64,000 nt of DNA, taken from Nemertoderma westbladi (Eukaryota > Animalia > Xenacoelomorpha). A program made the translations under genes and the position numbers. Below, piece by piece: positions 1-64,000 of this stretch (positions within the stretch are counted from its first letter, which is position 1; every line of letters begins with the position of its first letter). Below the pieces are notes generated by a model. The model was not told the origin of the DNA, did no database searches, and saw only the letters and a program-made list of their open reading frames with translations. The DNA is taken from contig JAUCBJ010008582.1 in assembly GCA_032718475.1 (NCBI GenBank), positions 4,481-68,480 of the forward strand, read 5' to 3'.

Positions 1-534
1 TGGAAGCGGACGGCGCAGACCCAAGAGAAGCTTGCGCCCCCTTTTGATCGGGTGGTATGTGTCCCAATGCTCCTCGCGGTTCTCTGGGAAGTGACACCGT
101 ATCTCGAGTAACTCGAATAGTCGGCTCAAATCCCTTTCGTTCTTCAATGTTAAGAGTTTTCTTTAATTGTTGGCTCACTTTCTGAACCCTTATGATCCTG
201 TTCTGTCCGTCCTCCCGAGGGTGACGTGCAGACGGCGCAACCGGAGTGGCTGGTATGTCGGTCGCCTCTAGGATCTCCTCTTCCTCGAATACGCTCGACC
301 ATATACGTTTATGGTAGAAGGCGGCTCGGTACGCCCATGCGACTGTTAACCAAGCTCCCTGGTTTCGCTTTTCAGTTCAAAAGCGGTAGAATTCACCATA
401 CGTGATACGATTAACGACTTTCTGGAAATTCCAAGTGTTCTTATTGTCTGGATGAATCTGCAATAAATATTCTCGCACGACCCTGAATCCACTATCGTGA
501 GGCACAATGTCAACTACCTCTATCAATTCATCAT
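1..534 (-). pseudogene. 3' remnant of the extra ORF (ORF3) in copy B
   Basis: Nearly identical to 12789-13322; joined at 535-542 to sequence matching 16837 onward. Confidence 0.9.
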
Positions 535-663
535 GTGTCAATGCTCCTATGTGACACATAAGGGTACTACCCTTTAATGTTCACATATAAAGACAATGGA
601 ATTCTACCGCTGTCTTTACTACAGTGTACAGGTACGTGGAAATCTATTTGGTAAACACATATA

Positions 664-1780
664 TTATTTACTAAGATTTGTTGGAGACTTATAATCTCCA
701 GACTCATTCCGAGTCTCTTCAAGAAGTACGAGACGTTGAGTCGGTCTGTCTACAGTACGACCGTCAATTGTCTGTACCATCACAGTCCTTGTCACTCCGT
801 CCATAGATGGGTGTATATCTAAAATAACACCAGTTAACCAGAAGCGTCTTTTTAAATTCACTTCTGCTAACAGTACATGATCGCCCGGTTTTAAAGCTCG
901 GGTGTTATTATACCAAGTAGTTCTGGCAGAAATAGAGGGCAAATAATGGTTTTGCCATATTTCCCAGAATTTGTTAGCTAGTAGTTGCGTGATTTTCCAC
1001 GCCTTTCTACCATAGCTATCGCCTTCCATTGGAATAGAAATAGGCATCAATGTAGTCGGTGCCTGCATTAGCAGGTGTGCTGGTGTTAAAGCAAACTGGG
1101 ATTGTTTGTCATCAGGTACTAATACTATGGGTCTAGTATTTAGTATTACCTCGATTTCAACAAACAATGTGGTCAATTGGTCGTCTGTCAAGATGTGGTG
1201 TACTGGAATGACTTTTGCCATGGCTGTTTTAATGGATCTTATCAGTCTCTCCATGGACTATCTGTAGGGTTAAATCTCCAAACAATCTTGTAAGGACGTA
1301 ATTCGTTGGAGATCTGATCGTGATCTAATTTCTTAAAGGCCCTTGCAATTTCATTTCGAGCACCAACAAAGTTTGTACCTTGGTAATATGAACTGCCCTA
1401 CTGGACATATATCAGTCCCCAACATTTTACTAGTATACATCCACATTTCGTATTTATGGGACCAAAGCAGTCAATTCCAGTCTCTGTGAAAGGTGGTCTG
1501 AATGCTTGTAGTCGTGCTTGTGGAAGTTCACTCATTTCTTGGGTACTTATTCTAGAATGTACCTTTTTACAAATAATACACATACGCGTCACTGAACTTA
1601 GCGCTTTACTGGGTCTAATTAATACAAATCTTGTACGTAAATGTGAAAGACAGTGGTGTCTTCCAGCGTGTTTTAGTTGTAAATGTGCGTCCAGTATCAT
1701 TGCACGTTGTAATTCGTGATGTTGTGGTATTATTATTGGGTATCTAAAGTCTGTATTAAAGTCAATGTTTTGAAGCCGAG
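664..1780 (-). pseudogene. BEL/Pao integrase, copy B, disrupted
   Basis: HHCC zinc finger (HLQLKH..CIIC), GIDCFGP, ERLIRSIK, LTPAHLL, DUF5641-like C-terminus; deletion near 1384 relative to copy A removes the SDQG motif. Confidence 0.93.
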
Positions 1781-2405
1781 ATTTATGACAAATTAAGCCA
1801 TTATAAATTTATCGGACTCCAACTCAATATTGGTGACGACTTGATTGGTTGACCTTGACTTATAGATGTGAATTTGCGTGCGAAATATCGCAATTGGTAA
1901 TGGCGAATTAATTTAATTTCACATCTGTCAATCTCAGTCGTGTAAAGTCGCGTTTGCCCTTAACGTATTGTACAAAACGTACAATCCACGCTAATTTTCG
2001 GCATGCTTTTGTCCAAGAATCTGTCAGGTTTACAATACGGTCGACATAAGTATTTATGACGTCATCAGGTAAGTCAGTGATAAGTCTGGAAGGTCTAGTT
2101 TTACTAGATGGGCCCACGGGTCCGCCGGTAGGTATTCCCTTATTGACTGTTGATCCGTCCGGGTCTACGAGTATTTTGTCCTTCTTCGTCTTCTTACCTT
2201 GATTGTCGGTACTTTGCGAGTCGATCCTTAATGGTGGTTTAAATTCTATAGGATCACTGGATTTCGGTAAACTTATGTTTCTGCCGATATTTATCCCAGG
2301 TCCCACCGTGGGTTGTAAGGTTGGTATGTCTCTTGAGCGCAAAGTAACACCTGTATTTACATTTGTATAGGTACTACCCACATCTGTAATACATGAGGTT
2401 TCACT

Positions 2406-5083
2406 CTACTTATGGTTACTCAAGAGTGTCAAATTTGATAGTTTGTCAATAGAAGGCCGCTCCAATAGAGAAACTGCGGCTTTACTATGTATTGATGTGT
2501 TACCAATGTCTGGTGACATATCTGGCGAAATGTCTGGTTGACCGTCTGGTAACATGTCTGGTTGATCATCTGGTAACATGTCTGGTTGACCGTCTGGTAA
2601 CATGTCTGGTTGATCATCTGGTAACATGTCTGGTTGACCGTCTGGCGATGCATCTGGTGAAGAAAGGCTCGCAAGTCTTCCGTTTTTAACTTTATAAGTT
2701 ATATTTTTCCTTTTCGCCTTTGGTTTCTTCTTAAGTTTCGCCGTCGTCTTTTTCTTTGCTTTCCCTTTCTTTGGTTTTTTAATTTCTGCGTCCTTAGGGA
2801 TAGTGTTAGACTTATTATTGTATAATGGCGGCCAATGTTGTGATGATCTTTGTAAGAATTGTGGTCCATGTTGCCAAAATTTCTTGTTCTCCGGTTTACA
2901 GAACTCCTCGGGCATCATTCCTCATGACGCAATATCAGCTGGATTTTGTGGTCCGGGACAATGTCGCCAATCTTCCTTTATTGAACGGTCTAAAATTTCC
3001 GCACGACGGTTAGCTACAAATGTCTTAAATTCAAGTCTGTCGTTGTTTATATAAAACAAAACTAACGTCGCGTCAGTCCAATAAAATATCTGTAAACTTG
3101 ATTGTAGTTCAGTCTGTATAAGGTTTACAATGGTAGTTGACAAGGTTGCTGCTTGTAGCTCAGCGCGTGGTGTCGTCATATACTTAGTAGGCATGGTTTT
3201 AGCCTTAGAAGTAATGAGCGATACATCAAACTCGTCTAAGTCTACTTGTCTACGCAGATACGCTGTCACTCCAAAGCCATTGTCACTGGCGTCAGAAAAA
3301 CAATGTAATTCTAAATTGTCAGGAAATGTCGATTGTAATGGAAAATACACCCAGGGTATGGAATAATCTTCTAGTGAAGACAATTGCGCCTTCAAGTTTT
3401 CCATAAGTCTACTTGTTCAGATGAGATCGGTTCGTCCCATGTCAGTCCATCTTTCCAGATACTGCGCATATATATGCAGGCTTGCAGTATTATTGGGCTG
3501 ATGAAACCTAATGGATCAAACAATCGACTCAACTTTGATAAGCAGGATCTCTTGGTCAGAGAACCTCCTTGATCATCCAATCTCACTTTTACTTTAAAGT
3601 TGCCTGTGTTGGGGTCCCAAAATAATCCCAACACCTTGGTCATCGGTAGTGGTTCAAATTCTAGATCTATGTCACCACCCCCACGCTCAGTCGTTTCGAA
3701 CGAATTCACCAATTCGGTGCTGTTTGAAGCGAACTTGGTTAGATTAAAACCTCCAGTTGCTAAACAGTCCCGTAGTTGATGTGCTACCGTTATAGCACGT
3801 TCTACTGTGTCACAACTCTGTAATCCATCGTCAACGTAAAAGTCTCTTTCTACAATTTTAATTATCTCTGGGTCATATTTGTGTTTCTGGTCCCTAGCGG
3901 TTTGTTTTAGGGCGTACATGGTACAATTTGGGCTATCTCTGGCACCGAATACACGAGCTTGCATTTGGTAAGTCGCCGGTGGTTGACTTAAGTCTCCATC
4001 CGGGTAACAGAGGAACCTCAAACTGTCTCTGTCTCGCTCTAACGCTCGCACCTGGTGAAACATTGCTTCCACGTCGCAAGTAAATGCTACTTGACGTTGG
4101 CGGAAGCGCATAATCACCCCCATGAGATAATTATTCATGTTTGGTCCGTCTATCAACTCACTATTGAGAGACATTCCCTCAAAAAGAGCCGCACAGTCGT
4201 TAACCACACATACCTTTTCTGGTTTGTCAGGGTGTCTCACATAGTGATGTGGCAAGTAGTATGTCTGATCTGTCACAATCTCCGGGTTTGTCATTCTGAT
4301 AGCGTACCCCTTTGTCAAATACGTCTCCATTTGAGTATTATACCTTAAATGGGCTTTCTCGTCCTTTAATAAATGTTGGCGTATTGAGTTTAAACGCTTT
4401 AAGGCTAGTGGATAGTTATTTATAAGTTTCGGTCGTTGGTTATGCCATAACATCCCTACCTCATAATGTCCGTCTTTCGTCTGGCGTATAGTATCCTCCA
4501 TGATCTTTAAAGATTGTTTTTCTTGTTCCGACATACATGGTTCGTAACTACCAGGTTTGGCGGTATCTTGCTCCAACCATTTGATAGTCTTCTCTGTTAA
4601 TTCTTTGTCCAATGCAGCTTGTTCCACTCGATAATTTCTTAGTGCGACGACATCGGCGGGTGTTTGTAACGTTCTTGGATTAGGTAGACTCGCAAGCCTT
4701 CCGGTGTTATCATCTGTCGTTGATGGAAACTCTGCTTGACGCGTCTCCTTTCCAATTTCCAAACTAACCTTGTGGATTGGTTTTTGCTCTTCATGACTTA
4801 GTGTATTCGCTACGCACGTCGTACCTGTAACATTGTCGTGTCTCGTCGACTGTTGCGTAGTATAGTCTCTTCCGTTTGAAAAAGAATGAGACAAAGTTGT
4901 AGTTAATAAACTACATGTACTTTGTACATCATCTTCCTCGTCACTCATATCTAGTGTGCGCACAGGCGCTCGAGTATACCAACCTATCGGAGTTCTACAG
5001 GCATAAGCGTTTCCTGCTACTACTACCGATGGTCTGGTTTCCCACACTTGATGCAAGTTGAATTGGTCTGTCCCGATCAACAT
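2406..5083 (-). pseudogene. BEL/Pao reverse transcriptase and RNase H (Peptidase A17 region), frameshifted
   Basis: YLPHHYV, DVEAMFHQV, FGARDSP, FYVDD, FDPLG; RNase H FSDAS, PRAELQA, WTDA, NPADIAS. Confidence 0.95.
2505..2657 (-). repeat. 24-bp coding minisatellite (PDGQPDML/PDDQPDML) in the RNaseH-IN linker
   Basis: Repeated tctggtaacatgtctggttga units; also present at about 18825-18952. Confidence 0.95.
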
Positions 5084-7130
5084 CGCTACTGATCTCTAAT
5101 TAACAGGACATTCTGGTACACCAAGGTGTCTAAAATACTTACGGTCCTCCAAGGATTGTTCTGGCAATGGACCTAGTAGGTTACTAAAGTCCTTTGCGGC
5201 CGCAAAGGTTAAATCCCTAAAAGGAAGCAAAGACCTCTCCTTTTCGCTATGTTGCGATTTTGGGAGAAGGGTGTCTAAGTTCAACTTAACTCTTGTCACT
5301 GGTATTGCACGTTGTCCATGCATACTACTTACGGTATATCTGACATTCTTCCCTTGTTGAAGGTCCGTTACGACGTCAGCTACCTTCTCATCCACGTAGC
5401 TGTGAGATGAGGCTGAATCTAGTATGGCGTAAATACGTTTGCTCCCCTTGGTGCCCGTAATCTTGACAGGAATTACACTGAATCCTTTCAGTTGATCAGG
5501 CGTCAGAAGTGCAATTGATGGTTGTTTGTCTCCAGTATACGCGTTGTCATCTTCTGACTCTTCATCCGAAGACCCGGATTGTTCTGGGAAACAATCCCGT
5601 ATATGCGTCACAAAGGTTGGTGTTGTTTTCGATTCTCGTGTTTTATATGCAGCATTACATTTTGCGGCTGCTTCTGGGTGTTCCCTGGTGAAGCGTTTCG
5701 TCGGTGTATGACTATCTGTGTGGAGTAACGCGTCATGGTTGTGTCCACAAGAAGGACAGGTGTCTGTATTTGGACAATCTTTACGGACATGTCCGTGTTG
5801 TGTACACCTCCAACAAGAATCTAATGGCCGTATTTGTAGCCGTCGTTCTTCAGAGTTTAACTCACGGAATAGTCTACATCCTCTCAATTTATGACTAGTA
5901 TGCCGCTTACCTATTCTTTCGCAGTATTGACAACCGCTGAAGTTGGCAGTTAGTTGCTGTCTGCTCTGTTTGATCCCTATTGGTGCGGACACTTTATAAC
6001 CGTCGGAAAATTGTTGGGTTTCTGTCGGTGTGGCGTAAGTGACCATCCTTGTGGATGTCGTCTGTGGTTTCTGTCGGTTAGAAGATGGCAATGTTATCCC
6101 CTCGGCTACTATATGTTGGTCGGTGTAGTTCGACCGAGTTTCGACCACTGCTTCCCTGGATATTAATAGGTAAACGTCTTCTAACTTTAAAAACCCACCA
6201 GTCTCTTCTCGCTGGTATTCGATCTTTCTCCACTCCCTACGAAGTCGATGGTTTGCGTAATCTAGTTGTCCGATTGATCGTAAAGTCGTAATGGAGTTCT
6301 TAATTTCGTCGGCTAACTTCAGTAAGTCCACAGGTTTGGTAATGGCTCCCCCTTTACAGAGTTCTTCTATTACCGACTTGGCCATACTTACTGTACCGCC
6401 GTAAATCGAAGTTTAAACGATCATAAGCCAACTCAAAGGCGTCTGGTACACCGACAAAGGTCTCTGCTAGACGTTTTGGTTCTCCCGTCAGTGTTTGAAG
6501 CAGATAATTAAACTTCTCTCTCGATGTAAAAGCGCAGGCTGCGATTTGAGATTCAATATAGTCCACAAATGTATGCCAATGTTTAGAATTACCGGAGAAC
6601 TTTGGTGGTTGCTGCACTGGTAGTCCTTGTCTGGCTGCGAATTTAGCTATCTCTTCAGCGACATTCAAAGTTTTGCATCCTTGTGTGGCAATCGAATTAA
6701 TTTCTCCTGTCCTGGACGTCTTTTCGGATACGAAGTATTTCCTGAGGGTACCGTCCTTTGCGGATCCTTCGGGTGTCTGGTGTGCTCGAATTCCATACTT
6801 ACTCTCGAACTATCGGTTTGAGCTTCCTCTAAACGTTCCTCAATCTGGGCCAACTTGTTAACAACTGGTCGCATTAGGTCGGCGAATTGTTGAGTGCTGA
6901 TCGCGTCTGTTGGTTGTAACGCTTTCTGTGTTGGTGTATTTTGTGGAGGATCATTTATAAAGGAATTTGTTGAATGCTCACGTTTGCATTCATCGGCCGC
7001 TCCTGTTCTAAACACCTCGCGTTCGGGGTATTCCGATTCGCTTGAAGTGCTACTATCACCTGGATACGGTGGCCGACGTGCTCGCGTCTGTTGTGTCGTC
7101 CGAATTCTAACACTTCGTTTTGAAACATCG

Positions 7131-7449
7131 TCTACTGGTCTCCGTTGTTCGGTAGGCTCGCAAGTCTTCCTCGAAGTCGTAGATTGCGATGTAAACTGGT
7201 TGAGTGGTCGCGTATCTACTGGTCTCCGTTGTTCGGTAGGCTCGCAAGTTTTCCTCGAAGTCGTAGATTGCGATGTAAACTGGTTGAGTGGTCGCGTATC
7301 TACTGGTCTCCGTTGTTCGGTAGGCTCGCAAGTTTTCCTCGAAGTCGTAGATTGCGATGTAAACTGGTTGAGTGGTCGCGTATCTACTGGTCTCCGTTGT
7401 TCTGTTGGCTCGCAAGTCTTCCTCGAAGTCGTAGATTGCGATGTAAACT
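7131..7449 (-). repeat. 84-bp coding tandem repeat (about 3.8 copies) in gag
   Basis: Encodes QFTSQSTTSRKTCEPTEQRRPVDTRPLN repeatedly. Confidence 0.97.
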
Positions 7450-8131
7450 GAATGTGTGGCCGCAGAATGGCGTTTGAATCTAAAGGCCTTGTAGGTCTAA
7501 ACACAGTTGGGTTGGCTTAGTGTGTGACAGGTTTGGGTGTCGAAGGTTGACTCACCTGTTTAGTCGTCAGTAATGTAGGTCCGGCTAATAAACTACTACG
7601 GTCCGTAATTGGCGGATTACTTACCTTGACTTTTGGAATAGGCGATGACGTTGCTCTCGGCGGTATAAATTTGTCCGGAATAACAAACCTGTGTTCCGTC
7701 GCATCGTGGATAGGAGATATGTTGCTACTACCCTCAATCGAAACAGATTTTTTAGACGTAATTGGTGCAAACATAGGAGTTACTTGAGGAAATCGTTGCA
7801 TTAATTCATTAACTAATTCTCGTCCTCTCTCGGGTGCCCTACACTTCCTTCCTTTTTTCGTTCCTGAATTTGGCGATGCCTTACCTCTATCCTGTCTAGA
7901 TCGTGTCCGTCTCGAGATCTCATCGATCGATCGTGGGCTTTAAGATCCAGATCCTCTTGGCATTGGCTAATTCTCTCGCCTTCCTTTCGAGTTCGAAATG
8001 AAGTTTAACCTCTTTCTCATGTTGTTCCGTTTGTTGTTGTTGTGCCTCGAACTCCGCTAGTCATATAGCTGATTGAGCCTTTATTTGTCGTTTTTTAATT
8101 TCGGCTCTTGCTTCTGAAACTAACCTTTGTT

Positions 8132-8265
8132 CTTCCAATTCCGCTGCTCGTCGTTCCAACTCGGCTGTTGCCGCTTGTCGTTCCAACTCAGCTGTTGCTG
8201 CTTGTCGCTCCAACTCAGCTGTTGCTGCTCGTTGCGCTAACTCAGCTGCTGCTGCTTGTCGTGCT
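8132..8265 (-). repeat. 27-bp coding repeat (AATAELERQ) in the gag coiled coil
   Basis: Visible in ORF 8061..9263. Confidence 0.85.
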
Positions 8266-11200
8266 ATTTCTAGCTCTAACCTTTCCATCTCAGCTGCTTC
8301 TAATTCGGCTGCTTCTTGTAGATGAGAGATTCTCGCAACATTTGCTACCCGTAGTTTCTCTTCCTCTACTGCTGCTTGTACCGTTAGCAATTGAGTTTGT
8401 TCCTCAATTTCTTGTTGTTGTCTGTAAAACTGTTGCTGTTGTCGAGAAATTTCTGATGTTATTATACTCACCTCGCCAATTTCGCTACGAATACTCACCA
8501 ATGATTGATCCAGTATTCCCAGTGCCAGTTCTGTCTGTACGGGTGAAGCTTCCCTCGTAGCCTCCGGCACGGTTTCCAAATCTCCGACATCTTTGCCGCA
8601 CATACGTAAGTGATCCGTCAGATATTTCAGTTGTCCATCCAGTCTATACAGTTCTTGTTCTTCCTCGGGCTGCAATAATTCATCGGAAACTGACTCACCT
8701 AGCAACTGGTAGCATTGTTCCTGTTGTATCAGTCTAACGGCCGTCTTAAACTGAATTAGTTTCTCCCTAGCGATCATTAATTTCTCGAGGATCTTAAACT
8801 GAGTGTCCGCATCCTGTCTTTGTCTAGCTAGATCTTGTAGACTGATTAGGTCACTTACGGACTTATGTACCTTACTTTGTACTCTAACCTGTAAGGTGTA
8901 AAACTCGAACCGGGACATCGGAGTGGTCAACTCGTTTAATATGCGTTGGCCTTCTCCAATACTCCTAGTAATATGCGCCATGTATCCTCCGACGCTTCTA
9001 ACAACGCTCTCTTGGCTTCCTACTGAACTAACCATATCCGTTTCCCTGTATCTAGGCTGCGGAACAGTTAGAAAATCCTCAGTCCTGCCGTCACCTCGCA
9101 CTACGGCATCCGGTACTCCCGTTGGATGTACTGGTGACGCACACGGTGTTGGTTCGGTAGGCTCGCGAGTCTTCCCTTGTGGTTCTTCCGCTACTGACTT
9201 ATCCGCGTCACATGAGTCATAGTCAGTAGGTGTATTTTTCGTATAGTCCTGTTTGTCACTCATTTCGGTAGTTGTAAGTCAAGTAAATGTGAGTGTCAAA
9301 ATATCGACTTACCGTATTTATATCAAAACGGTACTAATTACAATTCAAACATATAAAATTAGCCTAGCGGCCAATTTTACAGCAAATAAATGTCACAGAA
9401 TAAGTATATAATAAAATTAGCCTAGCGGCCAATTTTATAACAAATAAATCGGATAACGATATACATTATCAAAATGTAATTCAAACGCAAATAATACGGA
9501 CTAATTCAGCAATAAACAAAGAAATCGTACGGAATGCATAAATACCTGAGACAGTGGAACCCACAATAATTTTAACTAATACGGTAATGCCTAACTGATT
9601 AATGCAACTTTTCAAACTTACCCTCTCCAAAATTCTCCAGAAAAACAGATTCCCAGATACAAACCGGACGTGAACCTTTCCGTTTCCAGCGTTGCGGACG
9701 AAGTGCGATTTTCCCCAACCAAAGTTGTTGAGTTATCAATCTCCCAAACTTGCTAAACACGGTCTTGCTCTCGTTACAGTCTAGAAATGAGCTCTGAATC
9801 CTGAAAAACAAAAGAGTTTGGTTTTACTTTACGAAAAATATTGTACCGGTACAATATGGTATTTAAACCCTTTTAAACACCGGTATTTAATTCCAAAATA
9901 TTTTACACATGGTTCAAAATATGAATTGTATTCATTAATTAGCACTTAGCTAATCAAATACAAATTTTTACCTCAAAATACAAAATTTCTAAAATATTTT
10001 TAGTCCTACTGAACTATAGTTCAGTAAAACACATTCTGTGTTAAAATAACACATTCCTACTGTTTGATCGACCAGATCTACAAACATATTCCTACTGTTT
10101 GTAGATTCCGAAATCACATCTCTACTATATGTGAATCCTGCAATATCCTACTGTAAAGTCTGTGAATCATAAAACATAAATCCAACCTTCTCACCTAAAC
10201 AGTAAACTCTAAGTAAGCGAATCTATTGCAGTATCGGTCTCGTTAACCAGTGAGGCAGAAAACAGTCTACGAACGGACAAACTTCGATAATACAAAATCC
10301 CGCGCAGCGAATCCTAACAATCGTGCTGACTTGCTGACGGACTAAAGGCGCTCGTATACTTTGCCGCGGTGTGATTTATATGGGGTGGGGGTTGCTAGCT
10401 AAATATCTAACTAGCGGACGAACTGCGGCGTGGACAAAATTATTTTATATATTTCGAGGTGTAAATAATTCCTAAACGTGTGTGTGTTGAATTTTATAAT
10501 CGAATTTTAGTTTTGTATCCCTTCACATTATATAATTTACTGGGTCCGGTGTGCATTTTACAAATATTCTAATTTTGCGGTCTGTAGGTCTAATACTCAC
10601 AGATGATAAGGCTCCTTCCCCTTTTGTGTATTTCCAGGACTCAAATTCAGGCATAAGGTTAGTAACTACGCCCGGAATTCGGCAATTTAAATCTACCAGG
10701 TCCCTAATACTAAGAAGAAATGTGTTAGTTTACTACAGTAGGCATACAGTTACGATAGCTAGCCTGGTCTCCTATCTAGAATTTTGGTTGCCTAGGTGGG
10801 CGTGGCAACTTCTTATCAGGATGTCGGCGGGGACACGGTAGGTGTTAGTATCCCAGATAGCCCTAATTTGTAATGCGCCTAGCACAATAAACTGCCCGAC
10901 CACCTGACCGGTACAATCTTGATTCAGGCAAGACACGGTAAACTTCTCTTGGCCTACAGACTCCAATACAAGCAATGGACACCGTTGTACTACAAAATAA
11001 GCCACAAGCGCACCTATACACAGCAAATAAGTTAGGCGTACAGTTGTGATGTACCCTACCAATGTACATGCCCCGTAATGGTGTGCCTGCGTCCTATCTG
11101 TGTACCTGTATCTATTCTCTCTCTCTCTTTTACTCTCCCCCGTAGGAATGTGAAGGAGTACCGCGGGTTCTGCCAGAATCAAAACAGTACAGTTCCTAAA

Positions 11201-11429
11201 TTTAAATTTTGGTGCACAGCGTGTCACTACGTCTACCTTTGATCTCAGGTCTTACACTTAGGTAGCAAGGCATCAAACGCTGTCTAACCTTTCAGGCGAT
11301 GGGCGAAGAACTATGAATCGATATTGTGGGTGGTCTCCTTTCTACATTCCACCGATGTTCCCGTTCATTGCTGCGGCCTGCTGCTTAACCTGCCATCTGT
11401 CCCTCAGTTGGGTTCACCGTGGTGAATCA

Positions 11430-11993
11430 TGTTAAAACAGATGTAACAATAATTCTAACTTTATTACAAATAGCAAACAAATTACGAAGATAAAGCACAA
11501 AGATAATCTAGTGATTAAGATTGATAACTAATTGCACAAACGCACCTTTATATAGTAAATTAGTGCTGCCAATAATCTAGATAAATCTAGATCATTCTAT
11601 AGGTTCCATTACGTTTTTAAAGATAACCATTGGTCCAACAAACGAATAACTTGCACGACATTGGTTACTGTCAAATAACTGCAATTACATTGGTTAATCT
11701 ACCTTGAGCAGATACAATTCAATCGCAGCGGTCAATTCAAATAAGTTGAAAATTGGCACAAAAAACAATTTACACCTGCTAGGATTTGAATTCGATACCT
11801 ATCAAACGATTTTCTAACGCATAACCCACTGAGCTACTGAACCACTTGAATAATGTTGTACAAATAGCTATACCAAATGCAAATGAGAACTTAATGCAAT
11901 CTTATAACATATGAACCTATCAAATAATGCAAATTAATTCCAACTTATTAAAATTTTGAAATTTCACAGCTTTTGTGAGGATATAATTCTATA
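11430..11993 (-). repeat. LTR-B, shared between tandem copies A and B (about 564 bp)
   Basis: Matches 19598-20006 plus 24217-24372; similarity ends exactly at 11993/24372; three CCAAT boxes, TATATAAAG and AATAAA on the minus strand; the 3' boundary (..TTAACA) is inferred. Confidence 0.85.
11760..11843 (-). promoter_or_regulatory. tRNA-like Pol III cassette (A box, B box, T-run) inside LTR-B
   Basis: A box TAGCTCAGTGG (11826-11836), B box GAATTCAAATCC (11782-11793; GAGTTCAAATCC in LTR-A), tRNA-like spacing, downstream T6. Confidence 0.75.
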
Positions 11994-12099
11994 CCGCTCC
12001 ATGAAAACAGGATATTATCATGCATAAAATATACGGTTTTCACCAATAATTACAAATCAAATTATGAAATACTTAGAGCGTACATATTTAAGGCTTTAA

Positions 12100-12560
12100 T
12101 TAAGTAGATACAATTTCCAAATATAAATCTAAATTACATTCACCAAATATAAATCTATTGCATCTCAAATATTGCATAAATTCAAAATAATTACAAATAC
12201 AAATAAATGAAATCTTAAGAAAGGCTCGCGAGTCTTCCGTCCACCCTTTGCCTCTCAAATATTGCATAAATTCAAATAATTACAAATACAAATACTTTCG
12301 TACCTAAATATAAACAATTTCACTTTGTACCTAAATATAAATTGCATAAGTTCGGAATAATTACAAATATAAATCTTTCTAAATATAAATCTTTCAAATA
12401 TAAATTGCATAACTTTCTAAATATAAATCTTTCAAATATAAATTGCATAACTTTCTAAATATAAATCTTTCATACCTAACTAAAATATGCATCTTTATAT
12501 AATGCTAATAAATGAAATCATAAGAAAGGCTCGCGAGTCTTCCGTCCACCCTTTGCCTTC
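12100..12560. repeat. AT-rich 3' UTR repeats of element 1
   Basis: aaatataaatctttcaaatataaattgcataactttct units, plus a duplicated block at about 12205-12252 and 12510-12558. Confidence 0.8.
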
Positions 12561-12624
12561 CATTTCATCGCTTTGTAGATTGGGCTCGGCCGCGTCCTCG
12601 AAAACTGCGTATAGGCGACTTTGC

Positions 12625-15600
12625 TCATACTACAGGACTTATGGGGCGAGTCACTAGTTTACCTTGGACGTTGGGAGACGGTGCGACCATTTCCTCACAA
12701 GCTCGCCTCTTAGTAAACCCAAATCCTCGTCCAACTCCTCGTGACCGATTAGTTGGTTCTACCGATGGCAAAACGTCTGGGAACGCGCTGGAAGAGGACG
12801 GCGCAGACCCAAGACAAGCTTGTGCCCCCTTTTGATCGGCTGGTATGTGTCCCAATCCTCCTCGCGGTTCTCTGGGAAGTGACACCGTATCTCGAGTAAC
12901 TCGAATAGTCGGCTCAAATCCCTTTCGTTCTTCAATGTTAAGAGTTTTCTTTAATTGTTGGCTCACTTTCTGAACCCTTATGATCCTGTTCTGTCCGTCC
13001 TCCCGAGGGTGAAGTGCAGACGGCGCAACCGGAGTGGCTGGTTTGTCGGTCGCCTCTAGGATCTCCTCTTCCTCGAATACGCTCGACCGTATACGTTTAT
13101 GGTAGAAGGCGGCTCGGTACGCCCATGCGACTGTTAACCCAGCTCCCTTGTTTCGCTTTTCAGTTCGAAAGCGGTAGAATTCACCATACGTGATACGATT
13201 AACGACTTTCTGGAAATTCCAAGTGTTCTTATTGTCTGGATGAATCTGCAATAAATATTCTCGCACGACCCTGAATCCACTATCGTGAGGCAAAATGTCA
13301 ACTACCTCTATCAATTAATCATACTGTGGCATAGCGGAGATATATCCTTCCGACATCATAGTTTGAGGATTTACCGCCCAAAATCCGAGGTGTGCTCTCA
13401 TCGGGAATCGTCTTCTTTGTGCCGATACATGTTCGTCAGCTAAATCTTCCCAATTATCAAACAGTTTTCTTACGAGTTTCACCGACTCGTGTTCATATGG
13501 TATGTCTCTCAACTGACATTCAGATGCTCGATGTCCCTTTATATTGCAGTATGAGCATTGTGCCATAAATCTCCAGCAAGTATAAAACGTATGGGATCCC
13601 TGGTCTCCACACCATCCACAAATCAGTTGAGTCGTAGTAATATGTTTTCCGCTGCATTTCGTTGAATGATGTCCAGCGACGCCACATTTACCACACATCG
13701 TATTAGCAGGGTTCCACACTCACTCATATATAAGGTCACCAATTGGTCGAGCGCTTCCTCCCACACTATAGTCATAATCGTCTGGATCTACAGTTTGGTA
13801 TGTTTCAGAAGGTTGTATACAAACTACAGCATCCGTTGCTTCAAGTTGAAAAATCTCCGTCTGGGATTTCTTCGGGAGCTTCCTTTCGATCTCAAGAAGT
13901 TCCTCCAGAGGATCACCGATAATCGTTGTTGCTTCAGAATCATTACCGAAGTGACCGATAGGCGCGCGCGTCTGCCGTGATTCGTCAGTAACCTCTACGA
14001 TACGTTCTCCTTCATAAGGTAACATTGTAAACATAGATGGTCTTTCGATAAGAGATCCCGCACAGCGAAGATACACGTCTCGAAATATACTAAATCCTGC
14101 TCGAGTAAAGGCATTGCACTGAGCGTCGGAATTGTAGAAGGGTTCGAGAAATCGTCTAAACACGTCAGTATGAATTCTCCCTTCCTCGTAGAACGTATGT
14201 CCTTCTCCGAGACAAAGTGGATGTCTTTTAAGAGTCCGAGACACAATGTCGGCGATTAAGCAAACATTCACTGATGACTCTATCGCTAAATAATATTGTA
14301 TTACTGCTCTTGGAGGTGACGTAATAGCCCAATACACGCATCCTCTCCATTTTAGCTGTGATTCAAACTAATTCATATCTGGAGTATCACCTTCTCCATA
14401 TGTTTCAATATACTTGGTTCTTTTACTTTCCTTGTAATCCCAATTAAACATCAGGTAGGAAATGTATCCCATTCCGGTCTTTTGTGTATCATACTCCCGG
14501 AAAAATCCTTGTTCTATGGACCATAGTATAAGAGGTCGAGTGTCGACGTAAGGTGTCGGTAATCTGTCGTCACTATCCGACATGCCGGCAAAGTCGCTAA
14601 TTAAATCCTCTCTCACTCCTGATCCAATCTTTACAACGGTTTTGTCTAAAATAATGTTTCTTACCATCTTCGGTAACATTCTAGCATCGATGTTGCAGGC
14701 CTGGTCCATCTTCCTTACGATATTGGTAATGAGATGGTGCCGCTTAGTAGTTCCTTGAGGTATCGGCATTCGGTTGTCGCTCCTTTGTCTACTAAAAACG
14801 TACAAGACTCCGTCTGCCGCTCTAATTTGTATAGTCTTAGAAGTTAGACTTTGTTGATGGCTGCGGCCCTCATTATCATAAAACATATAACCATTTTCTT
14901 GAAATGATCTAAGCGTCCTGTGCCATTCGTCCATTAATTTTTCCGAAGGTTGCCAAATCTTCTCTATATCTTTCTCGTCCTCGAAACGAATAACTTTACC
15001 TTGCCAATTTGTGGCGATGTCTGTATCCGATTCAAAGGTTCCTGTCCCGATCCATAAGCGAATTGTTCTGGTCAGATATCCTTTCAAATTACTCGGAGCT
15101 ATATCGGCGCCAGCTCTATCCAGTTCTCTAAAGTCTTGAATATGCGGCGGAACGTTATGCACGACCTTTTGCGTAATGTGTCTACGTAAATCATATATTT
15201 TAACCATATCGCTCAGAACAACAGCAGGAAGGAACTCTAAGTTTGAAATAATTTCCGGATGATCCACGATAGGTATTTCATAAGTCGTATCTTCTCGAAC
15301 TGGTATACTAATAGGGAAATTGAGTGTCTTACTCAATGGTTTCGTAGTCGGAGTACTATGCAGTTGCATTTCTCTTGTCCTTTCCGGGGATGCAATCTGT
15401 AGTCTCTGAATAACGTTTTGGGCAAAGTTTATACTTTCGAAAATTTCCGGTGGGTGTCATCTCCTTAGCTGAAGTCTGATCGTGTGACGTCCAATGGTAA
15501 GGTAGGCTCGCAAGTCTTCCGCCCCATTCTTCCATCTCACCTTTCTCGAAAGCCTTATATGCTCTGTATAGGCTAAGAGCTTCTTTCTTTTCGCGGGTTG

Positions 15601-16291
15601 ACTGAGTCACCTCTTCCAGCGTAAGTTCAAATGCATCGGGTTCAACAATCTTAGGTGGACAAACGACAATTTCTCCCGCCTTTGGTCCACACATAGCGAA
15701 TGAATGATACGGATTAGATAAAGGATACCCTCCTTCCTGGTAACGTAGTTGTTGATGGTTCGAACACCTCGCCAATATCGGCTCGGGATTTTCCTTATTC
15801 AAACGCATCGGAATCGCCTTTTGTTGTTCGCGCATACAATCACCACATTGATAATAAAGTTTATAAACTGAAAAGGCTTCCTTTGTTTCTCTATCGTCTC
15901 CTCGAGTTCGTATGTAAAGATGCATTCCATCGAATTCATCGCGTACCACAGGCATAGGTTCATGCGCCTTCAGGTATTGCATGGTATGATACAAACGACT
16001 TATTTCTGTATCTAGGTCTTCACTAATATCTCCCGTATCGCATAAAGCATCGTACGGATAAAGTTCGTTGAAGGTTTGACGCAAACTTTCGATTCTCTCG
16101 TTTAAAGCGTTCTGCCTCCTCTTTAATACCATTGAGTCATATTTAGTTTTAGCGAGTTTTGCTGTACTCTCCGATAAATCTTTTATTCCAAATATAGTGT
16201 AGTCTTTTGCTCCGAATCGTTCAAATGGAGCTGCTGCTTCCTGTTGAATATCATATCCCCATCTCGGCTCTCCAGATATCCCCTTTGCCAT
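12625..16291 (-). pseudogene. Extra retrotransposon ORF3 (about 1200 aa reconstructed): unknown N-terminus, DEDDy 3'-5' exonuclease, three CCHC zinc knuckles
   Basis: 15369..12625 is one frame broken by three stops; ExoI YMFYDNEG..KTIQI, ExoII ILDKTVVKIGSGVREDL, YVDT, ExoIII W..QYYLAIE; knuckles CGKCGVAGHHSTKC, CGWCGDQGSHTFYTC, CSYCNIKGHRASEC; one frameshift near 15360. Confidence 0.8.
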
Positions 16292-16957
16292 TATTAGATG
16301 TATTTGTTACATAATCATTACTACTAGAGGGAATACAACAGAGTTTTATGTTAGTTGTGAGGAGATTTGGGAGTTTTTCGTCTGCCTTTTTGGCTCGACA
16401 ACGCTCTAACCTCCTACCCATAGCCTAAGATCTAGGGTTTCTTTAATGACACACTGTTTCTTATTTAAAATTTTGCCGAAATAAAAACGATTTGGGCTAA
16501 ACTGGCTGTGAGTCTAAAATACTCACCTTTTGATCCCAAACTATTATCAGAAAAATAAGCAATCAAGAATTAGTAATATTATAGGGAAGTCTATTGGTTG
16601 ACGTAACTTATTGAAACAAGACCGTGTAAAATTTAATTTAATTTTAAGAAAGGCTCGCGAGTCTTCCGTTCTCTTGTTTCTCTAATTTTAAGTTCCACCC
16701 GACTGTACCCTGAAATCCATTCACTGGAGAATCAATTTAAAAAATTTTTCAAATGCAAATGGATTGTCTAAAATTTCGAAAATGTCTCATATTGTGAGTT
16801 CCAAGTAGAATTCCATTTCTTATACCTACAAATCCCGCTCCTATGTGACACATAAGGGTACTACCCTTTAATGTTCACATATAAAGACAATGGAATTCTA
16901 CCGCTGTCTTTACTACAGTGTACAGGTACGTGGAAATCTATTTGGTAAACACATATA

Positions 16958-18170
16958 TTATTTACTAAGATTTGTTGGAGACTTATAATCTCCAGACTCA
17001 TTCCGAGTCTCTTCAAGAAGTACGAGACGTTGAGTCGGTCTGTCTACAGTACGACCGTCAATTGTCTGTACCGTCACAGTCCTTGTCACTCCGTCCATAG
17101 ATGGGTGTGTATCTAAAATAACACCAGTTAACCAGAAGCGTCTTTTTAAATTCACTTCTGCTAACAGTACATGATCGCCCGGTTTTAAAGCTCGAGTGTT
17201 ATTATACCAAGTAGTTCTGGCAGAAATAGAGGGCAAATAATGGTTTTGCCATATTTCCCAGAATTTGTTAGCTAGTAGTTGCGTGATTTTCCACGCCTTT
17301 CTACCATAGCTATCGCCTTCCATTGGAATAGAAATAGGCATCAATGTAGTCGGTGCCTGCATTAGCAGGTGAGCTGGTGTTAAAGCAAACTGGGATTGTT
17401 TGTCATCGGGTACTAATACTATGGGTCTAGTATTTAGTATTACCTCGATTTCAACAAACAATGTGGTCAATTGGTCGTCTGTCAAGATGTGGTGTACTGG
17501 AATGACTTTTGCCATGGCTGTTTTAATGGATCTTATCAGTCTCTCCAAGACTCCGCCTCTCCATGGACTATCTGGAGGGTTAAATCTCCAAACAATCTTG
17601 TAAGGACGTAATTCGTTGGAGATCTGATCGTGATCTAATTTCTTAAAGGCCCTTGCAATTTCATTTCGAGCACCAACAAAGTTTGTACCTTGGTCTGAGT
17701 ACAAGCATTTGCGATAAATCGCCGTAATGCTAGTATAAAGGCGTTAGTGGAAAGATCCATCACACGTTCAATATGAACTGCCCTACTGGACATGCATGTG
17801 AATATCAGTCCCCAACGTTTTACTAGTATACATCCACATTTCGTATTTATGGGACCAAAGCAGTCAATTCCAGTCTCTGTGAAAGGTGGTCTGAATGCTT
17901 GTAGTCGTGCTTGTGGAAGTTCACTCATTTCTTGGGTACTTATTCTAGAATGTACCTTTTTACAAATAATACACATACGCGTCACTGAACTTAGCGCTTT
18001 ACTGGGTCTAATTAATACAAATCTTGTACGTAAATGTGAAAGACAGTGGTGTCTTCCAGCGTGTTTTAGTTGTAAATGTGCGTCCAGTATCATTGCACGT
18101 TGTAATTCGTGATGTTGTGGTATTATTATTGGGTATCTAAAGTCTGTATTAAAGTCAATGTTTTGAAGCC
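16958..18170 (-). pseudogene. BEL/Pao integrase, copy A, frameshifted near 17705
   Basis: HHCC, DCFGP, FTCMSSRAVH, YSDQGTNF, WRGGVLERLI. Confidence 0.93.
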
Positions 18171-20006
18171 GAGATTTATGACAAATTAAGCCATTATAAA
18201 TTTATCGGACTCCAACTCAATATTGGTGACGACTTGATTGGTTGACCTTGACTTATAGATGTGAATTCGCGTGCGAAATATCGCAATTGGTAATGGCGAA
18301 TTAATTTAATTTCACATCTGTCAATCTCAGTCAATGTAAGTCGTCGTGTAAAGTCGCGTTTGCCCTTAACGTATTGTACAAAACGTACAATCCACGCTAA
18401 TTTTCGGCACGCTTTTGTCCAAGAATCTGTCAGGTTTACAATACGGTCGACATAAGTATTTATGACGTCATCAGGTAAGTCAGTGATAAGTCTGGAAGGT
18501 CTAGTTTAACTAGATGGGCCCACGGGATACTTTGTTGAGTCGATCCTTAATGGTGGTTTAAATTCTATGGGATCACTGGATTTCGGTAAACTTATGTTTC
18601 TGCCGATATTTATCCCAGGTCCCACCGTGGGTTGTAAGGTTGGTATGTCTCTTGAGCGCAAAGTAACACCTGTATTTACATTTGTATAGGTACTACCCAC
18701 ATCTGAAATACATGAGGTTTCACTGTACTTATGGTTACTCAAGAGTGTCAAATTTGGTAGTTTGTCAATAGAAGGCCGCTCCAATAGAGAAACTGCGGCT
18801 TTACTATGTATTGATGTGTTACCAATGTCTGGTTGACCGTCTGGTAACATGTCTGGTTGATCATCTGGTAACATGTCTGGTTGACCGTCTGGTAACATGT
18901 CTGGTTGATCATCTGGTAACATGTCTGGTTGACCGTCTGGCGATACGTCTGGTGAAGAAAGGCTCGCAAGTCTTCCGTTTTTAACTTTATAAGTTATATT
19001 TGTAATTTTACAATTTACAATTTTACAATTCTAATTTGTAATGCGCCTAGCACAATAAACTACCCGACCGCCTGAACGGTACAATCTTGATTCAGGCAAG
19101 ACACGGTAACCTTCTCTTGGCCTACAGACTCCAATACAAGCAATGGACACCGTTGTACTACAAAATAAGCCACAAGCGCACCTATACATGGCAAATAAGT
19201 TAGGCGTACAGTTGTGATGTACCCTACCAATGTACATGCCCCGTAATGGTGTGCCTGCGTCCTATCTGTGTACCTGTATCTATTCTCTCTCTCTCTTTTA
19301 CTCTCCCCCGTAGGAATGTGAAGGAGTACCGCGGGTTCTGCCAGAATCAAAACAGTACAGTTCCTAAATTTAAATTTTGGCGCACAGCGTGTCACTACGT
19401 CTACCTTTGATCTCAGGTCTTACACTTAGGTAGCAAGGCATCAAACGCTGTCTAACCTTTCAGGCGATGGGCGAAGAACTATGAATCGATATTGTGGGTG
19501 GTCTCCTTTCTACATTCCACCGATGTTCCCGTTCATTGCTGCGGCCTGCTGCTTAACCTGCCATCTGTCCCTCAGTTGGGTTCACCGTGGTGAATCATGT
19601 TAAAACAGATGTAACAATAATTCTAACTTTATTACAAATAGCAAACAAATTACGAAGATAAAGCACAAAGATAATCTAGTGATTAAGATTGATAACTAAT
19701 TGCACAAAACGCACCTTTATATAGTAAATTAGTGCTGCCAATAATCTAGATAAATCTAGATCATTCTATAGGTTCCATTACGTTTTTAAAGATAACCATT
19801 GGTCCAACAAACGCATAACTTGCACGACATTGGTTACTGTCAAATAACTGCAATTACATTGGTTAATCTACCTTGAGCAGATACAATTCAATCGTAGCGG
19901 TCAATTCAAATAAGTTGAAAATTGGCACAAAAAACAATTTACACCTGCTAGGATTTGAACTCGATACCTATCAAACGATTTTCTAACGCATAACCAACTG
20001 AGCTAC

Positions 20007-22111
20007 GGCTGGGGTAAGATAGCCTGATTGGAGGGGGGAAGAAAAAATGACAACAAAGGAGGAAAAAGGGGGGCAAGAGAAAAGGGGAAAGAAAGGGAAG
20101 GATAAAAAGGGAAAGGACGGAAAGGAAAGAAAAAGACAAGAAAGTTATCGATCTTAGCTTACAAGTATCACTATCTCAACCTCGTGTCTGTCGGTCTGTT
20201 TGTCTGACGGTATGTCGTCGGTCGGTCTGTCGGTCTAATCTTTGGTCTCGATTAAATGAGGCCGTTTCTGGCGTCGCACAATTTCGTGGTCCGCCGCTAG
20301 GTTGTGCTAAATATATTGTCATCTAGGCTTACTAACTCACTCTCGTGCAGCGCGAAGGCCCACCCCACGCCCTCGTGTTGCGTTAAAAAAGAGAACAATG
20401 GCGAAAGGGAAAGAAAATAAAAAAGAGGGTTTGGAATTAAGAGAAAATAAAATTGGAATAATACACACATTTCTTTGCTTTTAATAATTAGTAGATAAAT
20501 ATTTATTGATTAAATACTGTAAATGCCGCATTACACAATTTAACGGCAGTGAAACGTTTATGTAATTAAATAACGGTATACCTTCTTTTCGTGCCATTAT
20601 GGTAAATGGCACCAAAAAAAGGTATACCGTTATACACGACGTTATATTGAACTTATATTAGCTATTATAATAAATTGAGCTATTACTGTATAAAAAACGT
20701 AGGTCCTTCCTAAATTACAGAATATTATTATACTGTAATATAATAAAAACTACAGTTACATAAGGTAAAATTGAACATATGTTAAAATTGTACGTCGGTA
20801 AACACGTAATATAATAAATTATATACGATACTTTGTGTAGTATTTTGCTGATCAGAGTGGCCTGTAACACAAGTATAAGTAACTTAGTTGTTACACGAAC
20901 GAACGTTGGTAGTGGGTGTAAATTAAGCCACAAAACTGTAAAGTTATGGGATCAAACACTGAAAAGTTATGTAGCCTACAGGTAGCGTTACTTACGCAGT
21001 AACATGCGCTCTCCCTTTTGACGTTCATAAAAATAGATATTCGATAGGTCATCTGTCATCAAATACTCCCCGTTCCCCAATCGTTCCCCAACAGCGATAT
21101 GTTCCGATGTACTTGCTCATCTGGTGCTTCATGTTCGGCGGTAAAATATCGGTGGCGACTGGGCACCGCCACTTCCCCTTTATAGCCACATTTGGCCCCA
21201 AACCAAATTATATCAATTTCGTTTCGGTTCTAAGCATTCTTGCAGTAGTTGTTTGTACAATATGTGTCTCGTCAGTTTGTTTGTATAGTTGGTGTTTCGC
21301 CAGTGTAGTTGTTTGTACAGTAGGTGTTTTGTCAGTAATTGTTTGTAAAGTTTTGGTGTTTCGTCGGTAGTTGTTTGTATAGTTGACGCAACTTGTATAA
21401 ATAACTTGTATTTATGTATTTATGACACATTGATGACTCATTGCTGGGTCTGCTGTGTTAAGTCAAATGTATACAGAGTACAGCAGGGTGGCAGGCTGGA
21501 AACCAATAACCAAGCCTTGACCTGGTGGCACCTACTACCAGTACAAGTAAACCACATAATGGAGTCTACAGTATGTGCTTGGCTTCCCAGATAGAGAGAT
21601 AGACACTGGTTGGTTATGTACAATACAAGGCCGCTGTCCACTGCGTCAAGATACAATGAAGCAAGTTCTATGCAGCTATGCTTAGATGTAGGGTCACATA
21701 CTTTATGATAATATACACCACACAACTCATTATTTACATGTTTGTTTGATTTAAACAAGAATGCAAATTAAAAATATTCAAATGGAGCATTCACATATTT
21801 TTTGTTAATTTTTTTCCGTAATGAAATACTTAGTTACGTCTGAATTTATTATTAATTCATAGTACAATCCATTCTCGGCATCCAGAAAGTTTTCAACTAC
21901 AAACAGCTTATGAATTCTAAATTAGCCAATCACAGGCCTCGGTTACTAAGTTGGATTCAAGATGGAATTCCCTAGCTAGCTAAGTTGAACAACCAATCAA
22001 ACGTGTCTCTGCCTGGGACGTACCTTAGCCCTCTGCCTAGGACGGACCTCAGCTTAGCCTAGGACGCACCTAGGACGCACCTCAGGGCCAACTGTTTTTG
22101 GGCTGAGCTAC
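20007..22111. mobile_element. Non-autonomous TIR-less element inserted in the tRNA-like A box, copy 1 (Dada-like candidate)
   Basis: 2105-bp unit including one CTGAGCTAC; that 9-mer occurs at 19998-20006, 22103-22111 and 24208-24216; no credible ORF; family assignment is inference. Confidence 0.8.
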
Positions 22112-24216
22112 GGCTGGGGTAAGATAGCCTGATTGGAGGGGGGAAGAAAAAATGACAACAAAGGAGGAAAAAGGGGGGCAAGAGAAAAGGGGAAAGAAAG
22201 GGAAGGATAAAAAGGGAAAGGACGGAAAGGAAAGAAAAAGACAAGAAAGTTATCGATCTTAGCTTACAAGTATCACTATCTCAACCTCGTGTCTGTCGGT
22301 CTGTTTGTCTGACGGTATGTCGTCGGTCGGTCTGTCGGTCTAATCTTTGGTCTCGATTAAATGAGGCCGTTTCTGGCGTCGCACAATTTCGTGGTCCGCC
22401 GCTAGGTTGTGCTAAATATATTGTCATCTAGGCTTACTAACTCACTCTCGTGCAGCGCGAAGGCCCACCCCACGCCCTCGTGTTGCGTTAAAAAAGAGAA
22501 CAATGGCGAAAGGGAAAGAAAATAAAAAAGAGGGTTTGGAATTAAGAGAAAATAAAATTGGAATAATACACACATTTCTTTGCTTTTAATAATTAGTAGA
22601 TAAATATTTATTGATTAAATACTGTAAATGCCGCATTACACAATTTAACTGCAGTGAAACGTTTATGTAATTAAATAACGGTATACCTTCTTTTCGTGCC
22701 ATTATGGTAAATGGCACCAAAAAAAGGTATACCGTTATACACGACGTTATATTGAACTTATATTAGCTATTATAATAAATTGAGCTATTACTGTATAAAA
22801 AACGTAGGTCCTTCCTAAATTACAGAATATTATTATACTGTAATATAATAAAAACTACAGTTACATAAGGTAAAATTGAACATATGTTAAAATTGTACGT
22901 CGGTAAACACGTAATATAATAAATTATATACGATACTTTGTGTAGTATTTTGCTGATCAGAGTGGCCTGTAACACAAGTATAAGTAACTTAGTTGTTACA
23001 CGAACGAACGTTGGTAGTGGGTGTAAATTAAGCCACAAAACTGTAAAGTTATGGGATCAAACACTGAAAAGTTATGTAGCCTACAGGTAGCGTTACTTAC
23101 GCAGTAACATGCGCTCTCCCTTTTGACGTTCATAAAAATAGATATTCGATAGGTCATCTGTCATCAAATACTCCCCGTTCCCCAATCGTTCCCCAACAGC
23201 GATATGTTCCGATGTACTTGCTCATCTGGTGCTTCATGTTCGGCGGTAAAATATCGGTGGCGACTGGGCACCGCCACTTCCCCTTTATAGCCACATTTGG
23301 CCCCAAACCAAATTATATCAATTTCGTTTCGGCTCTAAGCATTCTTGCAGTAGTTGTTTGTACAATATGTGTCTCGTCAGTTTGTTTGTATAGTTGGTGT
23401 TTCGCCAGTGTAGTTGTTTGTACAGTAGGTGTTTTGTCAGTAATTGTTTGTAAAGTTTTGGTGTTTCGTCGGTAGTTGTTTGTATAGTTGACGCAACTTG
23501 TATAAATAACTTGTATTTATGTATTTATGACACATTGATGACTCATTGCTGGGTCTGCTGTGTTAAGTCAAATGTATACAGAGTACAGCAGGGTGGCAGG
23601 CTGGAAACCAATAACCAAGCCTTGACCTGGTGGCACCTACTACCAGTACAAGTAAACCACATAATGGAGTCTACAGTATGTGCTTGGCTTCCCAGATAGA
23701 GAGATAGACACTGGTTGGTTATGTACAATACAAGGCCGCTGTCCACTGCGTCAAGATACAATGAAGCAAGTTCTATGCAGCTATGCTTAGATGTAGGGTC
23801 ACATACTTTATGATAATATACACCACACAACTCATTATTTACATGTTTGTTTGATTTAAACAAGAATGCAAATTAAAAATATTCAAATGGAGCATTCACA
23901 TATTTTTTGTTAATTTTTTTCCGTAATGAAATACTTAGTTACGTCTGAATTTATTATTAATTCATAGTACAATCCATTCTCGGCATCCAGAAAGTTTTCA
24001 ACTACAAACAGCTTATGAATTCTAAATTAGCCAATCACAGGCCTCGGTTACTAAGTTGGATTCAAGATGGAATTCCCTAGCTAGCTAAGTTGAACAACCA
24101 ATCAAACGTGTCTCTGCCTGGGACGTACCTTAGCCCTCTGCCTAGGACGGACCTCAGCTTAGCCTAGGACGCACCTAGGACGCACCTCAGGGCCAACTGT
24201 TTTTGGGCTGAGCTAC
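22112..24216. mobile_element. Same element, tandem copy 2
   Basis: Almost identical to 20007-22111 (differences seen at 20545/22650 and 21228/23333). Confidence 0.8.
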
Positions 24217-24513
24217 TGAACCACTTGAATAATGTTGCACAAATAGCTATACCAAATGCAAATGAGAACTTAATGTAATCTTATAACATATGAACCTATC
24301 AAATAATGCAAATTAATTCCAACTAAATAAAATTTTGAAATTTCACGGCTTTTGTGAGGATATAATTCTATAGTAGGGCCTAGCTATATTATTATAACAT
24401 GGCTCCAAACGCCACCATAAATATAAGCTAACTGATTTATAACATAATTTATGTCACTTTTTACATTTATTTATACAGCAACAAATTTAATTTGTCCAGT
24501 TTCTATCACTTAT

Positions 24514-24700
24514 ACACCATGTCCTGGAATATAGTGTCGATATTCATTCAGATCCCCCCCCCCCCCCCCCCCTTCCAAATTGTTTTACAAATCTTAATGA
24601 GATTGCATGAAATTTGAAACAGAGATAATTTCACCACCCTCCTCCTTGCTGGGTGAGCCAGTTTTTATTTTCGCTTTCATTCTTTAGCTACAAGTGTCAA
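24514..24700. mobile_element. Partial arm of the Tc1/mariner-type MITE family at 26107-27023
   Basis: Starts tacaccatgtcctggaatatagtgtcg, like 26105. Confidence 0.75.
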
Positions 24701-25021
24701 TTTCGTAGTCAAACTACTGTAATACAAGAAAAAACTATGTTTTATTTCAAAACAAATGTTTTATTTATTTTATTCTCTCACTAATGCCTTTATCATAACA
24801 TCAATTCCTTGTAGGCGCGATTAGTTATCCTAAAAACTTTATTTAAACTGTAACTAAATTATATTTCAGTGGTCTTTTTTACAATTATTCTACAGTTAAT
24901 TACAATATGATTAAAAATCCTCCTGTCTAATTTATACACTAATCTTTAGAAAAAAAAATTTAAATTAATAAGTGGTGTGATCTCTTGTTTGACTGTTAAA
25001 AACATTAATATTTACAAAATA

Positions 25022-25180
25022 ATAAGATACGAAAATACGATACGATATACGAAAAATATTTATTCGTCTTAAACGATACGAAGTCAATTTTTATGATACG
25101 ATACGAAATTCGATACGAATAAAATACTACGATACGAAATACGAAAATCCGTTTTCGTATCGTATCGTATCCTGTCCCTG
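25022..25180. repeat. (GATAC/ACGAT)-rich subterminal array ending in TGTCCCTG, probable hAT-like MITE end
   Basis: Multiple gatacga units followed by inverted tcgtatc units and a CCCTG terminus. Confidence 0.5.
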
Positions 25181-26106
25181 CTTTACACACAAGTATGTAA
25201 ATAGTTATTACGATAAAAAACAGTGCGTTTTTTAAATATTGAAACTTATTTGGAAAAATAGCGGTAATTTCCATGAAAATTACGAAAATTCATGTAATCG
25301 GCCATGCTGATTCCAAAAAAACAGCTTACAACTTCTGAAAATAAACCATCAAAGGAGTAGCATTTTAAGTCAAAAATGTTAATTTTGGCCCTGGCCGCTA
25401 AGGGGCGTCAAAAACGAATTTTTTTTTTTGAAAATATTACAATTCAATATAGTCCACCCAAAATGTATCTTACACTTTTTTTCTACTTAATCGCTCTTTG
25501 GTGCAGTATGCATTTCAAATGTTGACTTCCAAGCCAGTACCCCCCCCCCCCCCCCCCCCCCTTAATTGAACGAGGGTCACGGGCTAATTATGAACAAAGG
25601 CTCTAATTTTATTTATTTGAGGGAAATTATTTGCAGTTATGCACTTAAACTTTCTAGAACAACCAAATAATGACGTGGTGACATACTGGACATACTTAGT
25701 AAAATTTATGGCGTAGGTAGGGACATACTGAGAAATAATGTCGCACTGCGATATAAAGCTGGAAAGTATGTCGCCCTGGCGATTTGGTAGTGCGAAATTA
25801 ATTCCACACAAATAAATAAAATATATTTATAACCATTCCACAATTACAATGGGTGCATTAAATTAAACTTCCAGCCAAATACACATTTGTACATAATCGC
25901 TAATATAGTAAGTTAAATTGTAACGGAAACATGTACCATTTTTTGTTAAATTCCAGTGAATTTGTTACTTTTAATATATGGAAGCAATCGGATGAATTGT
26001 CTTAACTGTTTCTGGAGACAATTTTTTTAATTGCTAATTACAGAAAATCCTCAACAATGAAAAACATTTCCAACCAAAATCGCCAAAAACATTTACTACA
26101 TATATA

Positions 26107-27023
26107 CACCATGTCCTGGAATATAGTGTCGTTATTCAGATACATGCCCCCCCCCCCCCCCCCAAATTTTTCTACAAATCTTAATGAGATTGCCTGAAAT
26201 TTGAAACAGAGATGGTTTCATCCCCCTCCTCCTCCGTTGGGTGAGCCAGAATTTTTATTTTTGCTTTCATTCTTTAGCTACAAGCGTTTGAAAAAAGTGT
26301 CTCCGTCGATATTGCACCAGTTACACCACAGTTATTCTTCAAAACATTTAGTGATTCGATGGTACTAGTAGAAAGCTGGCCGTGCAAGGATTCCAAATAT
26401 ATAAAAATATTTGAATTTGGTTGGGAAATAACTGAGATATGGGCAATCGAATTTTGCATGTATTTGCTTCCTCTGCAGGCCATTTATTCTATTAAATAAA
26501 TACACAATGTTCTAGAACAGTTTGTTTATCTCATAAGCAGCTTGGCAACAATGCAATGCCTACATGATAATACTAGTTTATAGATATTCTCACATAATCA
26601 AAATGTTCTAGAACACTGTGTATTTATTTAATAGAATAAATGGCCTGCAGTGGAAGCTAATACATGCAAAATTCGAATGCCCATATCTCAGCTATTTCCC
26701 AACCAAATTCAAATATTTTTACATATTTGGAATCCTTGCACGGTCAGCTTTCTACTTGTACCAACGAATCACTAAATGTTTGAAGAATAACTGCGGTGTA
26801 ACTGGTGCAATATCGACGGAGACACTTTTTTTAAACGCTTGTAGCTAAAGAGTGAAAGCAAAACTAAAAATTCTGGCTCACCCAGTCAGTGGTCGGGAGG
26901 TGAAACAATCTCTGTTTCAAATTTCATGCAATCTCATTAAGATTTGTAGAAAAATTGGGGGGGGGGGGGGGTGGGGGGGGGGGCATGTACCTGAATAACG
27001 ACACTATATTCCAGGACATGGTG
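26107..27023. mobile_element. Foldback MITE with roughly 410-bp TIRs and TA TSD (Tc1/mariner type)
   Basis: TA|CACCATGTCCTGG ... CCAGGACATGGTG|TA; arms about 26107-26519 and 26604-27023 are inverted copies. Confidence 0.9.
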
Positions 27024-27459
27024 TAGGTACAAAAGCATGCTTGCATGCATGTGTGCAAAAGCATGCATGCTTGTGTATGCAATATTCAGTGAAAAAAAAA
27101 CGGCATATATCTGCCGGACTATAAGTTTCCGTACCATTACGGTTATGTTGTTTAGTTTTAAGAAAAAATTTAAAGACTAACCGACTAAACAGAAAAGACT
27201 AACAGAGTTATCTACCGAGTTCATAATAGACACCAATACCGGTAACAGTACAGCAGCAACGGTATAATCAGATACAGAGCTATAAAAACTGAAAAAGAAC
27301 TTTACAAAACGGTTATTATATATATAGGCCTTACATATATATATAGGTCTATTATTACTGTATTACCGGTGCGGTACAGCCTGCTATTACAGTATTAGGT
27401 CTAAAATTATTAACTACAATCTGACAATATAGTACAATATTATAAATTCGCCAAGGGAT

Positions 27460-27858
27460 TCAGCTCCGCATATCCCGATAGAGTTTTAAGTTTGTATATA
27501 ATTTTTCACGCAAAGTTGAATCCTTTGTCGGAGTGATCTCTACCCGGGCACCATCCCTCCAGAGATCTTGGTTCTCGCTAAACGGTGTAGTCAGTGTCTC
27601 CTCGCTCTTATACCGGGTGTATTCGTACATGTAGAACCGCAGGGGGATTTCGACTGCGACGGCCGCGCATACCAGCCATCCCGCGTATCGCGCTAGAACG
27701 CGAAAGGAACGCAGCCGACCGAAACTTTCCGGTTTGTTGCTACGGATTGAATGTTCCACATCCAACCGGACCGTATGGGTTGGTTCACCTGGTTTTAACC
27801 ATCGCGTGAATAATGGTTTCTTGTGGTGGACCGTAGCTGAAGGCGCTGCTTTATCCAT
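27460..27858 (-). CDS. Hypothetical 132-aa single-exon protein with one predicted transmembrane segment
   Basis: ATG-initiated GC-rich ORF standing out from AT-rich flanks; hydrophobic stretch YAGWLVCAAVAVEIPL; no recognised family. Confidence 0.4.
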   Translation of the reverse strand: MDKAAPSATVHHKKPLFTRWLKPGEPTHTVRLDVEHSIRSNKPESFGRLRSFRVLARYAGWLVCAAVAVEIPLRFYMYEYTRYKSEETLTTPFSENQDLWRDGARVEITPTKDSTLREKLYTNLKLYRDMRS

Positions 27859-28126
27859 TTCAGCATTTAGGTCTACCTATACCTGTATACTTTTGTACAG
27901 CTACAGTACTGCAGTACAGCAGTAGTACAGTAAAATAACTGACAAATAATGCAAAATGACAGGAAATTCCTGAATTCAGAATTTCAGATTTGTTACCTAA
28001 CTTCTGAACTTCAAAGTAGGGCAGTACGATGGGCTGATAGACAGGTAGATAGGCCTAACGGTAGGCCTATTAGGTAGTTCTTTTCATGTTTATTTCCTTT
28101 TGCAGCTCAGCGAGCGTAATGCTGAA

Positions 28127-30357
28127 ATTAGCGTGAGCCGATCTTTTCCTATTTATGGAACTTGTTTCATCTAAAATTGAAATTATAATGAGTTTGGTTA
28201 GGTGGATATGAAGACTAAGGTTTTTAGAAATGTAATAAACTGACATTCTGGAATTTTTATATTCTTATTGTTGCCAAGGTAACCGCTTGCAAAGCAGGGA
28301 CTGGGATCGAATAGAAATCGAATCGACTCGAACGAATTTTACTGCGTCGAAATCGAATCGAAAGATATTATTCCAGAAATCGAATCGAATCGAAAAATGA
28401 CGAAATCGAATCGACAAATCGAAAGAAAATATTCGATTCGATTCGACTTTGAAAATTAGACGAAATCACAGCCTAGATTTATTTAATTAATTATGGGATT
28501 TAATAGAAATACTGTGATTCAACTTTTTTGTGATTTAACAGTCTATTTACCACTGCTGGCGTGTTGGGGGAACCAAAACAATAAACGAAAGTTACTGTAA
28601 CACATGTGTTTTGTATAGGTCTATATTCTTTGAATCTTTGTTTTGACTCACCCGTGGTCTGATCCTACAATTTTGTCGGGCACGCACGCACCCCACCCCC
28701 TGGCCCCTAATGGAATAATGTACATACATATTATTTTTTGGCAAAATTTGGCCAACAGTAAATTTTAAAAATAATTACTTATTAAATGGGAAAAAAAGTA
28801 CAACTTTTTTCACTATTCTCGAGATATTTTATATATTTTTAATAATTTTCTAAGTTTATTCACATGTAATACTAATTCCATTCTTAAATTGGTACTTTTT
28901 GTTTTTGGTACATTAATGAATGGTACTGTAGAACAAAATACTGTGTAGTGTTCAAAATAAATTGAACTGTAGTATTTTACTTTATTGCTTCCATAGTTAC
29001 AGCGATTCCAATTACTGTATTCTTCAACTCCTGATGCTGCCTTACTCAATGTTAAAATAATTTAGTGTTCTTGAATATTTATTACGTAACTAGAGAGCCG
29101 CTTAACAACATAAACCAAATATTGGATATTAAATAATTTTTTGGTGTAGGCCTACACCGTGAACACTCTAAAGTTTCAATAACCTTTGAGTTGTGAATGG
29201 ATTTTGCTCTAATTTCATTACTTGTAAACCTTTTCTACTTCGATGCTTTTTCAACATTTGTAATAAAATGTTAGAAATTCCACCAAAATTAATTCACCAG
29301 GTTAGGTAAAATCAAAAATAATTCGCCGGGAAAAAGTAACATCACTGCATTCCTATGGGTTACTTTTTTTTCCTAGGGAAAAAAGTACTCATTTTCTCCC
29401 GATTTGGGGTATATTCGAGCGAAAAAGTAACAATTTAAGAATAAAATTTATAATGTATATTTAATGTCAAATAATTAAGCTAATATTTAAAGGTCGAATA
29501 ATCGAATCAAAGTCGAAATTTTTAACCTGAGTCGAATCGAAATCGAATCGAAAAATATATGGGATTTCGATTCGATTCCAGTCCCTCCTGGTGCAAAGTT
29601 CAAACTTTGCACGTCTGTACTTCAAGAAAACATGGATCCTGTTCTTGATACTTGGTAGGTGAGTAAAATGAAATAAAATATATCAATTTATTTGACATTT
29701 GAATTTGTTTACATTCTCGTTGCCATGGTAATAAGAATAATTAAAAATTTGGATAATTGTTTCCAATTAAGATACAATTTTTATTCGGTTTGTCAGTAAA
29801 ATATTAAGTTAAATATGCCAACGTTTTATTTTGTAATCGTAATAATTTGTGAATCGGAGTTATGAGGGTATATGTGCCCATAGACAAAACAGTCCAATCC
29901 GAGAGCAAGACTTGTGATAGCATGATTTTTACATTCCAGAATATTAAATTTCTGTTAACAATTATTAGAACTAAATTACAGGACCCAGCCAGGTATGTAA
30001 GTTTCAAATGATATAAATAGTATATCGTAGACCAATTTCCAGCACGAGATCATAATTGCAAATTATCTTTATACCCATCACCATGGAAACGGGATTGTAA
30101 ACAAATTTAAATATCAAATGTATTGATAGAATTTTATTCGCTTTAATCACCTTCTGTTCTGTACTAAATGTTAAGATTATAAACTTACATCGTCTTGAAT
30201 TACAATTTGAACTCAAAATTTGAACTTTGCACCCGGTTACCTTGACAACAACAATATAAAAATTCCAGAAAGATGGTTGACTGCATTTCTATGTGAATTT
30301 AAAGGAAATATTGTGAAAATTATCTCCTAAATATGATAAAGATCGGACCACGCTAAT
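28127..30357. mobile_element. Outer non-autonomous element with degenerate long inverted ends, interrupted by a hAT-like MITE
   Basis: attagcgtgagccgatcttt versus aaagatcggaccacgctaat; 28246-28290 plus 29591-29610 is the inverse of 30217-30270. Confidence 0.6.
28295..29590. mobile_element. hAT-like non-autonomous element with (AATCG) subterminal repeats
   Basis: TIR CAGGGACTGG(G/A)ATCGAAT; near-perfect 8-bp TSD ttgcaaag / gtgcaaag. Confidence 0.75.
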
Positions 30358-30419
30358 GGTCATCACCAATGACTGCCTCGGCTTATCGATTGACTGGAAT
30401 CATGGATGCGGAAGTCAGG

Positions 30420-30950
30420 TTACTTCGGATCCTTATCGGACCTTCGGATACGTAAGGGGAAGGCGGAATCAAACGGAACCTAAGGTTCAATTATTTATGG
30501 CTGTAGTAGTACCAGCACTCTTATATGGGAGTACATGATGGGCTCTAACTGCAAAGGATACAAAATCTCTGGATGGCCCTTACTGTTAACTGCGCCGAGT
30601 TCATTGTTTCGTACAAAGCACACATCTCCAATCAGACTCTATACAACATTGGAGGTGTTTCAATAGTCTCCCCTAGCTTGACACTTGAACGGAGCCTCCT
30701 CCGCTTTGTAGGACATTGCTTTCGCCGTGAGGAACAGCCAGTGCATAATCTTATGCTTTTGGCAGCCTCGTGGAGTGATTAACATGGTGGACAGCCCATG
30801 ACATTCTTGAGACGCATCTTAAAGGACACTGGCCTTGAAGATGCGGAGGATCCAGCAAATGTCATGGGTGATAGAAGCACAGCATTCCTAATAGATATAT
30901 AATATATATATATATATAATGAAGCTGCAATGCAGCATGCCGATTAGGAT
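30420..30950 (+). mobile_element. 5'-truncated 3' fragment of the RTE-like LINE family at 34222-37289
   Basis: VVPALLYG, HISNQTLYNIGG, LRFVGHCFRRE, and the same 3' end gctgcaatgcagcatgccga. Confidence 0.9.
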
Positions 30951-31796
30951 ACCTCTTATCTAATATGTGTACCTCGACATTGTATCATTTCTTTGAAATT
31001 AAAAATGAGATGGGTGGGATCCTAATTGTTAAAAATTTTACTGTATTGAGGGTGATTTTTTTTACTTTTTGATGCTAATCCTAAAGGAGAATTTATCTTA
31101 GAAATCGTTTAAACGAAATTTCGAAATTTTTTTTTATTTCCAAAAGAACTATTTCACAAATATCTGTCTATCCATTTACATTTTATCTGTACAAATGATT
31201 GCGTACCGGTAGGTTAGTTGCCTTCCACTGCCGTGTCTATACCATCAAAAATACAGTGTGCAGTACCTTGTTAGTCATCTTGTAGACCTCAAGGGTGGAT
31301 TTTTTATCCTAAAAACCACAGTCACTCACTAAGTAACCTTCCCCCGCAGACGCTGTGAAGACCACACGAACGTATCCGCAGTATTAAATATTCAGGTAGT
31401 CTCGACCATGAATGTTACCACGGTTGATACACAGCCGTCGAGACGTGATATTCGCGCCACACCAATGGGGCCGACCACAACGTCCGGACACTGTAGAAAA
31501 AATTATTCTGTAATACTGTAGTACACCACAATAGCTGCTTTTGTTTATATTTGAATACAAAACATAATGTTTCATGAATACAATTTAGAAAACTAGTCAT
31601 AATCATTAGTTCTTTTATAGCGCTAACGGTAAGACCTGGCGAATAGTGTTTCAATAAAGATTTGTGGGAAGAGGAACGTGTATCATTAATAATTTCATTG
31701 TCGGCGCCAACTTGACTTCGCTCTTGGTTCCTCATGTCTCAAATGCGTGATACGTTTAGTAAAATTTGTGGCCTTAATAAATTGGTGGTGGATTCA

Positions 31797-32099
31797 CTAT
31801 TGAATATATCCTCTTCTCTTCAATATACAATAACTGTAATCAGTAATAATTAGCCACAATGTTGATAACATACCTAAAATGCATGCATAAATGATATTGT
31901 CAATGAAGTACTCAACCCAAGATGCCCTTGCGCCGAAAAAACAGAGAAAGCAGTGCCACGGTATAGCCAAAAACTCTGGGAGTAGTGGATGTTCAACATT
32001 ATATGCCGTTGTAGGATATAATTCTGGCAGTGATTGTATGATGGGATAGACCGACAGAAATATCAAAAATGTCATTAGTAGCATTTTGTTCAACATCAT
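31797..32099 (-). CDS. Possible small signal-peptide/membrane protein or pseudogene fragment
   Basis: Signal-peptide-like N-terminus (MLLMTFLIFLSVYPIIQS) and later hydrophobic segments; no homology recognised. Confidence 0.25.
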   Translation of the reverse strand: MMLNKMLLMTFLIFLSVYPIIQSLPELYPTTAYNVEHPLLPEFLAIPWHCFLCFFGARASWVEYFIDNIIYACILGMLSTLWLIITDYSYCILKRRGYIQ

Positions 32100-32486
32100 A
32101 GATCATTGAGGGTCTTTACAAAGTCGCTTCATTACATTTGTAGGATAAATAATGTTTAAGAAACTGTTCATGTCATACCAAAACCAAATGAATAATATAT
32201 AGCGAACCATGACATACCATACCAATACATACAGAATTGTAGCCTAGGATATTGGCCTATGTTTATTTATTTACGTAACCAGTAGTGGGGGCTACTTCCT
32301 ACCCTATGTTAAACATACAGTAGAACAAACATTTTTAAAATGTATCCTGGAACAAGGCCCTTTTAATAATATGAACTCACCACAGGTATCCTAAACAAAA
32401 ACAAACGTTTTAGACCTATTTAGGTCATGCAGCCGGAATATAATAGCTAGCTTGAACGTCAAATGGAAATTTCATGTGGATATGAA

Positions 32487-32703
32487 AAATTAAATAATTT
32501 AATAATTAATTAAATAATTTAATAATTAATTAAATAATTTAATAATTAATTAAATAATTTAATAATTAATTAAATAATTTAATAATTAATTAAATAATTT
32601 AATAATTAATTAAATAATTTAATAATTAATTAAATAATTTAATAATTAATTAAATAATTTAATAATTAATTACATAATTTAATAATCAATTAAATAATTT
32701 AAA
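32487..32703. repeat. 20-bp almost purely A/T minisatellite (aataattaattaaataattt), about 10-11 copies
   Basis: Direct inspection. Confidence 0.97.
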
Positions 32704-34221
32704 TATTTTTGATTTTAGTTAATTGTTGATCCTCAAAATCAACCGCACCTAGAATAATTAATTATTGCAGTTTGAATGTTCTAAATCGTTAGCTAACGAC
32801 GTATTTTGTCGTTTTAATGACTAATTTTATATAAAGAATTGGCCATAACGTAAATCAATCTCAATTTTGCAAGGTAATCTTTGAATGTAGGATGATAAGA
32901 TTAAACATTCGTTTCGAACTAAATTTAGAATTTATGCATTTAGTAAAATGTACCATTTTTCATATTTAAATGAAATTCTAATTGAAATTCTTAATTATTT
33001 TTTACATTGTGTGTTTGGTATGTAATTTTGACACTGTCGTTAGCTATTAAATTCTTCACTGCACGGCCTATAGCTTAGAACGACTTGGCCGTCCCATAAA
33101 TTTAATTCTGGAAATATGATGTTTCTATTATCTGTTTCCATCACATCGAATGTTTCAATCGCACTTCATATAATATTTATATACGGCCAAGCCGGTGTTC
33201 TTCAAATACATTTGAATCAATTATTTATCTCTAGAAAGTTTTGATACGGGCAAATGAGTAAACAAATTACTTTAAAGGGCAATGTTACAATTAACTAGAG
33301 ACGGGCCTAGCGACCAGTGAAGCAATAAGTCGTAAGAGACACTACGAGTAAAGTAAAAGCTATTTTGTTCTGTCTGATAAATTAGAATGAGCGTAGTCCC
33401 GGTGTACGAACAATTTTATACACAACTTCAAACTATAATTATTATGTTTAATCATCTAATGAATTCTAAAAGCTGTTGTGATTATAGAAGATAGAGAGCA
33501 GTTAGGGAAACGATTCTTCTGCTCTGTCAAGATTAAAAATAATAGCTGCGTTGTCATGAATTCAATACAATCGAGCCAAAGAAGTAATAAGACAAATTCG
33601 TTCTTATTTTTGTATTAAATAAAACAAGTTGAGATGTTTCAATGTAAACCGCGATTAACAATTTACACTGTTCAATGTAAACTACGATATTTGTAATTAA
33701 ATACAACAATTATATTTTTATTATAGCAAAGTATATTTCAGTACATTTCGTACCCGTTAGTCAACAGAAAAAGTACAGTACTCTGTCTAACTAAAATTCA
33801 ATCAGCTGGCCTGCCACATAACACAGCACAGTGAGTAACCTAGTAGGTATCCCCATAGCATTCACTGGGAAAAGCTATCAGCTGACGAGGTAATACATTA
33901 CAACAGTTCATGTTTGCTTATTGTCTGGGTTAGCGTGACTGAGTAAACACAACCTTTCTTCTCTGCAGTTGAACCTATCCATTCAATATGATTCATTACT
34001 AGGCCCTGATATCATTTTTATGAGTGAGCCCCAGCTGCTTATTGAATCTATGGCAAATTTCGTGTTACTGGGCTATTTTTCGAAATAAAACAAGTTGAGA
34101 TGTTCCAATTTAAACCGCAGTTTCACAAGTAGGCCTACACATAGAAATCTATTTTCATGGTTCATGCAAAATTTCATCAAAATCGTTAGAGCCGTTTTTG
34201 TTCTAGGTCAGTAGTCTAGTC

Positions 34222-37200
34222 TACTACAACTACTAGGATCGGCATGCTGCATTGCAGCTGCATTTTTAAGAAAGCTGTGCCAGCTTGTCGACACAATTGC
34301 GCCGCCACAACTCCCTATCACCCATGACATTTGCTAGATCATCCACATCTTCAAGGCCAGTGTCCTTTAAGATGCGTATCAAGAAAATCATTGGCTGTCC
34401 ACCATGCTTATTCACTCCATGAGGCTGCTAAAGTACAAGATTATGGTTCTCACGGCGAAAGCAATGTCCTGCAAATCGGAGGCGATTTTGTTCTAGCGTC
34501 AAGCTTGGGGGAACCAATGAGACACCTCCAATGTTATATAGTGTCTGGTTAGAGATGTTTGCATTGTACTTGACACAATGAACCCGGCGTAGCATTCTTG
34601 TGAATGTGCCATCCAGAGATTTGGTCTCCTCATCAGTTAGAGCCCAGCATGGACTCCCATAGAGGAGTACTGGAACTACTGCTGCTCTAAATAATCGGAC
34701 CTTAAGTTTCCGATTAATTCTCGGTGACTTCCAAATCCTGGAAAGCCTATTCAAGGCTGCCTATGCCTTTCCCTTACGTATTCGAAGGTCCTCACCTGAT
34801 TTCCGGATTCATTTTCCCAGGTAACAGAATCCATCCACATGCTCGAGCACACCATCCTTAATACCTTCCAAGCCATTAATACCATACCATCCAATAATAC
34901 GTGAGCGAGAGGACATGCGTAGAACATAGTCAACCACAATTATGAACAAGAATGGTGCAAGTGTGTCTCCCTGGAGGACGCCCCATAACACTTCAAATGG
35001 TTCTGTGTCACCGTCAACAGTAGACACAAATGTTGTCGAACCATCGTATACTGATCTGATTGCTGCAATAATGAAGTCAACAAAGATAACAGCGAGATGC
35101 CTGTCTTTCTTTTTTGATAACTCTTCAATTATCCTTCTAAGTGCCAAAATGGGCTCCATGGTCCCACGACCTTTACGGAACCCATTCTGATTTCCACGGA
35201 GCAGTCTCTCAATGGGATCCCTGATGCGATTTAAATAGAATTCTATTGTATAGCTTTGCAGCAATCGATATCAATGAGATTCCCCGAAAATAACCATAGA
35301 GTGTTAGGTTGCCCTTCTTGGGAACTTGTACCAACTTATTTGTTTTCATTTCTTGTGGGACTCTTGTTGTACGGTACATGTCTACTATGATGGGATAGAT
35401 GAGCTTTAAACACTCAGGTATTTTAAAGACCTCAGAGGGAACACCATCTACTCCACTGGCACGATTGGTCTTAATGCACTTTGCAGCAGCCTTCACTTCT
35501 GCAAAGGAGATATCGCCAATGGGATTATCTGGGAGTACAGACTCAGACACTTTTACTTCTATAAAGTTATCAGGCAATACCCTGTCATTATTGAGGAGCT
35601 TTTCAAAGTGGGCCTTCCAACCATTGAGGCGATCGGCTGGTGATTAAGCCTTATCCTTGGTGGTTGGTTGGCTTTTCCGCCCAGTAAGCAAGTTGATGAT
35701 TTCCATGCCTGGGATGATTGCCTGTTATCGCCAGCATCATTGATGGCATCAACCTGTTGGTTTAATAGCTCCTGTAGATTAACAGAGTACTGCCTGTTCA
35801 GGGACCTAGATGCAGCCTTAACTGCATTCTTGGCCGCTGTATTCTGTTTGAGTCGGGATTCTTTCTGCGCCTTATAAAGGTCATTTCGGCACTTCTGAAT
35901 TTTGTTAACAATCCAGGGGTCCCTTTTCCTGTTTCGAGGGTATACAGGAACTGTTTCTGCAGCTGTTAACTTAACTGGTTCTGTGAAGGCAGTATAGCCC
36001 TCACAGTGATCTGCCGCCTCAGAGGCAAGAACCTCATACCTGTTGCTCAGCTGTAGTGTGAAGCTGGATCTCACACTTTGTTGATGCAACAGAGAGGACC
36101 AGTCATGCCGCGGTAAGGCAGATTTCGTTGTTCTGCTAGCACGCAGACTAAGTCTTACCTTGGCCACAATAAGGCGGTGATCACTGGAGAAGGGTCGAAG
36201 TGTAAATGCATTACAGTCTTGTATAGAGCTCCTGTATTTCCGACGAAACAGAATATGGTCTATCTGGGACTTGTGACCACTGGGCCCACTATGAGTCCAT
36301 AGCTTCCAGTTCGCTTCTTGAACTGGGTTCCAGCCGAAAACAATCCATTTCCAGAGATAAAATCCTTAAGATGGACGGAATTTCGGTTACCACTATTGCT
36401 ATAGACCCAGGGCGATGTAGGTGATTGATGCAGACTTGCATTAAAGTCTCCCAGGAATGTTAAGAATGCATGCAGATCCACTCCATCAGTAGCTGCTTGT
36501 AGATTGTGGTAGAAATTTTCCACCTCCTCTGCAGGGGCAACACTAGTTGGAGAGTAGCACACAATCCAAACCACCTTAGGAATCTTCTTAGACAGTCTTC
36601 CAGAACATGAGAAGTGGCAATGGATGATGCGGTTAGAGATTTAGTCTATTTTGTCCAATGCTGCATGTGCAGTTGGATTCATCAATAGACCAATTCCAAC
36701 ATTGCCACTATTATCTGTTGACGCGAGGGCGAGTCGCCAACCCCCCCCCCCCCCCCCCCCCCTCCCCCATGTCCTTAATCAGAACCTCATCAGTTTGTCC
36801 AGTCTGCATTCGGTGCTCTTGAACACCCACTCGCTGATAGAAAGCTTATCTGCCAAGGCAGTCAGCTCACCTTGTCGCATTGGGGATCCGAGTGTTAGGG
36901 TGTTTACTGAGGCTAGTCTAGTGACTTGCCTCAGATTCACCAATGGCTTTGTTGGTCGGGGTGGAACATGAGAGTAGCCTCCAACTCCAGAATCCCTCTC
37001 CCCCTCACAATCTGGCCTCCCTGGTGTCCCAGGGTTTGGGCCAGAAAGGTCATCATGAAAGGGACTCAAAGAATTGTTGGCTTCTCTCTCTCTCCAGTTG
37101 GGGGTGAGACAGGCAGCCGGTCAGGAGATATCTGACGCCTGTGAGGCCGATTGTGTCCGGTAATTCCACTGGCCTCTAGTGGCCGGACCTCCGCATTTCT

Positions 37201-37289
37201 AATGTAATCCATAGTGGGGGTTGGGGGGTGCTTTTTTGCCGAGTCAGCTCTTGGGGCAAATACCACACCCTGGTTTGCCATTCCACAGG
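34222..37289 (-). mobile_element. RTE-like non-LTR retrotransposon, near full length, degenerate
   Basis: APE endonuclease (CYSPT, LGDFNA, DHIL, SDH), RT (FRGISLIS, QNGFRKGR, GVLQGDTLAPFLF, FCYLG); 11-bp TSD GTAGTCTAGTC at 34211-34221 and 37290-37300; (TAG)n-like tail. Confidence 0.92.
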
Positions 37290-38283
37290 GTAGTCTAGTC
37301 AGTGGCGTTTTTCCCTTACAGTAATCACGTCTTACGACTTGCTAACATAATGATGGTTTGATTTTCTTATTGCTGGCCTAGCCATAATTTACAATTTGCG
37401 GAGAAATAAGTTGAAAATTGAAAAACCCGTCCAAGCCAAGCAGTAAGAAGCATATTGATTGGAATTGAAATTTGAAAAAATATAGCTCAAAATTTTGAAA
37501 CTTTTCATCATTTTAGAAAATATTATTGCGGTGGTTTTAGATAAAATCATTCAACATGCGAATGTCCATATCAATATTCCGCCTCGACATTCATATGTTG
37601 TTACAGAATTGGCTTCCTTTCAGCGTTACATTTACGTCAGAACAAACAAACCTCTATAAGATTAAAGAATAACTGCGAACTGCGACGTAACAGGTGCAAT
37701 AATATTGAGGGAGACATGTTTTCAAACGCATAGAGATAACGTTGTCAAAATTGTAATCGAAAGTAAAATTCCAATGTACTGGGTTGGTTATTTTTCAGCA
37801 CAAAAACTACAAGTTGTGAACAATTTTCATTAAATTTGAAAGTTACAATTTTCGGCTAATTGTTTTTCAATACAGGTTTTCTGGTGCGTAAAACCCATTG
37901 GAAAATTATTTATTTAAAAATAATCTGTAGTATAAATGGCTGTTTTCTGTTTTAGTTTTCTACGTAGACAAAAAATGAAAAGAACAAGTAACCAGCACTT
38001 TTCACAAAATTTTGAACACAAAATTTTTAATTCACTTATACGATGCTATAAATTCACATTTTTAGGTTTTCTGGGGCGCTGATTCTAATGTAATACATTT
38101 CTAATTTGCCAGATCATTGCTAATCGTATTTTTCGGCGTAATATGGCAATTTTTGGTGCTAGCAATGTTTAATTATTCATATTAATTCGAATTCAGAACT
38201 CTCACAAACCCGTATAACGTAAGAAACAAGATTGACACAAAATCAATTGATGTATTTGATTGTTTTCAAAATTTGGAGAATTA

Positions 38284-38655
38284 CAATGTTCTAGAACATT
38301 GTGTATTTATTAAATAGAATAAATGGCCTGCAGCAGAAGCAAATACATGCAAAATTCGAATGCCCATATCTCAGCTATTTCCCAACCAAGTTCAAGTAAA
38401 TAATTATTCAAACAAATATTCAAAAAAATAAGGTTGAAGAATAACTATGGTGTAACGATATCGACGGAGACACTTTTTTAAACGTTTGTAGCTAAAGACC
38501 AAAAGCGAAAATAAAATTCTGGCTCACCCACTAAGGAGGAAGGAGGTGAAACTAACTCTGTTTGAAATTTCATTCAATCTCATTAAGATTTGTAGAAAAA
38601 TTTGGGGGGGGGGGGGGTCATGTACCAGAATAACGACAATATATTCCAGGACATG
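38284..38655. mobile_element. Solo arm of the Tc1/mariner-type MITE family
   Basis: Similar to 26602-27021. Confidence 0.8.
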
Positions 38656-39212
38656 CTCTATATTCCATTGAAACCAGAACCCCAAAAAACCCCTATTGCG
38701 CAAAAAACATGTTCAAACAATCAATTTACAAAATTGACATATTTCAAAATTTGGTACTGGCACCAAAATTGGCACCCGGAGAAAAATACAAGTTTAAATT
38801 TATTTATATGAATTCCATCTAATAGTAAACATGAAAAAACCGGTTCAATTCAAAAATACAGATGTTACAAATCATATTTCATGAAATATAATTTTCCAAA
38901 AACGCCTCAAAAAAAGTACAAAAAGTAGGGTTAAAAGATGGTGCTATAACTTGAAAACTTACCAATATTTTTGAAAACCGTTTTCACTATAAGGAAAACA
39001 ATAGAGTTTGAGGTAAAGTCATACAGTTTCAGATTCCCCACTGCGTTTGTTTCAGAGTTATAACAAAAAAACCACGGGGGAGGGTCATATTGAGCACCCC
39101 CCCCCCCCCCCCCCCGTGTTTAATCGGGTTAACGAGCCTAAAAGATTCTCCCATTCAATATCCATTTTGTTTTGTGTGGAATTAGCCATTTTCGTCTTGA
39201 GATCATAGTTAA

Positions 39213-42200
39213 CCCTTCTGTGTCCCTCAAAATAACATACACATTAGTCCCTTGGGGTCATATGTGACCCCATGTACGAAATGTATGTGTAAGAGCACAA
39301 ACACCAAACGCCAGAGTGAGTCATTTGTTCAGGCAAGAACCAGGACCATGATTTACACCGAATTACATGAAAATAGGACAACATGCCATCTATGTGTGTC
39401 CGTCTGTCTGTCCATTTGTAAATTTTGTAAACAACATAATAAAGATATATTATTGTTAGTAGTTATAATTAGTATAATTTTTAACATTTTTTTGGAAAAA
39501 ATGTAGAAAATCAATAAGACTGTCTTTTTTATGAAAGATTTCGAGGGATACTAATGCATGTCTGTCTAGACATAGTATTGTCTGTCCGTCTGTCCCACTC
39601 AGTATTTGGTAAACAGCATAATAAATGAGCATTTCATATGTAAATAATTACAATCAGTATACAATTTCTGAAATTGTTTAGGAGACATAGACATTTACAT
39701 GCAAAACTAATATACTTAATTTACGAAATTATTGAGCAGTACAATCAATACAGATGGGAAATCCATGTTCACTACAAACAAAGTTAGTGCAAACTGAACA
39801 ACATAAAAATGTCTTTATGTCCTTAGAACGATCACACTTATAACATCGCCCTCTCTTCCCCTTCCTACACTCAGTGATTGAGATTAGCTTTGTTTGGTCA
39901 TTCGAAGTACTCTTGTGTTGTACTCCTTGTACTCTATCAACAATTTGTATGGCAAATGGGCAACGTGGACGGGTGGAACGCTGTCGAATCCAAATGGACA
40001 CTAATTCCTGTCCTAGCTCTGTCAGATAAATTCGACGTCGGTGAAGTTGTGTTTTGTTCCATTCAGGAAAAATGTCCCTGTAAATAACACATGCGTTGTA
40101 TGCTGCTATATCAATGATGTTCGAAAAAACTACCATAGGCCACCTCTTCGTACCACGCTTTACACTATATGTAGACAATGATTGATCACTGGCATCAACT
40201 CCACCTTTATATTTGTTATATGACAGAATAATATCCGGCTTTTTATCATCACGTGAGGACAAAGATGCATCAGCATGCATTGTGCTCAACAGCGTTACAA
40301 CCTTGCCGCGTTTGGGACAATAAGAAACAATTGTACAATCTTCAGTGTGAGCAAATATGCTGCTGAACCTTTCCCGACCTTTGGTTTCCACAAATTCTGC
40401 AGGTAATTCTGGCTTATTTTTGCGCATTGTACCCACCACCGTCTGATTGCGCTTTAGAAGTTCCTGGGATAATGAGTATGAAGTAAAAAAGTTATCAACA
40501 GTGATATTTCTTCCAGGTAGACCTTTAGTCGACTCCAATACAACCCGCTGACCTTGATTCTTCTCTACATTATCACCCTGTTTACCAGTATAAGGTTCAA
40601 TATTATGAATATAGTTTTTATCACCAGTGGTCGTAACCCAATTTTTTCAACCATAACGTGCTGGCTTGTTTGGCATATATTGACGGAATGAACATCGCCC
40701 TCGAAATGCCACCAATTGTTCATCCACACAAAGATTTTCTGAAGGAACATATGCTAGAGGTAACTGCTCAACAAATTTTGTCCATATATTTCGAATAGCT
40801 GCAAATTTGTCTAAATCACGTCGCCTTTTTGTTTTGTCATCAAACCTCACAAATCTACAAATTTGTTTGAATCGTTTCAATGACATAGTAGCGCGAAAAA
40901 TAGGTCTACCAAAGTCAGCTGACCATAGCTGAGTTACATGTTCAGTGGAAGAGCGAAATACACCACCAAGAATCAACAACCCAATGTAGGCCATAAATTC
41001 ATCGAATATAATGGGTTTCCAATTGTCACCAAGATTTCTATGTGCCTCATTATTTGTCATTTCAAGTATAATATTAATCATTGTAATAGTAAAAAATATA
41101 TAGAAAGAGGAAAGGATATCTCTACACTGACATCGAGCATAACGTGTAGGCCCCGGTGTATTATGAATTACATTTCTTTGAGGAGTCTTTTGGGAAACAT
41201 TGTATGGAGTTTTTCGCCATGAAATCCCCTTTTCAGCGTTTTTACCTTTATGTCTTGATTTATAAAATAAAGTACTGCTACCCAATACGTTATCATCATC
41301 GGCAGTATCGACATCAGGATCAGACTCTGTATCTGACAAATTCACTTCTTGATCGTCATCAATTGCGACAGGAGCATCAGATTCATCAGCTTCTTCTTCA
41401 CTACTGCCAACTCCACCTCCTTCAGCATCACTGTCACTATCGTCAATTTCATTAGTCATTGAAAATGTGGAAAAACTGAATGGAATTCGTTGCACACGGG
41501 TCCGTACTGGGTATTCTCTTCTACCGGTAACCATTTCCACATTTTCGGTAGCTGAAGTTGAACTGGTTCCTGCTGCAGCACTATCATTCCTGCATTCTCC
41601 ATATTGCAGTAATGATAAATAATGGTCAAAGAATGTGAAAAACTGAAATATTATATTGAAAAGTGTATGTACAGTACATGTACAGCATAGGCCTAATCTC
41701 GAGAATTCAATACACAATTATTATACAATAACATAGAATACATAGAATACATTATTATTTCCCTTGTACTCTGGTACTACCGGTACTGCGGTAGCTGACT
41801 AGCTTGCTACTACTGTACTAGCAGAAGCAGACTACAGGACAACTGGCTGACTGGACTAGGTCAGTACTGCAGTAGGTCTATACACAATACCTGAATACAG
41901 CAATACACACACACACTGCAGCACTGACACAGGTCACAGATACAGACAGCAGGACAGACAGCTTTAGCTGTAGGCCTATTGTATTTATTTGTATTATTAT
42001 AATTATAGCATATAGGGCAGTAGGGTAGCCTAGGTCTGTAGGTCAGTAGGTATTTCTTATTGGCAGAATGGTGAAGGAAGGGCCTGACACCTGACAGTCG
42101 CCTCTCCAGCTCTCAATACACAAGACTGCAGTACTGCAGCAGTAGGCCTACTGCATGAATATTGAATACAGGAATAGTGAATAATGAATAGCTGTCCCCT

Positions 42201-42665
42201 CACAGAGTCTGGTGTTTTCAGTTATCGGTATACAATCCACAATCTGACAGTTCTGCAGTTTTTATAGGTCACTAGGACGGGTAAATCTTTTCGACCTACG
42301 CATAGGTCGATAAATAATAATTTAGGTAATAATGTATTAATTCAATAACAAGGGAAATAATGATTTAAAATTGCCACCACGTGAAGATCAATATATTTAC
42401 CCAATAGTATGCAGGGCAAGTGTTTTAGGCATTACAGTTATTGAATTTATGTATTGGGGTCGCATGTGACCCCAGGAACCTAAGAGGTTGTTAAGGGATG
42501 TTTCCCACCTAGATGGTGGGGGGTAAAAAATTTATACGTTTTTTTGTTCACCATAACCAGGGTTATGCACTTCATGAAAACCAACCCAATTTACCTGCAC
42601 ACAAGAAAGCTGTGCTGCTGCAAAGTCGGGTTGGGGTCACACATGACCCCAGGGACACAGAAGGG
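39213..42665 (-). mobile_element. piggyBac DNA transposon
   Basis: TTAA TSDs (39209-39212, 42666-42669); 15-bp TIR CCCTTCTGTGTCCCT; subterminal GGGGTC-N6-GACCCC motifs at both ends. Confidence 0.97.
39729..41534 (-). pseudogene. piggyBac (PGBD4-like) transposase, frameshifted near 40650-40560
   Basis: VDEQLVAFRGRC..QYMPNKPARYG, TVDNFFTS, GTMRKNK, YNKYKGGVD, RWPM, Cys-rich C-terminal domain; start codon uncertain. Confidence 0.93.
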
Positions 42666-42903
42666 TTAAAGAACTAAATTTCGCAAAACTTAGATAACAA
42701 AATGGCAATATGAAAATGCATTGAATATAAATAATAGAGGTGGGACTAAGATAAATATCTAACATTTATTCCAATTATGATGTAAAATAATTAACATTTA
42801 AAATTTAAAAATATGAAATAATAGTAACAAGGGACAAATTCTAGGCAGATCAATAATACATTTATATTGAAGTTACATTGTTTAGGCCCTGTATAATCTT
42901 TAA

Positions 42904-44321
42904 TTAAAGAAAATTAAATATTACAAACAAGACGTAAAAACTTGACGATATAACAGTGAATCCATCTGCTGTCGACGTCATTATAGGAAAAGTAGAAAAC
43001 TTCAATCCCGTGACGTCACGTCTGTATGACGTTTTTGCGTGTTCTCGGAATGCTTGGAGCTGATTGGTTCCAATTTCCTGGTGATCCCGGAATACCGTAA
43101 CAGTAGCGTTTATTGAGCAGCTTGTCAGGTTGTATCTATAGTAAGAAGTAAGATCAACTTCGCGGTATAAGTCACCCAAATACAAGGAGTTTTCGTTGTT
43201 ATCGTTGTTGCCATGGTCTTTGTTTTTCAAAATGTCAATAACAGGTTCTAGATAGTTGTTTGGTTCATCAGTTTCCTGGAAAACAAGTAATTGCGTTAGA
43301 AAGTAGATGGAAATACCCAAACCGATAATGGACAGACATTTCGACTAATTGACATTCTCAATCCACCACCCTCCCCATATTAACTTACCCAAAAGTGAAA
43401 GACCAGTATATGGACTCCGCTACAGTTAGGCTGTCTGCTAGCCGTAGTAAAATCCGCGTAATCGTCTGCTGCCCAATGGACTGCCTCAAACTCAAGTGCT
43501 GGTACAACATTGGCCAATAAGTTTTTAGGCGATATCCAATTGAATCGCAGCTCCTGAAAAGATCAAACCTTTCTATCATAAGGCGAGGAGTACCAGGTAT
43601 TAATTACAAAGAGTTGTTATTCGGGACATTTTGACATTTTTATGTCCTATCAATTAAATTCCTTTTATCAAATTTAAGAAATTCCACCTATAATAATAAA
43701 CACATCAGTTACTTAGGCCTATAAAAGCGAATTACAAACGACAGTTAGCGAGTCAGGGAGCTTGAACCGGAAAAGTTATCGCTGTAAAGAACCGTTATAT
43801 TTTATATTATTATATTTTGGAAATTCCGTTTCAACTTTATCACAATGATTGATAACATTATGAGTTATTTTTTATGGAATTCACAATCTTTTTATTCGTT
43901 ATGTAGTGAGTTCAAGTATCCCTCATATCCCTAACATAATAATATACTTTACTTTATATCTATTTACTGTAAATATATGTTGGAAAATGTTAATATATTT
44001 ATTTACCTGTAGATAAAACTTCGATTCAAACTCGTACCACTTCATTGCCGGAAATGTGCCTATCGAAAGAACCACATTGCCATCGTCTTCTTTCACTTCA
44101 ATATGTTCTTCGAGTATTTCTTCGTAAGAAGACGACAGTAGAAATGTCCCAAGTTTATCATTGTACATTGAGTCTCCCGGCACTAAGTTGGTTATATATT
44201 TATGCTCCTCGGAACATTGGTTTTTGGTTTGATCATTCACGTATTCAGTTTCAGCCGCCGTGGCGAAAGAAAAGACAATAAGAGCGCAGTTAATATGTAT
44301 GATAAAAAGAGAAAACGCCAT
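42904..44321 (-). CDS. Alpha-carbonic-anhydrase-related protein, secreted/GPI-anchored, predicted acatalytic; exons 44321-44007, 43553-43389, 43275-42904 (283 aa)
   Basis: GT-AG phase-0 introns give an open frame; FYLQELRFNW, LEFEAVHW, YADFTTA..SGVHIL, YYRY, TVF..QLQAFR align with the alpha-CA pattern; N-terminal signal peptide and hydrophobic C-terminal tail. Confidence 0.75.
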
Positions 44322-45731
44322 GTCGTCAAAAAATTTATACATAAACCGTATGATTTATTATTATTTCAAATTCTAATTTTCAAATTCGAAATATCACATT
44401 GAATGGTCAAAATATTCAATATCTAATTACATCGTTTTCGAATTCGTTTTTCTCAAAATTAAGTTTTTTCTGATAGACTACCTAAGATAATAAGGCATTA
44501 AGGTAATACAGTAAGAACAAATATAAATTAATACTTCCAAGGTTAAGGTATATTATTATTAGTTAGTATAAATTCCACTATCCGGGACTGCCAAGTATAA
44601 GAAGTCAACAATCAATTCATTTGATTAGTTGATAATGTATTTCGCGTTTTTGGAGCCAAGAATAGGTTTATAAATAATCGAATAATGATAATGCTTTTAT
44701 TGAGTCGAAGTGTTGTTTGGCAATAATAGCATTTTGTATACTTTAGTTGGGTAATCGATTCATTACACAGCACGTTGGTTCACTGTCCATCTATATATAT
44801 ATTATACAGTATATCGTTCGACACCTTCTTCTACTGTTGGCTTACTGCCGGATTTTTTAATTTGTCATTTATTTAGCTACAACAAGCCGAATAAAAATTC
44901 CTATTTAGCAATATTTAACTATCTCTGTTGGCTTTACGTTTCGACTTGGGAATGAAATTATCGCTTGCATTAGAACCGCCTTCGTCTGCAGATTTCGAAT
45001 CTGACAACCGTCTTAAATTTCATCAATAACTTCCGGAGATATTATAAAAATTAAAACGTATACATTTTGACACGTAAATCAATATAATTGTAACGTTTAT
45101 TTATTAAATTCTAGAATTATATTTATTACGAGTAATGAAGAAACAAAATAAATTAATATATGAATAATGAAAAATGAAAAATGTGCATGTGCAAAAATGG
45201 TTAAAGGGGTGGGGCTGGGGGTGGGGGGGGGGGGCTGGTGGGAGGCTAATAGGCGGTGGGCCCTGATTGGCGTGGACATGGTCGCGATGGTAGAGGACAT
45301 GCAAGATGGCTGGCTCCCTGATCATCTACATTAATTCTATAGAACTTCTAATTGGTTCAAAAAGCTTGTGCTAAATTTGTTAGAACTACCTGCTATGTTG
45401 CTATGTTAAAATTTCGAAATAAAATATATCTCATATTAAATTATTATTTATTTATATTAAATACAGATTTACATAAACCTCTGTACTTACTTTAGTATTT
45501 AGAGCGAATGGTTGTGGTTTAGTGTGATAATAGAACGTTTTACTTCTCACAGGTAAAACATTAAAAATTAACCAATTTAACTTACATCTTTAAAGAGGAA
45601 ACAACATAAGGTTAAAAAAATCAGTTTCTATTTCAAATGATGTATCGAAATAGTTTAAAAAAAAAGCGATAGCAAACGCAACGCTGACTTCCGAAAACCA
45701 CAGCCACCATCGACAAAAACCAGACCGTAAC

Positions 45732-46008
45732 AAAAGTAAAGTAAAAGTAAAGTAAATTTTCTTCGGCCGCTAGGCCAGGGATTACGCACAAAGTCTGACG
45801 ACTTATTTCCAGTGCGGTCCCCCCAGAACTTTACTCCCCAGAGGAAACTCCAGTACTCATTTAGCTACCACTTAAGGATGCAAGGCAGAGATGCGCCCTG
45901 GCTGGTCCCTTTAAAGCATTCGTGCCGAAACGAAAACTGCCCTGGCCCATGTGAGGATCGAACCCACGACCTACGGGAGATGTGAATTCAATGCAACCAC
46001 TACACCAA
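45732..46008 (-). mobile_element. tRNA-derived SINE
   Basis: A box TGGTGTAGTGG, B box GGTTCGATCC, central catccttaagtggtagctaaatgagtac resembling conserved SINE body domains, (TTTAC)n tail. Confidence 0.85.
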
Positions 46009-46542
46009 GGTGGAACCCTTGGTGTAGTTAAAGTAGTTAGTGTAGTTAAATAGTTGTATTTAGGTAGTTGGTGTAGTTAGATAACCTTGGTGTAACAGGT
46101 TTTCTAAACTCTTGTTTATTGTTTTGTTTGAAACAATTAACCACTATATAGCCTGTTCCTGTCCCCCAATTTACAATTAAGATTATTTATGTATGGTGTT
46201 GAGCAAACAAATTATACATTTCTTCGGGATAATTTTAAATAATGGATCTCGAATATGCTACCGGTGTCGTATGGTACTGTAATATTCTGATGGACTTTTA
46301 AAGCAACCCCCCATTACACCGCTATAAATTCCAATAAATTTGGCTTTTGCTTCAGTTGCCGGTTGTCGGTTTTGTTTGTTGTCTGAGATTGTTGGTAAAC
46401 ACTGTAGCGAAGTAATAATTCAAATGCGGCATATTAAATTAATACCAAACATATTGTATCTTATTTTATTTATTTGTTTGTAATTAATTTCGCACTACCA
46501 AATCGCCAGGGCGACATATTTTCCTGCTTTGGCTCATCCCAT

Positions 46543-48742
46543 GTAAAGTGCGGGACATTCGTACGACTTTTTGTGCATACTTTAGTGCTGTACATCAAGA
46601 AAATGAACTAAAATATTATAATGCTTGTGTTTCTAAGAATAACCAATTATCGGTTAAGTAAAAAAAAGCAGTTTGGAAAACCTGCAGCAGTTGAACAGTT
46701 TATGTCTCAGAATTCTTGCTTAAAAAAATTGTAAAGTGCAGGACGCGTACGAAAGTGAAATTCTCAACTGTCAAATTAATTGCTAAAGTTCAGCGAATTG
46801 CGTAAAGTTAGTGGGAATACTTTTGTTTTGTGATGTTCCCAGCTATGTAGGGAAAATAAATTAGCCTTTAGTAAGATGGTAGGTAACATCAATGAAACAG
46901 GGGAGTAGTTTAAGTGCAGCAAAGACATGTAAAGTGTGGGACATTTCACTGTAAAGTGCGGGACACGTGCGATTTTATCATTTATAAACACATTGAATCG
47001 TTAATTATTACATTTTTACGACTAAATCAGTGATAGTTATAAACTTTTCAGTGAGATTGCTACATATAATTTGAACTTAAAGATGAATGAAAATGCAACT
47101 AACCCTAACCAAAATACTAAACCTAACCTACCAAACTTAGTTGGCCCTGTAAAGCCCCTTACTGCTATTGCGTACATGTACTGTATACATGTGACTGCCT
47201 GTCAAGTAAAGTGTTCAACTATTTAAAGCATACAATTCCACTGGAGGTCCGGCCTTTATTACAGTGCACACTGCACAGTAGTGAAGAGGCGGGTAGGGGG
47301 TGGGGGGTGGGGGGATTATAGATATAATTAATAAGCCTCCAACATACGTCTGAGCGGGCTTTAATACGCCATTCCAACATTCCAATAGTTTAACAAAGTT
47401 TTTCCTTTCCTTTTCTCAAAATTGGCCCCAACATGAAAAAAAAAAGTGGCTCAAAATCATTGCCCTGCCACTGGCAATGTACGAACACCCCCAAATGGAG
47501 TAGAAAAACAAATAGAGGTCAACAGTGCATAATACTGTAAGTAAAACAAAAGTGTATGCACGACGATAGCAAATTTGTTTGTATCATTTTTTTGTAGCCT
47601 TAGCTATGCCCTAGTACAGCGTGGCTCCTACTTGCTGTATTATTACCTCCAGCCCAGGCAGTTCAATATTATTTTAGGCTTATGTAAAATTACAATTTAA
47701 GTGCGCTGTAGGCCTTAATGAATACAGATTAGATAGCCAGATCAGACCTGGAACTGTAGTGCACCCATAAAACCGTTAATAAATAATAGCGTACCATGTA
47801 CGGTCTAGGCCGTGGCATATTGGAGATTGTATTATGCTCCACCCACGAAGAGGTTAATGGCAGGCTTACAAATATGAAAAAACGAATAAAAATATAAATT
47901 AAAATTTTGAGGATATTTACTGAAATATATGTGATCTTTATTCATTTTTTCATAGTGTCTTAACCCTTTACCACTGGGGGGGGGGGGGGGGGGGGGGGGC
48001 AAATCTTCCTAGTGTTTAGTTGCTGTAACTATGCAACCACATTACGTACCGGCCCAATTTTTATTGAGAATTAGCCAAATTTAATGCCGCATCTTTTGCA
48101 AAAAACGACGTTGCAATTGGATTTCTACTTTTCGATGTGGGTACCACCTCAAAATTTGGTCTCAAGCACCAAATTTTTTAAAATTTCAAAATTACTTTAT
48201 TCGGAAAATTTACTAAAGTTTTGATTTCGAAGCATTTTTATTGGTTTTCTGGAGCGCTGAATCGATTGAAAGTAATATAGAAAGCCTGAAGACTTAGTGG
48301 TTCGCCATTTTGGTGCACAAAAAATAGGGCGTGGCACTTCAAATTTTGAAAAATACGAGATTCGGAAAATACACTAAAGTTTTGATTTTCAAAGCATTTT
48401 TATAGTTTTTCTGGAGCGCTGAATCGATTGAAAGTAATATAGAAGCCTATAAGAGATTGATATGAAGTTATTAAATGTCAGTTATGATTATTCCAGTTGA
48501 AGTTCTTCAATCTAAATACACGCTTACTCTTCTTCCTTTGATATTTCTACTTTTTGTCCCGCACTTTACGTAAAGTGCGGGACACCTGTTTACCACATAA
48601 CACGAAACACCACAAACAAACTAAGTACCCCAGATTAATGATACATATATTTGTGCTTTACAAACGACATAACATCATTCTATTATAATATGTCTATCCT
48701 GTACAAACAAAATATGGTGTTCAGCGTAAAGTGCGGGACATT
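46543..48742. repeat. Dispersed GTAAAGTGCGGGACA motifs, likely subterminal repeats of a DNA transposon remnant
   Basis: Copies near 46543, 46731, 46929, 46951, 48570 and 48726; perfect 30-bp palindrome at 48555-48584. Confidence 0.6.
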
Positions 48743-48848
48743 ATGATGTAAGCAAATTATGTGATGGATTATTTCACTATAAGGTAGCATTTGTAGCTCA
48801 ACGTAAAAACTTTCTAAAATCCGACGCATTTTGATTAAATTACAGTAA

Positions 48849-49333
48849 TGTAATATGCCTATTCATATTGGTACACATAAATCCGTAGGCAATTCGATTG
48901 GCGCAGTGGTCAGATGGTTAAGGCGTTGGTTACATTACAGATAGGTTACGAGTTCGAATCCCAGTCGGGAAATTTGCATTTTTGGGCAATTTATTTTCAT
49001 TTGATCTAATTAGATAAGCCAATGAGGTGCGTACAACGTATGGAACGATGAGTTGGGCCAATCATAGGGCATAGAACATCTTATTGCTCCAATGTGAGAC
49101 CATGGAATGCTCTGGAATGTTCTAGTGGATTCTATGTCCCAGATTTGCTACATAAGGGCTGGTTTGCCTTCGGTTATCACTTGTTATTTCTAATAGCACT
49201 CTCACATTTACTTGTAACACTCACTTATCTCCATTCTTTAGTTACATTTGTTAAGTTTCTTGTTGGAACTTATGTAAATTTGGTTGATAAACTCTTTTGT
49301 AAATTACTCTAAATATACTGTAAACTTTGAACA
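48849..49333 (+). repeat. Putative 5' LTR of element 2
   Basis: TGTAAT...GAACA; same layout as LTR-B (tRNA-like box, three CCAAT, TATA-like, T-rich tail); no second copy in the window, so boundaries are inferred. Confidence 0.65.
48900..48983 (+). promoter_or_regulatory. tRNA-like Pol III cassette inside the element 2 LTR
   Basis: A box TGGTCAGATGG (48908-48918), B box GAGTTCGAATCC (48950-48961), T5 at 48979-48983. Confidence 0.75.
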
Positions 49334-52300
49334 TGTATATTCCCCTTTGTCCACCATTGGGACAGCCAAGCATTGGGAGGATGGCTGCCTAGACCGTTAG
49401 GCCGTCAGCAACGCAGGGAAGATGTCCACAACACGCTAGCGCCCACATTAGATTAGCCCGCGCACCCCCTTCGCCCCTTCGAAATACTCCACCTTTGCCA
49501 TGCAGCGCCCGATTCCGAGGAAGGTAAGACTTTGTTTGACGCCCTTGCCCGGCGTAAGACCTATAGATCAGGGTAAGCGTGACGCCGTCCTGGGACGCCG
49601 CAAAATTTAGGATCAAATAGCTAGATTCAGACCGGAACCAGTACTGCAAATCCCTGGATTAACCTGTATTCCCTACAGGTGTGAACTATTGCCGTTCGTC
49701 AGTACGCAAGTACATATTAGGTACAGACAGCATATGTTCCTTAATTTAGTGATTCGCAATACTGACAGTTCGGTACCGGTTTGCTTTGTAGTTTATACAT
49801 TAGTACCCCCCCCCCCCCCCCCCCTGCCTGAACCCGAGTTATTTGATCAGGCAAGGAGTATTTCTGCTACCGGCACTTCGCTTGGCCTAGGGAGGTTTAT
49901 TAATATCCTACCGCGCCTTGCCACGTACTGATAGGTATTGCTGCTAACCACCGCGGCAACAAAATTCTAGAATCAAATTTGTATACCAGATCAGCTAACA
50001 GTACGGTAGCAATTAACCCCTATTTCTTATCTTACAACCAGAATCTGGTATTTGTGCCGATCACGGGTGTAGTTACTAACACCGTAATTGCCCGGTTGAG
50101 TTGTGGATAGGAAGGAGAGAGCTTTGACGTCATTTTGTAAGTATAAAGTTCTACAGAGCGCGACTAGCTTATTTTCGTAGCTAGCGCACGGTATTGTTTC
50201 AGTCAGAAAATCACTAAAACCTAGTACAATGGAGTACACCAAAATTGTTTTATTTGTAACACACCCACACACACACGCCCTAAAACATATGTACCCTTAG
50301 AGCTCTACTAGTTATAGCTTACTTTAGGTTACTTTCAGGCAGAATCTATTTTGTAATTTACTATTCGTAGTTTGTAAATTTAGGATCTGATATTTAGTTA
50401 TGGCAAAAGGAGTATTTACTTATTAGACTGTGTTTTCTAGCCACAGTATCGTTACATTAGGTACGACCCCCTTTAGACTGATTAAGTACTGGTCAGTATT
50501 GTTACGCTAGTCTGTTAATCCACTAGCTCGTATATAAACCATATAAATCACACCGCGGCAAGTTACGGTATTTAGGTCCGTTAGCGATAGTTAACATTCG
50601 CTGCGCGGGGATTGTTTTCCCGTGAGTTTGGTCTGTCACCGTAACTGTACATCTGCCACACCGGTTAGAGGACAGGCATCCTTTTGTCTAGTTCGTAGGC
50701 ATTAGATCCGCTCACGTACGTAGAATAGACACTAGGCTCTGTTCCTCGCCAGTAGTTGTTCGCGTATTTGTATCTGTTTGTTTAGATACCCTGGAGTGGG
50801 CTTTGTTGTCAGATACTGTACGAGCCCGTATACATTACTAGATCTTACGGTAAGATACATCGTTACTAGGATCCGGTAAGCGGTATACTACTGGACATTT
50901 CAGTAGGGAATATTCTATAGCTTCATATTAGTAGATTTGTAGGCCGTAGGATATCTCTTACTGGGAAGGATCTCAAATTATGAGCACTGAATTTTTCACG
51001 TTGTTTTAATTGACAGTGTAAAAGCTTCTGTGGGATATAACTGGCCCCTTTGCTTCGCAATCCAGTTTCCCCCCAGGCGCTGGAATACTCTAAAAGGTTC
51101 TCTAACTGTTTATATATTCCCCTCGCCCGCAAGGTACCGTTACAGGTGTTTTAACGGACATAAAAGTCATTCTTCTATATACGTGCTTTGGCGGACATGG
51201 TAAGGCAAAAAACCCGCAATGCACCAAATACCTTTACACGGCTTGGCCTTGATGATTCAGATTGCGACATCTAGCAGCTGGTTGCTGGCATGGAAACAGC
51301 CATTGGACGCATGGTTCTTTGTTTGGCTTGAGCCAATCAGAGCGATTTTTTCTGTCAACGTGTAGATATTCGGCCGATCATACTAGGAGTGTTCAGTCTT
51401 ACTATTTTTCTTGATATAGTTTTGTTGTTGCTATCTAGGCCAGGAACACCGGCTCTAGAGTCAATTAGTTTTCATACTTTAGAAGAAACATTAGTAGGCT
51501 TAAATTATAGAGCGTATAACTGTTATCGCATCACATATCAACTCATATCACATATCGGTCCAGTCATACAGTGTTACCATCTTAGCCTACCGTCTTAATG
51601 CTATTTACTGTTGTGTTTTGGTTGAATATTATTATTTGGAGAACATTTATAAAGAACCCAAATTTCCCAATTTTCTTGATACACTACAGGTTAGAGAGAC
51701 GGGTTATATATAGTGATTGCGACTTATATTGTTGTGGTTTGTAGTGAATTTAATGCTATTTGGTAAGCACTACATGAGTCCGTTGCTGCTCTCTTTATAT
51801 ATGATAAAATTCATTGACGGTCGGCAAATTAGTGAGAAGTATTGTGTGTTACTGGTAGTGTGCCTGATTGTGATTGATAACTAAGCATTTCCTAAAGAAT
51901 GCGCCTCATACGTGAATCATAAGCCTTACCGACTTACCGTTGTGATTAGTATAAGTCATATCTCTGTTTACCTAGATAGAGCGCCACGTCCTAAAGGAAC
52001 TGTTAATATTTCCCGAAAGTGAATAATATTAGTCAGAAATTATTTATTAACGATCAATCGAATAATACAGTAAGCTTACACTGCAATAATAATCTAAGCC
52101 CTCAGAATCCAGTCTCCCGGGTATATCCAGCGGGTGAATGGACGCGTACTAGGCTGGCTTCTGCTAATGTTGTGTTTATTTGTATTAAATATTTGTCATC
52201 TTCTAAAGTCTATTTATAAACCAAAAGACATATAAATTTTGGCAGGTTAAACTGCTAAAGGTCTTCAAAAGCGCGTACAATAACAGTTATTGTCTTTATT

Positions 52301-52344
52301 GCAGTAAGCAATAAAGTTGAAAGTACCGGTCGACCGGTAAACCT

Positions 52345-52472
52345 GAACCGGTACTTCTGTAGGTCAGTAGGCCCAACTGCCAGAACCGGTACTGCTGTAG
52401 GTCCGTAGGTCCAACTGCCAGAACCGGTACTTCTGTAGGTCTGTAGGCCCAACTGTCCTAACCGGTACTTCC
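52345..52472. repeat. 39-bp tandem repeat (about 3 copies) in the element 2 leader
   Basis: accggtacttctgtaggtcNgtaggcccaactgccaga units. Confidence 0.85.
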
Positions 52473-52629
52473 AGTACAAGTACATTAGTATTATTTCGAT
52501 TGTGATCTATTGTATATTGTAGGCTGCCAGGGGAATAGGGATTGATCACCCCTCATTCTTTTGTATAGTTTACTTATTTCTGTCAGTTTTATTTCCTAGT
52601 AAGTTAATATTGAGCTGAAGACGTGTAAG

Positions 52630-53222
52630 TCTGCTCAGATTGTTCAGATAATTGTAGGCCGGACTGTTGTCGGATTGTTGTTGGGTTTGGAGAGATTACG
52701 GCGTGTGTAGAGTTTGTCCGATAGAGTGCCAGTTAGTAAGTTGGGGCAGCCATAGCTGTAAGGTCAATCCCCTCTTAAAGAATAAGTCGTACTACCGTGT
52801 TAGAACGCATACTAACTAACCATTTTGGAATCTGCACATACTGTAGTTTATTTAGGCTTGACAGTATTCTGCCAACGTTTTGGCCTGTGTTTGTTTGTGT
52901 GGTCTGTTCAGGTACCGTAATAGTTATTACTCAGATATTTTGTAGGCTGGATTGTTGTCTAGCTATTATTAGGTCTGAAGAGATTGCTGCGTGTGTAGAG
53001 TTTGTCTGATAAGTGCCAGTTAGTAAGTTGGGGCAGCCATAGCTGTAAGGTCAATCCCCTCTTAAAGAATAAGTCGTACTACCGCGTTAGAATGCATACT
53101 AACTAACCATTTTGGAATCTACACATACTGTAGTTTATTTAGGCTTGGTGGTAGTCTGCCAGCGTTTGGTTTGTATTTTGTTTGAGTATTCTGTACGGGT
53201 AGCGTAATATTTATTATTCAGA
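52630..53222. repeat. Direct duplication of about 290 bp in the element 2 leader
   Basis: gcgtgtgtagagtttgtc...gtcaatcccctcttaaagaataagtcgtactaccg at about 52701 and 52989. Confidence 0.9.
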
Positions 53223-54513
53223 GTTTATGCGATTATTCGCAACATTCATGTCCCCAAGTTTATTCCTACAGTAATTGTGCTTGTTATACATACCGTTATA
53301 GTTAAATTAACCCCGGTACTACACGGGCTGCTTGGCGTAGGAAAAGACTGGTGACTTTGTGCTTCGGTCACTCCAGCAGATGCCGTGGTTCTTTTAACTG
53401 TTCAAGTATATTTAACTACTGATTATTTGTTGTACCGGTACTTGTACCTAATTTAGGGTTTAGTGTACAGTGCTTTCCGAAAGTAATTAGTGTGTAGGCA
53501 GTGTATTGTGTTGTAAAGTGGTTAATAGGCACGTTGGATCTGGTAGTCCGCGGTAATTAACTTCTAGGTAGGAACACTCCGTGATACATAACGTAGTACC
53601 TATAGCGATACGGTTATAGGTCGTCAGGCGGTGGTATTTTCCAATCTGGACAGTGCAATATATTTACTACTACATATTATTTTCAAATACCGTAGTACCC
53701 TGTCCGTTGTAATAAACCGAATTCTAACCCTTTGTTAGACTGGTTTGTAGACTTCCTGTAAAATTACCCTAAAATTTCGTACATAATATTTTTGTTGTGT
53801 TTAATTAGAGATTTAATCTCACCCGTATCGTAAGTAATTTGTAGTATTAAGTAACTTAGGTAAATTAGAATTATCAGTTTTTAGTGTCAAATAAATAGCA
53901 CTTCACTGAGAGCGCCCAGCTTCTGTGTAGTGACCCCCCAGAAATAATAACATTTATTTCGAATATTGACAAAACCCATTTTAAACGGGTATATAAATAT
54001 TATAAATCAACTCAAACGATTTATAAATAGTAGGCCTGCCATACAACAACTAGGTCTCAATATCAGTTGGACTACTGCTTAAATAACGGTAATAAAGTAA
54101 GTTAAAGTAACCAAGTAACCTTAAAATATTCAGAAATTCAATTATTCTAAAATAATTGACATACCGGTATTTACCATAGGCTTATTATATTTATTTCTAT
54201 AAATTTGAGCTAAAATCATACCGGTATTCTGTAATTAATTCTAGTTCATAATTATACTTATATATACTATAAGTGTAAGCTGTATACCGGTATTCACGAT
54301 AGGCCTATTATATATTTATATATATTTGTGCTAAATTTATATACCGGTACTCTGTGACAAACCTAGTTTACAATACTTATATATACTATAAGTGTATACC
54401 GGTATTCTAATATACTGTAATAAATTACCGGTACTAGGCCAACGGTCATACTGAATTACTAGACTTGTTTTAACTGTAACTATAGCAGTAGACATTCAAC
54501 TGTATAGCTAAAC

Positions 54514-57500
54514 ATGTCTGACACCCAGCAAAACCTATCAGACAGTCTAATCGATACAACCATCTGTGACACAGATAGGAGTGTGGAGCGATTAAGAAAG
54601 GAGTTCAGCTCACCTCCTACTGAAAGAAAGGTCATCCCTCCAGTAGTAGTATCAGACCCTAAGCTAATCCAACACCATAGGTCTATCATCGGCACTCGGG
54701 CCCAAGTCAAACGGAACCAGGAAGCAGCTGTCCAACAGCAGCAACATCCTAGTCAAGAAACTTGTTCCCAGCGATCCGATAGCTCCAGTAATTCGGATAC
54801 TGTCGAGCTGACCCCCGAACGCGGATTGCAGATGGCGGCTAAAGCCTACTCGGATCCCCTTCTCACCCTTCCTGCCGCAGTGCTAACTACTATATTGATT
54901 GCAGTGGAGGAACATCAAGCCGATAGGGCGAGAAGTAAGCGAGCGACCCAAGATAATTATGCGGGATACGCCAGGGAAGAATTGATGTCTATTGTCGAGT
55001 CACAATGGAACTTTCCCGGACCCGGACTCCCGTTAGATTTGTCCGAGGCTACTTGGGAGGATATATACAGGATGGGAGTGACTAAAGATACAATGGATCC
55101 AGCTGTTTGGAAGAGGTCGGCAGCAGGATATGTGCAGGGATTCTTCGGCTCCTTGGAGCGATTAGAAGAACAACTGTTTCGACAACCCCAAGGACCTCAA
55201 GAGCAGGAAGAGCTGCTATATCAAGTACGCGAAAGAACTCTACGCATTAGACTAATCCTATCAGCCTTTGAGGAAACTTCCAAAAGAAGACAGGACACGT
55301 CGCTGCAGGTCGCTGTCAAAACTTGGTTCCAGCGGGTAGGTCTCAAAGTACAAGAAACGGACCAGTGGAAATCCCAGCTGTCTGAGAGACTAACCTATGA
55401 AGAACCAACCGATGCCACCCTTTCTCAAGTGGAAGGCGAAGAGACCGCAGAGAGACCACGAACGAGAGACGCATATCTGTCCAACTATCAGCGATTCCTA
55501 GGAGACGAAGAATTGAGGAGACGGCTGTCTGGACTTTCCCCTAATAGTGAAGGAACCCAGCGTGTGTTAGACTCAATCGATGCTGAAATGTTAGCTGCTA
55601 ACCAAGCTGAATTTGATGAAAAACTCCGCCTCACTAGAGTCCAAGAAGAACTAGTAAAGAAAAAACGGATAGAGGACAGAAAGGCAGCTGCAGTAACAGC
55701 GGCAATGGCAGAAATAGAAGCAGAAAGAAAAGCAGCGGCGGCAGAAGCAGAAGCAGAAAGAAAGGCAGCGGCGGCAGAAGCAGAAGCAGAAAGAAAGGCA
55801 GCGGCGGCAGAAGCAGAAGTAGAAAGAAAGGCAGCGGCGGCAGAAGCAGAAGCAGAAAGAAAAGCAGCAAAGGCAGTGGCAGAAGCAGAACGGAGAGCCT
55901 CTGAGGAGACTACCCAACTGGAGTTGGAAAATCTGCAAGGGACACAAGACAACATAAATAAACAGTTAACTGCTAGTCACATGCAGATGATGAGAAGATC
56001 TACTCCCAAACGCCAGGGATATACGTCATCGGAGGAAAGCGAAACCACCGATCCTGAAGGCGGAGGAAACAGATCTCGTCTAAGCAGGCGTAGAAAAACA
56101 TCTTACCGTCACAAATTGCCTGATTTGCCCCCAGCTGTCAGAAGACAACTAGCTAGCACAGACTTAGGTAGTACAGAAACCACAGACCAAATTATTAAGG
56201 TCAAAAGACTCCCTACCATAGTTGATGAGCCTGAAATAATTAGGCCTGTCGTTCCAAAAGCCACTCCTGTGCTAGAGACCCCTGTACTTCCAGAGCTTAA
56301 CTCTAAATTCCCTCTACATAGTACTACACTGCCTGTACCCGGTAGAACAGTCCATGAGAATATCCCTGTCCTGGAAGCTGAAAGAGAAATCAAAGATTTG
56401 TCTCCCGTCGTCCCGCGTCAGCCCGCTACAATGTTGGCGACTCCCGCTTCGGCGGTCGAGTGGGTAGAGGAGGGACGGCGGGGGATGAATCTCCTGCTCG
56501 GACAGATGCAGGAGACTGTCTACCAACTTAAGGGAACGGTAAGGGAAGGTAGGGCCGAATTGCAAGAAGTGCAGCAAAGTATCGCGCTAGAACGCGACAA
56601 ATTAGTCAATATCCAAAAAGGGATACCAATACCCCCTGTAAAATTGTGTCAACCTGTTAGGTCTGAAGTATTACATGCGCAAGGTGTGGAGCCTACACGC
56701 ATCTATACTGCTAGTGAAGTAGAAACTCCTATAGCAAACCCTATTAAGGGTGATTATAGACCTGTTATTAATGATATCCCCTATAGACCTGACAATGATC
56801 CGAGAAATTTATATACCGATAATTCGATATTAAATAACACGATGGCCAAAGAAAGCTTTACGCGTCAGATGGCTAGAACAGCCCCGCCCAGACCCGCCAA
56901 GCGGTCAAAGTGGGAGAGATCGTCAAATTCAATGGAGATGAGATGAAATGGTTACCTTTCAACGAATATTACAAAGATAGCATACAAAACTCTGTACTAT
57001 CTAACGGAGAGAAACTTAGGTTCCTCATCAAGTGCTTGGAAGGACCTCCCAAGTTAATGGCGTTAAAGTTTATTGGACATCCAGAAGGATTAAGACAAGT
57101 TTGGGATACATTAAACATCAGGTATGGTAACAAGGATAACATAGCTAAGTATTTGTATGCCAAATTAGTAGCCCCCCGACACTTCCTTAGTAGCGGGATT
57201 ATAGAGTTTTCCGATGAGATTCAAGAGATCTGTAGACAATTGGACTGGTTAGGTAAGTCTCATGAATATCAGAGTTCCATGGTTATTGGAGCAGTAGTCT
57301 CTACTTTACCAAAGGGTGGAGTATGTACACGCTGGGACAAGAAAGTGTTGTACATGAATGAACAACAACGACGAGAAGCCCTACCATGACTGATCTCATG
57401 TCCTTCTTAGATGGTGAGGTAAAACTACAACTCATCAAGCAGTCCAGAGAGAAAACATCGGAAAATAAGGTAAGTGAGAAACCCGCTTCTAGGAGAAGAG

Positions 57501-58107
57501 TAACACCAGTGTGTTACACTGACGACGGCGAAAGCCAAGCTTCTCAAGAAGAGGACAGCGGGAAAGACACTGAGAGATCTTACTACGTTGACAAAACCTC
57601 AAAAGATGTAAGTAAATACAAGGCTCGAAACAGGTTGCCAAGACCCCTCCTCAGTCTCCTAACAGAATGCACCGAAGAAAACCCGAAGAAAAAACGAGAG
57701 TGCATCAAGTTACCCAAGGTAGAGTGAGTAACATAAAACCTAACTGTGCGCTGTGCGACGGGACCCACCGTTTGAGTGCGTGTGCTGAATTTCTAAAGAA
57801 ATCCCTTGTAGACAGACGTGCAGTTGTGTGGGACAAGCGGTTATACTATAATTGCCTCAGACCAGGACACCAACGGCGAACCTGTTACTCCGACATAAAG
57901 TGTGCAAAGTGTGGCGCGAAACATCACATCTTGTTACACAGTGAGTTCGAACGAGACAAACAGAGTCAGGTAAGTGAGCCCGAACTACATGTCCAATTCA
58001 GTGATGTAAATGACACTGATCAGGAGTCTGAGATGGAAGGATTCTATACTGACGAATTCTCCGACGCCAACGAATCCTGTTATCTAATCAATACCGCAGT
58101 GTATTGA
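54514..58107 (+). pseudogene. BEL/Pao gag of element 2, frameshifted
   Basis: 810-aa coiled-coil region; VKFNGDEMKWLPF..EKLRFLIKCLEG; knuckles CALCDGTHRLSAC, YNCLRPGHQRRTC, CAKCGAKHHILLH. Confidence 0.9.
55708..55895 (+). repeat. 33-bp coding repeat (AAAAEAEAERK), about 5.5 copies
   Basis: Seen in ORF 54514..56946. Confidence 0.95.
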
Positions 58108-58199
58108 GCACTTACTTATGAAAAGGACACCAACAATGAGTTTCCCCCAACTACTTTTGCCAAACAACCATCTTGGAAAGCTCCAACTTCCAACGTAGG

Positions 58200-61100
58200 A
58201 ATCAGAGAATTTCCTGTAGTGCAGGTAAGAGTTCACGGTCCTAACCACAGTTACATAGTGAACGCACTCCTTGACTCCGGCAGCACAGGAACATTCATCG
58301 ATCAAGAATTAGCCGAAGATATCTTTGCTGGACAACCCAAATTCCGGACTAAATTGAATATGTCAGGAATTATGCAGGTTTGGAAATCTACCCTAACGGC
58401 AGATTACTATGTAGGTGTGTTGTCCACCCCCCAGGATAAGTTAGGAGCACAAGGTATAAGGTAAAAATGGTGGCTATAAAGAACTTCACTACTACTCAAG
58501 CAGACCTTTATAATTGGGACGAAGATGAGAGCATCCAACATCTTAAGATACCTCGATTCCAGACAGATTATCCTGGAGTGCAAATACTCATCGGCCAAAA
58601 CGCGCACGAGGCGCTCGAAACATTAGAGAAACGGCCTGCTCAACCGCAGCCACTGCAAACCTATGCGGTAAGAACTAGAGTAGGTCGGTACTTTACTGGC
58701 CCTTCCCGCAGGACTCTCGAAGAGAGAAGGCCACAAGAACGAGTATACCAGGTGAGTGATTGGAGCGAGGAGAGCAGTGAGGTGGATGAACTAACTGAGG
58801 AAACACCATACTCTTCAGATAATGACGACATCTACCAACTCTTCGATCAAGAGAACACCATCGACCTACTTACAGAAAACCAAACTTGGAAAAATCAGGT
58901 GAACCTATGTCAACTGATTCGCCCCTCGGAACCCATCGCTTACAATGACGAACTAAACGATGAGATAGAGCGCTGCAACGCTAGAACTCGGGACGAACTA
59001 GCCGTACGATTCTTTACTCAAGAACTGGTAGAGCCCAATTCATATGATAAGAAGAAGAAAGAGCCAAGCAAATCCAGGAAACAACTACACGTTTTTTAAA
59101 GGAACAAGGTAGATATGAAATCGGCCTACCATTTCGAAAACGAGAACCTAGATTTGTAAATAACCGACCCTTGGCAGAGAAAAGAATCGCTCAATTGCAT
59201 CGACGCCTTACGGCTAATACTTCAGCTAAAGAAATGTACCAAACTCAGCTGAAGAAATTTATAACAAAGGGATATGCGGAGCGAGTACCGGAAGGAACCC
59301 CAGTGACTGAGAGAACGTATTACTTAACACATCATTACGTTCCCAAACCCGGTAAACCCCATGAAGTCCGAGTCGTATTCGATGGCTCTGCTCTATATAT
59401 GGGCCAATCCCTCAATTCCGAGTTGTTACCCGGACCCAACTTACTCCAATCTTTGTTGGGAATACTTTTGAGATTAAGACAATATTCCATCGCGTTCGCC
59501 TCCGATATAGAAGGAATGTTCTTACAAGTCAAGGCGCTGGATAGAGATAGAGACAGCCTGAGATTTCTGTGGTGGCCTGAAGGAGACCTCAATCAGAAAC
59601 CGGTAGAGTACTGGATGACCATCCAGGCTTTTGGAATCATATCAAGCCCTTCCAACGCCTGCTCCGTGGTGCGAACCACTGCGAATGACAACCGAGACGC
59701 CTTCTCAAAAGAGGTGATAGACAACATCAAACGGAATATATACATGGACGACAATTTAAGGTCCCTTCCATCAGTAGAAGAAGCCATAGATGTCGCGAAA
59801 GGAACGGTAGAGTGTTTGAAAAGAGGTGGATTTCGACTGACGAAATTCACCAGCAACTCCCGTGAGTTTCTGGAAGCGATACCGGTAGAAGACCGCGGAG
59901 CGAAAGACCTAGACTTAATAAAGGACGATCTTCCTGAAACCAAGACGCTTGGCTTGAAGTGGGACACTGAAAGAGACATCCTATTTTTTCAGCTCAAACA
60001 GCGAGATAATCCAGTTCGGACCAAACGGATTTGTTTAAGTATCCTGAGCACTTCGACCCATTGGGATTCATTAGCCCAGTTATATTGATTGCTCGGAGTT
60101 TAGTACAACAAATGTGGCTTGAAAACCACTCATGGGACGATCCGCTTAAGGGAGAATTGTTAAAGAAATGGATGAAATGGGAAGATTCTCTACCTGCCAT
60201 CGAGAACTTTATAATTTCCCGTACATACTTTGGCCATGTTCTTCCTACGTATTCCTATCAACTCCATGTGTTTGGAGACGCCAGCGACATGGGAATAGGT
60301 ATAGTAGCATATCTGCGAGTCGAAACCCCGGATGGAATCAAAGTCGCCTTGGTTACCTCTAAAGCATTGATTAACAACAAGTTAAAGGTTCCTCGAGCGG
60401 AGTTAAAGGCGGCTTTATACGCTACAGCCATCGGCCGGAACGTAACGGAACAAATCGATTACCCACTGGAGAAAACGGTTTATTGGACCGACGCTTTACT
60501 CGTGTTGGAGTATCTAACCAATGAAGTCTGTCAGTTCAGCGTTTTTGTTACTAACAGGGTAGCTATTATTCTTAGTCGCACAAAGATAGATCAATGGAGA
60601 CATTGCCCTGGTATGATTAATCCAGCTGATATCGCCTCCAGGGGAGCAACTCCACAGGAACTGATAGATACTCCAGATTGGTTGGGTGGACCCGACTTCC
60701 TGAGCAAGGAAGAGGATGAATGGCCTCCTCACCTTACTACGGCAGAGATTAGACAAGCCAAGGGAGCGGAGACAGTCAAACCTAAAACCCGGGCGAGTAA
60801 ATCGAAGTTATTTAAACCGACTATCGATCTATCTGTATTACATACTTCCGGGAATGATGCTTCGGATCCACGATCCCTCAACACAAATAAGTCTGTTGTG
60901 GAAATTAGAGATAGAGATTGGAAATCTGGAATACCAGACGTCTCGCAAGGAATCTCACCCATGCTGCAGAGAGCAATGCATCATTACAGTTCCTGGAATC
61001 GGCTTTGTAAAGCCGTCACTTATTTAAGACGATGTTTTCATCATCACTACTCCAGGACGAAGACCACTAGTGATAACGCTCCATTGACATCTGCACAAGT

Positions 61101-62622
61101 TCATGTTATTAAAAATTTACCCAAATATAAGACATCTGACCGTTTTCTAAAGGAGAAAATTAGTCACCAGGAGCATGAAGAAACCAATAAGCAGATACTG
61201 AGACTCCTGCAATGCTATGAGGATTCCGAAAAGTATTTCCTGTTGTTGAGAAATCCGCAGATGCGCTTAAGGGATCGATTCTCGAGCACAATGATAGATG
61301 GGCTAATACGTGTTGGAGGAAGACTCACCAATGCGCCCTTATCCTTTGACACCAAATTCCCCATACTTATTAGAAATCTTGAAGTACAAATCAAGATGAT
61401 TGTAGATGTTCACAGTAAACTTTATCATGCTGGTAGAGAACGAGTTCTTAGCGAAATTCGAACTCGCTATTATTTTGATAAACCCCGTAGAGCTCTGAAC
61501 CAAGTTCTTAGGAACTGCATACCCTGTAGGAAAGCATTCAGTAGGCCTTTAACACAGCGAGAGGCAGAATTACCTAGGGAACGAGTAAGCTTCTATGAAC
61601 CACCTTTTACTAATACTGGTGTAGATTTATTTGGCCCTATTGAAGTATATCGTGCGAGGACTATAGTCAAGAGATGGTGTGTCATCTTTGTGTGCATGAC
61701 TTGTAGAGCCATCCATCTCGATATGGTGAACGATCTATCTACCAACAGCTTCGTCTTAAGTTTATGACGACAGATCGCTCGCTTCGGGATGAGTAATACC
61801 ATGAGATCGGATAAGGGAACGAACTTCATTGGTGCCAACAACGAAATACAGGCTTACGTGAAGGACTGGAACCAAAGACAGGTGGACGACCAGCTAAGGA
61901 TAACAGCGTCTAGCTGGACCTTCAACGCCGCCGACGCCCCTTGGTGGGGAGGAAGTTGGGAGAGATTAATTAGAAGTGTTAAGACCGCATTTCACTTTAT
62001 AGTGCCATGCCGCGCGTATCTCACCGACGAACTTTTGCGGACGTTAATGGAGGAAATAGCTGCCTATCTCAACGAGAGACCGCTTATGCCAGTCTCATCG
62101 AGTCCAGATTCCCTGGAAGCTCTAACACCCGCGCATTTCCTACTGAAGAAACCTGTAGCCATGCTCCCACGATCGGAGATTGCCGACGGAGACGAATACT
62201 GCCGTCGAACTTGGCAACTTATGCAGTTGCTATCCCGTCGTTTCGCTGACCATTTCGAGAAACATTATCTGCCCACGCTACAACTTCGAACTAAGTGGTT
62301 TGCGCAGCAAGAAAACGTCAGCGCCGGAGATATGGTGCTTATTGTAGATCCAGACCTCCCACGTAAACGGTGGCAGACAGGTCGTATCATCGAGACCCAC
62401 ATCTCGGATGATGGTTTAGAACGCTCGGTAGAACTCATCGTCATGCGGCGTAACTTCAAAAAGCCAGGCATAATCTTTGAGACGCAACAACTCAATCGCC
62501 CAGTTGGTCGTTTATGTTTACTGGAAAGAGACAGAGAACTCTCTGGAAACTATGGAAGGCAAGACACTCTTCCCACGACCACCTCCCTAATTCCTCAAAC
62601 ATCTAGGGACTCCCCAACGTGA
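58200..62622 (+). pseudogene. BEL/Pao pol of element 2 (PR, RT, RNase H, IN), multiple frameshifts and stops
   Basis: ALLDSGS; YLTHHYV, VRVVFDGS, DIEGMFLQV, IYMDD; FGDAS, PRAEL, WTDA, NPADIASRG; HHCC, GVDLFGP, RSDKGTNF, PWWGGSWERLI. Confidence 0.95.
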
Positions 62623-63162
62623 TACGTCTGGAGTGGGTGTATGACTATATTGTTTTATCTATTTTATTATATTTTATATGCGAACTTTATTATGTACTTT
62701 ATTATAATCGTTTTTATTCAATTTTATTTAGTAGAATGTTATTTCAGTGATTATTTAGAAGATTAGTGCAATATATCAGTGTTTATTACGTACGTAATTA
62801 CTTATAATATATATTTAGTGCGACGGCGAGAAATAATTATTTTTTCTCTTTCCTTACTGTCCGTATCATATTATAAATACGTGACTACAGTAAGATGAAA
62901 TGTCCGTACTTATTAAAGTACAATAAAGCTCCTACTATACTTAAGTATTATTGGTAGGCAGAGTATTAGGAATGCAAAGTTCAGATCCTCGTGTCTCGGC
63001 TAAACCAAGCCCTGGGTAGACCTTGGAAACGACTTGCCTCTTCACACTGACATTGCTTCGTGCGATATTGCTCTTCTACCTTATATTAAATAATACATAT
63101 AGTAGCGTGATGTCCCTCTAACAGTAGCGTGAAACGCAAATAAATCTGTTAAACCTTTTGAC

Positions 63163-63445
63163 CATCTGTAATTCTAGTCGATTAAGATATCGTGGCACCC
63201 ACCGATATACTTGAAAGACAAATTCTAGAATCAGTGGTTAACGTCCCCAGACAAGTTCTGGAATAAATCGGTGCCCATCTTAAATATTAATTTAATATTT
63301 ATTAAAATCTGTAAAATTCAGATCCTTTGAATTTCTAGTCAATTAAGATATCGCAGCACTTACCGATACTCTTAAAAGACAATTTTCATAGAATTAAGGA
63401 TCCTATGTCCCCAGACCTGCTCTGGAATCAAATTGTGTCAATTTT
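63163..63445. repeat. Degenerate direct duplication (about 160-bp period) downstream of element 2 pol
   Basis: ttctagtcgattaagatatcgtggcac at about 63172 versus ttctagtcaattaagatatcgcagcac at about 63333. Confidence 0.75.
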
Positions 63446-64000
63446 AACATCAAATAATAAAATTCACGGGAATAAATTTAAATTCATACTTTAAATGAAT
63501 TTCATAAATTGTCGTTTTGTGCAATTTATAACATTCCCAAAATTCCATTAATTAATAGATCATGGGAGCGGAGATTCATCCTATTGAGTGTATTAGAGTG
63601 CGAGAATCTCCAACATATAGTCAATAGCCGATAAAATTAATAAAATCATGCATAAAGAGGATATTGACAATTAAAGAATTATTATTAAATAGCATCCCAG
63701 ATCTGTATGCATGAGAATTACCCTAATTCTACCGCTAGCATTCCATAATGTCACCATAGCAACACCCACGCTAGAATTAGAAACAAGTTAAAAGAACAAT
63801 AGAAAGCTTGTCCCATTGCCTAGCATAGAGAATACATAGCACACTGTTAGTATCCAAGGATACACAGTAATAACGTGACATTCTGGAAGGCACTGACTAA
63901 CGGACAAATGGCCTGTATGTGTACAATTGGTGACAGTTGTGTGGAATTTGTGCATTTGTAGGTGAATGTTACTGCTAAGGTGTGTTTACAGTAGTAGTAG

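Follow-up and report, generated by a model that had tools for sequence, protein, structure and literature searches.

A tRNA-type Pol III cassette, probably under selection, in the LTRs of two divergent BEL/Pao families

Cassandra and Ajax are non-coding TRIMs with 5S-derived (type 1) Pol III sequences, the Pol III transcript of Cassandra spans LTR to LTR, and the LTR Pol III units of foamy viruses are located in U3. In tiny non-coding TRIMs, LTR Pol III promoters are believed to stand in for a Pol II promoter. Sequence derived from tRNA has been described in the LTRs of Helenus (TRIMp3; Kojima 2024, PMC10886601), where boxes A and B are conserved, a functional tRNA is mostly absent, and several LTRs have a T-run soon past the B box. 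Helenus elements are presented in that paper as non-coding TRIMs of 311-1263 bp with LTRs of up to 323 bp, tied to Gypsy/Copia and with Pol III as the proposed promoter; their autonomous partners are expected to use Pol II and to share no LTR sequence with them (PMC10886601). The same account states that tRNA-like sequence is present in 'not a few' LTRs of Repbase and restricts its analysis to those shorter than 1 kb, and as the others were noted there and left unanalysed, unpublished precedents probably exist. For foamy viruses, which are autonomous and complex retroelements, an LTR unit of A box, B box and terminator is reported that gives rise to hairpin miRNA precursors (PMC3993851). A functional model comes from the cen1 tDNA-Ala of S. 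pombe, a barrier reported to require both TFIIIC and Pol III, whose occupancy stops the spread of heterochromatin (PMC2040200).

We analysed a stretch of eukaryotic, repeat-rich DNA of 64 kb (hereafter, the window) that carries two BEL/Pao families, E1 and E2, with a tRNA-type Pol III cassette in their LTRs. The cassette differs from Cassandra and Ajax in being tRNA-type rather than 5S-derived type 1, and its carriers are coding rather than non-coding. It resembles Helenus in its tRNA-type boxes, but E1 and E2 are long, coding members of BEL/Pao in which a CCAAT/TATA-like promoter follows the cassette, and no TGG-type PBS was found in them. What is already published is thus the tRNA-type LTR unit in non-coding Helenus TRIMs, and what differs here is the large coding BEL/Pao carriers. 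An earlier, sequence-only reading of this DNA (the initial annotation) made the comparison with Cassandra; Helenus, unnamed there, is the closest precedent, with its tRNA-like LTRs (PMC10886601). The likeness to foamy viruses lies in the unit and in its carrier; unlike the hairpin precursors described there, the E1 and E2 cassettes have no conserved hairpin. The S. pombe barrier is a genuine host tRNA gene, whereas here a degenerate unit sits on a mobile element and the barrier role is a prediction. In a literature search whose reach ended short of Repbase and subscription journals, we found no published coding BEL/Pao element with such a cassette.

Both families were assigned to BEL/Pao by Pfam matches to Peptidase_A17, DUF1759 and DUF5641 in the Pao-type domain order, and their RTs reach 46% in alignment. 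Each gag-pol is ~8 kb long and interrupted (E1 copy A, 664..9263, minus strand, with stops and frame changes; E2, 54514..62622, plus strand). E1 lies on the minus strand as two tandem copies, B and A, that have one LTR (11993-11422) in common; copy B is without most of gag-pol and copy A without a 3.5-kb stretch past pol. When the segment lengths are summed E1 is ~17 kb long; the usual size of BEL/Pao elements is given as 4.2-10 kb (PMC3118150). E2, on the plus strand, starts near 48750 and extends beyond the end of the window, its 3' LTR lying outside. Elsewhere in the window are an interrupted transposase (39729-41717, minus strand) with a Pfam DDE_Tnp_1_7 match, which we take to be piggyBac-like, and MITE-like long inverted repeats (24499-27025, 38276-38674 and 30466-34720), several of them with poly-C/G tracts.

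The LTR common to copies B and A (11422..11993, minus strand, 572 nt) has a well-defined start, as an identical sequence opens at 24372 after unrelated flank and at 11993 after GGAGCGG, and loose contig ends in sequencing run X4 agree with it; the 3' end is a putative one, placed by means of TTTTAACA. The adjoining GGAGCGG (11994..12000, minus strand) is PPT-like, similar to the purine tracts that precede TGT in outgroup BELs. Besides this copy at 12000, the motif is found at 16841 (minus strand) and at 63565, shortly past pol in both elements, where it is possibly a central PPT; further copies lie inside coding regions, and these central candidates may be due to chance. The 5' LTR of copy B (19590..24372, minus strand) has ~98% identity to the common LTR and holds a cassette that is split at the A box, with the B box intact (19960-19951). 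For E2 we infer a 5' LTR at 48747..49333 (plus strand, TGTAAG...TTGAACA, 587 nt), collinear with the E1 LTR, of which the exact start and the 3' end are both estimates. The summed contig depth, used for this left edge only and not for copy number, rises ~50-fold from bin 48727-48755 to bin 48756-48784.

Between pol and the LTR, E1 has an extra coding region (12625..16306, minus strand), interrupted, covered by contigs in all four runs and missing from copy A. It yielded one CCHC knuckle match, below the Pfam cut-off. A DEDDy exonuclease, as described for rotifer elements (PMC5408684), was suspected by eye, but this gained no confirmation, there being no Pfam or PDB match. The search for homologs of this ORF among longer proteins returned none, apart from one weak representative (E 3e-4), and the predicted fold was unusable (pLDDT 30).

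The cassettes lie ~150 nt into the LTRs. That of E1 copy A occupies 11760..11844 (minus strand; A boxes 11844-11834 and 11836-11825, B box 11791-11782, T6 11765-11760) and that of E2 occupies 48899..48983 (plus strand; A boxes 48899-48909 and 48907-48917, B box 48952-48961, T5 48979-48983), and the B-box position, counted along the LTR, is nt 203 in E1 and nt 206 in E2. The sequences quoted in the initial annotation for 11843-11760 (minus strand) and 48900-48983 agree with the window, and the K and R in its E1 quotation are differences between the copies, being G and A in copy A and T and G in copy B. In copy A, an A replaces G53 in the B box; the cassette of copy B (20006-19929) has an intact B box, GTTCAAATCC, with the canonical G53. 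The A box can be read in two registers that overlap, and in E1 and E2 alike these lie 53 and 45 nt ahead of G53. The better conserved register begins 1 nt earlier than the initial annotation had it, at 11844 and 48899 (8/11 identical vs 5/11 for the annotated one); the best A-box match falls in the first register in E2 and in the second in E1. T5+ occurs just once per LTR, 26-27 nt downstream of the B box, and the cassette interior is without T4. With its A and B boxes spaced as in a tRNA gene and a T4+ run behind them, the cassette has the layout of a type-2 (tRNA-type) Pol III unit, from which copy A deviates at G53. Downstream, as had been described, are three CCAAT boxes and a TATA-like box, which define by motifs only a Pol II promoter-like part in E1 (11548..11693, minus strand; CCAAT at 11693, 11664 and 11633, TATATAA at 11554) and in E2 (49019..49155, plus strand; CCAAT at 49019, 49058 and 49089, TACATAA at 49149); E1 has an additional CCAAT adjoining the T-run.

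The A- and B-box consensus patterns that we used agree with section 3.5 of PMC10886601. The B-box pattern RTTCRAATCC occurs three times in the 64-kb window, always in a cassette, vs 0.64 expected, and 3 of 100 shuffles reach three. Taken by itself, the A-box pattern is no more frequent than chance would have it (5 in the window vs 3.9 expected), and it misses E2. A scan for A box, B box and T4 together gave three matches in the window (E2, E1 copy B and a separate SINE) vs 0.09 expected, and only 1/100 simulated windows reach two; copy A was missed because of its B-box variant.

ARAGORN called no tRNA at the cassettes and there was no Rfam tRNA match at E<=10; with a lowered threshold ARAGORN made 242 meaningless calls across the window. 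In either register the stems are broken, with 2/5 T-stem pairs in each and 2-4/7 acceptor pairs, and no cloverleaf is formed. Folding is no better than that of shuffles (z 0.65 and 1.25). The loss of the T and acceptor stems indicates that the promoter, and not a tRNA, was what stayed conserved, and any role that requires a tRNA fold falls away. The separate tRNA-headed SINE-like copy (45740..46015, minus strand), with a body and a (TTTAC)n tail, is no part of the cassette and served as a control. On comparison with the SINE of the window, we rejected identity of the cassette with this SINE (local scores only 18-21, vs 43 between the cassettes) and also a tRNA-derived SINE insertion, as there is no SINE body or tail and the T-run directly follows the head, with the CCAAT boxes next.

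To place the two families, trees were built for the RT (129 sequences, the input including 67/80 loci and 60/120 database proteins after dropping duplicates and short matches), the C-part of integrase (124 sequences) and the two joined (95 sequences). E1 and E2 are sisters in all of them (SH 0.973, 0.995 and 1.0, respectively), at a distance of ~1.5 substitutions per site. Their four-fold synonymous sites are saturated, with 34/128 identical (0.258 expected at random).

Comparison of the E1 and E2 cassettes gave a gap-free alignment with 48/84 identical positions, vs 27/84 and 17/84 in the flanks in the same register, so that within the LTR the second refuting condition set in the initial annotation fails, the boxes having been conserved better than the adjacent U3. 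By part, identity is 11/13 in the B box, 6/8 and 7/9 in two adjoining blocks, 2/12 in the spacer and 6/16 in the tail. The cassette local score of 43 is reached by 0/1000 shuffles, and three U3 windows upstream of the cassette have z of -0.1 to 0.5. Other blocks are conserved between E1 and E2 as well. One is TATA-proximal (z 4.8), and several are in the leader (z up to 16), the latter collinear to E2 and located in E1 at 10244..11321 (minus strand; ~11321-11196, 10850-10562 and 10383-10244). Since the scores of several leader blocks equal or exceed that of the cassette, the cassette is not uniquely constrained; the conserved LTR module first described is real, though not the sole such block. 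The E2 counterpart of the leader blocks is at 49506-50667, and some have splice-donor-like words.

Unrelated tRNA-type pairs reach a score of at least 43 in 7/90 comparisons, one pair being identical, against an imperfect baseline of mostly phage tRNAs. Similarity alone is therefore no proof of common descent, which rests instead on position, register and tree. The cassettes score 43 with each other and 12-35 with the other units tested. Within the E2 family, 48899-48983 has no substitution among the 40 of 86 rows listed (~4 expected, P ~0.015, with contig effects possible), and indels within the cassette are in the spacer only among those listed. Possible cassette-deleted variants were seen in run X4, at joints 48911-49010 (depth 2670, short side 21 letters) and 48831-49010 (depth 241), and in run X2, at joint 48873-49115; another deep X4 contig retains the cassette with three changes. 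The preference for a retained LTR module over a chance SINE insertion is borne out, as the cassette has no body or tail, is unlike the SINE of the window and outlasts both the saturated sites and the flanking U3. In the two families of one organism that form the base of this comparison, the conserved positions suggest that the cassette is an inherited, retained LTR module, probably under selection.

To determine where else the cassette occurs, we searched 80 other metagenome BEL loci with a profile and an A/B-box scan, and none had it; a distant direct repeat was seen in 38 of these loci and measured 248 nt or more in 12, and many of them are same-family repeats. Seven strict B-box matches in the outgroup loci had no A-box context, and one (L043) lies within an ORF. 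The exact cassette pattern had no metagenome match, and a looser pattern matched seven viral loci, three of them tRNA genes called by ARAGORN. No relative turned up when viral contigs were searched by RT. The cassette is lineage-specific and not general to BEL/Pao.

In copy B the A box is interrupted by two tandem inserts of 2096 nt (19998..24216; 20007-22102 and 22112-24207) that are identical at 2094/2096 positions, with GTAGCTCAG at all three junctions. The insert has no terminal inverted repeats, no ORF of more than 131 codons and no transposase that could be found; contigs of runs X1-X3, and in part those of X4, cover it, and within it are short tandem repeats and, at 22675-22738, a palindrome of 64 nt. 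Dada transposons are reported to target TAGCTC then AG in the tRNA A box, to lack TIRs and to form tandem copies (PMC3706591, PMC8869645). The insert shares with them the site at tRNA nt 8-13, the duplicated TAGCTC, the absence of TIRs and tandem copies parted by one duplication, and it differs in an apparent duplication of 9 nt vs 6-7 and in having a transposon's cassette rather than a tRNA gene as target. It is likely a non-autonomous Dada-type element, judging from site and structure, and its insertion has duplicated the A box. As Dada is thought to read sequence, the insert is a sign of tRNA mimicry by the cassette, and not of binding or activity.

How the cassette could have been kept is a matter of several readings. 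That it is an inherited, selected Pol III unit, predicted to keep the neighbouring Pol II promoter open and silencing-resistant, is a reading to which we give about even credence. A tRNA gene or SINE head would have been captured once, in the U3 of the common ancestor; TFIIIC would bind the boxes and load TFIIIB and Pol III, yielding a short unstructured U-tailed RNA of ~85-100 nt that ends at the T-run ahead of the CCAAT boxes. The benefit would come from occupancy of the DNA, brought along to each new insertion site, and the genomic RNA would be made by Pol II at the CCAAT/TATA promoter downstream of the cassette. Since the T-run would halt Pol III before the CCAAT boxes, the cassette should be unable to make genomic RNA, and, as it precedes a Pol II-type promoter in elements that are long and coding, it is not explicable as a genomic-RNA promoter. 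The retention of boxes, spacing and terminator, together with the loss of RNA-fold features, favours an occupied Pol III unit. The G53 loss in copy A, the possible cassette-deleted variants and the differing best A-box registers speak against a selected unit. A barrier built on the B box alone would have no need of the terminator, whose presence is equally suggestive of an RNA product. The main rival to the barrier is that the short Pol III RNA itself matters, as an abundant decoy or small-RNA precursor against host silencing, like the foamy-virus miRNAs. The terminator at a constant distance, the interior without T4 and the extra coding region that makes E1 a complex element are consistent with it, and for SFV the A box, B box and terminator of the LTR Pol III units are each reported as tested (PMC3993851). 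However, neither hairpin nor cloverleaf is conserved, and the non-box parts, which would give the RNA its unique sequence, are at background identity (see the spacer and tail above), and we consider this account unlikely.

A nearly neutral relic, i.e., an old SINE or tRNA head in U3 that survived by slow decay or by later exchange of LTR and leader between families, would fit the patchy collinear similarity across the whole 5' non-coding region, the B-box mutation of copy A and the possible deletion variants. Decay should nonetheless have spread identity evenly rather than focused it on the boxes, the synonymous sites are saturated, and recent exchange predicts similar flanking U3, which is dissimilar here; such a relic is quite improbable in our view. 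We give little credence to two independent tRNA or SINE captures at a similar place, with the likeness owed to universal tRNA motifs only, although the scores of unrelated tRNA-type pairs noted above would permit it and section 4.2 of PMC10886601 considers Helenus to be of multiple origin. The equal LTR offset of the B boxes, the gap-free 84-nt register, the sister relationship, the doubled A box and T-run offset alike in both families, and the higher score of the cassettes with each other than with any other tested unit all argue for a single origin. The initial annotation had also proposed the cassette as a primer source. No TGG-type PBS was found past the inferred LTR ends of E1 and E2, nor after the LTR repeat in 12 outgroup loci; because the outgroups also have no PBS, its absence from E1 and E2 is uninformative. 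That reverse transcription is primed by the cassette RNA, in a clade without a standard tRNA primer-binding site, is very improbable. The 3' end of the cassette does not pair remarkably well with the post-LTR site (in E1 26% of positions are as good, in E2 6.5%), which does not bear out the proposal; the longest exact complement inside the own element is 11 nt, the outgroups without PBS have no cassette either, and Kojima reports having seen no such complementarity in Helenus (PMC10886601). We dropped a 12-nt stretch near 9740 that is complementary to the E1 start region, as it was spotted post hoc and is out of register in E2.

Taken further, the selected Pol III unit would make this a giant (~17 kb), complex BEL/Pao lineage with a working LTR Pol III gene that predates synonymous saturation, a portable anti-silencing device (TFIIIC barrier, decoy RNA or both) whose tRNA mimicry draws Dada; this we offer tentatively, as possible rather than probable. 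Elements of ~17 kb would escape surveys limited to 11 kb between LTRs, as in PMC6238403. A natural system is thus at hand for a direct test of the long-standing idea of a transposon-borne chromatin barrier of the tDNA type. A high-copy family of this kind would, if active, also spread TFIIIC sites, and decoy targets for tRNA-targeting elements, over the host genome.
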